Counted from the first letter of the stretch, positions 1 to 64,000 are shown. The stretch is DNA of 64,000 nt from Candidatus Latescibacterota bacterium (GCA_965221775.1 CBDCSU010000006.1:1920001-1984000); one strand, 5' to 3'. The notes: generated by a model from the letters alone, not told the origin. Numbers and translations are program-made.

Positions 1-974
1 TCATCACCGTCAACCTCGACATCGCCGGCCGCCGCCCCTCGGCGGAGGTCTTCGACGCCGCCGGCATCGACTGGGAGCACCGCTACGGCGCGCCCGACTG
101 GCTCGACGACGACACGCGCGCGTCTCTGGCCGGCGTCGACGCCATCCTCGCCGGGGCGGAGCGCCTGGACGAGTCGACCATGGCCCACGCCGACCGGCTC
201 AAGGTCGTCTCCCGCAACGGCGTCGGCTACGACCGGGTCGACGTCGACTACTGCACCCGGCGGGGGATCGTCGTCACCTACACGCCCGGGGTCATGGCCG
301 ACGCCGTGGCCGATCTGACCATGGGCCTGCTGCTGGCCGCCGTGCGCGGCATCTCGACCGGCGACCGCCACGTGAAGGGGGGCGGCTACGAGGCCGCCAT
401 GGGCGAGGACCTGGCGGCCATGACCCTCGGCCTGTTGGGCTGCGGGCGCATCGGCGTCGAGGTGGTTCGCCGGGCCCTCGGGTTCCGCATGCGGGTCCTG
501 GTCCACGACCCCTGGGTCGCTCCCGAAGAGCTGCGCAAGATCGGCGCCGAGCCGGTCGATCTCGACGGCCTGCTGGCCGGCTCCGACGCCGTCAGCCTGC
601 ACCTGCCCATGTCGCAGGAGAACGCCCGCATCGTCGACGCCGGCTTCCTGGGCCGCATGAAGCCGGGGAGCTGGCTGATCAACACCGCCCGTGGCGGTCT
701 CGTCGACGAGCCCGCCCTGATCGCCGCCCTGGAGGCCGGTCACCTGGCCGGCGCCGGACTCGACTGCCAGGCCACGGAACCGCCAGCCGGGGATTCCGCC
801 CGCCTGGTCGCCCTCGAGCAGGTGGTGGCGACGCCCCACGGCGGCTCCAACACGGTGGCGGCGCGGACCCGCATGGCCGAGCTGGGCGCCCAGGGGATCG
901 TCGACGTGCTCCAGGGCCGCCGGCCGGAGCACGTGGTCAACCCGGAGGTGCTGGAGAAGGTGGGGATTCGCTGA
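1..974 (+). CDS. D-isomer-specific 2-hydroxyacid dehydrogenase (SerA/phosphoglycerate dehydrogenase-like), 5'-partial
   Basis: Frame is open from position 3. Motifs RNGVGYD, GCGRIG (NAD binding), LINTARG and TPH. Confidence 0.9.
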   Translation, partial: ITVNLDIAGRRPSAEVFDAAGIDWEHRYGAPDWLDDDTRASLAGVDAILAGAERLDESTMAHADRLKVVSRNGVGYDRVDVDYCTRRGIVVTYTPGVMADAVADLTMGLLLAAVRGISTGDRHVKGGGYEAAMGEDLAAMTLGLLGCGRIGVEVVRRALGFRMRVLVHDPWVAPEELRKIGAEPVDLDGLLAGSDAVSLHLPMSQENARIVDAGFLGRMKPGSWLINTARGGLVDEPALIAALEAGHLAGAGLDCQATEPPAGDSARLVALEQVVATPHGGSNTVAARTRMAELGAQGIVDVLQGRRPEHVVNPEVLEKVGIR

Positions 975-998
975 GGGTGGGGCTGGCCTGAAGAGAGG

Positions 999-1027
999 CG
1001 GGACCCCTGCCGGCGCGGTGGGTCCCG
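999..1027. terminator. GC-rich hairpin between convergent genes (possible terminator)
   Basis: CGGGACCC...GGGTCCCG inverted repeat between stops at 974 and 1042. No U tract. Confidence 0.35.
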
Positions 1028-1041
1028 GGTGGAGCCGGGCC

Positions 1042-2184
1042 CTAGACTCCGTCCGGGCGCAGCCAGCCGAGGGGGAGCGGGCACCAGCCCCGCAGGGCGC
1101 CCAGGGCCGGGGGCACCGCCGTCACCAGGTCCGCCGCCAGCGGGCCGAAGAGGGCGCGCATCGCCGTCGCCGGGTCCCAGTTGTCTCCGTCTGAAGCATC
1201 CTCCCGCCGGCACTCGGGACGGCCGTCCCGCACACGCATCCTCAAGGTACCGTAGCCCTCGATGCCGACGTCGGCCTCGCCCTCGGGCAGACGATCGCAG
1301 ACCCCCATCAGGGCCTCCACCGTGGGCGCCCAGTCGAAGACCTGCCAGTTGCCCGAGGAGGCGACGCTCACCGATTCCCCCACGGCGGCCAGCCGCCGCA
1401 CCAGGACCTGCCGCTCCGGCGGCAGGGAGAAGCGCACGGAGCCGGCATCGCGAGCCTGCACCCAGGCGGGAGCCATGGCCAGGGCCGTCTCCTCGTCGCG
1501 GCCGACCAGCTCGGCGACCTGGCCGCCGTCGGGGGTGGCCACCAGGTAGCCGGCCATCTCGCCGGAGGCGTCGAGGGCCGCGTGCGGGCGGTTGTACCAG
1601 GCGCGCAGGTAGCGGTGGAACCAGGGCTTGCGGCGCCGGCAGTGGACGCGCTGAGCCTGGTGCATCCGCCAGGCCTGCTCCAGGCGGCCGGAATGGCCGG
1701 GCTCGAGAGCCTCGAAGCGCAGGTCCACAGGCTCAGGACAGGCGTGGCGCAGGTTGGCCGGCCCCAGGTCGACGGAGACCGTCCGGCCGCACTTCTCGTA
1801 CCCGAAGTAGCCGTAGCGCTGGCGCTGGCCGCCGAGCCAGGAGAGGTGGAAGCCCTCGGCCTTCATGCGCTCCACGCAGTGGCGCATGAGAACCCCCATG
1901 TAGCCCCTGCCGCGGTCGCCGGGGTGGGTGGAGACGCCGCCGATGCCGCCGACCTTCAGCAGGCGGCCGCCGACCTGCCAGTCGATGGGGAAGAGCCCGA
2001 CGATGGCGCGGATCCGCCCGTCCACGCGCAGGGCGTGGTTGCAGGACATGAGCTCGTCGCAGGGCTGGTAGATCGACGGCAGGAGGGTGGCGAAGTCGTG
2101 GGGGCGGTGCTCGCCGAAGACACCGTCGAGGAAGGCGATCGCCTCGTCGAAGTCGGCGCCGGAGAGCTGGACGACGTCGGCCAA
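1042..2184 (-). CDS. GNAT-family (Eis-like) N-acetyltransferase
   Basis: GGIGGVSTHPGDRGRGYMG acetyl-CoA motif, YGYFGYE, 380 aa. Confidence 0.85.
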   Translation of the reverse strand: MADVVQLSGADFDEAIAFLDGVFGEHRPHDFATLLPSIYQPCDELMSCNHALRVDGRIRAIVGLFPIDWQVGGRLLKVGGIGGVSTHPGDRGRGYMGVLMRHCVERMKAEGFHLSWLGGQRQRYGYFGYEKCGRTVSVDLGPANLRHACPEPVDLRFEALEPGHSGRLEQAWRMHQAQRVHCRRRKPWFHRYLRAWYNRPHAALDASGEMAGYLVATPDGGQVAELVGRDEETALAMAPAWVQARDAGSVRFSLPPERQVLVRRLAAVGESVSVASSGNWQVFDWAPTVEALMGVCDRLPEGEADVGIEGYGTLRMRVRDGRPECRREDASDGDNWDPATAMRALFGPLAADLVTAVPPALGALRGWCPLPLGWLRPDGV

Positions 2185-2185
2185 G

Positions 2186-2971
2186 CTACCGGCCGGGGTG
2201 GGGCATGAAGAACTCGAAGCGCGCCGGGTCGCCGTAGCCCTCGATCTCGGTGGGGCGGATGCCGGCGCTGTCGCGCGCGGCGCGCACGATCGTCTTGTTG
2301 AAGTCGCTCACGCCCTCGGCCTCGAAGTAATCCTGCACAGGCATCCAGCGGCTCTCGGCGATCTCCTCCTCCTGGATGGTGATGCGCTCGTCGAGGGGGC
2401 GCAGGCGGCAGACGAAGTAGATGTCGGACTTGCCGTAGCGGTAGCCGTGCCAGTGGCGGAAGCAGACGAGGGCGTCGAACTCGGTGCTCACCCCCGTCTC
2501 CTCGAAGACCTCGCGGACGATGCCCTCCACGAGGTGCTCCCCTTCGTGCAGGGCGCCGCCGGGCAGCTTGTAGCTCCCGCGGCGGCGGGGGGTGCGGTGA
2601 TACCGCTCGCTGACCACGAGCAGCTCGTCGCGGTCGTTGATGGCCACGCCGCCGACGCCTATGTAGTGCGAGGCGTGGGCGGGGATGAAGGCGTCCTCTT
2701 CGAGGCGCGCCGTCATCATCAGGCTGTCGTCGTTGGAATGGTGGAAGGCGAAGCCGGCCGACGCGGCCACGGGGATCAGATCGGCCCGGTCGATGGAGAT
2801 CTCGAGCCAGACGACGCGGTATCCCTTGTCGCGCCAGTGGGCCATGGAGGCCTCGAGCCGGGCGGCGAAACGGGCCGGATCGCGGTCGAGGGCGCCGGGC
2901 TCGGGAATGACGCCGCCGAAGGGGTTCTCGCCGGCGGGGATGACGTTCGGTTCGTCGGTCACGGGGGCCAT
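2186..2971 (-). CDS. Nudix hydrolase (NUDT6-like, with pre-Nudix N-terminal domain)
   Basis: Nudix box GGALHEGEHLVEGIVREVFEETGV and the GFAFHH segment. Start placed at ATG 2971. Confidence 0.88.
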   Translation of the reverse strand: MAPVTDEPNVIPAGENPFGGVIPEPGALDRDPARFAARLEASMAHWRDKGYRVVWLEISIDRADLIPVAASAGFAFHHSNDDSLMMTARLEEDAFIPAHASHYIGVGGVAINDRDELLVVSERYHRTPRRRGSYKLPGGALHEGEHLVEGIVREVFEETGVSTEFDALVCFRHWHGYRYGKSDIYFVCRLRPLDERITIQEEEIAESRWMPVQDYFEAEGVSDFNKTIVRAARDSAGIRPTEIEGYGDPARFEFFMPHPGR

Positions 2972-3096
2972 TGGGGCGGTATGTAGCCGAGCGGTTCGAG
3001 GCATGTCAAGGTCGTCTTGGACGTGGCAGGTTTCGGCGATCTTGGGTACTTTTGGCGCATCGATCCCACCCAAACCGACGAGAGGAGCTCTCGCCC

Positions 3097-3294
3097 ATGC
3101 CGTTTTCGTTCAAGAACTCGAAGGGAACGTCCTACATCCTCCACCAGAAGACCACGACCCTGAAGAACGGGAACACGCAGAACATCTTCTTCTTCGCCAA
3201 GGAGGCCCGCGAAGGCGCCCTCGACGAGGTGCCCGAGGGCTACCAGGTCGCCGAGAGCCGCAACGGCCTTCCGGTGCTCAAGCGCTCCAGCTGA
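3097..3294 (+). CDS. Small (65 aa) hypothetical protein
   Basis: GAGGAG Shine-Dalgarno before ATG 3097, strongly biased codons, and a downstream terminator. Begins MPFSFKNSKGTSYILH. Confidence 0.8.
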   Translation: MPFSFKNSKGTSYILHQKTTTLKNGNTQNIFFFAKEAREGALDEVPEGYQVAESRNGLPVLKRSS

Positions 3295-3325
3295 GTCTCT
3301 TCAGGAAGCAAGACCAGAGGTATCC

Positions 3326-3361
3326 AGGCGCCGGTGGGTTTCCGCCGGCGCCTTTCTCTTT
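3326..3361 (+). terminator. Rho-independent terminator
   Basis: AGGCGCCGGTGG-GTTT-CCGCCGGCGCCT stem followed by TTCTCTTT. Confidence 0.8.
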
Positions 3362-3410
3362 GCCGGGCCCAGCCGGCGGGCCTAGCCTTCGGCCCGCCCC
3401 CACCGGAGTG

Positions 3411-5255
3411 ATGCAGATGGAACGCACCCTGTCCCGCCGCCTCGGCAAGCGCACCGCGAGCCGGGAACTGCTCGCCTTCCTCGACGAGCGGCTGCCGCGC
3501 CTGCAGAGGCCGTCCTCACCGGCGGCCTGGAAGCGCCGCGCCACCAAGGCCCGCGCCGCCGTCCTCGAGCTGTTCCTGCGCGGCCATCCCGCCGGCGTCC
3601 TCGAGGAGCAGCCCCGCGTCGAGTGGCGCGGCGTGATCGACGCCGGCCCCGGTTACCGCATCCGCAAGCTCCGCTACGAGGGTTACCCCGGCCTGTGGGT
3701 GCCGGCCCTGCTCTACGAGCCCACCAGCCTCAGCGGCAAGGTGCCCGCCGTGCTCAACCCCAACGGGCACCACGCCGGCGGCAAGGCGATGGACTACAAG
3801 CAGGCGCGCTGCATCAACCTGGCGAAGCGCGGCATGCTGGCCCTGAACACCGAGTTCATCGGCATGGGGGAGTTGCGCTCCGACAGCGACCACATGCGCA
3901 TCAGCCTCCTCGACTTCTGCGGCGTCGCCGGCGTCGGCGTGTTCTACCTGCTCATGAAGCGCGGCCTCGACGTGCTGCTTGCCCACCGCCACGCCGACCC
4001 GGAGCGGGTGGCCATGACCGGCCTCTCCGGCGGCGGCTGGCAGACGGCGGTCCTCTCCGCCCTCGACGAGCGCGTCACCGTGCCGGTGCCCGTGGCCGGC
4101 CACTCACCCGTGTGGCAACGCTGCCGCTGCGCCGCCGACATGGGCGACTTGGAGCAGTGCCCCACCGACCTGTGCACGGCCGCCGACTACGACGTCCTCA
4201 CCGGCATGTTCGCGCCGCGGCCGACGCTGCTCATCTACAACCACGAGGACGACTGCTGCTTCCAGACCCGGCGCACCAGGCTCTCCGTGTACCGGCCGGC
4301 CCGCGCCGTCTTCGAGACCCTGGGCGCCGGCGGCGACATCGAGCTGCACGACAACCTCGACCCCGGCACCCACAACTACGAGAGCGACAACCGCGGCCAG
4401 CTCTACCGCTTCCTCAACAAGCACTGGGGCCTGGACACGCCGGACGACGATCTGCCCTACGAGGAGGAGCTGCTGCCGGAGAGCGAGCTGAACGTCGGGC
4501 TGCCCGCCGACAACGCCACCCTCTACTCGCTGGCGCAGGTCCACCTGCAGAGGATCCGCCGCCGCCGCGAGAAGGCCCGCCCGGCCTCCGCGGCGGTGAC
4601 CCGCCGAAGGCTGGCGCGGGTGCTGCACCTGGGCCGGTACGAGGCGGAGGGCGCCCTGGGCAGGCGCGGCCCCCGGGGCGGATTGGCCACGAGCGACGGG
4701 GCGCTTCGCGTCGGCCCCTGGTCGGTGCCGGTGACCGCCGTGGAGCCGGGGGGAAGGGCGAAGGGCACGGAGATCATCCTCAGCGACGGGGGGCGCGGCG
4801 GGTCGGCGGCCCTGGCGCGGGAGGCTCTGGAGGAGCGGCGCCGGGTGCTGGCCGTCGACCTCTTCGGCGCCGGCGAGAACGCCTGCGCCTTTCAGTACCA
4901 CATGCTCCTGGCCAGCGCCGGCGAGCGGTCCCTCGGCATCATGGCCGGGCAGCTGCTGGCCGTGGCCGAATGGGCGTCGCGGCACTACCCCGGCGAGCTG
5001 CACCTACGCGCCGCGGGCCGGACGGCGCCGGTCCTCTGCCTGCTGGCGGCGGCCCTGCAGCCGCGGCGGTTTTCCGGGATCGTCACCAGCGCACAGATCG
5101 ACTCCCTGGAGCGGCTCGTCGAGTGGCCCTCGTCCTACGCGGCGGACGCGCCCCTGCTCTGCTTCGGACTGCTGGAGGAGATCGACCTGCCCGACCTGGT
5201 GCGCCTGTCGGCGCCGGTGCCGCTGGCGGACTCGAGCCGGGGGCCGCTGCGGTGA
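3411..5255 (+). CDS. Alpha/beta-hydrolase (acetylxylan/glucuronoyl esterase-like), two-domain
   Basis: GLSGGG nucleophile elbow, NPNGH, DCCF and GTHNY. The C-terminal half is a degenerate second hydrolase domain. Confidence 0.75.
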   Translation: MQMERTLSRRLGKRTASRELLAFLDERLPRLQRPSSPAAWKRRATKARAAVLELFLRGHPAGVLEEQPRVEWRGVIDAGPGYRIRKLRYEGYPGLWVPALLYEPTSLSGKVPAVLNPNGHHAGGKAMDYKQARCINLAKRGMLALNTEFIGMGELRSDSDHMRISLLDFCGVAGVGVFYLLMKRGLDVLLAHRHADPERVAMTGLSGGGWQTAVLSALDERVTVPVPVAGHSPVWQRCRCAADMGDLEQCPTDLCTAADYDVLTGMFAPRPTLLIYNHEDDCCFQTRRTRLSVYRPARAVFETLGAGGDIELHDNLDPGTHNYESDNRGQLYRFLNKHWGLDTPDDDLPYEEELLPESELNVGLPADNATLYSLAQVHLQRIRRRREKARPASAAVTRRRLARVLHLGRYEAEGALGRRGPRGGLATSDGALRVGPWSVPVTAVEPGGRAKGTEIILSDGGRGGSAALAREALEERRRVLAVDLFGAGENACAFQYHMLLASAGERSLGIMAGQLLAVAEWASRHYPGELHLRAAGRTAPVLCLLAAALQPRRFSGIVTSAQIDSLERLVEWPSSYAADAPLLCFGLLEEIDLPDLVRLSAPVPLADSSRGPLR

Positions 5256-5289
5256 GGGGAGGGTGAACCAGACGGCGCTGGCAGCGCCC

Positions 5290-5583
5290 CTAACTGCTCG
5301 GAACCTGCACCCCGGCTTGCTCTGGAAGAGCTTCGACAAGGAGCAAGGCGACGGCGCTGCCGGCATCGGGATGCGCGACAACCGCATCGGCGGAACTGGG
5401 CTCGGGGATCTCGTTGTCCGAGCAGGCCAGGCCTTCGAGATGGAGTGCCAGAGCTTCGGCCGCCATTTCTCTGGCCTCCTCAAGGGTGCGGCCGGCGGTG
5501 ACACACCCGGGCAAGTCAGGGAAGCTCACCCCGTAGTCGCTCTGTTGCTCCTTGTGAACCAAGCCGATGTAGGTTCGCTTCAC
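5290..5583 (-). CDS. hicB: HicB-family antitoxin
   Basis: YGVSFPDLPGCVTAGRTLEEAREMAAEAL, directly downstream of hicA. Confidence 0.92.
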   Translation of the reverse strand: MKRTYIGLVHKEQQSDYGVSFPDLPGCVTAGRTLEEAREMAAEALALHLEGLACSDNEIPEPSSADAVVAHPDAGSAVALLLVEALPEQAGVQVPSS

Positions 5584-5592
5584 GGTGGCCTC

Positions 5593-5781
5593 CTATCGTA
5601 GTCTGAGTCCAGATTGCCGTTCGATACTCCGCAGCGTACCGGCAGGGAGGTCGCGACGCGGATGCGGAACCGTCACCAGGCCCTCCTTCTGCGGGTGCTT
5701 CAAGTGGTAATGCGATCCACGAATACGGTCTGTCTGCCAACCGTCCTCGTGCAGTCGCCTCAAGACAGTCCGGCTGTCCAT
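5593..5781 (-). CDS. hicA: HicA-family mRNA interferase toxin
   Basis: 62 aa with GW...RGSHYHLKHP...VTVPHP..DLPAGTLRSI. Confidence 0.93.
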   Translation of the reverse strand: MDSRTVLRRLHEDGWQTDRIRGSHYHLKHPQKEGLVTVPHPRRDLPAGTLRSIERQSGLRLR

Positions 5782-5809
5782 CTCCGAATCAGTTGATGCT
5801 CCCTGTAGG

Positions 5810-5854
5810 ATCTCATATTGACGAGATTATACCGATATTGCACGATCATGGCAC
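5810..5854. promoter_or_regulatory. Overlapping divergent sigma70-like promoters with palindrome
   Basis: Minus strand GTGCCA-17-TATAAT (-10 at 5826-5831). Plus strand TTGACG(5818)-17-CACGAT. ATCTC-N8-GAGAT palindrome overlaps both. Confidence 0.55.
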
Positions 5855-5869
5855 TTCACGGAGTACTCC

Positions 5870-6139
5870 TTGGCGGATGCTGAAGAACTGACCCTGCGTG
5901 GCCTGGATCCCCAGCTTGTCGCCAAGTTGAGGGAGGCGGCTGGACGGGAGGACAAGAGCGTGAGCCAGATAGCCCTGGATGCCCTGCGAAGGCATTTCGG
6001 ACTGGACAGGTCCCGCTGGTTCACGGAAGTCCATCGAGACATGGATCATCTCTTCGGACGCTGGGACAAGGAGGAGTTCGTCCGGATTCAGCGGAAAATC
6101 GATTCCGGCCGGCGCGTCGATCCGGAACAGTGGCAGTGA
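5870..6139 (+). CDS. Ribbon-helix-helix antitoxin (VapB/FitA-like), orphan
   Basis: LTLRGLD...LREAA..EDKSVSQIAL RHH N-terminus and a DMDHLFGRW...VDPEQWQ tail. It is followed by only a 7-codon overlapping stub. Confidence 0.7.
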   Translation: MADAEELTLRGLDPQLVAKLREAAGREDKSVSQIALDALRRHFGLDRSRWFTEVHRDMDHLFGRWDKEEFVRIQRKIDSGRRVDPEQWQ

Positions 6140-6155
6140 ACCGGTTTCTGATGGG

Positions 6156-6274
6156 GTGAAGTCGCCCGTTCCAGTGGCCCTGGGCGTGGCCTGGATGGCG
6201 GGCTTCTACGGGCTCGCCGCTCTCGGCGTGGAGCCGGTGGCCACGTCTTTTTCCTTTTCGCCTGGGCCGCTCCT
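6156..6274 (+). pseudogene. Diverged copy of the 5' end of the 7359-8665 membrane protein gene
   Basis: Encodes [30 protein letters not shown] versus ...[26 protein letters not shown] in the full gene. Differences are mostly synonymous, then the copy frameshifts. Confidence 0.85.
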
Positions 6275-6743
6275 ATGCTTCCAGGAAGTCAACCAGCAGT
6301 TCCTCGAAGTTCGTTCTGTTGAAGTCCCACCTGCGAGGCTTCTCGTACCTGGCCTCTCTCTTCGCGAACTCCCAGTGGTCCGTTCCCTTGAGAACCAGCA
6401 TCGCGAGAGAAGTGCTGCCGGAGACGAGGTCGACGCGGCCTCTGGCACCGAGAACGAAGCGACCAATTGGCCTCAAGGTGAGCACCTGGCTCCTCAAGAA
6501 GACAAGCTTGAGGGTCGGTGCCTGGTATTCCCCAAGTTGCTCCTCGTAGATCGGAATCGTCTCTCTTTCGACCTGCAGCAGGGCTTGATCCTCGAGCGGA
6601 CGCAGCCACTCGAGTATCGTCGAAGTGAGCCCATTGCAGCTCGAAATCCACTCTTGGCGAACGGCATCGTGGTCGATTTCCGATGCCTCCTGCTGCCGTT
6701 GCCTCTTCTTCAGAACTTCCTCCAGCGTGGGCACTTCAACCAC
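6273..6743 (-). CDS. Hypothetical protein (156 aa)
   Basis: Protein-like composition, GAGGAG SD and an LRPIGRFVLGARGRVDL segment. No function recognised. Confidence 0.75.
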   Translation of the reverse strand: MVEVPTLEEVLKKRQRQQEASEIDHDAVRQEWISSCNGLTSTILEWLRPLEDQALLQVERETIPIYEEQLGEYQAPTLKLVFLRSQVLTLRPIGRFVLGARGRVDLVSGSTSLAMLVLKGTDHWEFAKREARYEKPRRWDFNRTNFEELLVDFLEA

Positions 6744-6864
6744 TCCTCTGCGCCGGGTTCACAGGACGCCGCCGGAGTTCATCGGCAAGGCTCTCCTGAC
6801 GTAAGACGCCGCATGCAGTCAAGCACCGGGAGCGTCCCGTGGTCACTCATCGTCTCCCGAAGCT

Positions 6865-7176
6865 TCATACAACCTCTTCCACCGTCGGCGCAGTCGCAGC
6901 CTGGTTCCGGCGGGCCTGCGCGAGTTCGTAGCTCGCCTGCATCCGCATCCAGTGCTCGGCGGTGCCCCAACCGATCTCTTCCAGCGCCAGCGCCATGTTC
7001 GCAGAGACCCCCGCCTTTCCGTTCAGCACGCGCGACAGGGTCCCGCGGTCGCAACCGAGGTGGACGGCCGTATCCGTGACGTTCCATCCGGTCTCTTCCA
7101 TGCTCTCACGGATCAGTTCGCCCAGATGCGGCGGGTTCAGCATGGGGCGTGCACGTCCGTCCCCGTCATTGTTCAT
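6865..7176 (-). CDS. higA: HigA-family (HTH-XRE) antitoxin
   Basis: NPPHLGELIRE...LSRVLNGKAGVSANMALAL...WMRMQASYEL, with AAGGAG SD before ATG 7176. Confidence 0.9.
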   Translation of the reverse strand: MNNDGDGRARPMLNPPHLGELIRESMEETGWNVTDTAVHLGCDRGTLSRVLNGKAGVSANMALALEEIGWGTAEHWMRMQASYELAQARRNQAATAPTVEEVV

Positions 7177-7196
7177 CAGTCGGCACTCCTTCCCGG

Positions 7197-7316
7197 TCAG
7201 TGATAGTCGATCAGGTCCACGTCCACGGCCTCGCCGTCCTCGAACCGGAACACCACGCGCCAGTTGCCGGACACACGCACGCTCCACTCGCCCGCCCGGT
7301 CGCCCTTCAGGTGTAG
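7197..7316 (-). pseudogene. higB: C-terminal remnant of HigB (RelE-family) toxin
   Basis: Not in the ORF track. Hand translation gives LHLKGDRAGEWSVRVSGNWRVVFRFEDGEAVDVDLIDYH*, with no start or N-terminal half. Confidence 0.88.
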
Positions 7317-7358
7317 CGTGCCGCGCCACGCGCCGCAAGAAGGTGCTGCGCTGAGCGC

Positions 7359-8665
7359 ATGAGGCGCCAGTGGCGGTGACCCTCGGCGTGGCCTGGATGG
7401 CCGGCTTCTACGGCCTCGCCGCCCTCGGCGTAGAGCCCGTAGCCACCTTCTTCTTCCTCTTCGCCTGGGCCGGCCTCCTCTTCACCTTCGACCAGCTCAT
7501 CGCCCGGGTCGAGGGCCGCTCTCTTGTCGCACGCCTCGGGGCTGGCTCCTTGGCACTGCTCATGGCGTGGTCCGCCGTGCTCTGGTTCGCCTTCGAGCTG
7601 GCCAACCTGCGGCTGCAGAACTGGCACTACGTGATGGTCACCGACGTGGACGCCGCGCGCCTGGCGGGGACGGTCCTGGCCTTCGGCACGGTGCTGCCGG
7701 GCGTGTTCTGGATCGATCACTGGCTCGGCGCACGAGGCGTCGCCGCGGCCCTGGGCCTCCGTCCCCTGCGCTTCGGTCCGCGGTCCCTGCTCGCGCTGCA
7801 GGCGGCAGGCGCCGTCAGCCTGGTGCTGTGCCTGCTCGATCCGACGCGCTTCTACCCGCTGATCTGGGGTGTCGCACCCCTGGTCCTCGCGCCGGTGGTC
7901 TACCGCCGCGGCGCTGACGGCTGGCTGCGCCAGTGGGAGGGCGGCGAGTACGGCCCCACCCTGCGCATGCTGCTGGCCGGCGCAATCGCCGGTGGATTCT
8001 GGGAGTTCTTCAACTACTGGGCCCGGGCCAAGTGGATCTACACCGTCCCCTTCTTCGACGAGCTCAAGCTCTTCGAGATGCCCTTGTTGGGATTCCTCGG
8101 CTTCCCGCCCTTCGCCCTGGGCTGCGCCACCGTGTATCGGCTGCTGGTCTGGCACCGGCTGGCGCCCCCCATCGGCTGCTTCGCTCAGCAGGGGCCCGCC
8201 GCAGGGAAGCTGGCGCGCCCGGCTGTGATCGCCGTGGCCGTGGTCGTCTCGGTGACCGGTTATCTCGCCGTCGACCGCGTGGTCGTCACCTCGCGCACGC
8301 CGAGGGTAGCCGATGCCGCGGCCATCGGTCCGGAGCAGCGGCAGGCCCTGAAGGCGGCCGGGGTGTCACACCTGACGCAGCTGACGGGCTGGAGAAGCGG
8401 ACGCCGCTGGGCCGAGGTCGAGGCGATGTTGGGTGATTCGAGCGCAGCGGATCTGCGTCGGGTGGTGGCGGTGTACTTGCATCAGGGGATCGGGACGGAG
8501 TACGGCAACCGCCTCGTGGCGGCGGGCGTCACCTCCCTGGAGAGCCTGCGTGGCTGGAGGGCCGGGGAGTTGTGGGAGAGGCTGCGAGTGGAGGACTCGC
8601 AGGGCAGGGTGCCGACGCGGGCGCAGGTGAAGGTGTGGGTGCGGCGGCTGCCAGAGGGTGGATGA
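7359..8665 (+). CDS. Multi-pass membrane protein with C-terminal DUF4332-like (helix-hairpin-helix) domain; start at GTG 7370, or at ATG 7359 with a 1-nt frameshift
   Basis: About 8 hydrophobic helices, a [17 protein letters not shown]...FEMPLLG motif, and a [17 protein letters not shown] HhH-like tail. Confidence 0.75.
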
Positions 8666-8724
8666 TTCCGGGATCCTCAGGCAAATTATCCGCCGCAGGT
8701 ACCCCAGCAGGGAGGAGTGAAGCT

Positions 8725-9015
8725 ATGCCGATGAAGAACCCGCCCCATCCAGGGCTCTCGGTGCGGCACGATTGCCTGGAGCCTTTGGGGCTGAATGTCA
8801 CGGAAGCGGCCAGGCACCTGAGCGTCAGCCGCGAGGAGCTTTCCGACATCGTGAACTGCAACGCGGGCATCTCGCCTGAGATGGCAATCCGGCTCCACAA
8901 GGCCTTCGGGGGCGGCGCCGAGACGTGGCTGCGCCTCCAGGCTGCCTACGACTTGGCGCGAGCGATGAAGCATGCCGATGAGATCAAGGTCGAACGGCTG
9001 TCACCAGGAGCCTGA
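8725..9015 (+). CDS. higA: HigA-family antitoxin, orphan
   Basis: [10 protein letters not shown]...[28 protein letters not shown], with GGAGG SD. No room for an upstream toxin gene. Confidence 0.9.
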
Positions 9016-9157
9016 TACCGTGGGGCGTACAAGTGGAAGACCAAGCTGCGGTACAGCGGAAGGTCGCAGCATCCAAAATCGCCACACGCCCTTGCCCGAA
9101 GCGGCTCTCGGCATACCATGGGTCGCCCCATGTACACATGGCCTTGTGGAGTCTAAG

Positions 9158-9574
9158 CTAGGTTGGGCGCGAGAGGAATCGCTCCAGCCTTCGGGCTACT
9201 ATATCGGGCCTCCTCTCCACGTCGCACTCCCAAAGCCTCAGGACCCTCCATCCCTGACGCCGTAGTCGGCGGATGTTCCGCTGGTCCCGGCGCTTGTTGT
9301 TCGAGAGCTTCTGCTCCCAGTACTCTCGACGTGTGGATGGAATGCGACCCTCTCCGCAATGAGGACACAGGTGCCAGAAACAACCGTGCACGAAAATGAT
9401 GGCGTTGTACTTCCTGAGAACGACATCTGGCCGTCCTGGAAGCGCCATCACGTTCAGACGGTAGCGATAGCCCATCTTCGTGAGGAGGCGCCGGACAATG
9501 CGCTCAGGCTTAGTGTCCTTGCCCCGGATGCGGGACATGACTTCGCTTCGCTTCTTGCTGCTCCAGATGTCCAT
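9158..9574 (-). CDS. vsr: Very-short-patch repair endonuclease Vsr
   Basis: RSEVMSRIRGKDTKPE, LPGRPD, FVHGCFWH and VLRLWEC. Confidence 0.95.
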   Translation of the reverse strand: MDIWSSKKRSEVMSRIRGKDTKPERIVRRLLTKMGYRYRLNVMALPGRPDVVLRKYNAIIFVHGCFWHLCPHCGEGRIPSTRREYWEQKLSNNKRRDQRNIRRLRRQGWRVLRLWECDVERRPDIVARRLERFLSRPT

Positions 9575-9575
9575 G

Positions 9576-10697
9576 CTATGGATGTGTGGACTGCTTGAGT
9601 ACTGGTTGTAGGAACTCCATGACGCTCTTGGCGACTTGGAAGGCCAGTGGTACCGGAACGCCATTAGAGACCATTGCGAACTTAGCCCCAAGGGGATAAT
9701 GGGGCTGGAGGGCATATTCATCCGGGATGCCCTGGATGCGCATAGCCTCCCTGACGCTTAGTCGACGTTCCTTCCAAGGGTGCAAGTGCACTTCGTTGTG
9801 ACCATAGCAGGCCGTAGGGCTGAAGCGGTAGCGGTGAAGGCGCTTGAAGGACTTGCGTTTGGTGTCACCCTCACTTACGGTCTTGAATCGTTCGGAGTAG
9901 GTATTGAAGACATCGTCTCTATTCTGAGTTGGCATTAGACGGAAGGCACTGGCGACGGTAAGTTCATAGGGAATGTCGTTGGGACGCAAGGGCCTCTCGC
10001 CGAACGGTGATACCTGGGGCCAGTTGAATCCTGTCTTGGCACCCTTGAAGTCTGGGAGTTCCGGCCAAGGGAACCAGTCCCTATCCGTCCTATCGATCAT
10101 GCGGCTAGCGCACTGTTTCGCTATGTGCTCATGAACGCCAACCAGAATTAGCCGTTCCCGGTCTTGGGGAACGCCCATTTCGAGGGCATTAATCATGCGC
10201 AGATCTAGGCAATAGCCAGCGGCCTGGAGCTGCTGTTCGAGCTTCTTCAAGTAAGCACGATGCACTCCTATGCGATACAGTCCCGCCACGTTCTCGAACA
10301 CGAAGAAGCGAGGCATGAGTGAAGTGATGCGGTAAACGTAAGTCCTTGTCAGCTTGCCCTTGGTGCCCTTGCTGCCCTGGTGGCGTCCACCGTTACTGAA
10401 GTCAGGACAGGGTGGTCCGCCGATCACGCCGAATAGAGAGGGCTTGCCTTGCGGGAAGGCTTGTCTCTCTATAGACGGGGCGTAGAGCGATCTGATGTCC
10501 CGAGTATTCGAAATAGCCGCTGGGTATGGCTTCTTGCCATTGGCTTTGCGCCATAGGGTCATGCCGTAGGCGTACATGCTCGCGACCGAAGGATCACTTT
10601 CGTTTGTCCAGACGGTCTCGAAACCTGCCTTCTCGAAGCCGATGTCGAGGAATCCGCCGCCGGTGAAGAAGGACAGGAGTGGGATGGCGTTACTCAT
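9576..10697 (-). CDS. dcm: DNA (cytosine-5) methyltransferase
   Basis: Motif I FFTGGG, motif IV GGPPCPDFS, motif VI ENV, motif VIII QDRER, motifs IX/X SVREAMRIQG...NGVP. Confidence 0.95.
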   Translation of the reverse strand: MSNAIPLLSFFTGGGFLDIGFEKAGFETVWTNESDPSVASMYAYGMTLWRKANGKKPYPAAISNTRDIRSLYAPSIERQAFPQGKPSLFGVIGGPPCPDFSNGGRHQGSKGTKGKLTRTYVYRITSLMPRFFVFENVAGLYRIGVHRAYLKKLEQQLQAAGYCLDLRMINALEMGVPQDRERLILVGVHEHIAKQCASRMIDRTDRDWFPWPELPDFKGAKTGFNWPQVSPFGERPLRPNDIPYELTVASAFRLMPTQNRDDVFNTYSERFKTVSEGDTKRKSFKRLHRYRFSPTACYGHNEVHLHPWKERRLSVREAMRIQGIPDEYALQPHYPLGAKFAMVSNGVPVPLAFQVAKSVMEFLQPVLKQSTHP

Positions 10698-10718
10698 GAG
10701 GTCTCGATAGCGGGATTG

Positions 10719-11801
10719 TCATTCCTCCAAAGCGAATCCTGTGGTCAGGTCAGTTTGTCTATACGAAGTCTCCACTACGTCACGCCGGAGGTCGCAGAGC
10801 ATTGCCGCCGATACGTCCTGCATCAGGAACGGAAAGCGCGTCGGGGAAAGCCCTCTGACCGTGACTTGGCGGGCGCCAATGTTGAGTGCGAGGAGTAGTG
10901 TGCCGTTGCCGAGCAGGGTGACGCTATTCACCGTCCCAACGGCATCGGCTGGCCAGCCGGGACTCTGTTCGCGTTTGCTCCAATATCCCTTGCACACTGG
11001 CCTGTACCCACAGAAGCGGCAAGCGTCGGGGCTAGGGGTGGCGAGGCGTTGGGGCGGTGCGCCTGATGCTATGAGGTTGTTAATCGCCGTGAGTTTGGTG
11101 CGGGCCTGCTCCATGATATTGCGTGCCCGGGCGGTGTCGAGCGGCACCTGGTGATTGCCGCCGGCAAGGTTGGTCAGCGTCAGCCGAATCGGCCACTCGC
11201 CGCAGGTTTCATGGTAGATGGCGGCGTAGAGGAGAAGTTGAGCCTCATATGCTGGCTTGACGATCCCCGCCTCACGCTCTGTTATGGCCCCGGTCTTGTA
11301 ATCAAGGAGTTCCACCCCCAGCTTGCCGGGAACGATGCGGTCGACGAAACCGCCCAAGAGTCCATCGTCGCTCTCCAGCCAGACCTCCACCCCTGCGGAC
11401 CGGCCAGCAGACACTCTCGTAGCGCCGCGAGGAGTGGACTTCCTTTGGGTGATCCTCCGGGCTGATGCAAGGGTGAGACGCTTCCTGACCTCATATCCTT
11501 GCGCGCTCTCGCTGAGGGGGATGAAGCGCCCCTCTCCAGCTTGGCGCATCTGGTCTTCCACCTCGGCTACGGAACTCTCCCAGGCTTTGCTCAGGCGTTG
11601 GCTCTGGAGCGATCCACGGCCCGCAAGTTCGAGGACTCGGTGAGAAACAAGGCCGAGTCGGGCGGCCGGAGAGACAGGGAGGATCGGGGGGGTGGTGGTG
11701 GCATGCCAGACTTCCCGGAGCACGCACTGACTGAGTTGATGATACCTGCTAGGAGAAATCCGTCGTAGTGGGTGTAAGTTGGGAGGATCCGGTAGCAGCA
11801 T
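10719..11801 (-). CDS. PD-(D/E)XK nuclease, RecB/Cas4-like, probable 4Fe-4S
   Basis: ISPS...C at the N-terminus, E...GFVDRI...DYKTG, QLLLYA, and CRFC.YRPVC. Confidence 0.88.
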   Translation of the reverse strand: MLLPDPPNLHPLRRISPSRYHQLSQCVLREVWHATTTPPILPVSPAARLGLVSHRVLELAGRGSLQSQRLSKAWESSVAEVEDQMRQAGEGRFIPLSESAQGYEVRKRLTLASARRITQRKSTPRGATRVSAGRSAGVEVWLESDDGLLGGFVDRIVPGKLGVELLDYKTGAITEREAGIVKPAYEAQLLLYAAIYHETCGEWPIRLTLTNLAGGNHQVPLDTARARNIMEQARTKLTAINNLIASGAPPQRLATPSPDACRFCGYRPVCKGYWSKREQSPGWPADAVGTVNSVTLLGNGTLLLALNIGARQVTVRGLSPTRFPFLMQDVSAAMLCDLRRDVVETSYRQTDLTTGFALEE

Positions 11802-11813
11802 GGGGTCAGAGAC

Positions 11814-14800
11814 TCACTCAACAGCCTTGGCGAGTAGGGATCGACAATACGCCGGTCTCCTGAGAAGGTTGAACGTGTCGATGTACCGGAAGACGTCGCC
11901 TCCTGCAGCCACAATGGCGTCGGCGAGTAGACCAGCGGGTCTCCGGGTGTCCCAGAGAGGGTGCACAACCAAAATGCGCCTCTGCCCGACCGTGAATCCA
12001 GGAACGTCAGCCCAGGTCTCCGGTTTGTAGTCGTTGAAGTGTGCGACAAGGCTGTCCCTGAGAATACCGGCACTGTCTGGCCATCCATGGAGTTCCGGGG
12101 CCTCGAAATCCCCGTCAAGGCCGACGCGGTAGTTTGGACACTGAAGGGTCTTGAGGTACGAGAGAGCTAGGCGCCAGTCGAGGAGACCGTGGTAGGTCAT
12201 GTTGCGATAGACCTTGAGGCAGTCGTAGCAGGCAGAATCGCAGGCGGCCCGATGTGCTGGCAAGAGGATCTTCTCTGCGTAGGAACCCCGGGCCGGACTG
12301 TGGATTGCGTGGAGGACTTCTGCAAGGCTCTCGTAGGCCTCCCGAACAAAGCCGGCGCCGTTGGGCAGGCGGTCACTGAGGATGATGTCGGCGACGGTCG
12401 TAGACTCATCTAGATTGTGTGAGGTGACACTGCCTACCTCGATCTCCTCAGGGTCGATGTCAAACCTGTCGGCCAACACGCGCTGGAGGAGGAAAGCAGC
12501 GGAGTATATTGCGGCCCTCAGTCCACTGTGGGCGGCAGCAGGGTCAAGGGTGATTCCTTTGGAAACGGCGGCCGGAGCGATGCGCAACACCTCGGTTGTC
12601 TTGGCGGCCGCGAGGGCGATCTTGTCCCGGCCGTCGCTGCCATACCGGGCGTCGATCCATTGATGTCCAAGCGGTGGAATGCCTCTACTCCTGCCACTGT
12701 CGGATGGCGGCGGGGGTGTCGTGACCACAGCGCCCCGGAAGAACTGTCCTGCATTGTCGTTTATTCTCCAGACTGTGCCCTGGGCGGAGAGGGCCCTGTT
12801 ACAGTTAGTGTCGGCGAGTTTGGTCCGGCCTGGTTCCTCAGTGGCCTCTACCATCGTGGCAGGGATGCTGAACATGAGGCTGTCGTCCTCTTTCGCATCA
12901 CTTCCCATGGTGAGGTTAGTCCGAAAGGCTTGCGGGACGACGATCTCGAATTGCCGATAGGACCCGTCTTCGTCGGCTGGGTGGCCACAGTGCGGGCAGT
13001 GCTCTCGCGGCTCCTGGTGAACCGTGGTCTTCATGTGTCCGCAGGCTCTGCACCATTGCACCCAGCGTCTGAAAGGAAGCGGCTCCTCGGAAAAGGGCAC
13101 CCACTTGGGGCCCTGCTGGTAAAGAGGTGGCGTGAATCCTATGGCGGTGTGAACTGCCTTATCCTTTGTCTTCTGAGCCCCGGGGGCGAACTCGGTGATG
13201 GCGAGCTCAAGGTCTCGATCGATGGTGCGCTCCCCGTCCTTGGTCAGGCGGTGGTAGAGAAGCCGGGTCCTGGAAGGCATGCCGAACATTGGGAGTATTG
13301 CGGCCTCCGCGAGGCGCTCAGCCAAACCCTCACCGACGAGCTCCGGATTGCTGTGAGTATCCTGTATCTGTTTGGGCAGAGTGTGCTCAAGCCACTGCAA
13401 GTCCTCCTCACTTGAATCGTGGAGGAGAGCTCGGATGACCGCGTCCTGTGCTTCCTTCTCACTCACAAGCCAAGTCTCTACGGAGTTGCGGTTCTCGGGC
13501 CAGCCGACCTTGGCGTCAGGATCGATGGCAAGCCCAAATTCTCCGTGAGTGTCGGGTGGCCGGGGGCTGTGCCACCATCTCACTCCGGCCGCCTTGAATG
13601 CACGGCGGAGGCACTCCTTGGCAAGAAGGCGTCTGGCTATCTGGGGTTGGGTCATCGTGAGGAAGGGAACCGGAGGGGGATCACCAATGATGCGTTCGGG
13701 TACTGAAAAGTAGTGCTCGTCGTGGCTGCGACCCCTACAGAGGGTGAGCACAAGTGCAAAGGCTTGGCCGCGTCGTCCCGCGCGACCTACCCTCTGCTGG
13801 TAATTGAACCTCATGGGCGGCATATTAGCGAGCAGGACGGACTGTAGGTGTCCAATATCGACCCCGACTTCCATCGTTGTTGTCACGCTAAGTGCATCAA
13901 TCTCGTCGACCTGTGGAAGGCGTGGCTTCCCGGGTAGGTCTACGATGATTCCGCGAAAGTGCTGCTGCCTCTCTATTTGGTTGTCGGTTTGCGCTGTCAG
14001 TTCCTCACAGTGAAGTCTGATTGGCGGCCGATGTTCTGCTGCGGCCTTGGCTAGGTGGTTCTCAGCCCATAGCTCACGACAGGTCCTCTGCGCAGTTTGG
14101 GGGAGCTTGGCATGGCATGCGGTGCAAATCCCACACGAGTGGTGGAGGTGGTATCGGGCACAGCGGGGACACTCCCAGACGGGGTCGTCTCCTTCCGTCA
14201 CCCGTACACTAAGCTCACGGGCTACGAGCACCCCATTGTGATGGCCACCCTGGCGCAAGGCGGCGAAGATAGCGTCTCCAAGGGTTGCTTCGTGCAATCC
14301 CCTATCCTTGGCGACCTGCCGGACGTAGCGCTTTATGCGCGCCTGACAGTCGACGTAGTCTGGGTAGGAGTCTTGGGGATATTCTGAGCCTTCATGCCGA
14401 AATCTGTCCCCGAGAATCCGGACGAAGGCATCGCAGGCCTCAACAAACTCCTGGGGTCTCAGTCCAGACGCTGCGCTGAGTTCCGAGAGTGCTACGGGAT
14501 CGGTGCGCAGCTTCATCCATCCGAGTCCTGACGCTTCAAGCCCGAAGTAGAGGCGACCAAAGAAGAGGTCGCAGAGCGTGACAGTAAGGGCGTGCAGGAT
14601 CCTCTCTCTAGCGTGATGCGCTCCTTGGGGCAAGCCCTGCCGCCAGGTGCGGACTTCAAAGTCAAAGAGGGTTGTCCAGTGGTGGTACTTTTCCCCCCAA
14701 AGGAAGTCCTGAAGGAGAAGGTCATTGCCTGCGGGGTTTACTCCATGTTCGACAAGTCTCCGGATAAGGATACCGCAATCCTGTAGATCGTCTGGTGGCG

Positions 14801-17501
14801 GCAAGACCACAGAAATGGGCACGATGCGGTCACGTCCGCTGGTTTTGGCGCGTGCAATCTGTGTGGTTGCCCTGTCAATCTCGTGGAGTATCGGCGGGGG
14901 CATACCTTCTCTGGGGAGTCCGGCCGTCCGGATGAGATTGCGGTACCGCTCAAGGTCGCCCGGGTGTCTGTCGATGTACTCCTTTGCGGCGGGTGGGAGG
15001 GGGAGGTCTTGCTCGAGGTGGTCGATTAGGGCAGGGACTCCGATGATGGCAGAGTGCAATTCATCGCATACGATCTCGCGGACGAGTTCGTGGTAGTGAT
15101 TGCGTTCCACGCCGTTGGAGATCTGCGCAGCATCCTCGCGGCTGTCGGAGAAGACGACCAACTTTCGCCTTGCTTCATCGCTTGCTTCTAGCTGATAGAA
15201 TAGTTCCTTGGTAAAGATCTGGCTGACTTTTGAGAAGCCCGTTCTAAAACCACGGACTGGAGACTTCCTGTTATCGCGCCGGCTATAGTCGGTGCTGCAC
15301 GCAGGGCATACGCAAGGGAGTGCCCTGTACTCTTCGTCAGTTCCGTCGGCATCTATCTGGAAGAGGTAGCCTTGTGCCCACTGCTGCGGGTGTCTCTGTG
15401 CATCCTCGTGTGTGGGCCTGACAGCGCCTGTGTAGGCGTTCATGCTGGCCTCCAGCCACCGGGCCGAGGGGGCTTTGCTCTGTTGGGCGTCTCCAAAGCG
15501 GGCCTGGCGCCAGCGTGGAGGCTTGTCATAGTCCTGAGTCCCTTGGGGCCAGAAAACGCCGAACTCCCGGTACGACCTTCGTTCAACAAACCTCGCGGGT
15601 TGTCTCTCCGGAATCCCTTCGATGTCCGGACTGGTGGCGAGAAACTCTAGTGCCCCTGGTGTGTGCAGCTTCTCCCCCCCGAAGAATACGGTCCCGCAGT
15701 GTTCACAGTACAGCAGTTGAAGAATGCGATATCCCTCCTTGGAGAGGATTCTGGTATGGGAATGGAGTTCCCCGACGGGCCTGCCGTCTCGAACTGAGGC
15801 CGAGGGCCTTATTGACGCCCAGAGGCCCTCAATGTTGCGGAAGAAATAGTGGATCCTAAAGGAGGGTATAGTCCGCTTCCGGTGATACCGCTCCATGAGA
15901 GAGCTGGCGATTAGCACGCCCCGGAGTGCGCGGCGAGCTGATAACAGGGGGTGGCCGGGAAAGAGGCGGGTAGCCAAGTCAGGGAGTGAGAGAGCCGTGA
16001 GTGCCCCATCTTTCATGGAGGCATGGAGGAGGTTCAAACTGGGATTGAGAGAGTCGACCGCACTGAAGAAGCCCTCAACTGAGGCCTCAGAGGACAACAT
16101 TCTTGCAGCCTCACTAATGGTAGCGTCAGTCACCTCGGGTGCGTTGGCGAGATGCTCGAAAGGAGCCAGTGGGAGAGTTGCCACCGGCATGGGGGAAGGC
16201 TTCAACTCGCCCTCGATAATGTCCACGGCCTTAGATCCAAAGAAGCCCTCCAAGAACTTCTGGCTCTCGGGATGGTGAGCCTGGAGGGATGCGCTGGAGG
16301 CTAGAATGCGTAGCTGGGGATGGTCGGGATAGAGGCCAAGCCGGAGAAGGAGAAGGCGAAGGAGGTAAGCCACTTCTGCCCCGGCTGTTCCCCTGTACAA
16401 GTGGAGTTCGTCCACAATGAGGTGGAATGTGCGCATACTCCTGGCCTGCTCTCGCTTGCCTTCAGGCAGGTCTTCAGCAGCGAGCCATGCTCGTGTCTTC
16501 TCGAAGATGGGCTCATCCGCCTCGCGCATCATCATGATGCTCAGCATAGAGAAGTTGGTGATGAGGATGTCTGGGGGGTGGTCTTGCATGTCCCATCTAC
16601 TTCTCATTTCGGCACCATGGAGACTTGGGAAGAAGTGGAGGACTTCCGACTCCTTGGGCTTCCTACAGACGTGCTGCCGAGCCGCTTCTGCGGCCACTTC
16701 CGCCTCTTGAAGCCGCTGGCAAAGCGCACGGAGCTTGTCGGTGTTGGGACTCCCTGTCTCGCGGTGTTCGTGGCCAGGTACCGGCGTGGAACTGTTATAC
16801 CTGCCCAAGTAGATGCGGTTCCCTGGGGATTGCACTCGAAACCAAGCGCGGGCTTGGTCTGAGTCGAGAGCTTTCCTCAGACGGGTAAGTTGGTCCTCGA
16901 CCAGCGCATTCATGGGATAGAGGATGAGAGCCCGGACAGCAGGGGTGCGCCTCTCATGCCCTCTCTGTGGAACACGGAAGGATCTGCGGAGCCTATTGCC
17001 GGTCTTACAGCGGTCCTGCCAGTCCAGACTCTTCCACCAATCACTGGTGTGGTCGTGCGGTTTGCTGGCCGAGGGCCATGTCGGAAGTTCCTTGACAAAG
17101 TGGGCAAAGAGAGGTAGCAGAAAGGCCTCGGTCTTTCCTGAGCCAGTGCCTGCGGTGACCACGCAGTGTCTTCCGGAGAGGGAGCGGGATAGCATGGTCG
17201 TCTGGTGGCGATGAAGCTCGTAATCACCCATAAGGCCACACTCTACGAGCGACTTGAAGAGGTGCCGCTGGTGATTGTCGAGGCCAGGGAGATCCTGGGC
17301 CTCAAGAGTTTGGATGGTCTTGCCATCAGTTTGGTACGAGGGAAGGGGCTCAAGCCAAGGTTCGTGGGTCAGCACACCAGGTGACCGAAGGAGTTGGTCG
17401 CGTTCCGCCTCGAGGCTTGGGAAGCGTGTTCCGAATGCGGTCTTTATGTACAAAATGAAGTTATCGCGGATCTTCTCGAAGGCAGCGATGGGGTCAATCA
17501 T
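11814..17501 (-). CDS. druE: Large SF2 DEAD/DEAH helicase with C-terminal DUF1998 (Druantia DruE-like)
   Basis: Q-motif LHRHQ, Walker A TAGTGSGKT, YPMNALVEDQ, DELH, SAS, TMEVGVDIG, QRVGRAGRR, several CxxC pairs, and a CDSACYDCL Zn motif. 1895 aa. The helicase-DUF1998 call is firm; the DruE label is by architecture. Confidence 0.8.
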   Translation of the reverse strand: MIDPIAAFEKIRDNFILYIKTAFGTRFPSLEAERDQLLRSPGVLTHEPWLEPLPSYQTDGKTIQTLEAQDLPGLDNHQRHLFKSLVECGLMGDYELHRHQTTMLSRSLSGRHCVVTAGTGSGKTEAFLLPLFAHFVKELPTWPSASKPHDHTSDWWKSLDWQDRCKTGNRLRRSFRVPQRGHERRTPAVRALILYPMNALVEDQLTRLRKALDSDQARAWFRVQSPGNRIYLGRYNSSTPVPGHEHRETGSPNTDKLRALCQRLQEAEVAAEAARQHVCRKPKESEVLHFFPSLHGAEMRSRWDMQDHPPDILITNFSMLSIMMMREADEPIFEKTRAWLAAEDLPEGKREQARSMRTFHLIVDELHLYRGTAGAEVAYLLRLLLLRLGLYPDHPQLRILASSASLQAHHPESQKFLEGFFGSKAVDIIEGELKPSPMPVATLPLAPFEHLANAPEVTDATISEAARMLSSEASVEGFFSAVDSLNPSLNLLHASMKDGALTALSLPDLATRLFPGHPLLSARRALRGVLIASSLMERYHRKRTIPSFRIHYFFRNIEGLWASIRPSASVRDGRPVGELHSHTRILSKEGYRILQLLYCEHCGTVFFGGEKLHTPGALEFLATSPDIEGIPERQPARFVERRSYREFGVFWPQGTQDYDKPPRWRQARFGDAQQSKAPSARWLEASMNAYTGAVRPTHEDAQRHPQQWAQGYLFQIDADGTDEEYRALPCVCPACSTDYSRRDNRKSPVRGFRTGFSKVSQIFTKELFYQLEASDEARRKLVVFSDSREDAAQISNGVERNHYHELVREIVCDELHSAIIGVPALIDHLEQDLPLPPAAKEYIDRHPGDLERYRNLIRTAGLPREGMPPPILHEIDRATTQIARAKTSGRDRIVPISVVLPPPDDLQDCGILIRRLVEHGVNPAGNDLLLQDFLWGEKYHHWTTLFDFEVRTWRQGLPQGAHHARERILHALTVTLCDLFFGRLYFGLEASGLGWMKLRTDPVALSELSAASGLRPQEFVEACDAFVRILGDRFRHEGSEYPQDSYPDYVDCQARIKRYVRQVAKDRGLHEATLGDAIFAALRQGGHHNGVLVARELSVRVTEGDDPVWECPRCARYHLHHSCGICTACHAKLPQTAQRTCRELWAENHLAKAAAEHRPPIRLHCEELTAQTDNQIERQQHFRGIIVDLPGKPRLPQVDEIDALSVTTTMEVGVDIGHLQSVLLANMPPMRFNYQQRVGRAGRRGQAFALVLTLCRGRSHDEHYFSVPERIIGDPPPVPFLTMTQPQIARRLLAKECLRRAFKAAGVRWWHSPRPPDTHGEFGLAIDPDAKVGWPENRNSVETWLVSEKEAQDAVIRALLHDSSEEDLQWLEHTLPKQIQDTHSNPELVGEGLAERLAEAAILPMFGMPSRTRLLYHRLTKDGERTIDRDLELAITEFAPGAQKTKDKAVHTAIGFTPPLYQQGPKWVPFSEEPLPFRRWVQWCRACGHMKTTVHQEPREHCPHCGHPADEDGSYRQFEIVVPQAFRTNLTMGSDAKEDDSLMFSIPATMVEATEEPGRTKLADTNCNRALSAQGTVWRINDNAGQFFRGAVVTTPPPPSDSGRSRGIPPLGHQWIDARYGSDGRDKIALAAAKTTEVLRIAPAAVSKGITLDPAAAHSGLRAAIYSAAFLLQRVLADRFDIDPEEIEVGSVTSHNLDESTTVADIILSDRLPNGAGFVREAYESLAEVLHAIHSPARGSYAEKILLPAHRAACDSACYDCLKVYRNMTYHGLLDWRLALSYLKTLQCPNYRVGLDGDFEAPELHGWPDSAGILRDSLVAHFNDYKPETWADVPGFTVGQRRILVVHPLWDTRRPAGLLADAIVAAGGDVFRYIDTFNLLRRPAYCRSLLAKAVE

Positions 17502-18110
17502 GCGCTCTCCTCACTGTTCACGACCTCGTGCAGATGGACAGGTGCCACTCTTTGGTGGAGCTTGGCAGCGATCATCTCTGAAATCACGGAAGGAACATCC
17601 CGGTAGAGGGTGATCGGGTGCCCTGCGGGTATCGATGCGACCGAGGCTTGTGTTCTTGCAAGAGCGGGAGGCATGCCAGTTGAGAGGGCTGCTGCCCGGG
17701 CAAGAAGGACTGGGAGTGGGGTGGTAGCAGGCACGGCAAGGGTTCGCAATTGGGCGTCGTACAGGAGCACTGTCCGCTCTTGCTCTGCAAGGAGGAGATA
17801 TCGTCCCCAGTCGCGATTGACCTCCGTTGCGGCGGTGTCTTTCCAGAGCCAATGCCGACGTTGCTTGGTGATAGGATTGCGGTACTCTGTGAGCCGGAGG
17901 GAAGGATCAGTGTGTGCCGTTGCTCCGATGAACTTGAGTAGGCCCCCATGGAAGACCCGGAGCGGCCAATTGGGCTCCTGCCGCGGCTCGAAGGAAAGGG
18001 TGCTGGTCACTTGAGGGAGGGTTAGGGAGAGGTGGGCGAGCTTCCAGCCAGCGGGGTGGTCGAGCTCGCATTGAAGCGCGGCTGTCTGCCCGATGGTCGC
18101 TAGTGCTCTG

Positions 18111-19171
18111 TTAAAGAGTGGGCATTGAGTTTTGGACCTTCACCAGCTCCGCATCCGCCTTGTTCCGACATCGCCAGGCGAGGTACTCCTGCATGCGTTG
18201 GCCCACGTCCCGATGGTCCTCCGGGTCGCTGTTCTTGATGACGAAGTAGTGGGCGGCCGTCAGATGGCATTCGAGCCGATTCATCCAGGAGGCGTTGGTG
18301 GCGGTGAAGACGAGGTCGACCTGATGGCGCTGACACCACTGCCGGATCGGTTCGGTCGTGTGCGTCGACAGATTGTCGAGGACGAGGTAGATCCGTCGGG
18401 CCTTGGCGTAACGGCGCCGGATAGCCTTGAGGAAGGTGAGCACCTCCGAGGCGTGCTTCTTGCGCTTGTGATGCATCCACAACTCGTCCTCGTGGACGTT
18501 GTAGGCGCCGAAGAAGTAGCTGACCCCGGCGTGCCGATGGTAGGTGGCCCGATGGCGCACCGGGCGCTTCTGCGGCGCCCACGAGGAGCCGGCATGGGGC
18601 TTGATCTGCACCGGCCCCATCTCGTCGAAGCAGACTACGACCGAGTCCTTCGGCGCCCGCCGGTAGAGTCGGTCGATTCGTTTTTTTTAGCGGCGAAGTC
18701 CGGATCCTTCGACTCCTTCCAGGTACGAGTCCGCTGGTAGGTGACCTTATGCCGGTCCAGGACCTTGGCGATGGTCACGTGCGAGACCTTGGGGATCATC
18801 TGCCGCCCCACCAGATGGTCCGTCAGCTTGCGCAGCGACCACTGGTTGAAGGGTTGGCCGAAGGCCCGAGGGGGCATGGTGGCGATCTCCACCACCACGG
18901 ACTCGTCTTCCGGGGTCAACGCCGGGGGGCGCCCCGGATGGGCTCGCGTGCGAAGCGACGCCAACCCTTCCTCGTTGTATTGGCGCAGCAGTTGGCGCAC
19001 GTACTCCTCGTGCAGGTGCAGCGTCGTCGACAGCTCCTGCACGCGCATCCCCTGAGCGCTGAGGGAGATCAACTGTCCTCGCCGCATCTGCACCGCATTG
19101 CGAGGCCGCTTCAGCCACCGGCTCAGTTCCTTGGATTCCGCGGCGTTCGGGGCTCGAGCATGGAGACACAT
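18111..19171 (-). CDS. IS630 transposase (two ORFs joined by -1 frameshift at A8, 18681-18688)
   Basis: ORF1 is the HTH part, ending WKESKDPDFAAKK. The -1 frame continues RIDRLYRR..VVCFDEMGP..VLDNLSTH..WMNRLE (DDE triad). The stop lies within the IR. Confidence 0.92.
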
Positions 19172-19207
19172 GGCGGACCCTCCCAGGCAAAATGGCCATA
19201 GGTCCCT

Positions 19208-19236
19208 ATGATACAACGACTTACGGAAAAGTACAA
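19208..19236 (-). promoter_or_regulatory. Sigma70-like promoter inside IS630 left end
   Basis: TTGTAC-17 nt-TATCAT on the minus strand. Confidence 0.65.
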
Positions 19237-19664
19237 GTCTGAATCCTTAACGGAGCACTAGCGTGCCCTTGTCCACTGCCTCAACGGCAATGCGAGGAGG
19301 CAAGTCGATGCCTGCAATACTCTGAGGATCCTGGTTGAGGCGAGCTAGGGGGCCGACTTGGAGCACTGCCCTTTGAAGGCTCTTTGACGTTTCCGGCACT
19401 CGTGCACCCGTTAACAGGGCCCGCGGTGTGCCTACTCCAGGAAGTAGGACCAGAGTGGGAGGACACATGTGCACCAAGGCACGAGGATAGTCGAATTCGC
19501 AGAAGCCAAGGGCTTCGAAGCACCGCATTACTTGTTGACGCAAATCAATGGTACCCCAGCGGTGGGTGTGTAAGTGAAGTGAGGCTGAACTGCAGACCAT
19601 TCTCAGGATGTTGTTGAACCGCTCGAGGCGGACAGAGGGTGCAGTGCTTATTGCGGAGAGCAGC

Positions 19665-21719
19665 TCAGCGGACACTCTTGGCCACCTCTACATATTCATA
19701 CCATCTGGTACGGAGTTCTCTGAGCTGCGGGGGTGACGTGCGCTTGCGAGCGTGCCAGAGAGCGGTTCTCCACTGCCTGACCAAGGCCTTGTCCTTGTCC
19801 TGCTTAGGCCTTGTCTGCCTGTAGGGGCGCCGCGCCTGCTCGGGGGAGCCGCAGAATACGGCTTTGAGTTGTTTGCGGCCGTCCTTGACAATCGCCCATA
19901 CGGGCATCCACGCGGGCAAGTGATCGTCTGGCCAAACGGCGATCTCGCCGGGGACTGGCCCGATTAGCGTGACGTGTGCAGAAAGATGTAATGGAAGATC
20001 CTGGGGGTACTCGGGGGGACCAGCACCTTGTGGAAAGTGGACGACAGCGCCGTTGGCGTACGGGAGGCAATCCGGGGTTGGCGTACCGGCGGAGTCACGG
20101 CGAAAGGGAGTATAATCGTGTCGTAGGGGGAGATGTGGGCTTTCCAGCCTGATGACTCTGCGAAGAGTCTGATGTTCTGTGCGAGCTTCTATACGTAGGG
20201 GCATCCCTTCCGGCAGGTCATCCTGTATCCGCCAGGTGTGGCTGAGCTCCTCGTCGTGTGCGAGTTCTTGTTTGTCTATGGTGACCGTTTCGTCCCCTAA
20301 CGCGTTCTCAAGGACTATGTGGGGAGGAGCGGTCTTGAGGTACACGTTTCCGCGTCCTGTCTTGATACCGCCCCTTAGGAGTAGCCTGACAGTGGTAGAT
20401 ACTGTGAGAACGTCTACCTCTGGGCATGAGTGGCGAGCGTTCTCGCCCTGATAGAGTGACCAACCGGGAGGTAGACCGTGGGAGGTACTATGTCGCCTGA
20501 AATTGTCGGAGTAGTCCTGTCCCCACTGAGAGACCCTGTCTATGTCCGCGCCTCTGGTCGCGATCAGGAACGGGGTGTTCCGCTGGAGGCGCTGCGTCTC
20601 AACATAGTCTGGAAGGCCGTCGTACTCACCAGGCATGAAGAGTTTGGTTGTAGCTGGGCGTAGCGTAGCAATCCACCCGTTTTCCTCGTCTTGCAGTTGT
20701 TCGCCATTTAGCCAATCGAGGACCGCGCCGTCAAGTTCGTGTGAAGTGACGGATTCGTAGAGCTTCTTAGACCACCCGCCAAGGAGATCTTCGCATGTCC
20801 ACTGGGATTCATCTGGGCTGCGGACGAAGCCGCACCCGTCTGCGGGGAAGGAGGCAGGTGTCCGGATCCGCACCCGGCAGGTAACGCGCTGAGCTAGAGG
20901 ATCATGCTGCAAGCAAAGACGGAGTGCGGCGGTCTTCCTTCGACGCTGAGACCCTGCATCGTCTTCTACGATAGTTCCATCCCAAGCCTCAAGCTCTTCA
21001 AGGACCACCTCAGAGAGAGCATCACGGAGGACATTGCTCTCGGGGTCCCTGGCATCAAGGAGTCGCAGGGTACGTCGATGGAGAAGAGCTCCTCCGTCCT
21101 CTCGCAGGAGACGGAGTATGACTTCCTGGGAAGGGAGATCTAGAGGATCCAGTTTGCGCTCGCTGAGCAAGAGTGGGAGGCGCTTGCGCTCATCTTCTGA
21201 GATGAGGGTTTGGGAGAGGGGCAGGCCGATTCGCCACCACTGTCCGCGGAAGCGGGCGACGAAGCGTCCCAAAGTCTCGTGGTTCTCCTCTCTACTCCAG
21301 TGTTCAAGATCGTCCCAGAGATCGATCATTCGATCGAAAGAGGACGGGGCGCGGGTGTCTCCAGGATGTCCAAGGAGATCGTTTAGCCGGGGGTAGTATG
21401 CGTGAGGGGCATAGTCGCCCTCTATGCCTCCCGCAAGCACGTAAAGGCCGAGATAAGCGATGTATGGAGGGTAGGAAAGGTCTCGATCTCTCCACCCTTC
21501 GAAGGCCTCTAACGCCCTTTGACAGATGCCTGACCGTGTCGTCCAGGGAGGGCCGGCCTTCACTGCGTCGACGAATTCGGCCAACCCGGCGCCGAAGGGT
21601 CCACCTAGTTCCTCGATTAAGGGCTCGTTCACATAGAGCAGGACTTCCTTGGCAGCCTTCTCTTCGGTGAAGAAATGGCTAGCGAGTAGGTCGTTCCATT
21701 GGAGGTAACTGAGCGGCAC
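19665..21719 (-). CDS. 684-aa hypothetical protein, first gene of the Druantia-like operon
   Basis: Long ORF with GGAGG SD that overlaps the next gene. No catalytic motif recognised. Confidence 0.85.
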   Translation of the reverse strand: MPLSYLQWNDLLASHFFTEEKAAKEVLLYVNEPLIEELGGPFGAGLAEFVDAVKAGPPWTTRSGICQRALEAFEGWRDRDLSYPPYIAYLGLYVLAGGIEGDYAPHAYYPRLNDLLGHPGDTRAPSSFDRMIDLWDDLEHWSREENHETLGRFVARFRGQWWRIGLPLSQTLISEDERKRLPLLLSERKLDPLDLPSQEVILRLLREDGGALLHRRTLRLLDARDPESNVLRDALSEVVLEELEAWDGTIVEDDAGSQRRRKTAALRLCLQHDPLAQRVTCRVRIRTPASFPADGCGFVRSPDESQWTCEDLLGGWSKKLYESVTSHELDGAVLDWLNGEQLQDEENGWIATLRPATTKLFMPGEYDGLPDYVETQRLQRNTPFLIATRGADIDRVSQWGQDYSDNFRRHSTSHGLPPGWSLYQGENARHSCPEVDVLTVSTTVRLLLRGGIKTGRGNVYLKTAPPHIVLENALGDETVTIDKQELAHDEELSHTWRIQDDLPEGMPLRIEARTEHQTLRRVIRLESPHLPLRHDYTPFRRDSAGTPTPDCLPYANGAVVHFPQGAGPPEYPQDLPLHLSAHVTLIGPVPGEIAVWPDDHLPAWMPVWAIVKDGRKQLKAVFCGSPEQARRPYRQTRPKQDKDKALVRQWRTALWHARKRTSPPQLRELRTRWYEYVEVAKSVR

Positions 21720-21861
21720 CCTATCCTCCGGGCCGTACGAGCATTAGTCTCAAACGATTGCCTAGGTAGGGATCTGAAAAGCGATCGGTCAAGGCAGGGG
21801 CATGGGAGATGGGCTTGGCGCGATCAGGAGGATAGCTGGGAGAGCCGCGCAGCCTTGTCCC

Positions 21862-22950
21862 TCACCCGTAGATCCCCCTCAACCGCTGCGCCGCCTCCGC
21901 CTGGTACTGCAGCTTCCGGTAGACTTCGTCCAGATCCACCCGTGCCGCGGACCCCGGGGCGAAGCCGCAGTCGGGGTTGAGGACGATGCGCTCGGCGCCG
22001 ATCACCTCGACGGCCTGCTCGACGCGGTCGACGATCTGGGCGGCGTCGTCGATCTCGCCGGGGTGGACGCTGACGCAGCCGAGGCCGATCTCCAGGTGGT
22101 CGGGCAACTGCTCCAGGACCTCCACGGCGCCGGCGCCGGGGTTGGTGAACTCCAGGGTCAGGTGGTCGGTGTCGAGCTGCTCCAAGGCGGGGACGATGGC
22201 GGCGTAGTCGCCGCTGTGGTAGGCCTCGCCGCGGACGCGGGCGCCGGCGCGGCGGCAGAGGTGCACGGCGCGCACGGCCTCGCCGGCGATGCCCACGAGG
22301 ACCTCGTTGTCCATGTCCACGGAGAAGGCGGCCTCCTCGTCGGCGCCCCAGTCGTCGTCGTCGTAGTGGGCCCGGACCTCGGGATCGACGAGGAGGCACA
22401 GGTGCGGATCGTCCACCTGCACGATGTCGGCGCCGGCCTCCACCACAAGTTCGGCCTCGCGCTGCAGGATCGGGGCCACGGCCTCGGCGAAGGAGCGGGG
22501 GGTGCCGTAGGCATCGGTGGACAGGTCCGCGTCCCACATGCGTTCGGCCAGGAGGGCCGGCGACGGCAGGGCGACCTTGATCAGGCGGTCGGTCAGCGAG
22601 CGGAGGTGTTTGACCTCGGCGGCTATCACCCCCTGGTCGCGGACGGCCACGTCCCCGGCGACCACGGTCCAGGGTCGTCCGTCCTCGGTCTGGCTCACCT
22701 CGAAGCCGTCCGCCAGCTCGGCGATGATGCCGATGTAGGAGGCCCGCCGCCACTCGCCGTCGGAGATCACGTCGAGGCCGGCCGCCTCCTGCACCGAGAC
22801 GGCGTAGGCCACGCCGGCGTCGAGGCGGCGCTGCCAGCCCTTGTCCCGGCGGCCGTCGACGACGATCTCGCGCACGTATCCCGGCCTGGGCAGGGAACCG
22901 ACCACAGACGTGGGAAAGAGGGTGCCGCAGCGCTCCACGAGGGACGGCAT
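21862..22950 (-). CDS. Cobalamin-independent methionine synthase II family (MetE C-terminal-like) protein
   Basis: TSVVGSLPRP, DVISDGEWRR, and Zn ligands HLCR, LE and NPDCGF. Confidence 0.88.
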   Translation of the reverse strand: MPSLVERCGTLFPTSVVGSLPRPGYVREIVVDGRRDKGWQRRLDAGVAYAVSVQEAAGLDVISDGEWRRASYIGIIAELADGFEVSQTEDGRPWTVVAGDVAVRDQGVIAAEVKHLRSLTDRLIKVALPSPALLAERMWDADLSTDAYGTPRSFAEAVAPILQREAELVVEAGADIVQVDDPHLCLLVDPEVRAHYDDDDWGADEEAAFSVDMDNEVLVGIAGEAVRAVHLCRRAGARVRGEAYHSGDYAAIVPALEQLDTDHLTLEFTNPGAGAVEVLEQLPDHLEIGLGCVSVHPGEIDDAAQIVDRVEQAVEVIGAERIVLNPDCGFAPGSAARVDLDEVYRKLQYQAEAAQRLRGIYG

Positions 22951-23711
22951 CAGCCGTACCTCCGCGGCCAGCTCTGGTTGGCCAGGGCGTAGTCCTCCTC
23001 GGTATCGACTTCGGCGTACTCGCCTCCGGTGGTCACCATGTGGAACCTCTCTCCCTGTTCGAGCATGTGCTGGTAGAGATGAATCAGATAGGCCTGGCGG
23101 AAGGTGGATCCGTCCTTCCAGACCTGCCCGTCAAAACGCGCCTGCACCCGGTGGTAGTGGCGTCGCAGGGCGGCGGCGCCGGCGGCGGAGAACCGGGCCA
23201 CGCCGATGTACTCGCCGCAGGCCTCGGATGAGGGCAGCCCGCGGCTGATCTTCAGCACCCGGTCGCCCTCGGCGATGACCTTCTCGGCGTCGTCCTCGGG
23301 GTGCTGGCTGCGGTCGGCGTAGCGCTCGCGCCAGCGGGTGTCGACGCAGAGCACGGCGTCGCCGGGATGGTCGATGGCGCGGCGCACCACCGCGGCCCGG
23401 TAGAGGATGTCGGCGTAGGTGACGAGGAAGCCGCCGTCCATGTGGTCCTCGGCGCACATGAGGGAGGCGAGGATGTTGGTGCTTTTCCAGTCGGGATTGT
23501 GGCGGAAGGTCAGGTGCGGGTAGTCGCCGCGGACCTGGTCGATGCGGTAGCCGCCGATGAAGACGCAGTCGCTGACGCCGGCCTCGCCCAGGGCCTGCAG
23601 CAGCCAGTCGAGGATCCGGCGGCCGCCGATGGGGGCATACGGCTTCGGCTGCTCGTCGGTGAGGGCCTTGAGGCGGCGGCCCCGTCCCGCTCCCAGGATC
23701 AGTGCTCGCAT
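22950..23711 (-). CDS. Nucleotidyltransferase (phosphocholine cytidylyltransferase-like)
   Basis: ILGAGRGRRL..LT...PK, YADI, GEYIG and EVDTEED. Confidence 0.88.
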   Translation of the reverse strand: MRALILGAGRGRRLKALTDEQPKPYAPIGGRRILDWLLQALGEAGVSDCVFIGGYRIDQVRGDYPHLTFRHNPDWKSTNILASLMCAEDHMDGGFLVTYADILYRAAVVRRAIDHPGDAVLCVDTRWRERYADRSQHPEDDAEKVIAEGDRVLKISRGLPSSEACGEYIGVARFSAAGAAALRRHYHRVQARFDGQVWKDGSTFRQAYLIHLYQHMLEQGERFHMVTTGGEYAEVDTEEDYALANQSWPRRYG

Positions 23712-23789
23712 GGGGGAACGATACTCCCTGCCCTGCACAGATCCTAACGCGGCCCCGGGGTCATCCGGGTGGGGTACTCCAACACGGGG

Positions 23790-24647
23790 TCATGGGGCGC
23801 GTTCCGCCGCCGCGGTCCGCTCGGCCGCCTTCAGACTGGCTTGCACCCGGTCGATGGGCAGGTCCTGGCGCCGTCGGTGGAGAAACATGCTGACATGGCT
23901 GTATCCGGCCCCTTGGAGCAGGCCGAGGGCGTCGATGTGACCGTCGCCGACCCGGTGGGGGTCGTGGGCGTCCGCGCCGATGACCACCGGAATGCGGCGC
24001 CCCGCCATCTCCGCCAACATGGCCGGTCCCGGGTGCATCTCGGCATAAGCCTTGTTGCGGCCCGAGGTGTTCAGCTCCATGGCCACACCGGTGGCGGCGA
24101 TGCGGTCGAGACAGGGGAGGATATGGTCCATGGCCTGCTCCGGGCGCCAGTGCGACGGGGCGAAATTCTTGACCAGGTCGGGATGGGCGATGGTGTCGAA
24201 CAGGCCGGTCTCGGCGGCCCGGGCCAGATGCTCGAAATAGGTGCCGATATAGGCGTCCACATCCCCCTCGTAGAAGCGGTGGAGGTATTGAGGAAGGTGG
24301 GGATGGACCGAACCGAGCACGTGGTGGAATGCGGCCATGCCGTGCAGCTTCTCCAGCCAGGGCTCCATGCCGGGCACGTAATCGCTCTCCATACCAAGGC
24401 GGACATCGACCTGGCCGGCCCAGGCTTTGCGGGCGCGCTCGACCATGGCCACGTAGTCGTCCAGTTCGTCCACGCCCATCCGCGTCTCCGGCGACCAGCC
24501 GTCGTCCGTGGGGTTGTGGTCGGTGACCACGATCCCCTTCAGACCCCGATGCAGGGCCACTTCGGCATACTCTTCCGGTTCGCCGCGTGCGTGTTTGCAG
24601 AGCGGGGTGTGCATGTGCATTTCGTACAGCATCGGCTCAAGTGCCAT
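23790..24647 (-). CDS. PHP-family histidinol-phosphatase (HisJ/HisK-like)
   Basis: HMHTPLCKHA, TDH, GSVH, AHPDL, ELNTSG and GADAH. Confidence 0.88.
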   Translation of the reverse strand: MALEPMLYEMHMHTPLCKHARGEPEEYAEVALHRGLKGIVVTDHNPTDDGWSPETRMGVDELDDYVAMVERARKAWAGQVDVRLGMESDYVPGMEPWLEKLHGMAAFHHVLGSVHPHLPQYLHRFYEGDVDAYIGTYFEHLARAAETGLFDTIAHPDLVKNFAPSHWRPEQAMDHILPCLDRIAATGVAMELNTSGRNKAYAEMHPGPAMLAEMAGRRIPVVIGADAHDPHRVGDGHIDALGLLQGAGYSHVSMFLHRRRQDLPIDRVQASLKAAERTAAAERAP

Positions 24648-27600
24648 GATCGCGATCGTGTCCCTGGGTATCGAGCAGGCCCCCGTGATCGATGCTGTCG
24701 CGAACGGCTGCCAGCGCCGCCGCCAGATCCGCCGGCGGCGGGAGGTGCACATCACCGGTTCGCAGGAACATCAGCCCCGGGACCGGGGATCCGCCGACGG
24801 CCCGCTCCAGGGCGGAGGCGTAGAGGGCGAGCTGAGGCAGATAGGCCTGGGAGGCGTCGGCCAGCGACCGGCCGCGCAGATCGTCGGTCTTGAAGTCGAG
24901 GACATGCCAGGTGCCGCCGGTCTCATAGGCCACGTCGATGGTGCCGTGCACCGGCACGCCATCCCAGTCCCAGGAAAAGGGCAGCTCGAAGTAGGCGCGA
25001 GTGCCCCCGTCGCGCAGGGTGACCGCCAGCGGGCTGCGGTCGAAGATGTCCAGCATACCGTCGACGTCTGCGACAACCCGGCGCACGGCCTGCTCGCCCA
25101 GACCACTATCCACCCTGTGGATCAGCTCGTCCAGGCGGGGCCGCTGTCCGGTCCTGAACCACTCCTCGATGGCATCGTGGGCAAGGCTGCCGCGGACAAG
25201 GCCGAGCCCGTCGCCGTGGTGGAAGTCGCCGCGGGAAGGCTCCTCCAGTCTCAGTGATGTCACGGGTGTGCTGGAGCGCAGGGGGATCACCGGCGGACGG
25301 GCCACCAGCGGGGCCACGAAGTCCTCTTCCTCGTCCTCCGGGGGGATCAGCACCGACTGAGGTGCCGCCCTGCCAGCGATGGCATCGAGGTCCACGGCAA
25401 TGGGTGGGCGGATCTCCACTCCTCCCGCTTCCGCGCCGAGGGCACTGTGGGCGGCTGCGAGCCATCCATCAGACCGTGGAGGATCATCGCCGCTGATGTA
25501 CAGCGCGTCGGCCGCCCTGGTGGCTGCGACGTAGAACAGACGTTTGTGCTCGGCCGCCTCTTCCGCCTCGTCTCGACTCAGCAGATAGGAGTAGAACCCC
25601 GGGCGTCTGCGGCTCGTCTCGTCCGACCCGATCTCCTTCTCGAGGGTCAGCGAGATCCCTTCCTCGGTGCGCCACCGGACCGCCTCGTAGGTCACACGCG
25701 ATGGCAGGTGCGCCTCCGGCACGAAGACGATGGGGAACTGCAGGCCCTTGGCTCCGTGGACGGTCAGCAGCCGCACGGCCTCCGACTGGTCGAGGACGGC
25801 CTGGCCTTCCCGGGCCTGCAGCTCGTCCCGCCGGCGCCGGACGTAGGCCACGAACTCGTCGAGGGAGGTGCCGGCCAGCTGGCGGGCGAGGTCCACGAAC
25901 TTGCGGATGTTGGCCAGGGCCTGATCGCCTCCCTGCAAAGGCGCCCACGCGGCCTCGAATCCCGTGAGGGCCAGGGCTCTCTCGAGAAGTGCGTCGGTCG
26001 GCAGGAATGCGACACCGTCTCGCAGTTCCTGGAGCACCTCGGCGGAACGCCTGCAGAACCGGCGGGCCTCCGCGGGCAGGGACTCGGGCGGGTCCCCGAG
26101 CGCCCTCAGGAGATTCCGGCCATGGGACCGAAGGGCCAGGAGGGACTGGTCGTCGATGGTGAACAGCGGCGACCGGAGGGCGCCCGCCAGGGCGATGGTG
26201 TCATCCGGCTCGGCCAGCCAGCCGAGGAGGTTGGTGAGATCGAGGACCTCCTGCCTGGTGAAGAACCCGGCGCCGGCGACCGTGCGGCAGGGGACTCCGC
26301 GACTCTCCAGCGCCTGCTCGAAGAGGTGGACGTTCGTCAGGCGGCGGAGCAGGACGGCCACGTCGGAGGCCCGTGCGGGGCGCAGCTCGCCCTCGTCCCT
26401 GTCCCACACGTCGACGGGACGGCCCAGAAGGGAGGCCACTTCCGCGGCCACGGCATCCGCCTCGACCTTTCTGCGCTCCTCGTCGACGGTCTTCCCGCCC
26501 TCGGGTGTTTGATTGGAGACCGGCAGCAGCACCAGGTACGGCGACTCGGGCGCCTCCGTGCCTCGTCCGGTCATCGCCTGCATGGGCGCCTCGAACTCCT
26601 CCCGCGCGTCCGCGAAGACGTGCTCGAAGAGGGCGTTGAGCGACCCCACGAGCGGGTCGTGGGCGCGGAAGGACTGGCTCAGGGAGTGGATGGCGCCCGA
26701 GGCGGAGATCCGTGTGTGGAGGCGTGTGAAGTTGCGGACATCGCTTCCGCGGAAGCGGTAGATCGCCTGCTTCACGTCGCCGACGAAGAACCGCTCGGGT
26801 CCCTTCAGGAGGTCGAGGAACTTGATCTGGGTCGGGTTGGTGTCCTGAAGCTCGTCCACCATCAGGTGCCGCAGGCGCGACCCGTAGGCAGCGGCGATCT
26901 CCGGATGCTCGCTGAGCAGCTCCGTGGCCCTGATCTCGAGGTCGAGATAGTCGAGGGCGACCAGCTCCTGCTTGCGGCTCGAGTACCGGGTGCAGGCGTC
27001 CCTGAAGAGGCTGCGCAGGGATGCGAGGGCCTCGAGGGCGGTCTGGTCATAGTCGTTCCACCGAGGGAGGGCCTTGAACCCCTTGGCCATGTCCCGGATC
27101 GAGCCCATGGCCTCCTTGACCTCCTTGATGTCCGCCGTCCAGTTCCGCGCACTACCGCCTCTCAGGTTGACTCTGGCCCCTGCCTTCTCGACGCGGGCCA
27201 GCAGGTCAGACGCGTCCCCTGCATCGGGGTCGCCCAATGCCGCCAGACAGTCGCGCAGGCGCGAGGACAGGGCATCGTCTCCGGAGCCTTCAAGGGCGGC
27301 TCTCAGCCACGCCGCCAGCTCCGCCAGCTCCGGCCGCGCCTCTTCCACCGCCGCCCTCAGCTCTTCGTCCAGCAGCTTCCGGACATGCTTGGCCCAGTCC
27401 TCCACGGTCTCTCCCGGAAGCGCCCGGTAGGCGGCCTCGACCTCGTCGCGCCGCGCAACCATCAGGGGAAGCTGGAGGGTGGCCGCGTACAGACCCAGCT
27501 CCCGCAGCGCCAGGGCCCTCTGATCGTCGGCGTCGGCGGCTGCTTCCAGCGCATCGATGCAGGCCCGGGTCAGCTCGAACTCGGCCTCGTCGTCGGCGAG

Positions 27601-27933
27601 GACCCTCGTGGCCGGATCGATGGCCGCTTCCACGGGGTGATCCCGCAGAATCCGGAGGCAGAGGGAGTGGATGGTGCCGATGATGGCCTCATCGATCTCC
27701 GCCCGGTGATGGCGCAGCTCCTCCCTCGTCAGCACCTCCCTGCGCACGCGCTCGCGCATCTCGGTGGCGGCGGCGTCGGTGAAGGTGACCGCCGCCATCT
27801 CGGAGATGCGGTGATCCGCGAGCAGGGAGACGTAACGATCGACGAGGACACGGGTCTTGCCGCTGCCGGCGCCGGCGGTGACCAGGACGTCACGACCGCG
27901 CTCGGCCAGGATCCCTGCCTGCTCCGATGTCAT
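24637..27933 (-). CDS. addA: AddA-like UvrD helicase/RecB-type nuclease
   Basis: AGAGSGKT, TFT, DELQDT, GDVKQAIYRFRG, TVHGAKGL, YVAATRA and a C-terminal GTID...DFKT..QLALY. The start overlaps the addB stop (ATGA). Confidence 0.88.
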   Translation of the reverse strand: MTSEQAGILAERGRDVLVTAGAGSGKTRVLVDRYVSLLADHRISEMAAVTFTDAAATEMRERVRREVLTREELRHHRAEIDEAIIGTIHSLCLRILRDHPVEAAIDPATRVLADDEAEFELTRACIDALEAAADADDQRALALRELGLYAATLQLPLMVARRDEVEAAYRALPGETVEDWAKHVRKLLDEELRAAVEEARPELAELAAWLRAALEGSGDDALSSRLRDCLAALGDPDAGDASDLLARVEKAGARVNLRGGSARNWTADIKEVKEAMGSIRDMAKGFKALPRWNDYDQTALEALASLRSLFRDACTRYSSRKQELVALDYLDLEIRATELLSEHPEIAAAYGSRLRHLMVDELQDTNPTQIKFLDLLKGPERFFVGDVKQAIYRFRGSDVRNFTRLHTRISASGAIHSLSQSFRAHDPLVGSLNALFEHVFADAREEFEAPMQAMTGRGTEAPESPYLVLLPVSNQTPEGGKTVDEERRKVEADAVAAEVASLLGRPVDVWDRDEGELRPARASDVAVLLRRLTNVHLFEQALESRGVPCRTVAGAGFFTRQEVLDLTNLLGWLAEPDDTIALAGALRSPLFTIDDQSLLALRSHGRNLLRALGDPPESLPAEARRFCRRSAEVLQELRDGVAFLPTDALLERALALTGFEAAWAPLQGGDQALANIRKFVDLARQLAGTSLDEFVAYVRRRRDELQAREGQAVLDQSEAVRLLTVHGAKGLQFPIVFVPEAHLPSRVTYEAVRWRTEEGISLTLEKEIGSDETSRRRPGFYSYLLSRDEAEEAAEHKRLFYVAATRAADALYISGDDPPRSDGWLAAAHSALGAEAGGVEIRPPIAVDLDAIAGRAAPQSVLIPPEDEEEDFVAPLVARPPVIPLRSSTPVTSLRLEEPSRGDFHHGDGLGLVRGSLAHDAIEEWFRTGQRPRLDELIHRVDSGLGEQAVRRVVADVDGMLDIFDRSPLAVTLRDGGTRAYFELPFSWDWDGVPVHGTIDVAYETGGTWHVLDFKTDDLRGRSLADASQAYLPQLALYASALERAVGGSPVPGLMFLRTGDVHLPPPADLAAALAAVRDSIDHGGLLDTQGHDRDHGT

Positions 27934-30847
27934 TCCCATTTCGATCGACTGAACCCGTTGACCCGGCAGACGTTGCGGAAGGAGCACCAAGTCGGACAGG
28001 GCACCTTGGGGTTGACTCGGAAATCGCCCGAGTCGACGGCCTCGCGGACTTCGCGGGCGACCTCCACCACCTCGTCCAACAGCAGGGCATCCTCGGGCCG
28101 CGAGGAGTCGAGATCCCACTCCGTGGCCTGGGGATCGAGCCAGGCGTAGCGGGCGATGATCCTCCCGGCCTTGGTCTCATGGCGTCCGGCATATCCGTAC
28201 AGCTGGAGCTGCACGCGACGTCTCTCCTCCAGGTGGGCCCTGGAGATCCCTCTCCCGGACTTGTAGTCGACGATGATCACCGCGTCCTCGCTCTGGTCGA
28301 CGCGATCGATCCTGGCCGTCACGAGCAGGGGCGGGTCCAGCGGGAGCGAGGCCTCGATCTCCTGCTCGGCGCCGAGGGTGCGTGTCACGCCGGACTGCTC
28401 GCTCCACTCGGCCTCCCGCCGCAGGAGCAGCTTCATCTTCTGAAAGGCGCCCTCCGCATCCAGCCGCCAGAGGGCGGACCGGCCGAAGCCCATCCTCGCC
28501 GGTGCGCTGTTCCACAGGCCGGGGCCGTTGGCATCGAGACGCGCCAGGACCTCGGGAAGGGTGTCGGGCACCAGCGCGCGCCCCTGCTCGACAAGGGGAG
28601 AGATGGCGTCCTGCAGGATCTCGTGAACGACGGTTCCCCGGATGGCGGCGTCAGCGGTCTCCAGCTCCTCCTCGATCTCGCGCAGACGGAGGGCGTACTG
28701 ACCGAAGAACTGGAAGGCGCAGGTCTCGTAGGACTCGATCCGGCTGGCGCTCCAGGTCCTGTCGGCGTCCGTCAGCCAGGGCACCAGTCCAGCGGTCAGG
28801 CGGCCCTCGTACTTGCCGGCATTCGCGAAGGAACGTCGCCGCCCTTCGACTGCGACCGCGGAGCGCACCATGGACCAGGCGGGTTCTCCACGGGGCCGGA
28901 GCCGGCCATCGCTCGACCATTGCCAGGTGCAGGCGATGGCCAGCTCGCGCGCGGAACTGGCTCCTTCGGGCCTTGGCATTTCCGCCTCGATGCGCGAGCC
29001 GGGCTGGAGACTGTCGTAGTAGTACGAAGCCGACACCGGTCGCCCGCGTTCGTTGAGCCGGGTCCTCCACAGGGACAGCACGCGGTCGGCGCGAGTCGAA
29101 GCGGACGCCCACAGTTCATCCTCCGAGAGCCGGGCCAGCGGCGGGACTTCGAGCCCGCATCGCCTCAGCACCTCGATGGCGTCCCTGTCGAGAAGCGAGT
29201 GGTGGCTTCTCGGGGCGGGGAACTCTCCCTCCACCAGGCCCCCCAGGGCGACGAAGTCGAAGCGCAGGCCGTGGAGGGTGTGCATCGGCGCGAGGAGGAC
29301 GCCGCCGGGCTCGCGCAGCAACACCGTGGGAGCGTCGAACGTTGCTTCGAGCCGGGCCAGGAACGACTCGAAGGACTCCGGCCCGCCCCCCAGTACCTCG
29401 TGCGTATGGATCAGCTCGCGAAGCTGGCCTCGCAGTGCGTCCAGCTCCACGTCGACGCCGGGCTCCGTCCTGGAGCGGGGATCCACCAGGGCCCTGGCGC
29501 CGAAGAGCGCTTCGTCGAGATGGCGCGCGTGCTCGGCCATCGTCCCGGGCGGCCGCTCCAGCAGCGCCTGCAGGTCCTCCAGGGCGGCCGACATACCCGA
29601 TGCAGCCCCCCGCAGCCACTCGCGGATCTGGTCGCTTTTCTTCGGATCGTCCGCGTCAGTGCGCAGACCGTCCACGGCGCGCCCGAGAGCGTCGAGTCCC
29701 GCCCAGAGGTTGTTCTCGCGCGCCGCCGGGCAAAGGCGGACACGCCTGAGCGGGAGAGCTGCCAGCGGCGCAGATCGACGAACCCGCTCGACAGCACGGC
29801 GACGACGTCGCGCAGGTGCCAGCCGTCGCGGGCCAGGTGCATCAGGCGGCGCAGCCAGGCCCCGAGGGGGCGGGCGCTCAGCGGCTCTCCGGCGGCCGGG
29901 TCGAGAGGCAGGTCATACTCGGAGAACACCTGCCGGGCCATGCCCAGATGCGGAGGGACCTGCCGGAAGGCGATGGCGAAGTCGGAGGGGCGAAGCGCCG
30001 GCTCATCGGTCAGGCGCTGCTTGATCTGGCGGGCGATCGCACGCAACTGGGCTTCCCTGTCGGCGGCGGCGCCTGCCACCGGGTCCGCGGGGGGTGCATC
30101 GCGGTCGAGCTCCGTGACCTCCGCATTCGGGAATCGATCGCGCAGCCGCCGGTAGTCGTGCCCGGCCCGGTCTCCCGCCCCCGGGTCCAGGGTGACGACG
30201 ACATCGGCCTTCCCGGCGAGGGCCTCCAGCAGGACCATCTCCGTCCCGCGGAAGAGATGGAAGCCATCGAGCAGGATCGCGCCGGGCAGGGCTGCGCCTG
30301 CCCTGACGACATCGGCGGCGGCCGCGCCGATCTGCAGCGGATGCGTCCAGTTCTCCTGTGTGAGCCTGGAGGTGTACCGCTCGTAGATGGCAGCCAGTGC
30401 CTCCAGGCTCCGCGACTCCGATCTCCTGGCGGCCTGCGACAGGGCTTCGGGATCCACGCCTTCGGCCAGCAGATCCCCGACGGCGCCGGCAAGGAGGCTC
30501 CGCAGGCCCCGGGTCCCCGCCACAGGCTTGAAGTAGGCGGCCGGACCCCTCTCGACCTCGGCGCGCAGGGTCCGCTGCAGCAGCTCCTCCGCCAGCCCGT
30601 GGGAGGGCACCCTCGTATCGGAGGCCAGGGTCCGGCTGAACTGGCCGATCGTCTCGACCCGCAGGCCGAGAGCCACCCCGCACCGGCCGACCAGGCGGCG
30701 GCGGAACTGGTCTCCGTGGCGCACCGTCGGGACCAGCACGATCGCTTCGGAGAACGGGTCGGCCTCGTAACGGGCGGCCAGCCTCGAGATGACCTCGTCC
30801 GTCTTGCCGCTGCCGGGACCGCCGACGAGGAGGGTTGGTTCAGCCAT
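27930..30847 (-). CDS. addB: AddB-like nuclease subunit, split by a 1-nt frameshift near 29725
   Basis: N-terminal GGPGSGKT. C-terminal SASRIESYETC, RIDRVD, DYKSG, QLQLY and CPTWCSFRNVC. Adding one G at CGGCGG^CGCGCGAG restores ..FARRARENNLWAG.. Confidence 0.82.
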
Positions 30848-31042
30848 GCAATCCGGCGGCTGTGTTCAGCCGTGCTGCAAAGGGTTGAGGGGGTCAAGGA
30901 GTATACGGAACGAGGCCCTTTGGGGGGGTGCGGCCCCGGGTGGAGTGAATCCCCCCGGCCCCCTATTATTGACCAGCGCAGGTCGCGCAGCCCTTCTCAT
31001 CCACCCGGTGAGCGGGGCTTTTTCTCTATTCCCGGACCGAGC

Positions 31043-32317
31043 ATGAGCGAGTCCCGCATCCACCTGGCCATCGTCGGCTGCGGCGGCATGGGCCACCGGC
31101 ACCTCTACGGGCTCGCCGAGCTCGCCCGCGCCGGTCTGTCGCCCTTCGAGCTGGTGGGCGCCTGCGACCCGGAGGAGGAGAACGCCGCCTCCCTGGCCGA
31201 CCAGGCCGGGAAGCTGCTCGGCCGGCGCCCGGAGGTGGCGGGATCGCTGGAATCGCTGGCCGCCGCCGCGGAGGTGCACGCCATCGACCTGACGACGACC
31301 CCGCGGGCCCACCACTCCGTGGCCGTGGAGGCCCTCGGCCGCGGCTGGCACGTCATGTGCGAGAAGCCCCTGGGGCTGACGGCGCGCGCCTGCCGGCTCA
31401 TGGTCGAGGCCGCGGAGGCGTCGGGGCGGGTCCTGTCCACGGCCGAGAACTACCGCCGCGACCCGATGAACCGCCTCGGCAAGGCGCTCCTCGACGCCGG
31501 CGTCATCGGCGAGCCCCGGCTGATGTTGCAGCACTCCCTCGGCGGCGGCGACGGCATGCTGATCTCTGTCTGGCGTCACCGCAAGGACTCGAGCGGGGTG
31601 CTGCTGGACGTGGGTGTCCACTTTGCCGACATCCTCGAGTACTACCTCGGTCCGGCGGCCACGGTCTATGCCCAGACGCGGCTCCACGAGCCCGTGCGCA
31701 AGAACCCGGCCGCCGGCCGGGAGGCCGTCGACGGCGGACCCGCCGGCGTGTACGGCCGCTGGCAGAGAAAGATGCCCGCCGAGTTCGAGGCCACCGCCGA
31801 TGACGCCGCCTATGCCACGATCCTCTTCCAGTCGGGGGCCGTGGCCTCCTACATCGAGGACCACGCCGGCCGCGGCGAGGATCTGCGGAAGCGGGCGATC
31901 TACGGCTCCCTCGGCTCCCTGGACCTGCCGGGCGACCGCAGCGGCCGCCCCCTCACCCTGCACCTGCCCGGGCAGGATCCGGTGACCGGCGCCCCGCTGC
32001 TCGAGCTGGTGCCCGGGTTCCGGCTGGACGAGCCCACGGCGGTGCTCTTCGGCGGCGACCGGTTGGGGGAGTACGGCTTCGAGTTCGCGGAGATCGACCG
32101 CAAGATCCTCGCCGTGGAGTACGCCGACTTCGGCGCCGCCATCGCCGGCGAGTGCGGCCGCCCCGAGGTCGACGGCCGCCAGGGGGCACGCTCGGTGGCC
32201 CTGGCCTACGCCTGGATGGAGTCGCAGGCCGCCGGGCGGGCGGTCACGGTGGAGGAGGTCCTCGAGGACCGCCTGCACGCCTATCAGGACGACATCAACG
32301 AGAGTCTGGGGATCTGA
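31043..32317 (+). CDS. Gfo/Idh/MocA-family oxidoreductase
   Basis: AIVGCGGMG, CEKPL, ENYRRDP and DVGVHFAD. Confidence 0.9.
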   Translation: MSESRIHLAIVGCGGMGHRHLYGLAELARAGLSPFELVGACDPEEENAASLADQAGKLLGRRPEVAGSLESLAAAAEVHAIDLTTTPRAHHSVAVEALGRGWHVMCEKPLGLTARACRLMVEAAEASGRVLSTAENYRRDPMNRLGKALLDAGVIGEPRLMLQHSLGGGDGMLISVWRHRKDSSGVLLDVGVHFADILEYYLGPAATVYAQTRLHEPVRKNPAAGREAVDGGPAGVYGRWQRKMPAEFEATADDAAYATILFQSGAVASYIEDHAGRGEDLRKRAIYGSLGSLDLPGDRSGRPLTLHLPGQDPVTGAPLLELVPGFRLDEPTAVLFGGDRLGEYGFEFAEIDRKILAVEYADFGAAIAGECGRPEVDGRQGARSVALAYAWMESQAAGRAVTVEEVLEDRLHAYQDDINESLGI

Positions 32318-33123
32318 TGGCCGCCATCCTCTGCCCCCGCTGCCACAAGCTGATCAGCGCCGACGAGCCCCGGTGTCCGCACTGCGGGCAGATCCGCCCC
32401 GGCATGTTCGGCCTCGCCAGCCGCATGCGGAAGCTCGGCCTGAGCCTCGACTTCCCCCACGTGATCACCGTGGTCTGCGTGGGCCTGTACGTCTTGTGCC
32501 TGGCCCTGGACCCGGGCGCCATCCTGCAGACCCGGGGGCTGATGAGCATCCTGGCGCCGTCGTCGAGAGCCACCCTCGAGGCGGGCATGACCGGCGGCTA
32601 CCCGGTCCTCTACCTCGGCCGCTGGTGGACGGTGATCACCGCCATCTACCTCCACGGCAGCCTGCTCCACATCTTCTTCAACCTCATGTGGGTGCGGCAG
32701 CTGGGGCCGCTGGTGAGCGAGCTCTTCGGCCCGTGGCGGCTGTTCGCCATCTTCACCATCTCGGGGGCGGTCGGCTTCATCGCCTCGGTGGCCATGGGCA
32801 GCGCCGCCACCCTGGGCGCCTCGGGGTCGATCTTCGGGCTGCTGGCCGCCGCCATCGCCTACGGCCGCCGACGCGGCGCCGACCTGTTCACCCGCCAGTA
32901 CCTGCAGTGGGCGGTGCTGCTCTTCATCTTCGGCCTCCTCATGCCCAACATCGACAACTGGGCCCACGGCGGCGGCTTCGTCGGCGGCTATGCCGCGGCC
33001 TGGATGTTCAGCCGCTCTCCCGACGAGCGCGAGGGCATCGGCACCTACGTCCTGGCCGGGCTCTGCGCCGTGGCCACGGTCCTCGCCTTCCTCTTCCAGT
33101 TCTTCGCCGCCATCACCTCTTGA
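32317..33123 (+). CDS. Rhomboid intramembrane serine protease with N-terminal zinc ribbon
   Basis: CPRC..CPHC, HIFFN, GASG and AHGGG. TGATG coupling to the upstream gene. Confidence 0.9.
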   Translation: MAAILCPRCHKLISADEPRCPHCGQIRPGMFGLASRMRKLGLSLDFPHVITVVCVGLYVLCLALDPGAILQTRGLMSILAPSSRATLEAGMTGGYPVLYLGRWWTVITAIYLHGSLLHIFFNLMWVRQLGPLVSELFGPWRLFAIFTISGAVGFIASVAMGSAATLGASGSIFGLLAAAIAYGRRRGADLFTRQYLQWAVLLFIFGLLMPNIDNWAHGGGFVGGYAAAWMFSRSPDEREGIGTYVLAGLCAVATVLAFLFQFFAAITS

Positions 33124-33782
33124 GCACCGCCGCCGAGCTCCTCGACGTGCTCGCCGAGGACGGCAGCGTCGTGAGCCGCAAGCCGCGCCACCTCGTGCAC
33201 CGCGACCACGACCTGCACGGGCTCGTCTTCGTGTGGTCGGCCTTCGCCGCGGGGGAGCGGCCGGTGATGGTCCTGCAGCGCCGGGGCCGCCCGGGCGACC
33301 CCTACGCCGGCCAGGTCGACGCCCTCGCCGGCGGTCACATCCTCGCCGGCGAGACCGCCGTCGACGCCGGCCGGCGGGAGCTGCTCGAAGAGGTGGGGCT
33401 GACGGCCGCCGCCGGCGACCTGCTCTTCCTGGGGTCGAGCCGCATGGAGCGGCCCACCGGCGACTGCCGCAGAATCGTGCAGCACCTGCTGCTCTACCCG
33501 GTGCCGCTGGAGCTGTCGCAACTGCGGTTCAGCGACGAGGTGGACGGCCTCGCCGAGGTCGATCTGGAGGAGTTCTCGGAGCTGATACTGGGGAGGCGGT
33601 CGAGTCTGCGGGGGCGGATCCGGTTCGCCGGCGAGCGGGAACAGATCGTCGAGCAGGAACTGCCGAGATCGGCGGTGGCCGGCTATCCGGACGAGATCCT
33701 CGACACCTTCCGGCGCAGCCTCGCCTCCATCCGGGGCTGGGCCCGCACCGGGCAGATCGATCCTGGTTGTTTCGCGGGGTGA
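33120..33782 (+). CDS. Nudix hydrolase (IPP isomerase-like)
   Basis: TTG start overlapping the upstream stop. LQRR...GGHILAGE...AGRRELLEEVGL. Confidence 0.82.
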   Translation: MSTAAELLDVLAEDGSVVSRKPRHLVHRDHDLHGLVFVWSAFAAGERPVMVLQRRGRPGDPYAGQVDALAGGHILAGETAVDAGRRELLEEVGLTAAAGDLLFLGSSRMERPTGDCRRIVQHLLLYPVPLELSQLRFSDEVDGLAEVDLEEFSELILGRRSSLRGRIRFAGEREQIVEQELPRSAVAGYPDEILDTFRRSLASIRGWARTGQIDPGCFAG

Positions 33783-34045
33783 CGAGGCGTCGGGCGCGGC
33801 GGGGGTCCGGGGTGGCGCACGCCCGGCCGATTCGCTCCCGGCTGCATCGAGGGGTGGGGTGCCGGGCGCGGGGCCCCGCCGGCGTGTGCATCGATCCTGC
33901 TGTTTCACGGACTGCAAGCGTGCCGGGCGCGGCGGGCCCCGCCGGGGTGTCCAGGCCAGGCTGCAAACGCGAAATGCGCGGAAGGGCTCGGACGGGGTGT
34001 TGCGGGCCGAGTGATCCCGGCTGCGTCGCGGCGCCTAGAGGGGTG
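33754..34045. repeat. Degenerate intergenic repeats
   Basis: ATCGATCCTG(G)(T/C)TGTTTC occurs at ~33755 and ~33890. GTGCCGGGCGCGG..GGCCCCGCCGG occurs twice. TCCCGGCTGC occurs twice. Confidence 0.5.
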
Positions 34046-34074
34046 GGGGCCGGCGCGAGTGCCCGGGGGCTGCG

Positions 34075-34740
34075 TCAGGCCAGGACGCGCACCTCGCCGT
34101 CCTCGACGCGCACCGGGTAGCTGGCGACGCTGCGGCCGGGGCGGGTGAGACAGGCGCCGCTGGTGACGTCGAAGGTCCAGCCGTGGCGGTGGCAGGTGAC
34201 GACGCTGCCATCCAGGGAGCCGCAGCCGAGCTCGCCGCCCTCGTGGAGGCAGGTGTTGGAGGTGGCGTGGAAGGACCCGTCGACGTTGAACAGGGCCAGG
34301 GAGCGGCCCCGGGCCTCGACGACGACGGCGCCCCCCGGGGGCAGGTCGCCGGCCCGGGCCACCGTCGTCCACTCGGGGTCGCCGGGGGGCTCGGCGGGTT
34401 CCTCCGCGGGGTCGGCGGGAAGGTCGAGGGAGCGCAGGACCTGCACTGCCTCGATCACGTTGGTCAGACCCGCGGCGGGGTAGGCGCAGAGGATGGCGTC
34501 GAGGACCTCGTCGCGGGTGGCGCCCTCGCGCATGGCCCGCGGGATGTACTGGCGCAGGCCGCGCGGCGACAGGCGCACGACCTTGGTGACGATGGAGATC
34601 AGAAAGCGGGTCTTGGGGTCGAGGTGGCGCCCCGACTCCCGAAAGAAGGCGAGGAGGTGGCCCATCGCCTCGGGGCGCTCCCGCGACAGCCACTTCAGAC
34701 CGCTGAGCTTCTCGCCGTCCCTGCCTTCGTCGTCTGCCAT
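34075..34740 (-). CDS. Carboxymuconolactone-decarboxylase-like domain fused to Rieske [2Fe-2S] ferredoxin
   Basis: LDPKTRFLI...GATRDEVLDAI CMD-like helices, and Rieske ligands CLH and CHRH(GWTFD). Confidence 0.82.
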   Translation of the reverse strand: MADDEGRDGEKLSGLKWLSRERPEAMGHLLAFFRESGRHLDPKTRFLISIVTKVVRLSPRGLRQYIPRAMREGATRDEVLDAILCAYPAAGLTNVIEAVQVLRSLDLPADPAEEPAEPPGDPEWTTVARAGDLPPGGAVVVEARGRSLALFNVDGSFHATSNTCLHEGGELGCGSLDGSVVTCHRHGWTFDVTSGACLTRPGRSVASYPVRVEDGEVRVLA

Positions 34741-34755
34741 GGGTAGAATATAACC
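34741..34755. promoter_or_regulatory. Overlapping bidirectional -10 elements, probably leaderless in both directions
   Basis: Plus strand TAGAAT(34744-49), 6 nt, GTG. Minus strand TATATT(34752-47), 6 nt, ATG. Confidence 0.65.
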
Positions 34756-36510
34756 GTGCCTGAGAGATGCGATACGCGTGACGCCCGACGCCTGGCCGCC
34801 CTGCTGGAGCGGATCGACGGTTCCGGCTACCGGGCCTACCGCGACCTGCGCGGCGCCTGGGACTTCGGCGAGGCCGAGGTCCCCTTCCGCCAGCACGTCG
34901 ATCACGTGCAGGCCGACCCCTTCGCCGCCCCGAGCCGCATGCGCGTCCGCCTCGACCCGTCCGTGGCCGGCTTTCCCGCCCGCAGTTTCACCGCGGGTCC
35001 CCGGCGGCGCGCCCTGTGCTCGTACCTGGCGCTGCGGTTCTCGGACGAGGCCGGTGATTCGCCCCGGGGCGCGGGATCGGGCCACTCGGGCCGGATCGCC
35101 ATCGACCGCCCGGGGCAGCAGGTGCTGGAGCGGACCTGCGTCCTCATCGGCGACGAGGGCTCGGTGGAAGCGCGGTTCGTCGCCGGGTTGCCCGCCGCCG
35201 GTCGCCGGGTTCTGGGACGGGCCGCCGCCGACCTGCTCTGCCGCCGCCTGCCCGGGATCGTCGCCCGCGCGCTGCTCTGGGAGAGCTGCGACGAGGGCGA
35301 GATCGACGAGTGGACGCGCACCGCCGAGGACGCCGCCGCTCTGCGCGCGGCCCTGGCCGAGGGCGGATGGGTCGGCTTTGTCGCCGACGGGGCGGTGCTG
35401 CCCCGCCGGTCCGGCGTCGACGACCGGCCCCTGGCCGGCGCCGTCCCCTTCCGCTCTCCCCCCTCGCTGCGGGTGGAGCTGCCCACGCCCAACGCCGGTC
35501 CGGTGACGGGCATGGGAATCCCGGAGGGCGTGACCCTCATCGTCGGGGGCGGGTTCCACGGCAAGTCGACGCTGCTGTCAGCGCTGGCCCGCGGCGTCTA
35601 CGACCACCGGCCCGGGGACGGCCGCGAGCGGGTGGTCACCGATCCCACGGCGGTGGCGGTGCGCGCCGAGGACGGCCGCAGCACCGCCGGCGTCGACCTG
35701 AGCCCCTTCATCGGCGACCTTCCCTTCGACCACGACAACGCCTTCTTCTGCACCGGCCACGCTTCGGGCTCGACTTCCCAGGCGGCGGCGATCGTCGAGG
35801 CCCTGGAAGCCGGCACCCGCTGCCTGCTGGTCGACGAGGACACGGCGGCGACCAACTTCATGATCCGCGACGGCCGCATGCAGCAGCTCGTGGCCCGGGA
35901 GCAGGAGCCGGTGCGGCCCTTCATCGACCGGGTGCGCCAGCTCCACGAGGAGGCGGGCGTCTCCACGGTCCTGGTCATGGGCGGGACGGGCGACTACTTC
36001 GGCGAGGCGGACACGGTGATCGCCATGGAGCGCTACGAGCCGCGCGACGTGACCGTCCGCGCCCACGCCATCGCCCGCGCCCACGCGGGGGACCGCACCC
36101 GGGAGACGACGGGTCCGGTGGCGGGGGGAGTCTCGCGCGTGCCCCTGCCGGAGAGCATCGACCCGAGGCGCGGGCGCCGCGAGGTGAGCTGGAAGGCGAG
36201 GGGGCCCTTCGAGCTGCGCTTCGGGGAGGAGGAGATCGACCTCTCCGCCGTGGCGCAGCTGGTCGACGCGGGACAGACGCGGGCCATCGCCGAGGCCATC
36301 CTCCGGGGGCGGGAGCGCTACATCGACGGCCGCCGCGGCCTGGCGGAGATCCTCGACCGGCTGATGGCCGATGTCGCCGCCGGGGGGCTGGACGCCCTCT
36401 CCTCCCGGCCCTCGGGGGATCTCGCCGGTTTCCGCCGCTTCGAGCTGGCTGCCGCCCTCAACCGGCTGCGCACCTTGCGGGTGCGCCACCCGGAGGAGGT
36501 TTCCGCGTGA
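34756..36510 (+). CDS. Predicted ABC-class P-loop ATPase (ABC_ATPase family)
   Basis: DHVQADPFAAPSR, GGGFHGKST, ASGSTSQAA, LLVDEDTAATNFMIRD and AALNRLR. Confidence 0.88.
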   Translation: MPERCDTRDARRLAALLERIDGSGYRAYRDLRGAWDFGEAEVPFRQHVDHVQADPFAAPSRMRVRLDPSVAGFPARSFTAGPRRRALCSYLALRFSDEAGDSPRGAGSGHSGRIAIDRPGQQVLERTCVLIGDEGSVEARFVAGLPAAGRRVLGRAAADLLCRRLPGIVARALLWESCDEGEIDEWTRTAEDAAALRAALAEGGWVGFVADGAVLPRRSGVDDRPLAGAVPFRSPPSLRVELPTPNAGPVTGMGIPEGVTLIVGGGFHGKSTLLSALARGVYDHRPGDGRERVVTDPTAVAVRAEDGRSTAGVDLSPFIGDLPFDHDNAFFCTGHASGSTSQAAAIVEALEAGTRCLLVDEDTAATNFMIRDGRMQQLVAREQEPVRPFIDRVRQLHEEAGVSTVLVMGGTGDYFGEADTVIAMERYEPRDVTVRAHAIARAHAGDRTRETTGPVAGGVSRVPLPESIDPRRGRREVSWKARGPFELRFGEEEIDLSAVAQLVDAGQTRAIAEAILRGRERYIDGRRGLAEILDRLMADVAAGGLDALSSRPSGDLAGFRRFELAAALNRLRTLRVRHPEEVSA

Positions 36511-37265
36511 TCTCGGTGGAGGCGGTCACCCGCGTCTTCGGCTCCGGCGCCGGCGCCATCACCGCCGTGGACGATGTCTCCTTCCAGGTCGATCGGGGGG
36601 AGATCGTCGGCTTCGTGGGGCCCAACGGCGCCGGCAAGTCGACGATGCTGAAGATGCTGGCCACCTACCTGCTGCCCACCTCGGGAAGCATCTCCGTCGC
36701 CGGGCACGATGCCGCCGAGGACCCCCTGGAGGTGCGCCGCCGCATCGGCTACCTGCCGGGGGACACGCCCCTCTACGGCGACATGGTGGTCGAGGACCTG
36801 CTGCGCTTCGCGGCGCGCGCCCACGGCCTGGGCGGGGACCGCCTCGAGGAGGCCGTGGAGCGCACCGTCGACCTGTGCGGCATCGGCCCCGTCCGCACCC
36901 TGCGGGTGCGCCAGTGCTCCACGGGGTTCCGCCAGCGCGTGGGCCTGTCCATCGCTCTCGTCCACGACCCGCCGGTGCTGCTGCTGGACGAGCCGACCCA
37001 CGGCTTCGACCCGCTGCAGGTGATCGCCTTCCGCCAGCAGCTCGCCGGTCTCAAGCAGGACCGGGCGATCCTGTTCTCCACCCACATCATCCCCGACGTG
37101 GAGGCCGTGAGCGACCGCGTCCTCATCATCCACCAGGGCCGCCTCCTCGGCGACGGCCCCCTGGGGGAGCAGGTTGAAGCCGCCGGCCTTCCGGAAGCCG
37201 GCCTCGAGGAGCTCTTCGCCCACCTCGTCTCCGCCTCCGGCGACGATCATGGCCTCGGACGCTGA
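36507..37265 (+). CDS. ABC transporter ATP-binding protein (GldA-like)
   Basis: GPNGAGKST, signature STGFRQRV, LLDEPT and STH. GTGA coupling. Confidence 0.92.
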   Translation: MISVEAVTRVFGSGAGAITAVDDVSFQVDRGEIVGFVGPNGAGKSTMLKMLATYLLPTSGSISVAGHDAAEDPLEVRRRIGYLPGDTPLYGDMVVEDLLRFAARAHGLGGDRLEEAVERTVDLCGIGPVRTLRVRQCSTGFRQRVGLSIALVHDPPVLLLDEPTHGFDPLQVIAFRQQLAGLKQDRAILFSTHIIPDVEAVSDRVLIIHQGRLLGDGPLGEQVEAAGLPEAGLEELFAHLVSASGDDHGLGR

Positions 37266-38031
37266 GACCGGGGGACGGGGGCGCCTCCTCCGCGACTTCG
37301 CCGCCGGCGCGCGTCTGGTCGCCGGCCGCGAGCTGCGCGCCATCTTCGACTCCCCCATCGCCTACATCTACGCGGGCGTCTTCCTGGTCCTGTCGGGGAC
37401 CACCTTCATGAACGCCTTCTTCCTCGAAGGCGTCGTCGACATGTCCCCCTGGTTCGAGGTCCTGCCCTTCCTGCTGATCCCCTTCGTGCCGGCCATCACC
37501 ATGCGCTCCTGGTCGGAGGAGCACGCCCAGGGGACGGTGGAGCTGCTGCTGACCCTGCCCCTGGAGCCGATGCGGGTGGTGGCCGGCAAGTACGCCGCCG
37601 CCCTTCTCTACTACCTCGTCGTCATCGCCGGGTCCCTGCCGATCGTGGTCATGCTGGTGTGGCTGGGGGAGCCCGACCTGGGCATGATCCTGGCCGGCTA
37701 TCTGGGCGCCCTGCTCCTCGGCGCCCTGTTCCTCGCCTTCGGCCAGTTCCTCTCCAGCCTGACCCACAACCAGATCGTCGCCTTCGTCCTCGCCGCCATG
37801 ACCGCCTTCCTCCTCGTCTTCAGCGGCCATCCGCAGGCGGTGGAGATCCTCGACGGCCTCGCCCCGGCCTGGCAGCCGGGGACCTGGCTGGCCGAGTCGG
37901 TCTCCTGCCTGCCCCACTACCAGGCCTTCGCCGGCGGTCTGGTCGGGCTGGACCATCTCCTCTACTTCGTCCTCCTCTGCGCCTTCTTCCTGTGGATGAC
38001 GCGGATCGGCCTGCAGCGCCTCAAGTACTGA
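37249..38031 (+). CDS. ABC-2 type permease (GldF-like)
   Basis: RELRAIFDSPIAY, PAITMRSWSEE..GTVELLLTLP and SSLTHNQIVA. Confidence 0.9.
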   Translation: MASDAETGGRGRLLRDFAAGARLVAGRELRAIFDSPIAYIYAGVFLVLSGTTFMNAFFLEGVVDMSPWFEVLPFLLIPFVPAITMRSWSEEHAQGTVELLLTLPLEPMRVVAGKYAAALLYYLVVIAGSLPIVVMLVWLGEPDLGMILAGYLGALLLGALFLAFGQFLSSLTHNQIVAFVLAAMTAFLLVFSGHPQAVEILDGLAPAWQPGTWLAESVSCLPHYQAFAGGLVGLDHLLYFVLLCAFFLWMTRIGLQRLKY

Positions 38032-38041
38032 AGGAATCGCC

Positions 38042-41000
38042 TTGAAGCGGACCTTCCTGCTCCAGGCCCTCGCCGGCGCCGTCCTGCTCTTCGGGATCAC
38101 GGTCTACGCCGGACGGCTGCTGGGCGCCGCGGGGTCGGCCGCCCACCTCGATCTCGGGGGCCGCCACCCGGCCACCGTGCCGGCCGAGCTGCGCCGTCTC
38201 CTGCGCGGCCTCGACGGCGAGCTGACCGCCACCCTCTTCGTCAGCGGCCGCGAGCGCATGCCCTCCCACCTGCGGGAGGTGGAGGCGACGTCGCGGGCTC
38301 TGCTCGAGGAGATGGAGGACGCCGCCGGGGGGCGCTTCAGCTACCGGGTCATCGATCCCGGCCTCTCCGGGCCGGCGGGCGCCCGCTACGCCGCCTCGCG
38401 CCGGGCGAGTCCGATCCGCGTGCGCCGCGTCGTCGACGACGCCGAGAGCCAGGCGGAGATCTGGTCGTCCCTGGTGTTCTCCCGGGAGGGCCGGCCGCGG
38501 CGGGAGGACATCCTCATCCAGGGGATCGAGAACGCCCATCTGCCGCACCTGGCCCGCCTGGTGGCGGCGCGGCTGACGGCGGGGGAGTCGGCGCCGCAGG
38601 CCTCCTTCGCCCTCTCGGCGCCGCCGGGGTACGGGAAGTTCCCCCGCTACCTGAGCCAGCACGGCCCCGTCGTCGAGATCGACGTCGATGCGGGCGGCTT
38701 CATCCCCCGCGACGTGGACGTCCTGTTCTGGCTGGAGCCGCGGCGGGTGACGCGGCAGCACATCGCCGCGCTGCGCCAGTTCCTGGCCTCGGGACGGACC
38801 GCCGTCCTGGCGGGCAGCGCCTACCGCGTGCGCTACTCCGCCGGCGAGGAGGGGGAGGTGCGCTTCCGCGTCGAGGGGCAGGGCGGCGCCTGGGAGCGGC
38901 TCCTGGAACCCTTCGGCCTGGAGCCGGTGGCGGATCTGCTCATGGACCGCAACGCCGGCCCGGTGACGGTCCCGGTGGACGGGGTGGAGGGCGAGGTGGA
39001 GGCCCCCTTCCACCTGCGAAACCTGCCCGCCTTCCGCGACTTCCGCCCCTTCCGGACGCCGGCCCGGGGCGGTCTGAGTTTCACGGCCGCAAGCCCCCTG
39101 CGCGTCGACCCGCGCCGGGTGGCCGCGGCAGGCTACCAGGCTCACGTGGCCGCCACCACCACCGAGCACGCCTGGGTGCGGCCCCTGCCGCGGGGCGGGT
39201 TCGGCCTGGAGGACCTGTCCGCGGGCCTGCGCGTGCCCAAGCAGAACCTGATGATCCTGCTCACCCCGGAGGACCCGTGGGCAGGTCAGCTGCTGGTGCT
39301 GGCCTCGGCCAGCCCCTTCCGCGACGAGATCCTCGAGCAGGCCGGGTACGGCCACGCCGTCTTCGTGCGCGACCTGGCCCGCTCCTTCGCAGACCCCGGG
39401 CGGCTGGTGCGGCAGCGGGTCGATCGAGGGTTGCCGCCGGGCCTGCCGCCCCTGTCGGGCGGGGCCCGCGTGGGCTGGCGTCTGGCGGTGGTGGGCCTCG
39501 TGCCTCTGCTGTGGGCGGGGCTGGCCCTGCGGACCCTGCGCGGCGGCCTCCGGCCGGGGGGCGGGTACCGCCCCGCACGGGGCCCGGCGCTCGCGGCCGG
39601 AGGGGCGGTGGCAGCGGTGGCCGTGGTGTTCCTGGCGCTGCGCGGTCCCGTGTCCGGCCTGCACTGGGACCTGACCGCCGCGGGGGTTCACACCCCGGAT
39701 GCCTCGGTGGTCTCGGATCTGCGAAACCGGGCGGCGAAGCTGAAGGCCGAGATGGTGCTGTCGCCGCGGTCGCAGCTGCCCCCCGAGGTGCGCGGCGTGA
39801 CCGACCGCCTGCGGCCGGTGCTGGCCGATGCCGGCGTCGAGGTGGAGGTGCGCCGTCCCGTGGAGGGCCGGGACCCCGGGGTGCCCGCCTTCGAGGTGGA
39901 GCGGGTCCGGCGGGACACGAGTGTCACCACCGAGATCCACAGCGGACTCGTGCTGCGCCAGGACGGCCGCTCGACGACGATCCCCCGCCTCGACCGGCAC
40001 AGCGGCGCCCACCTGGACTTCCTCCTCGCCGCGGCATTGAAGCGGCTCGACGAGGGGCGGGCCCCCGTGGTCACGGTGGTCTCGGACCTGCCGCGCCTGT
40101 CGCCGGCCGAGGCCCACGAGGACTACCAGAAGAAGGGGTTGAGCGCTCCCCAGGGGGTGGACGTGTACGCCCGCGCCAAGGAGATGCTGCGGCAGTACGG
40201 ATACGACGTGCGCCATGTGCCGTTGCGCGAGCCCGTCTTCCCCGAGCGGCCGGGAGCGGTGATCTGGTTCCAGCCGCGGCGGGACTCGACGCCGGTCCTG
40301 ACCTGGCTGAGCCGGCACCTGGCGGGAGGGGGGCGAGCCGTGGTCGCCATGCAGCACTTCAACATCCAGCAGCGCCAGTACCGGGGCACCGGCTTCGGGA
40401 CCGTGCACTGGCCGCAGCCGCAGTTCCAGGACTTCGACCGCTACCTGAAGCTCTTCGGCGTCGAGCAGGTGCGCGAGGTGCTGATGGACCGCAGCCGCCA
40501 CCACCTGGAGTTGGACACCCAGGTGAACCGCACCGCCGTGCGCGAGTACGACCCCCAGCGGGTGGCCCTGCCCTTCCTGATCCGGGCCCTCGGCAGCAAC
40601 CACTCCCGCTCCTCGCCGGTGACCGGCCGGCTCGGGGACCTGCTGTTCATCTGGGGGAACCGCTTCCGCGTGGACGCCGGCGCTCTGGACGAAGCCGGCC
40701 TGCGCTCGCAGGTCCTGGCCACGACGACGGAGCGCGCCTGGTCCTACGACTGGAGCGGCGGCTTCCTGAAGGCGGAGACCCTGCGCGAGACCGCCGGCTA
40801 CCTGCCCGGGCTCCAGAGCCTCGCCCTGACCCTGGAGGGGCGCTTCCCCGCCGTCGAGGCGGAGGAGACCGAAGTGGGCGGCACCCGCCTGGAGGTGCTG
40901 CCGGTTGATGGTGCCCGGGAAGGCTGGATGCTGCTCCTCGGCTCCTCGGAGATGTTCAAGAACCACCGCCTTTTCACCGCCGGCTTCGCCCACGACCAGC

Positions 41001-41212
41001 TGCTGCTGAACGCGGCCGCCATGGCCGCTCTCGGACCGCGGATGGCGGAGTTGCAGGGGCGCGCTAGTGCGCCGGCCAGGGGTTTTGCGGTCCAGGGTTC
41101 GGCGAGCCGCGCCGCCTGGCGATTCGCCGTGATCGGCGGCGCCCCGCTGGCGCTTGCGCTCGTGGGGCTCTGGCGCTGGTGGCGTCCGCCCGCCCGGAGA
41201 GCACGGCCGTGA
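38042..41212 (+). CDS. GldG-like ABC auxiliary protein with two tandem modules
   Basis: Two repeats of TM / DL motif / periplasmic domain (LFWLEPRR vs VIWFQPRR, LLMDR vs VLMDR, ATTTEHAW vs ATTTERAW) / TM. Confidence 0.75.
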   Translation: MKRTFLLQALAGAVLLFGITVYAGRLLGAAGSAAHLDLGGRHPATVPAELRRLLRGLDGELTATLFVSGRERMPSHLREVEATSRALLEEMEDAAGGRFSYRVIDPGLSGPAGARYAASRRASPIRVRRVVDDAESQAEIWSSLVFSREGRPRREDILIQGIENAHLPHLARLVAARLTAGESAPQASFALSAPPGYGKFPRYLSQHGPVVEIDVDAGGFIPRDVDVLFWLEPRRVTRQHIAALRQFLASGRTAVLAGSAYRVRYSAGEEGEVRFRVEGQGGAWERLLEPFGLEPVADLLMDRNAGPVTVPVDGVEGEVEAPFHLRNLPAFRDFRPFRTPARGGLSFTAASPLRVDPRRVAAAGYQAHVAATTTEHAWVRPLPRGGFGLEDLSAGLRVPKQNLMILLTPEDPWAGQLLVLASASPFRDEILEQAGYGHAVFVRDLARSFADPGRLVRQRVDRGLPPGLPPLSGGARVGWRLAVVGLVPLLWAGLALRTLRGGLRPGGGYRPARGPALAAGGAVAAVAVVFLALRGPVSGLHWDLTAAGVHTPDASVVSDLRNRAAKLKAEMVLSPRSQLPPEVRGVTDRLRPVLADAGVEVEVRRPVEGRDPGVPAFEVERVRRDTSVTTEIHSGLVLRQDGRSTTIPRLDRHSGAHLDFLLAAALKRLDEGRAPVVTVVSDLPRLSPAEAHEDYQKKGLSAPQGVDVYARAKEMLRQYGYDVRHVPLREPVFPERPGAVIWFQPRRDSTPVLTWLSRHLAGGGRAVVAMQHFNIQQRQYRGTGFGTVHWPQPQFQDFDRYLKLFGVEQVREVLMDRSRHHLELDTQVNRTAVREYDPQRVALPFLIRALGSNHSRSSPVTGRLGDLLFIWGNRFRVDAGALDEAGLRSQVLATTTERAWSYDWSGGFLKAETLRETAGYLPGLQSLALTLEGRFPAVEAEETEVGGTRLEVLPVDGAREGWMLLLGSSEMFKNHRLFTAGFAHDQLLLNAAAMAALGPRMAELQGRASAPARGFAVQGSASRAAWRFAVIGGAPLALALVGLWRWWRPPARRARP

Positions 41213-41808
41213 CGGGCGGTGTTCCATTGGCCTCGGCTTGGTGGGGCTGGCGCCGGTGGCGTCTCCACGGGAGGCCGTGGCCGTGATGTGCGGTGGTCCG
41301 CTAACCCTCGCCTTGGTGGGGCTCTGGCCCTGGCGGCGGTCGTGTCGGGCGGCGCTTCGCCGGCCCTCGCCCTGGTGGGCCTATGGCGGCGTCCCCGAGG
41401 GCCGGGAGCCGCGGCCGTGATGGGCGGTAATCCGCTGGCCCTCGGCTTGGTGGGGCTCCGGAGCGGGCAGCGGTCCCTCCGCCGGGGGCGGCGCTCGTGT
41501 CGCGGCGCTCCGCCGGCCCTCGCCCTGGTGGGCCTATGGCGGCGTCCCCGGGGGCCGGGGAGCCACGGCCGTGATGGGCGGTAATCCGCTGGCCCTCGGC
41601 CTGGTGGGCCTCCGGCGCTGGCAGAGGTCCCTCCGCCGGGGCGGCGCTCGTGTCGGGCGGCGCTCCGCCGGCCCTCGCCCTGGTGGGCCCCTGGCGGCGT
41701 CCCCGGGGGCCGGGAGCCGCACCCGTGATGGGCGGTAATCCGCTGGCCCTCGGCCTGGTGGGGCTCCGGCGCGGGCAGCGGTCCCTCCGCCTGAGGGGGC
41801 CCTCGTGA
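41126..41808 (+). repeat. Degenerate tandem array of the gldG-like gene's 3' end (154-bp period, two ~75-bp subunits)
   Basis: (G/C)CCGTGA unit starts at 41126, 41206, 41280, 41414, 41568 and 41722. Core CCGCTGGCCCTCG(G/C)CCTGGTGGG. Confidence 0.9.
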
Positions 41809-42848
41809 TCCGCCACCTGCTGCTGCTGGCCGTCGTCCTGGCCGGAGTCGCCGCGGCGGACGGCTGGCTGCGCCAGGCCCGGGACAGCCGCCGCGCCGAG
41901 GCGGGGGCGCTGCGGGCGGTTCTGCCTCCCTCCAGGCAGGTCGAGCCCGAGCGGGTCCGCCGCCTCTCCCTGCAGATCCCGGGCTCGTCCCCGTGGGTCT
42001 ACGAACGCCGGGGCGGCACCTGGCGCTTCCCCGCCTACTTCGGCGCCTACGTCCACTCCGGTCGGGTGGACGGGCTCCTCCACGAGGTGCTCGGCGCCTC
42101 CGGCACCCTGGTCAGCACCGACGACGAGGACTTCGACGACCTCGGCGTCTCCGGGCCGCAGGCCGTGCGCCTGACCCTCGAGGGCAACGCCGGGGAGTCC
42201 CTCGGCGAGATCTGGATCGGGAGGGGGATCCCCGGGCCGGCCGGCGACGAGAGCTACGTCCGCCGAGCCGGCTCGGACAGCGTCCTCCACCTGCACGCCA
42301 ACCCCCTGCGCCAGGTGGGAGCCGCGCGGCCTCCCATGCTCGACCCGCACCTGATGCCGAGGGACGAGCGCCGCGCCGCGGTGGTGGAGGTGCTGGTGGC
42401 GCCGCCCGCCGAGGAAGCCTACCGGCTGCGGCGGGTGCTGGCGGCCTTGCCCGAGGACGCGCCGGCCCTGCCTCTGCCTGTAGGGGAGCGGGATCGCTAC
42501 CGCTGGCTGCTGCAGCGGGAATCGGGCGTGGACAGTTGTGTCGACGCCAGCGTCTATGCCTACCTGACCTACCTGCGGCAGGTGCGGGTGGAGCGCCTCG
42601 TCGACCCCGCGGCCTCGGCGGGATACGGATTCGGCGCGGCCCGGGTAGAGCTGACCGACGAAGAAGGGGTCCGAGACGTGCTGGAGGTCGGAGGGGCGGC
42701 CGGCGCCCAGGAGCGCTACGCGCGCAACGGCCGAGCCCGGCTGACGGCCGTCCTCGCCGCCGGGCGGGCCGAGTGGCTCACGCCCCCGGCGGCGGTGCTC
42801 CTGGACACGCTGGCGCAACCGTCCCCCTTCGAGGGCGCCCGCCGCTGA
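41805..42848 (+). CDS. DUF4340-like protein
   Basis: N-terminal TM, YVRR motif, two similar beta modules, and the usual position after gldAFG-like genes. Confidence 0.7.
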   Translation: MIRHLLLLAVVLAGVAAADGWLRQARDSRRAEAGALRAVLPPSRQVEPERVRRLSLQIPGSSPWVYERRGGTWRFPAYFGAYVHSGRVDGLLHEVLGASGTLVSTDDEDFDDLGVSGPQAVRLTLEGNAGESLGEIWIGRGIPGPAGDESYVRRAGSDSVLHLHANPLRQVGAARPPMLDPHLMPRDERRAAVVEVLVAPPAEEAYRLRRVLAALPEDAPALPLPVGERDRYRWLLQRESGVDSCVDASVYAYLTYLRQVRVERLVDPAASAGYGFGAARVELTDEEGVRDVLEVGGAAGAQERYARNGRARLTAVLAAGRAEWLTPPAAVLLDTLAQPSPFEGARR

Positions 42849-43096
42849 GAAGGCCCCCCGCGGTGGACCAGGAAGCGGCCCTGCTTCGTGCGCTGGCCCG
42901 GTCGGAGGGCGGGAGCAGTCCGCCTGCGCAGATTTCCGTGTGAGGTCGGCCGTCGCGGGCCCAGGTTCGTAACGCTTATCTTGGCCCGGGCAGCCAGCCC
43001 CGGGTCGCCGACCGACCCGGGCAAGCCTCGACGGCAGGGGTGCTGGCTTGCCACGCGCCGAGGCCGCCCTGAACTGCTGGACAACGGAGGCTGACA

Positions 43097-43840
43097 ATGA
43101 ACCACTCCCGATCTGCCTGGCTCGCCGCTCTTGGAGGACTCGTGCTCCTGGCAGCCGGCGTCAACGCGGAGTCGATTGAGGATGCGAAGGCCGCCTTCGC
43201 GGAGGGCCGCTTCGCCGACGCGGCCGCTATCGCCGAAGCGGCCGGGACCTCCGAAGGCTATGCCCTGGCGGCGCGATCCCTCGCCGTGTACGGGCACTAC
43301 GCGGCTCCCGAGGAAGAGAAGAAGGAGTTGTTCGAGCGCGCTCTGCAGTTGGGGGAGGAAGCGGTGCGTGCAGATACGGCGAACCCCGAGGGGTACTTCC
43401 AGTCCGGCCACGCCCTCGGCCGCTACGCGCAGAGCATCGGCACCATGAAGGCGCTCCGGAAGGGCCTCGGCGGCAAGACCCGCAAGATGTTCGAGGCCAC
43501 CCTCGCCCGCGCCCCGGACCACGCCCTGGCCAACCTGGCTCTCGGCGGGTGGAACGCCGACATCGTCAGCCGCGCCGGGCGCATGATGGCCAGGGTCATG
43601 TACGGGGCCACCCGCAAGAAGGCGACCGTCCACTTCGAGCGCGCCTTGGAGCTGGCCCCGGAGTCGAAAGTGGTGCTGCTGGACTATGCGCTCAGGCTGC
43701 CGAAGCTCGCCGGCAAGAAGGGCAAAGAACGGGCGAGGGGGCTGCTGAAGAAGGCGGTGGGCCTGCCGGTGGGGGATGTCTACGGCGGGTTCGTCCACGA
43801 ACGGGCGGTGGACGAGCTGAAGGCGCTGGAGGGGGAATAG
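43097..43840 (+). CDS. Exported TPR-like helical protein
   Basis: Signal peptide (..AAGVNA), TPR-like FERALELAP and GHALGRY, GGAGG SD. Confidence 0.75.
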   Translation: MNHSRSAWLAALGGLVLLAAGVNAESIEDAKAAFAEGRFADAAAIAEAAGTSEGYALAARSLAVYGHYAAPEEEKKELFERALQLGEEAVRADTANPEGYFQSGHALGRYAQSIGTMKALRKGLGGKTRKMFEATLARAPDHALANLALGGWNADIVSRAGRMMARVMYGATRKKATVHFERALELAPESKVVLLDYALRLPKLAGKKGKERARGLLKKAVGLPVGDVYGGFVHERAVDELKALEGE

Positions 43841-43849
43841 GCCAAGCCC

Positions 43850-45097
43850 TCAGCTGGGCATGCCGCGCCCACGGTCGCGGCCCAACAATTGGGACAACTT
43901 CGCCATGGCCGGATTCCTGGCCGATGCGGCGGCGGGCATGCTCTCCAACCGCTGCAGCAGTTCCGACTCCGAAGAGTGCCTCGGCCAGTCCAGGTTGGCG
44001 GCGACCCGGTCGTCGTCGAGCGTGATCGCGGACAACTCGAGCAGCCCGACCAGATCCCGCACTAACGCACGACCAGGGAACTTGAGGCTTTGGTAATCGG
44101 CCCAAACCCTTCCCGCAAGCTCAGTCAGACTGATGGAGCCGACGTCCAGCAGGATCTCCAGTACTATCAGCTGGCGGTCCGCCAGGACCCGTCGGCGGGG
44201 ACTGCGGAGCTGCGCGAACAAGGACCTGGCGAACTCGCGGAACAGGGTGCGCTGGTGGTTGACGGCGATGGCCTCCGCCACTGCGTTGCACCGCTCGGCG
44301 ACCGCCCCGAGGGCGAACCGGAGGAAGGGGGTCAGGTCGTGTCCCCCGTGCCGGGTGGCTGTCAGCGCCGCCAGGTACTCCTCCTTGTGCTCGTAGTAGT
44401 AGTTGGAGAGGCTGACCATCACCATGTCGTTGACCCCGGCCTGCCGCAGCATGAACGCCTCCAGTGCGCGGGCGGTGCGGCCGTTGCCGTCGCCGAAGGG
44501 GTGCATCGATCCCACGTGGTAGTGGGTGGCGACGGCCTGAACGATCCGGTCGTGTTGCCGGAACTCCCCCTCGATGGCGGAACAGAGAGAATCGAAGGCG
44601 GTGCGGCACTCGCTGCCGCCGTCGGCCCCCCTGCAGGGCGGCGTGCCGAAGGTGACGTTCCAGGCCTGGGGACGCAGTGCTCCGGGCTCGCAGTGATCGT
44701 CGTCACAGCCGGTCACGATGCGCCGGTGGGTCTCCAGGACGAAGTCGGTGGTGACCCACCGGTCGGCCGGCTGTGAGCGCATCCAGCGGCAGGTGGCGTC
44801 GGCGGCCCTCAACTGCCGCTGGGAATGGGTCAGGCCGGTGTGTGCGGGAGGGTCTGGGGCGAGGGCTTCTTCCTGCTCACGCTGTGTGAACTCGGCGCCT
44901 TCGATGCGCGAGGTGCCGGCGGCCTCCAGCCGCAGTTGTTCCTCGTGGACCTGCTCGATCCACCGGGGCAGATACGGCATTCGATTCAGGACTCCGGCGG
45001 CGGCCTTGGCCTGCACCAGCGACTCGAAGACGGCCGTGGGGTCGTAGCGTATCCACTGCTGCGGTATTGCGTAGCGGCTGATGGCCTGGGGTTCCAT
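43850..45097 (-). CDS. Fic-family protein (AMPylase) with N-terminal inhibitory motif
   Basis: HPFGDGNGRTAR Fic motif and TSRIEG (S/T)xxxE(G/N) motif. Confidence 0.92.
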   Translation of the reverse strand: MEPQAISRYAIPQQWIRYDPTAVFESLVQAKAAAGVLNRMPYLPRWIEQVHEEQLRLEAAGTSRIEGAEFTQREQEEALAPDPPAHTGLTHSQRQLRAADATCRWMRSQPADRWVTTDFVLETHRRIVTGCDDDHCEPGALRPQAWNVTFGTPPCRGADGGSECRTAFDSLCSAIEGEFRQHDRIVQAVATHYHVGSMHPFGDGNGRTARALEAFMLRQAGVNDMVMVSLSNYYYEHKEEYLAALTATRHGGHDLTPFLRFALGAVAERCNAVAEAIAVNHQRTLFREFARSLFAQLRSPRRRVLADRQLIVLEILLDVGSISLTELAGRVWADYQSLKFPGRALVRDLVGLLELSAITLDDDRVAANLDWPRHSSESELLQRLESMPAAASARNPAMAKLSQLLGRDRGRGMPS

Positions 45098-45280
45098 TTG
45101 CGGGCCATTTCCGTCCCGTTCCGAGAACGATTGAGCCTAAAGCATTGTTTTTCCATGTCATAGTATAGGCCAAGCCATTTCTCGTTTCCATCTCATTTCA
45201 AGACCGTTTCGATCCCGGAGCCCGGGCCCCAGCAGCGAGTCAGCCGCCCGTCGCGGTCCAGCCGCCTGGCCGGCCGGCGA

Positions 45281-45790
45281 TCAGACCGGATCCCTGGAGA
45301 GACGGCCTTCGTCGTCGATCAGGACGACGCGGTCCGGACGGTGGGGGCCCCACCTCCACATCACGAGGTTGAGATCGTCGCCGCCGGATCCGGCGGCGTA
45401 ACTCCGAACCCGCATCCCCGCATGGCCTTCGGCGATCAGACGGTCGGCCAGGGCCTGGGACGCCGGTACCGCGCCGGCCAGCATCTCCGCTTCCCAGGTG
45501 GGGCATGCGAACTCGGAATCGCTGGCGCCCAGCGCCCGGCACTGCTCTTCGTCCAGGGCATCGAAGACCGGCTCGGCATCGACCTCATAGGCGCAGAGGG
45601 TTACCGGCTGGAGGGTTCGGCCTAGTGGCAACGCTTCGCGTATGGCGGTCAGTGGGGACAGCGAGGTGTAGAGCGCGGGAATTCCAGGCCGATTGAAACG
45701 CCCGCCGTAACGGCGCGAGCCCTCGCCGGACAAGGGGCTCCAGGACCACTGCGGATTGTGGGCCCGGTAGACCAGCCCCTGGAACCGCAT
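45281..45790 (-). CDS. RES-domain toxin
   Basis: YR, SGEG..YGGRFN, LYTS...AIRE and VRS. Confidence 0.9.
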   Translation of the reverse strand: MRFQGLVYRAHNPQWSWSPLSGEGSRRYGGRFNRPGIPALYTSLSPLTAIREALPLGRTLQPVTLCAYEVDAEPVFDALDEEQCRALGASDSEFACPTWEAEMLAGAVPASQALADRLIAEGHAGMRVRSYAAGSGGDDLNLVMWRWGPHRPDRVVLIDDEGRLSRDPV

Positions 45791-45806
45791 TCAGGAGAGC
45801 AGGAAC

Positions 45807-46157
45807 TCAGGCATAGCCCCCGGCCATGATCCGGTCGAGATAGGCATGCACCTGATCCGCCTTGCCTTCGCGCAGCAGCTGATCCGGGGTGGCGCCCCCG
45901 AAGCCGGGCAGTGGCTCGGCGCGGAACCAGGCGTAGGCGGCAAGCGGGGACCCGGAGGCGTCTTCGACGCGGTTCAGAATCTCCAGCATCTGGCGCAGAC
46001 GGATCTGTGTCTTCCGGGCCTTGACCCGTGATGCGCGCGTGAATGCGTCCTTTCCGAGGCCCAACGTGCCGGCGATCTCCAACTTGGTGGTGCGCAGCGC
46101 GTCGGCGACGAGCGTAGGCGAAAAGACCTGATCCTCGACGAATTCACTGAATCGCAT
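45807..46157 (-). CDS. Xre/MbcA-like (DUF2384) antitoxin
   Basis: AWFRAEPLPGFGGATP...YLDRI..GGYA, directly upstream of the RES toxin. Confidence 0.88.
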   Translation of the reverse strand: MRFSEFVEDQVFSPTLVADALRTTKLEIAGTLGLGKDAFTRASRVKARKTQIRLRQMLEILNRVEDASGSPLAAYAWFRAEPLPGFGGATPDQLLREGKADQVHAYLDRIMAGGYA

Positions 46158-46203
46158 GGCCTGACCTCATGGTTTATGACGCAATATAGCGATATGCACC
46201 GTG

Positions 46204-46345
46204 TCATCCAGTCCAGGAACGCGTGGCAGCGAGGCTGCCGTAGAGGCCGAAGAAGCTGAGGACCGATGGCAGTGGCACCAGACCGAGGATGATCGCTGGT
46301 CCCGTCGTCGCTATTCCGAATGTACCCCCCAGCAGTACCCCACCA
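46204..46345 (-). pseudogene. Scrambled remnant resembling the RND permease C-terminus
   Basis: GVLLG..FGIATTG..LGLVPL..FFGLYGSL...W.G versus permease GVLLG..FGIIMTG..LGLVPL..FFGLFGSL...WGG. DNA similarity to 46677-46733. Confidence 0.7.
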
Positions 46346-46442
46346 TGTCGGGTGGTTCTTCGTGCCGTGCCGTGGGTCCGGCCCGCTAGGACCTCGCCGA
46401 GGCTGGGCCTCAGCCGCAGGGCAGTCAACCGCGGGCCCGGGG

Positions 46443-49400
46443 TCAACCGCCCGAAGCCGGGACGCCTCCCTCCGGGGCCTCCGCCGCCCCCCCGCCTGCC
46501 GAGAAGTGGCGGCTCAGGAACCGCCCCATGTCGTCGGTCAGCGAGTACATAACCGGCACGAGGACCAGGGTCAGGAAGGTGGCGAAGAGGATGCCGACGA
46601 TGACGGCGATCGCCATGGGGCCCCACCAGGCGGCCTGCTCGCCGCCCCAGTAGAGGTTGGGGTCGAGGCTGCCGAAGAGGCCGAAGAAGTCGAAGTTGAG
46701 GCCGATGGCCAGCGGCACCAGGCCGAGGGCGGTGGTGACCGCCGTCAGGATCACGGGGCGCAGACGGGTGCGGCCGGCGCGGATGAGGGCGGCCTGGCGG
46801 TCGAGTCCGTCGCGGCGGCGCAGGATGTCGATGTAGTGGACGAGGACGATGGCGTTGTTGACCACGATCCCGGCGAGGGAGATGACGCCGACGCCGGTCA
46901 TGATGATCCCGAAGGGCATGCGGAAGACCATGAGCCCGAGGAGGACGCCGGCGGTGGACATGATCACCGAGGTGAGGATGATCACCGGCTTGATCACCGA
47001 GTTGAACTGGGTCACGAGGATGAAGGCGATCAGGCCCAAGGCCGCCAGGAAGGCGGTGGCCAGGAACTCCATGGCCTCGCCTTGTTCCTCCTGCTGGCCG
47101 GTGTAGCGCACCGTGTAGCCCGGGGGCAGCTCGTCTTCAACGAAGGACGCGAGGTGCTCCTGCACCTCGAAGAAGACGGCGTTCTTGTTGAGGCCGGCGC
47201 GCACGTCCGAGCTGATCGTGGCCATGCGGTCCATGTCCTTGCGGCGGATCGAGCCGAGCCCCTCTCCCACCGTCCAGCTGGCCACCGAGACCAGGGGGAT
47301 CGGCTCGCCCGGACCGTTCTCCACGACCAGGTCGCGCAGCGACTCCAGGTCCTGCCGCCAGGGCTCGGCGAGGCGCACGACCACGTCGTACTCGTCGTTG
47401 CCGGTGCGGTAGCGGCTCGCCTCCGTGCCCTGCACGGCGGTGCGCACGACGCCGGCCACCTTCGCCGTGGACAACCCGTACATGGCGGCCCTCTCGCGGT
47501 CGACATGCACGGCCAGCTCCGGGCGGGCCTCGTCGAGGTCGCTCTCGAGGCCGCTGAGCTTCGGCGCCACGGGGGAGCTTCTCAGGACCTGCAGGACGCG
47601 GTCGGAGAGGTCCTTGAGCACCCGGGGATCCTTGCCGACGATCTCGATGTTCACCGGCGCCCCCTGGGGCGGCCCGTCCACGGGCTTGTCCACCGAGATC
47701 TCGGCGCCGGCGATCTCGCGCCCAACCCTCTCCTGCATGCGCGCCAGGGTCTCGAAGCTGTCGAAGCGCCGCTCGTGGTACTCGGTGAAGTTCACCATGA
47801 CGCGCGCGTCGTTGGCTCCCTGGGTGCCGCCTATCAGCGGGCTGCCCCCGGCGCCGACGGTGGTCACCGCCGACTCGGCGTCCTCGAAGCCCTGGACGCC
47901 GCGCACCTGCAGCTCCAGCTCGCGGGCGATGCTGTCGAGGTACTCGACGCGGGTGCCCACCGGCGCCTGGGCATCGACCCAGACCTGCCTGGGCGGGATG
48001 TCCTCCGGGAAGAACACGATGCCGCTGTTGAAGCGGCCGAAGGCGGCGACCATGGCCACGAGCACCGCCAGGGAACCGGCGACGACGATGAAGCGGTGGC
48101 CGAGGGCCCAGCCCAGGACCCCCTCGTAGCGGTCGATGAGCCACGGCAGGTCCGCCCCCTGGAAGCGCCGCGCCAGGGGACCGAGGATCAGGCGATGGGC
48201 CAGGATGGCGGCGACGGCGGTGGCGGCCAGCAGGGCCACGGTCAGGGCGTTGGCCGCGGCCAGACTCGCGGCGGCCAGAACGGCGAGGGCGATCAGCGCC
48301 AGGCGCCCAGAAAGCGGCATCCCGGCTCCGCGCTCTCCCTCCAGCCGCAGCCACCGGCTGCACAGCACCGGAACGATGACGAGGGCCACGAAGAGGGAGC
48401 TGGAGAGGGTGACGATCAGGGTCATGGGCAGGTACTTCATGAACTCGCCCACGGTGCCCGTCCAGAACAGGAGCGGACTGAAGGCGGCCAGGGTCGTCAA
48501 CGTCGAGGCGATGACGGGCAGAGCCACCTCGCCCGTGGCCTTGCGCGCGGCCTCTGCCCGGTCCCAGCCCTCCTCGACGTAGCGGTAGGTGTTCTCGACG
48601 ATGACGATGGCGTTGTCCACGAGCATGCCGAGGGCGAGGATCAGGGAGAACAGGACCACCATGTTCATGGTCACGCCGAGGAGCCCGAGGACGAGGAAGG
48701 AGAGCAGCATCGACGTGGGGATGGCGACGCCCACGAAGACCGAGGTGCGCACGCCGAGGAAGAACAGCAGCACCCCGACGATCAGCAGCAGGCCGGAGAG
48801 GATGTTGTTCTCCAGGCTGCTGACCATCATGCGGATGTCGCGGGACATGTCGGAGGTCGTCTTGACCACCGTCGTGGGCGGGAGCTCCGCCTCCATCCCG
48901 GCGATGACGTCGCGCACGGCGTCGGCCGTCTCGATGATGTTCTCCCCCGTCCGTTTGATCACGTCGAGGGTGACCACCGGCCGGCCGTCGAGGCGGGCGT
49001 AGCTCCGGCGCTCGGCGAAGCCGAAGTCGACATCGGCCAGGTCGCGCACATAGACCGGCCGTCCTTCGGGAGCGGCGACCACGAGGTCGCCGATCGACCG
49101 GGGGTCGTCGATCTCGCCGTCGACGCGGACCAGGAACTTCAGCTCCCCCACGTCGATGGAGCCGCCGGGGATGTTGATGTTCTCGTCGCGCACCGTCTCG
49201 ACCACGTCCTTCAGGGTCAGACCGTAGTAGAGCAGGCGCGGCAGGGAGACGTCGACCTGCACCTCGCGCTCGCGGCCCCCGCGCAGGTCGACGCGCAGCA
49301 CCGAGGGGATCTGCTCCAGGCGGTCCTGCAGCTCCTCGCCCAGCTGCTTGAGGCGGACCAGGCCGTACTCCCCGGACAGGTTCACCTGCAGGATCGGCAC

Positions 49401-49844
49401 GTCCTCGAAGTCGAACTCGTAGATGCGGGGCTCCTCGGCGTCGGCGGGGAGGTCGCCCTTGGCCAGATCGACCTTCTCGCGCACCAGCCGCATGGCCTCG
49501 GGGAGATCGACTTCGGTGCTGAACTCGGCCACCACGCTGGAGTAGCCCTCGACCGAGGTCGAGGTCAGCTCCTTCAGGTCCGGAATCGTCTTCAGCTCCA
49601 GCTCCAGCTCCCGCGTCACCAGCGACTCCATGTCCTTGGGCGACACCCCGGGGTAGATGGTGTTCACCGCGATGACGGGGATCTCGATCTGGGGGAAGGC
49701 CTCCTTGGGGACGCTGCGGTAGGCCACGACGCCGGCCAGGGCGATTATGGCGAAGAGCATGAGCACGCTGGTACCGTGGCGCACCGCCCAGGAGGTGACG
49801 GGCAGTTCGTCGAAGGCGTCGGGGCCGCCGGGGCGATCGGTCAT
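46443..49844 (-). CDS. RND efflux permease (AcrB/AcrD/AcrF family)
   Basis: GMLVDNAIVIVEN, GIVVNNAIVL and RLRPVILT. 1133 aa. Confidence 0.95.
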   Translation of the reverse strand: MTDRPGGPDAFDELPVTSWAVRHGTSVLMLFAIIALAGVVAYRSVPKEAFPQIEIPVIAVNTIYPGVSPKDMESLVTRELELELKTIPDLKELTSTSVEGYSSVVAEFSTEVDLPEAMRLVREKVDLAKGDLPADAEEPRIYEFDFEDVPILQVNLSGEYGLVRLKQLGEELQDRLEQIPSVLRVDLRGGREREVQVDVSLPRLLYYGLTLKDVVETVRDENINIPGGSIDVGELKFLVRVDGEIDDPRSIGDLVVAAPEGRPVYVRDLADVDFGFAERRSYARLDGRPVVTLDVIKRTGENIIETADAVRDVIAGMEAELPPTTVVKTTSDMSRDIRMMVSSLENNILSGLLLIVGVLLFFLGVRTSVFVGVAIPTSMLLSFLVLGLLGVTMNMVVLFSLILALGMLVDNAIVIVENTYRYVEEGWDRAEAARKATGEVALPVIASTLTTLAAFSPLLFWTGTVGEFMKYLPMTLIVTLSSSLFVALVIVPVLCSRWLRLEGERGAGMPLSGRLALIALAVLAAASLAAANALTVALLAATAVAAILAHRLILGPLARRFQGADLPWLIDRYEGVLGWALGHRFIVVAGSLAVLVAMVAAFGRFNSGIVFFPEDIPPRQVWVDAQAPVGTRVEYLDSIARELELQVRGVQGFEDAESAVTTVGAGGSPLIGGTQGANDARVMVNFTEYHERRFDSFETLARMQERVGREIAGAEISVDKPVDGPPQGAPVNIEIVGKDPRVLKDLSDRVLQVLRSSPVAPKLSGLESDLDEARPELAVHVDRERAAMYGLSTAKVAGVVRTAVQGTEASRYRTGNDEYDVVVRLAEPWRQDLESLRDLVVENGPGEPIPLVSVASWTVGEGLGSIRRKDMDRMATISSDVRAGLNKNAVFFEVQEHLASFVEDELPPGYTVRYTGQQEEQGEAMEFLATAFLAALGLIAFILVTQFNSVIKPVIILTSVIMSTAGVLLGLMVFRMPFGIIMTGVGVISLAGIVVNNAIVLVHYIDILRRRDGLDRQAALIRAGRTRLRPVILTAVTTALGLVPLAIGLNFDFFGLFGSLDPNLYWGGEQAAWWGPMAIAVIVGILFATFLTLVLVPVMYSLTDDMGRFLSRHFSAGGGAAEAPEGGVPASGG

Positions 49845-50926
49845 CGGGATACGATGCGCAGGCGGTCGCCGTCGGCCACCTGCTGCTGGCCGACGACGAT
49901 CAGGCGGTCCGCCGGGGACAGGCCCGAGGTGGCCACCACCTCGTCGCCGCCCGAGGCGCCGAGGGTGACGGGGCGGGCCCGGGCGACGGGGCCTTCACCG
50001 CCGTCGCCGGCGACGAAGGCGGTGAAGCCTTCCTCGGTGCGGACCAGGGCCTGGTTCGGCACCACGATGGCCCCGGGATGGACCTCCAGCACGAGCATCA
50101 CCTCGGCGACCATGGCCGGCTTGGCCCCGGCCACGGCGCGCTCGAGGGCGAGCTCGACGGGGAAGGTGCGGTGGCGGCCGTCGACGGCGGCCCCCACGTA
50201 GGTCACCGTGGCCGCGCAGGTGTCTCCGAGGTCGGCGAAGGCGACCGTCGCCCGGTCGCCGGTGCTCACGTCCGCGGCGTAGCGCTCCGGGACGCCGGCG
50301 GTCACCTTGAGGGGCTCCAGGTCGAGGATGTGGGCCACCGCCTGGCCCGGGGCGACGACCGAGCCGACCTCCACGAGGCGGCGGTCGAGGAGGCCATCGA
50401 AAGGCGCCCGCACCACCGTGCGCCGGAGCCGCGCCTCGATCAGCTCCAGCCGGGCCTGGCTCTGCTCGGCGGCGAGACGGGCCTCGACGTACTCCCCCTC
50501 GGTGCCGACGCGTTCCTCCTCGAAGAGCCGCTTCCGGCGCACCCAGCGGTCGGCTGCCAGGGCCGACTGGGCCTGCGCCTCGCCGCGCTGGGCGCGCAGC
50601 AGCTCGTCGTCGAGCCGGACCAGCGCCTGGCCGCGGCGCACCTTCTCGCCCTTGTCGGCCAGGATCGCGGCCACCGTCCCGCCCTCCTCGGCGCCGACCG
50701 TCACCTGGCGGTCGGCGCCGACCGTGCCGGTGAGGCGGATCATGTCGGTGAAGGGCCGCGCCTCGAGGATCTCGACTTCGACGTTGATGATGCGCCGGGT
50801 GTCGGGCGCGGTGGACTCGTCGTCGGCGGGCGCGTCCCCACAGCCTCCGAGGGCGAGCAGGGCCGCGGCGGCGGCCGGCGGAAGGGCGCCTCGGACGCGG
50901 CGCCACCAGGGCAGGGGATTCCTCAC
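49841..50926 (-). CDS. RND periplasmic adaptor (membrane fusion protein), probable lipoprotein
   Basis: LGGC lipobox, G.V..I...G.KV..GQ.L and VRAPFDG. Confidence 0.92.
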   Translation of the reverse strand: MRNPLPWWRRVRGALPPAAAAALLALGGCGDAPADDESTAPDTRRIINVEVEILEARPFTDMIRLTGTVGADRQVTVGAEEGGTVAAILADKGEKVRRGQALVRLDDELLRAQRGEAQAQSALAADRWVRRKRLFEEERVGTEGEYVEARLAAEQSQARLELIEARLRRTVVRAPFDGLLDRRLVEVGSVVAPGQAVAHILDLEPLKVTAGVPERYAADVSTGDRATVAFADLGDTCAATVTYVGAAVDGRHRTFPVELALERAVAGAKPAMVAEVMLVLEVHPGAIVVPNQALVRTEEGFTAFVAGDGGEGPVARARPVTLGASGGDEVVATSGLSPADRLIVVGQQQVADGDRLRIVSR

Positions 50927-52995
50927 TCCATCTCCTCCGGGTCGAGTGCGGGCTCGCCGTCGACGGGGGACACCCGTCCGATGGCGAGGCCCAACTGGGC
51001 CCGCCTGGCGAGCCGGTCGTGGGCCGCCTGGGCCATGTTGAACTCGCTGCGCCGCAGGGCGACCTCGGCATCGGTCACCTCGAGCTGGCTGCCGAGGCCC
51101 TCGCGGAAGCGGGCGCTGGCGATCTCGAACCCCCGCCGGGCCTGGGCCACGGCGAGGCGCTGGCCTTCCTGGCGCCGGCCGGCCTCGGCCAGCGCCGCCT
51201 CCAGGTCACGGACCTGGACCGCCGCCTGATCGCGGGCCATCTGGGTACGGACCTGGGCCTGGCGCAGGGCGGCCTGCCTCTGGTCGATGCGCGCGTCCCG
51301 CTGCAGGCCGCTGAACAGGGGCAGCTCCACGGAGAGGCCGGCCATCTTGCTGGTGGCGCGGTTGCGGGCGCTGCCGAAGAAGTCGGGTCTTCCGTCCTGC
51401 TGCGCCTGCACGTCCCAGGTGGCGAAGAGGGAGAGCTTGGGCAGGTACTCCGCCTGCTCGATCCGCACCTGCCTCCGGCTCAGCTCGGCGGTCTGCTCGA
51501 GCTGGCGCACGTCGGAGCGGTGAGCCAGCGCCGTCTGCACCAGGTCCCCGTCCGGCAACTCCCGGCCGGAGTCGGCCGTGGTGAGGGATGCGCTCCCGGA
51601 CAACCGCAGCCGGCCGGGGTCGTCGAGGGCCAGCTCCAGGCCCAGGCGCCGGCGCGCCGAGTCCCTGGCGTTGCGGGCCTTCAGCAGCTCCGGCTCGAGG
51701 TTGGCCAGCTCGACCTCCAGCCGCAGCACGTCGTAATCGGAGGCCAGGCCCGCCCGGGCCCGGGCGCGGGTCTCGTCGAGGGCCTGCCGCAGGCGGTCCA
51801 GGGACCGCTCGGTGAGGCGCACCTCCTCTCCGCGCAGCAGCAGGTCGAAGCAGAGGAGGCGCACCCGCGTCGCCACCTGCTGCGACTGGCCGCGCACCAT
51901 TTCCGTCCGCAGCCGCAGGTAGTCGCCGGCGGCTCCGAGGCCGACGAGGGCTCTCGGGTCGAACAGCGGCTGCCGCAGAGTGACGGCGCTCTGCCAGCTG
52001 TTGTCGGCGCCGAACTCCAGGGAGATGAACTCCCCCTCCGGGGCCGCGGGATTGAAGAATCTCGCCGGCACGAAGGAGACGGGCGGCGAGATGTTGCGCG
52101 CGTAACGGGCCGAGAAGTCAACGCGGGGCCAGACCTCTCCCCAGGCTTCGGAGGCCCGCTCCTCGGCCTCGGTCACGAGCAGCCGCGCCTCCGCCATCTC
52201 GCGGCCCCGGTCCAGGGCCAGCTCCACCACCTCGTCGATGCTCAGCTGCAACTCGCCGCCCGGGGGAGTGTCCTCCGCGACAACCGGCGCCCCCCAGCCC
52301 ATGAGGAGCCAGGTCAGCACGGACGAGGCCCGGGCGCGCAGCCGGCCCTTGCCGCCGGAGGCGGCTGCCGCCTCTGACTGCGAGAGATCCGCCATGGCCC
52401 GGTCCATCTCCACCTCGTAGGCGGGGGTGGCCATGCCGGTGATCGCCCGCCGGCTGGAGGCCCGGTAGTGGCGGCGGAACTCCCCGGCGTCCATCTGCAG
52501 GCAGCCGCGCAGGTAGATGGAGATCAGGCCGTGGGCGTGGGCCCACAAGGTGCAGGAGACGTCGGCGGGGTCGAGGGGCTGGAAGAGGCCGGCGTCGATG
52601 CACTCGCGCACACGGTCGTTGAAGAACCGGCCGACGCTGGCGACCTGCTCCGTCACCTGCTCGGGGAACTCGTCCACGCCGAGGGTGTGGGCGGGGGTGT
52701 AGAGCATCTCGTAGTACTTCGGCTGATCGAGGGCGAAGTCGAGGTAGGCCTGGCCCGCCAGGTAGAGGCGCTCGGCGGGGGTGCGGCCCGAAAGGGCGCC
52801 GTAGAGCCGCTCGCTCAGCCGCCGGTAGGCTTCGGCGACGACGTCGAGGAGCATCGCCTCGCGGCTGTCGTAGTGACGGTAGAGGGCCGGCGCCGTGACC
52901 CCCAGGTCGCGGGCCAGCCGGCGCATGGAGACGGCCTCGGCGCCGCCCTCCAGGTAGAGCTCGCAGGCTCTCGTGAGGATATCCGTGCGGTCCAT
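50923..52995 (-). CDS. TetR-family regulator fused in frame to TolC-family outer-membrane efflux protein
   Basis: aa 1-~195 are TetR (SMRRLARDLGVTAPALYRHY; WAHAHG). A signal-like segment follows, then two OEP repeats (GLASDYDVL, YLPKLSL, GLGSQLEVTDAE). Confidence 0.85.
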   Translation of the reverse strand: MDRTDILTRACELYLEGGAEAVSMRRLARDLGVTAPALYRHYDSREAMLLDVVAEAYRRLSERLYGALSGRTPAERLYLAGQAYLDFALDQPKYYEMLYTPAHTLGVDEFPEQVTEQVASVGRFFNDRVRECIDAGLFQPLDPADVSCTLWAHAHGLISIYLRGCLQMDAGEFRRHYRASSRRAITGMATPAYEVEMDRAMADLSQSEAAAASGGKGRLRARASSVLTWLLMGWGAPVVAEDTPPGGELQLSIDEVVELALDRGREMAEARLLVTEAEERASEAWGEVWPRVDFSARYARNISPPVSFVPARFFNPAAPEGEFISLEFGADNSWQSAVTLRQPLFDPRALVGLGAAGDYLRLRTEMVRGQSQQVATRVRLLCFDLLLRGEEVRLTERSLDRLRQALDETRARARAGLASDYDVLRLEVELANLEPELLKARNARDSARRRLGLELALDDPGRLRLSGSASLTTADSGRELPDGDLVQTALAHRSDVRQLEQTAELSRRQVRIEQAEYLPKLSLFATWDVQAQQDGRPDFFGSARNRATSKMAGLSVELPLFSGLQRDARIDQRQAALRQAQVRTQMARDQAAVQVRDLEAALAEAGRRQEGQRLAVAQARRGFEIASARFREGLGSQLEVTDAEVALRRSEFNMAQAAHDRLARRAQLGLAIGRVSPVDGEPALDPEEME

Positions 52996-52997
52996 GA

Positions 52998-53033
52998 GTG
53001 AACGATGTTAACTGGAGGTCCCCACCTTGTCAA
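52998..53033 (-). promoter_or_regulatory. Sigma70 promoter with overlapping putative TetR operator
   Basis: TTGACA-17-TAACAT, 9 nt before the ATG. Imperfect palindrome GTTAAC-ATC-GTTCAC over -10/+1. Confidence 0.8.
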
Positions 53034-53090
53034 CAGGGTGAGGGGGACTTCTTGTTAAACGTGTTCAGCGGATGTCGGGAGGGGCGGGCT

Positions 53091-53537
53091 TCAGGACCCG
53101 AGCACGGCCATGCAGCACTTCTTGAACTTCCGGCCGCTGCCGCAGGGACAGGGGTCGTTGCGGCCGGTGACGGCGCCGCGGCGCCGCACGGTCTCGCCCC
53201 GGACGCTGCCGTCCCGGCGAAAGGCGGCCTGGTAGCCGGTCTCCATGGAATCCACCCGCCGCGCCCACTCCCCGCCCAGGGGGAACCGTCCCGTGACCGG
53301 CAGGTACTCGAGGAACTCCCTGAGCAGGCGCGGGAAGGCGCGCCGCTGCGCCAGGGGCGCGTCGAGCCGGGCGACGCTCTTCAGGGCGCGTTCCATGGCC
53401 TCCTCGGAGACCACGTCGCCCACCTGCTCGCACCAGTGCCCCAGCAGGGGCTCGGCGCCGTCCTTCAGGTGGTCGTCCAGCAGCAGGAAGTGCTGCGAAC
53501 CGGCGAAGGCGCCGACCTCGTCGGTGAGCCTGGACAT
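53091..53537 (-). CDS. SEC-C zinc-motif protein
   Basis: [18 protein letters not shown]. Confidence 0.88.
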
Positions 53538-53555
53538 GTGATCGGGGGGCCGGCC

Positions 53556-55043
53556 TCAGGGCAAGCTGGTGGCGCCCATCAGGTAGCGGTCACACTCGCG
53601 GGCGGCCTCGCGGCCCTCCTTGAAGGCCCAAACCACGAGGCTCATGCCGCGGCGCACGTCGCCGGCGGCGAAGACGCCGGGGACGCTGGTGGCGTACCGG
53701 CCCTCCTCGGCCTTGACGTTGGAGCGCGGGTCCCGCTCCAGGGACAGGGCGTCGGGCAGGGTGTCCTGCGGGCCCAGCCAGCCCATGGAGAGCAGCACCA
53801 GCTCCGCCGGCCACTCCTTCTCGGTGCCGGGCACCTCGCGGAAGGGGCGGCCGTCATCCGGCACCCACTCCACGTCACGGGTCACCAGGCCGCGGAGGCG
53901 GCCGCCGCCGTCGTCGAGGAGTTCCACCGTGCTCAGCAGGTACTTCCGGGGGTCGTCGCCGAAGAGGGCGGCGGCCTCCTCCTGGCCGTAGTCGAGGTTG
54001 TAGACCTTGGGCCACTCCGGCCAGGGGTTGCCGGCGGTGCGCTCGTCCGGGGGCGCCGGGATGATGTCGAACTGGAAGAGGCTGCGGCAGCCGTGGCGCA
54101 GGGAGGTGCCGACGCAGTCGGTCCCCGTGTCCCCGCCCCCGAGGACGATCACGTTCTTGTCCTTCGCCGAGATGTACTCCCCGTCTTCCAGTCCCGAGTC
54201 GAGGAGGGACTTGGTGTTGACGTGCAGGAAGTCCAGGGCCTGGTGCACGCCCGCGAGCCCGCGCCCCGGCACGTCCAGGTCGCGCGGCTTCAGGGCCCCG
54301 GTGCACAGCACCACGGCGTCGAAGCCGTCCACGAGGTGCTGCGCCTCCACGTCGAAGCCGACCTCGGTGTTGGTCACGAAGACGACGCCCTCGGCCGCCA
54401 TCTGGTCGATCCGCCGCTGCACGAGGCGCTTGTCCAGCTTCATGTTGGGGATGCCGTACATCAGCAGCCCGCCGGGGCGGTCGGAACGCTCGTACACGGT
54501 GACCCGGTGGCCGGCGCGGTTGAGCTGCATGGCGCAGGAGAGCCCCGCCGGTCCTGAGCCGACCACGGCCACCCGCTTGCCCGTGCGTCGATCGGGCGGC
54601 TCCGGGACCACCCAGCCCTCGTCCCAGGCCTTGTCGATGATCGAGACCTCGATGTTCTTGATCGTCACCGCCGGCTCGTTGATCCCCAGCACGCACGATC
54701 CCTCGCAGGGGGCCGGACAGACCCGCCCGGTGAACTCGGGGAAGTTGTTGGTCTTGTGCAGGCGCTCGAGCGCCTCCTGCCACATGCCGCGGTAGACGAG
54801 GTCGTTCCACTCCGGGATCAGGTTGTTGATCGGGCAGCCCGAGGCGAAGGGCGAGTTCTCGGGCAGCGTGGTCCCGGTGTGGCAGAAGGGGATCCCGCAG
54901 TCCATGCAGCGGGCGCCCTGGTCGCGGATCCGCTCGTCGCCCAGGTGCAGGTGGAACTCGTCGAAGTCGCGCAGGCGCTCGACGGGGTCGCGGTCGGCGG
55001 GCAGCTCGCGCTCGAACTCCATGAATCCGGTGGGTTTGCCCAT
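53556..55043 (-). CDS. gltD: Glutamate synthase small subunit
   Basis: [35 protein letters not shown] and GGGDTGTDC. Confidence 0.97.
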
Positions 55044-55054
55044 CGTTCTCTCGC

Positions 55055-59662
<4,608 letters not shown>

Positions 59663-59736
59663 TGGAGGTCCTTTGGGGAGGCGCCCTTGCGTGGGAGGAG
59701 GGGCGCGTAGGGCTCGTTTCTCGAAGTGAAGGGCGT

Positions 59737-59765
59737 AACATAGTCTCGGCAGAGGATGATGTCAA
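59737..59765 (-). promoter_or_regulatory. Sigma70 promoter of gltBD
   Basis: TTGACA-17-TATGTT on the minus strand. Confidence 0.75.
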
Positions 59766-59874
59766 CGGTCCTCTTGCCAGGATTCGGGGTGGAATCGGTT
59801 GGTTAGGTCTACCATAATGGCGATGAATGGCCTAAATTGGTCGTTTCCACCTATTCAAAGGTACAAATGAGGCC

Positions 59875-60450
59875 ATGCATGATCTCGACGAGCAGGAGCG
59901 GCTCATCCTTCGTGCGCTGATCCGCAGTCCCCGGGCCCCCGAAAACCGCATCGCCAGGGAGACCGGGGTTCCGGTGCGCTCGGTGCGGCGCAAGCGCCAG
60001 CGGCTCGAGGAGCGGGGGGTCCTGAAGTACTACGCGGCCGTCGACCGCGAGGGTTCCCCGGACTCCGGGCGTACCACCCAGCACATGGTCATCATCAAGT
60101 TCCGGCTGGGTGTGACCCGGGCCCAGGTCGAGCAGGAGATCCGCGAGGAGCCCAACGTGGCCAACGTGTTCTCCGAGCTCATCCGCGACAGCTACCTCGC
60201 CGAGACCGACGGCCACATCGCCCTGGTCATGGTCGTGGAGGGAGCCTCCGACTCGGACGTGACCGACAGCCTCCAGGCTCAGATCATCCCGTCGATCCGC
60301 AGCAACCACGGCCAGGACTGCATCCAGGAAGTGCGGACCATGCGCGTTCTCGGGCTGATCCGGCGCGAGCACAACTACCTGCCCGCGGTCAACATGGAGG
60401 GAGCCCAGCTGGCCGCCGACTGGCCGGACGAGGCGATCTACGTGGGATGA
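59875..60450 (+). CDS. Lrp/AsnC-like transcriptional regulator, divergent from gltBD
   Basis: LDEQERLIL..L...PR....IARETG....V....LEERGV HTH. Confidence 0.8.
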   Translation: MHDLDEQERLILRALIRSPRAPENRIARETGVPVRSVRRKRQRLEERGVLKYYAAVDREGSPDSGRTTQHMVIIKFRLGVTRAQVEQEIREEPNVANVFSELIRDSYLAETDGHIALVMVVEGASDSDVTDSLQAQIIPSIRSNHGQDCIQEVRTMRVLGLIRREHNYLPAVNMEGAQLAADWPDEAIYVG

Positions 60451-60478
60451 GGGGAGGCGATGCGCCCCGCCCCCGCCG

Positions 60479-61822
60479 TCAGGTGAAGACGTAGCGGATG
60501 ACGAAGAGGGCGCTGAGCACCCAGAGAGCCGGCCCCAGCCGGCCCGCCCGGCCGCGCACGACGGCCAGGAGCGTGTAGGACAGCAGCCCGGCGGCGATGC
60601 CCTCGGAGATCGAGTAGGTCAGGGGCATGGCGGCGATCGTCAGGAAGGCGGGCACCGCCTCGGCGTAGTCGGTGAAGTCGATGCGGGTCACCGGCTCCAT
60701 CATGAAGACGCCGACGAGCACCAGCACCGGCGCCGTGGCCACCGCCGGCACGTGGCTCACGAGGGGCGCGAAGAACAGGGCCACCAGGAACAGGGCCGCC
60801 GTGGTCAGCGCCGTCAGCCCGGTGCGGCCCCCGTCGGCAACGCCGGAGGCGCTCTCGACGTAGGTGGTGGTGGTGTTGGTCCCGAAGAGGGCTCCCGACA
60901 TGGTGGCCAGCGAGTCGGCCATGAACGCCCTGCGGACGCGCGGCAGCCGTCCCTGCTCGTCGAGGTAGCCGACCTTCTGCGCCAGGCCCACGAGGGTGCC
61001 GGTGGTGTCGAAGAGATCGACGAAGGTGAAGGTGAGGATCACCGTCAGCAGGCCGGCGCCCGTGAGCGCCGCGAAGTCCAGGGCGAGGAAGGTCTCGCCC
61101 AGCCCCGAGGGCCAGCTGACGATGCCCCCCGAGCCGCTCCCGCTCACTCCCAGGGGCAGGCCGAGAAGCGTGGTGACGGCCATGCCCCACAGCAGCGCAC
61201 CCCGGACGCGGCGCACGACGAGGGCCGCCGTGACCGCCAGCCCCGCCAGGGCCAGGCCGATGCTGGCCATGGAGGTGCCCGGCGGGAGCAGGGCCCGCAA
61301 CTCGGCGTCGACGAAGTAGCGGCCGTCCACCAGGCCGAGGCTGCCGGTGCCTGGATGGAAGACGACGAGGCCGGCGTTCTTCAGTCCGATGAGGGCGATG
61401 AAGAACCCGATCCCGACGCTGATGGCGCACTTCAGGCCCAGGGGGATCGCGTTGACCACCGCCTCCCGCAGCCGCGTGAGCGTGAGGCCGAGGAAGATCG
61501 CCCCCGAGACGAAGACCGCGGCCAGGGCCCCCTGCCAGGGCAGGCCCAGGGAGAGCACCACGGTGTAGGTGAAGAAGGCGTTCAACCCCATGCCCGGAGC
61601 CAGGGCGAAGGGGTAGTTCGTCAACAGGCCCATTAGGGCGCTGCCCAACGCCGCCGCCAGGCACGTCGCCGCCAGGACCCCGTCGGCCGGCATACCCGCC
61701 TGCGACAGGATGAGGGGATTCACCACGACGATGTAGGACATCGTCAGGAACGTGGTCACCCCGGCGCGGACCTCGCGCCGAACGGTGGTGCCGTGCTCTT
61801 CGAGTCGGAAGCGGGCGATCAT
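60479..61822 (-). CDS. NCS2/AzgA-family purine permease
   Basis: EVRAGVTTFLTMSYI, APGMGLNAFF and YVESASGV..GGRTGL. Confidence 0.93.
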   Translation of the reverse strand: MIARFRLEEHGTTVRREVRAGVTTFLTMSYIVVVNPLILSQAGMPADGVLAATCLAAALGSALMGLLTNYPFALAPGMGLNAFFTYTVVLSLGLPWQGALAAVFVSGAIFLGLTLTRLREAVVNAIPLGLKCAISVGIGFFIALIGLKNAGLVVFHPGTGSLGLVDGRYFVDAELRALLPPGTSMASIGLALAGLAVTAALVVRRVRGALLWGMAVTTLLGLPLGVSGSGSGGIVSWPSGLGETFLALDFAALTGAGLLTVILTFTFVDLFDTTGTLVGLAQKVGYLDEQGRLPRVRRAFMADSLATMSGALFGTNTTTTYVESASGVADGGRTGLTALTTAALFLVALFFAPLVSHVPAVATAPVLVLVGVFMMEPVTRIDFTDYAEAVPAFLTIAAMPLTYSISEGIAAGLLSYTLLAVVRGRAGRLGPALWVLSALFVIRYVFT

Positions 61823-61852
61823 GACGGGCCGGGCGCTGAAGCTGCCCCCGGA

Positions 61853-62158
61853 TCAGCGGCGGGCCACGAGCTTGTCGTGGTATTTCTTGAGTTGGGACTC
61901 GACGCGGTGGGCGGCGTCGTCGACGGCCTTGAAGAGGTTGTTGTCCGAGGTCTCCCCCTTGCCCACGATCCGCTGGTTGGGAACCTTGACGATGATCTCC
62001 ACGGACGTGGCGTGCCGGTGTTTCTCCTGCGTGTCGAGGATGACCTCGGTGTCGACAATGCGGTCGAAGAACTGGTCGAACTTGCCGCAGACCCCCTCGA
62101 TGTGCTCCTTCGTCGACTCGGACAGCTTCGTGCTCTTGGCATCGATTCGCACAGCCAT
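61853..62158 (-). CDS. hpf: Ribosome hibernation promoting factor (short HPF/RaiA)
   Basis: 101 aa ending ..LFKAVDDAAHRVESQLKKYHDKL. Confidence 0.88.
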   Translation of the reverse strand: MAVRIDAKSTKLSESTKEHIEGVCGKFDQFFDRIVDTEVILDTQEKHRHATSVEIIVKVPNQRIVGKGETSDNNLFKAVDDAAHRVESQLKKYHDKLVARR

Positions 62159-62212
62159 GATGTCCTCCTCTTCGATGGTGTAGGTCCGGGACCGGCGGTC
62201 GGCCCCGGCGGG

Positions 62213-63190
62213 TCACACCTCGCTCACGGGAAAGTGCCGGACAAGGGGCTCCAGGTCCTGCCAGAAAGCCTCGGGGATCGAGGCGGATCCGGCTGCCGCG
62301 TTGGCCTCGGCCTCGGCGGGGGTTCGCGCCCCGGGGATGGTGGATGCCACCAGGGGATGGCGGGTGCACCACTGCAGCGCCGCGGCGTTCATGGCCACCC
62401 CGTGATCGGCGCAGAGCCCCTGGATGCGGGTGACGTGATCCATGACCTCGGGCGTGAAGCGCCTGGCGAGGTAGTTGCGCCCCCCCACCTGGCCGGTGGC
62501 CAGCAGTCCGCGCTCCAGGGGCGTGGCCCCCACGAGTCCCACGCCGTGCTTCTCCGCCGCCGGCAGGATGCGCTCGGCGGCGCGCTGGTTGAGCAGGCTC
62601 CAGCACTCGGGGATCACGGCGGCGTCGAAGGCCCCCGTCTCGATGTACTCCACGTTGGTAGCTGGTACATTGGAGGCCGTGCCCACCCAGGTCACCACGC
62701 CCTCGTCCTGCAACTGGCGCAGGGCCCCGAGGGTGCCGTCGCCGCCCATGACCCGCTCCATGGGCACGTCCATGGCGTCGTGGATGTAGAGCAGGTCGAA
62801 GCGCTCGAGGCCGAGGCGCTCGAGGCTCCCCTCCACGTGCCGCAGCACGGCGTCCCTGGAGTGGTCGATATCATTGTAGAGTTGCCCCACTTTCGTGGTC
62901 ACCGTCACGCGGGACTTCAGGTCGGGCCGCTGGCGCAGGGCGTCGCCGATCATCCTCTCCGACCCTGTGGCGAGGTAGAGAGGCGCGGTGTCGACGAGGG
63001 TGCAGCCGCCTTCGATGGCGGCGATCACCGCCTGGGCGCCCATCTCCGGATCGAGATCCACGTCCCAGGGAGCGCCGGGCACGGAGTAGGCCCGGGCGGC
63101 CTCGTTGGCGCCGGGAATGCCGAGGAAGGCGGTGCCCAGACCGACGATGGAAACCTCCAGGCCGGTCCGTCCGAGCTTCTTGGTTTGCAT
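62213..63190 (-). CDS. Aldo/keto reductase
   Basis: LGRTGLEVS..GLG, DTAPLY, TKVG, SLERLG..D...IH and IPGART. Confidence 0.92.
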   Translation of the reverse strand: MQTKKLGRTGLEVSIVGLGTAFLGIPGANEAARAYSVPGAPWDVDLDPEMGAQAVIAAIEGGCTLVDTAPLYLATGSERMIGDALRQRPDLKSRVTVTTKVGQLYNDIDHSRDAVLRHVEGSLERLGLERFDLLYIHDAMDVPMERVMGGDGTLGALRQLQDEGVVTWVGTASNVPATNVEYIETGAFDAAVIPECWSLLNQRAAERILPAAEKHGVGLVGATPLERGLLATGQVGGRNYLARRFTPEVMDHVTRIQGLCADHGVAMNAAALQWCTRHPLVASTIPGARTPAEAEANAAAGSASIPEAFWQDLEPLVRHFPVSEV

Positions 63191-63253
63191 CTCGGGGCTC
63201 CTGGAGTGGAGTGGACGCCGGACAGCGTCCGCCCTCGAAGCCGTGGCCGCTCC

Positions 63254-64000
63254 TCAGCGCTGGCTCAGGGGCACGTAGCAGACCTCGGTCGGCCCGGTGT
63301 AGACCTGCCGCGGGCGGTGGATGCGGCCCTTGGTGACGAAGCGGTCCTCGTACCACTGGGCGATCCAGCCGGGCATGCGGCCCATGGCGAACATGACCGT
63401 GAACATGCTCGTGGGAATGCCCAGGGCGCGCAGGATCACGCCCGAGTAGAAGTCGACGTTCGGGTAGAGGCTGCGTTCCTTGAAGTAGTCGTCCGCCAGG
63501 GCGGCGCCTTCCAGCTCTTCGGCCAGTCCCAGCAGCGGATCGTCCCGCTGGATCTTTGCCAGCACCGCTTCGGCCTGCTTCTTGATGATCCTGGCCCTCG
63601 GGTCGAAGTTGCGGTACACACGGTGGCCGAAGCCCATGAGCCGGATGCCCGCCTTCTTGTCCTTCACCTCCTGAACGTAATCCTTCACCGAGATCCCCTG
63701 CTCGAGGATCGACTCGAGCATGCTCACCACGGCCACGTTGGCGCCGCCGTGGAGGCGGCCCCAGAGAGCGGAGACCCCCGCCGCCACCGAGGCGAAGAGG
63801 TTGGCCCCGGAGCTGCCCACCATGCGCACAGTCGAGGTGGAGCAGTTCTGCTCGTGGTCGGCGTGCAGCAGCAGCAGCACGTCCAGGGCCCGCACCAGGG
63901 CCGGGTCGGGCTCGTAGTCCCGGTAGGGCTCGGAGAACATCATGTGCAGGAAGTTCTCGCAGAAGTCCTTTTCCGGGTGCGGGTACACGAGGTAGTGGCC
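63254..64000 (-). CDS. gltA: Citrate synthase (5'-partial)
   Basis: [23 protein letters not shown] and YPNVDFYSG. Confidence 0.96.

Follow-up and report, generated by a model that had tools for sequence, protein, structure and literature searches.

Druantia defence systems share the signature protein DruE, a helicase of about 2000 amino acids with a DUF1998/MZB domain, and in type II systems the gene order is DruM-DruF-DruG-DruE. DISARM comprises the helicase DrmA, the DUF1998 protein DrmB, the PLD nuclease DrmC and the methylase DrmMI or DrmMII, while Dcm-Vsr pairs occur on their own, as in E. coli. The type II components DruM, DruF, DruG and DruE go back to Doron et al. 2018 (as given in PMC8565338). 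Type IV, reported to be widespread across phyla, was defined by Payne et al. 2021 (PMC8565338) as DruE plus DruF plus DruL, without DruM. A 2026 preprint (10.64898/2026.05.13.724313) sorts DruE into four clades, I to IV, and describes type III DruE as loading at ssDNA/duplex junctions and translocating 3'-5'; another (10.64898/2026.05.12.722862) gives type III DruE a PLD nuclease of its own and no methylation. The YprA/MrfA helicase family has a basal branch that acts in repair with an exonuclease partner, and DruE of types I and II is said to end in an inactivated Vsr-like domain (PMC12458937). In the literature searched, a mechanism is worked out for type III and partly for type I, and none is published for types II and IV. 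Where among these systems does a six-gene operon of Candidatus Latescibacterota belong, and is it a kind of its own?

We analysed a 64,000-nucleotide stretch of this bacterium (GCA_965221775.1 CBDCSU010000006.1:1920001-1984000), here called the window. Its operon is, we consider likely, a horizontally acquired Druantia system with a type IV core and a recurrent module of DruK, DruM-lineage methylase and Vsr, whose action would be R-M-like and whose druL is broken by an IS. Six co-oriented genes occupy positions 9158-21719 of the minus strand, packed with overlaps of 4-11 nt and gaps of 1-21 nt: druF and druL overlap by 11 nt and druL and druE by 4 nt, followed by gaps of 12 nt (druE/druK), 21 nt (druK/druM) and 1 nt (druM/vsr). 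GC content is 0.56-0.62 in the operon DNA vs 0.69-0.72 in the flanks; gene by gene it is 0.556-0.616, compared with 0.72 in the neighbouring MetE-like gene and 0.719 in bases 1-5000. The ORF listing and base composition thus bear out the tightly spaced, low-GC operon of the original prediction, and its domain content (helicase with MZB/DUF1998, PDDEXK_1, C-5 DNA methylase, Vsr) was likewise recovered. Acquisition of the operon as foreign DNA by horizontal transfer is supported because GC3 is 0.63-0.73 in its genes vs 0.84-0.95. Of the toxin-antitoxin cluster thought to adjoin it, one HigA-family antitoxin gene stands (8725-9015, plus strand; TIGR02607, E 1.1e-29); a toxin partner was not found among ORFs of at least 45 aa in 8100-9300. 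The insertion site is empty in one genome of the same genus (G006) and carries other defence cargo in two more (G007, G012), and the operon is absent at the DNA level from all nine same-genus genomes searched. Across the genus, the position is a hotspot whose defence content varies.

Five of the six proteins match Dru-named profiles of PADLOC-DB v2 over nearly their full length, namely DruF, DruL, DruE, DruK and DruM, which confirms the proposed relationship to Druantia; the sixth is Vsr. The 1895-aa product of druE (11814..17501, minus strand) matches both DruE2 (1833.6 bits) and DruE4 (1804.9 bits) at full length with E 0, whereas DruE3 profiles match in pieces only (6 stretches, 1.2e-89). 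With Pfam matches to DEAD, Helicase_C and MZB, it has the make-up of the Druantia signature protein: an SF2 helicase of the YprA/MrfA type that also contains several Zn-binding modules and an MZB/DUF1998 domain. An alignment of 17 homologues shows no variation in Walker A (G118-T124), D364-E-L-H367, motif VI (Q1235-R1243) or the Cys pairs. In a FastTree phylogeny of 77 sequences, the window DruE is nearest to that of locus L001. Profile comparison of its C-terminus with Vsr gave a probability of 0.6%, leaving the published Vsr-like end of type I/II DruE unconfirmed here.

Two of the genes had been unknowns, and profile matches assign them as DruF and DruL, the core of Druantia type IV. DruF (684 aa; 19665..21719, minus strand) aligns through residues 3-683 with DruF4 PDLC00054, a profile of 678 positions (E 3.5e-200), and also with DruF2 PDLC00021 (E 3.3e-190). 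No Pfam match and no enzymatic domain were recognised in it. A helical domain at the N-terminus precedes beta-rich domains; the sole fold match of the AF2 model (pLDDT 84.8) is an Ig-like sandwich at residues 442-530 (Z 8.3). DruL lies in two parts on the minus strand. The 5' part (19261..19675, codons 1 to ~138) covers positions 1-135 of the 330 in DruL4 PDLC00056 (E 5.6e-26) and aligns with the N-terminal half of intact DruL homologues, and the 3' part (17498..18100, ~200 codons) covers positions 168-326 (E 2.2e-46); the corresponding ORF pieces are 19247-19675 and 17498-18010, both minus. DruL begins with a winged-helix-like domain, and fold and family comparisons yielded no function for either protein. 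In 22 of 80 DruE-relative loci the two are fused into one protein of about 950-1008 aa. The original prediction had offered two identities for them. A split DruH was rejected, since no DruH profile was matched by any window protein. A DruF/G-like pair proved right for DruF and wrong for DruG, the second gene being DruL.

What separates the two parts of druL? A 1156-bp element of the IS630 family lies between them (18103..19258, minus strand), with two transposase ORFs (18635-19216 and 18111-18620) that carry HTH_32/HTH_29 and DDE_3 domains. IS630 elements duplicate TA at a CTAG-type target. All the features of this family are present: DDE_3 with an N-terminal HTH, terminal inverted repeats (18098-18117 and 19244-19263, complementary at 18/20) and a duplicated TA at 18101-18102 and 19259-19260, within a CTAG target. 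The genome holds four copies of the element, three at 100% identity and one at 97%. The IS630-family element that splits druL was recently active. Excision of 1158 nt (the IS and one TA) gives a stop-free frame of 1020 nt and 339 aa, alignable end to end with intact DruL homologues (39% identity over 337 aa to L001 DruL, 47% over 335 aa to G023 DruL). Because druL is split, the restriction arm of the operon is probably off here, whatever the downstream genes still do. A second IS-broken operon was found in the same bacterial class, in G023. If the form with DruK, methylase and Vsr were the fully equipped state of its lineage, these two broken copies would point to a cost that an intact system imposes on the host. 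More daring, and less probable, is the idea that IS630 switches the system reversibly off and on by insertion and excision at the CTAG site.

DruK (360 aa; 10719..11801, minus strand) matches the DruK profile PDLC00060 (1e-26), Pfam PDDEXK_1 (6.6e-20) and a PADLOC Cas4 profile (1.4e-08). E139, D154, D167, K169, Q188 and Y192 are invariant in alignments of 35 and of 24 sequences, as are the cluster cysteines C26, C261, C264 and C270. It thus has the D...D/ExK and QxxxY motifs and the one N-terminal and three C-terminal Cys ligands of Cas4/AddB-type enzymes, and is a predicted Cas4/AddB-like PD-(D/E)XK nuclease with a putative Fe-S cluster. A C-terminal extension is predicted to dock on DruE. 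Co-folding of DruK with DruE 1256-1895 scored 0.75, compared with 0.00 for the best of three controls; among solved complexes 58 of 80 attain this mark, as do 2 of 110 mismatched pairs, counts that are only rough as own alignments were used. Contacts agreed to at least 91% between runs and partner pLDDT was at least 83, and the models support docking of DruK on the DruE C-terminus, although such a score expresses the confidence of a model and is no measurement. The original prediction had the two unknowns sense foreign DNA and the helicase feed it to the nuclease; these roles stay putative, and only the docking of DruK on DruE gained model support. The predicted DruE interface is no better conserved in loci with DruK (mean pairwise identity 0.345, n=39) than in those without (0.368, n=33). 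A few DruE positions differ by DruK presence, G1506, position 1853 (R/K vs D/E) and A1860, and these differences could reflect phylogeny.

The 373-aa C5 cytosine DNA methyltransferase of DruM type (9576..10697, minus strand) matches DruM2 PDLC00030 over positions 4-366 of 380 (1.1e-124) and Pfam DNA_methylase (4.9e-44); its translation contains the FxGxG, PC, ENV and QxRxR motifs. Directly behind it lies vsr (138 aa; 9158..9574, minus strand; Pfam Vsr 2.8e-29, PADLOC Vsr 7.8e-32). Alignment with 11 Vsr homologues places its start at the ATG at 9574, not at the end of the ORF (9158-9721), and D50 and the FxHGCFWH block are conserved. The protein is a predicted very-short-patch-repair T:G mismatch endonuclease. 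A PF00145 protein with PC and ENV thus adjoins a PF03852 protein, and each is the only match to its family in the 5.36-Mb genome. As in the E. coli dcm-vsr pair, vsr directly follows the C5 methylase, with a 1-nt gap; unlike it, the pair here does not stand alone but closes a defence operon at its 3' end.

To what extent do these genes travel together? Among 80 loci with DruE relatives at 36-59% identity, DruF was present in 77 and DruL in 77. Of 70 loci whose sequence continues for 1.2 kb or more beyond DruE, 36 have DruK directly 3' of it and 34 lack DruK. Where enough flank was available (55 loci), a C5 methylase was found in 45 (44 by HMM, L071 by tblastn), adjacent in 39, and Vsr in 12; ten had no methylase within 10 kb. 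The complete order and strand F-L-E-K-M-Vsr recurs in seven loci (L001, L004, L041, L047, L068, L071, L075), assigned by record title to Omnitrophica, Smithella, Bacteroidota and Fischerbacteria. Identity to the window methylase reaches 39% or more in thirty enzymes, of which 29 lie downstream on the same strand; a further 23 belong to other C5 lineages and take varied positions, upstream or on the opposite strand included. Different methylases thus seem to occupy a single functional slot. A point against the overall reading is that, over 53 loci, the identity of the neighbouring methylase to the window enzyme is not correlated with that of DruE (Spearman -0.19, p 0.17). The PF00145 background in five surveyed genomes is 7 matches in 18.7 Mb (~0.4 per Mb), one lying beside dru in each genome. 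Because nuclease, methylase and Vsr co-occur with DruE relatives across phyla, their linkage to the helicase, as predicted, is not due to chance. The F-L-E core can nevertheless exist without the K-M-Vsr module, since 10/55 loci lack the methylase and 34/70 lack DruK.

How does the operon compare with the described types? With type IV it shares the F-L-E order, DruF and DruL standing with DruE (DruL4 in two pieces; 339 aa when IS-free), and each of the three core proteins matches its type IV profile over almost its whole length. It differs in its split druL and in the attached C5 methylase, which most relatives also have, often with DruK and sometimes with Vsr; a DruM2-matching methylase lies inside the operon here and likewise in L003 and L019, in contrast to a definition that lacks DruM. 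Similarity to type II is seen in the slightly higher DruE2 than DruE4 score and in the DruF2 and DruM2 matches; DruF2 includes long profiles, of 1011 and 1030 positions, that span DruF plus a DruL-like C-terminus. Unlike type II, the operon has DruL in DruG's place and its methylase at the 3' end, behind the nuclease. For DruG, whose profiles we assume to be in PADLOC-DB, no match was obtained in seven window proteins (E<=0.01), nor in intact DruL or fused F-L relatives (E<=0.1). Type III (DruH-DruE) shares the signature helicase, but the operon here lacks DruH, encodes its Cas4-like nuclease separately and includes a methylase. DISARM follows the same logic, its operon combining a YprA-family helicase/DUF1998 with a nuclease and a DNA methylase, and weak local matches link DruE (helicase C-domain) with DrmA (3.4e-09) and DruM with DrmMII (4.3e-32). 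No window protein matched DrmB, DrmC or DrmE; helicase and DUF1998 are joined in one protein here, and the nuclease is PD-(D/E)XK with Cys ligands, not PLD. The locus probably belongs to an already catalogued Druantia kind, and this copy is probably inactive now.

An R-M-like logic offers the most economical reading of these parts. DruM would mark host DNA with m5C, and Vsr would repair the T:G mismatches that arise by m5C deamination, as in E. coli dcm-vsr. Like MrfA, DISARM DrmAB and type III DruE, the helicase DruE may be an SF2 enzyme that translocates 3'-5', and it would load on DNA, invading or replicating, that lacks the modification; DruK, docked on its Zn-ribbon and C-terminal domain, would degrade the DNA. 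DruF and DruL, because they are fused in many relatives, may form one sensing or regulating unit. Every step is drawn by analogy, as the searched literature holds no experiment on any type IV system, and we give about even chances to an R-M-type helicase-nuclease in which all steps operate together.

Could the methylase and Vsr be mere neighbours? A hotspot that gathers defence genes might place a type IV system (F-L-E, perhaps K) beside an unrelated Dcm-Vsr pair or a type II R-M remnant, uncoupled from it, and solitary Dcm-Vsr pairs exist. The ten loci with no C5 methylase within 10 kb fit such a picture, and so do the 23 whose methylase comes from another lineage and lies upstream or on the other strand, as well as the definition of type IV without a methylase (Payne et al., PMC8565338). 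Yet the 1-21 nt spacing indicates a single operon, which contains no cognate restriction endonuclease gene; K-M-Vsr follows DruE in seven loci of several phyla, and 29 of 30 DruM-lineage methylases lie downstream on the same strand over the low PF00145 background. We therefore regard mere juxtaposition as unlikely. A DNA-repair module of the MrfA/MrfB (YprA-exonuclease) kind is very improbable: the YprA/MrfA family, of which DruE is a member, has a basal branch with a role in repair (PMC12458937), and Vsr is itself a repair enzyme, but DruE matches Druantia profiles at E 0 and not the small MrfA form. The operon also carries a methylase and consists of foreign DNA, inserted at a variable hotspot that stands empty or otherwise filled elsewhere in the genus; that an IS has broken it both here and in G023 shows it to be dispensable.

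The original prediction had gone further, to a Druantia subtype that would be new in the strict sense, covered by no described model. In its favour, the printed type IV definition says without DruM (PMC8565338), no paper in the searched literature joins 'DruK' with 'Druantia', and none there assigns Vsr or a Cas4-like nuclease to type II or type IV. By the refuting condition that the prediction itself had set, the claim lacks support, since PADLOC-DB v2 profiles name five of the six genes: DruF4, DruL4, DruE4 and DruM2 match nearly end to end, and v2.0.0 holds DruK profiles described as PD-(D/E)XK nucleases. The architecture is, moreover, common among relatives, and the supplementary tables of PMC8565338 and PMC12458937 may list it. 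A new subtype is thus quite improbable, and a Druantia system with a type IV core and a recurrent module remains our preferred reading.

What would this mean for the family? We tentatively suggest that the K-M-Vsr form is the ancestral or fully equipped state of types II and IV, a methylation-gated helicase-nuclease machine. If so, a free Cas4-like Fe-S nuclease would dock on the Zn-ribbon and degenerate C-terminal domain of DruE, a DruM of varying lineage would set the self mark, a fused or split DruF-DruL would license loading, and the statement that type IV lacks a methylase would be an artefact of definition. Attachment of a methylase to ~4/5 of type IV cores, binding of a dedicated Cas4-like DruK to named DruE residues, as predicted from the models, and the action of DruF and DruL as one unit are testable hypotheses. 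Since the window copy is broken, what it offers directly is a point of comparison, and it also illustrates how an IS can inactivate a large defence system within a variable hotspot.

What does the operon at 9158-21719 encode? As originally predicted, the ORF listing places six ORFs there, all on the minus strand. With the profiles of PADLOC-DB v2, these are druF (19665-21719, 684 aa), which matches DruF4 (3.5e-200) and DruF2 (3.3e-190) over its full length; druL, a split gene whose two ORF pieces (19247-19675 and 17498-18010) cover positions 1-135 and 168-326 of the 330 in DruL4; druE (11814-17501, 1895 aa), with 1833.6 bits on DruE2 and 1804.9 bits on DruE4 (E 0); druK (10719-11801, 360 aa), which matches DruK, 'PD-(D/E)XK nuclease superfamily', at 1e-26; druM (9576-10697, 373 aa; DruM2, 1.1e-124); and vsr (9158-9574; Vsr, 7.8e-32), whose start was set to the ATG at 9574 from an alignment with 11 homologues. 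Pfam agrees with PADLOC for the four operon proteins with known domains, and the Pfam search returned no domain match for DruF and DruL. From druF to vsr, the junctions are overlaps of 11 and 4 nt, followed by gaps of 12, 21 and 1 nt. GC of the dru genes is 0.556-0.616 and their GC3 0.63-0.73; GC3 of the host neighbours is 0.95 for the MetE-like gene and 0.84 for the AddA-like gene. At the operon ends, a promoter scan found no sigma-70-like promoter and a terminator scan a single weak terminator-like site (9057-9045).

Druantia type IV, in the accessible text of Payne et al. 2021 (PMC8565338), consists of DruE, DruF and DruL without DruM and DruG, and is counted there at 168 instances in 11 phyla of RefSeq v201. 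A 2026 preprint, in its accessible text, distinguishes four DruE clades, I-IV, and assigns 18% of 566 loci to type IV (10.64898/2026.05.13.724313). Given this definition and the PADLOC profile matches, the core of the operon is of a described kind and its nuclease already belongs to a PADLOC family. The notion of a subtype outside the described models thus does not pass its own proposed test, since profiles of PADLOC-DB v2 already name the proteins; this kind of operon is catalogued computationally and uncharacterised experimentally. No match to a DruG or DruH profile came up for the operon proteins, and for DruG the intact DruL and fused DruF-DruL proteins of relatives gave no match either. 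A split DruH, considered as the identity of the two proteins without a domain match, was rejected for want of a DruH profile match. Is the operon then of type II or of type IV? DruE and DruF score almost equally on the profiles of both types, and the long DruF2 profiles of type II (1011 and 1030 positions) span DruF plus a DruL-like C-terminus. These profile comparisons suggest that types II and IV form a continuum.

Do the nuclease, the methylase and Vsr accompany helicase homologues in other genomes? Among 8000 candidates scored, >5335 DruE relatives reached E 1e-20 or better, and 17 were aligned. Scanning a single genome for each species yielded 571 confirmed stretches; from these, the best 80 loci (36-59% identity) were retained and surveyed by tblastn and with HMMs built from the first-round matches. 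DruF is present in 77 of these best 80 loci, as is DruL (77/80). In 22 of them, mostly from Bacteroidota plus one cyanobacterium, DruF and DruL are fused in a single ORF of ~950-1008 aa, a Rosetta-stone argument that the two proteins act together. Among the 70 loci where the sequence continues for at least 1.2 kb downstream, DruK comes immediately after DruE in 36, and 3 more loci hold partial copies at contig ends. A module census covered those 55 of the 80 loci whose flanks reach at least 3.5 kb on the downstream side and at least 2 kb on the upstream side: DruK and methylase occur together in 22, methylase only in 11, none of the three in 10, all three in 9, methylase and Vsr in 2, and DruK and Vsr in 1 (L071, where tblastn also detects a methylase). 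The expected co-occurrence was borne out, as the exact F-L-E-K-M-Vsr order and strand recurs in seven other loci (L001, L004, L041, L047, L068, L071 and L075). In a FastTree phylogeny of 77 DruE sequences, which left out L032 and L071 (no ORF overlapping the DruE range by >3 kb) as well as L035 and L061 (DruE ORF <1700 aa), the window is nearest to L001, whose layout is identical. At L071 (Candidatus Fischerbacteria, 6479-11998), DruE is matched in fragments, and DruL and DruM are seen by tblastn, not as clean ORFs; a frameshift or gap in the assembly, or decay of the copy, may explain this.

Of the 55 loci, 39 have a C5 methylase adjoining the dru genes. The 5.36-Mb source genome has one PF00145 and one PF03852 match, which are druM and vsr themselves, and the genomes of five relatives hold 7 PF00145 matches in 18.7 Mb, one of them beside dru in each. 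Across 53 loci, the identity of the methylase is not correlated with that of DruE (Spearman -0.19, p 0.17). In 30 loci the methylase is of the DruM lineage, at least 39% identical to that of the window, and in 29 of these 30 it lies downstream on the same strand; the remaining 23 belong to other C5 lineages and vary in position. We read this distribution of sequences as one functional slot that may be filled by interchangeable methylases. The F-L-E core clearly also occurs without any nearby methylase. Two loci from Moorellaceae / Moorella thermoacetica (L009, L050) have a DruE relative (48% identity) with DruK after it and a C5 methylase close by; DruF and DruL were not detected in the 9.3 kb available upstream at L009 or the 3.6 kb at L050, where a different partner set may replace them.

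Can the folds of DruF and DruL be recognised? A sequence profile search of the PDB gave nothing credible for DruF (best E 0.23) and no match for DruL, and Foldseek against the PDB returned no match with a sensible TM-score for either protein. In a wide VIA-align search, DruL 1-70 resembles a winged helix, weakly (Z 6.8, rmsd 2.5, 63 aligned), DruL 70-150 a ferredoxin/ACT-like fold (Z ~6.5) and DruF 442-530 an Ig-like sandwich (Z 8.3, rmsd 2.6, 84 aligned), all within the common range of the tool. Structure and family searches assigned no function to either protein and, with the N-terminal helical domain barely covered, found no recognisable enzymatic fold in DruF. In the ESM Atlas, DruF falls close to unnamed actinobacterial clusters (0.91-0.93). 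Clusters carrying YjiT_N (PF27201; 'STY4851/ECs_5259 family') score 0.88-0.89 against the query (19668-21719), under the 0.9 line, which hints at an N-terminal domain common to DruF and the E. coli YjiT family.

The residues expected of the enzymes are retained. In DruE, the Walker A, DExH and motif VI residues and several cysteine pairs and quartets are invariant in 17 sequences. DruK residues E139, D154, D167, K169, Q188 and Y192, together with C26, C261, C264 and C270, are kept in 35 and in 24 sequences, a pattern that, judged by alignment, is that of Cas4/AddB-type Fe-S nucleases. DruM carries the C5 methylase motifs, and the conserved core of Vsr is retained. Co-folding of DruK with DruE 1256-1895 scored 0.75 (best of 3 controls, 0.00); solved complexes attain this mark in 58 of 80 cases and mismatched pairs in 2 of 110, counts that apply only roughly because the co-fold used alignments made for this analysis. 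The runs had at least 91% of contacts in common, with a partner pLDDT of at least 83. DruK is thereby predicted to dock on DruE, with its C-terminal extension (295-351) and residues 98-112 facing the Zn-ribbon (1487-1514) and last domain (1853-1869) of DruE; the predicted contacts fall at DruK 98-112, 295-303, 314-322 and 341-351 and at DruE 1501-1508 and 1853-1869. The DruE residues of this interface have a mean pairwise identity of 0.345 where DruK is present (n 39) and 0.368 where it is absent (n 33), so their conservation is no higher with DruK; G1506, position 1853 (R/K against D/E) and A1860 do differ by group, which could be phylogeny. According to the accessible text of Bell et al. (PMC12458937), the DruE of types I and II terminates in a Vsr-like nuclease domain that has been inactivated; if true, the docking of a separate active nuclease there makes sense. 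Compared with Vsr at profile level, the C-terminal 260 residues of the window's DruE gave a probability of 0.6%.

How might these components cooperate? Type III DruE loads at ssDNA-duplex junctions and translocates 3'-5' (10.64898/2026.05.13.724313), and methyltransferase modules are carried by types I and II (10.64898/2026.05.12.722862), as far as the accessible texts of these preprints go. The R-M-like logic of the original prediction is reasonable and gains support from the comparative linkage; for its mechanism we infer a scheme in which DruM would mark self DNA, Vsr would repair the T:G lesions arising from m5C, DruF and DruL would provide sensing or licensing, DruE would translocate along unmarked DNA and DruK would cut that DNA.

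A DNA search of 20 relatives, combined with local tblastn, shows that the interval 8700-21860, between the MetE-like gene (21862-22950) and a membrane-protein gene (7370-8665), varies between relatives. Within the genus, the site is empty in G006 (L085), where the MetE-like and membrane-protein genes are ~300 bp apart. Its content in G012 (L087) is a type IIG R-M enzyme (2.6e-297) together with a TIR-like protein, in G007 (L086) a PLD-like protein and in G011 (L088) other DNA. The site is a variable defence hotspot in the genus. The search detected no dru operon in the nine same-genus genomes it covered. No tRNA genes lie within the window, and no direct repeats of at least 11 nt flank the island. 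A conserved HigA-family gene stands at one border of the site in three genomes. The toxin-antitoxin cluster proposed beside the operon reduces to a single gene of this family (8725-9015, plus strand; TIGR02607, E 1.1e-29), convergent with vsr; as no HigB-like toxin ORF of at least 45 aa adjoins it, its role may be that of an orphan antitoxin or of a regulator at the island border. An AddA/UvrD-like helicase-nuclease gene (24637-28119, minus strand, 1160 aa) matches TIGR02785 at 2.6e-90, short of the cut-off of that model. It stands in DNA of host GC, 3 kb away from the island, and is probably a housekeeping recombination gene outside the dru system.

Is the window's copy functional? Its druL is split by an insertion of 1156 bp (18103-19258), an element with terminal inverted repeats, transposase ORFs with HTH and DDE_3 domains, and a flanking TA duplication inside a CTAG target. 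IS630 elements insert at CTAG-type sites and duplicate TA, and these features are hallmarks of that family. Removal of the element and one TA restores a stop-free frame of 339 aa that can be aligned over its whole length with intact homologues, and three of the four copies of the element in the source genome are identical, so the insertion looks recent. The window's dru copy is probably off owing to the IS. In public sequencing runs, contigs of the best holder end at the IS edges and none bridges 18100 to 19261; one marine metagenome run contains short stretches nearly identical to druE, druL and druF, and two others contain the IS alone, without dru pieces. The same-family genome G016 carries at least 10 copies of the IS630-family element at 87% identity, and metagenome runs from sponge and marine samples (X5, X6, X9) contain fragments of it; the element is therefore widespread and active in this lineage. 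The same-class genome G023 holds all six dru genes (DruE 62-69%, DruK 49%, DruM 65% and Vsr 73% identical). Its druE is broken near residue 410, with the halves ~220 kb apart and inverted (L089, C2:3342000-3361900; L090, C2:3568000-3587900) and identical 466-aa transposase genes (DUF772 + DDE_Tnp_1) at both break points, which looks like an IS-mediated inversion. Both dru copies seen in this class are thus IS-damaged.

Besides the predicted docking of DruK on DruE and a window copy probably inactivated by its IS, what these data add for the family is that a C5 methylase usually accompanies type IV cores, against the printed definition.
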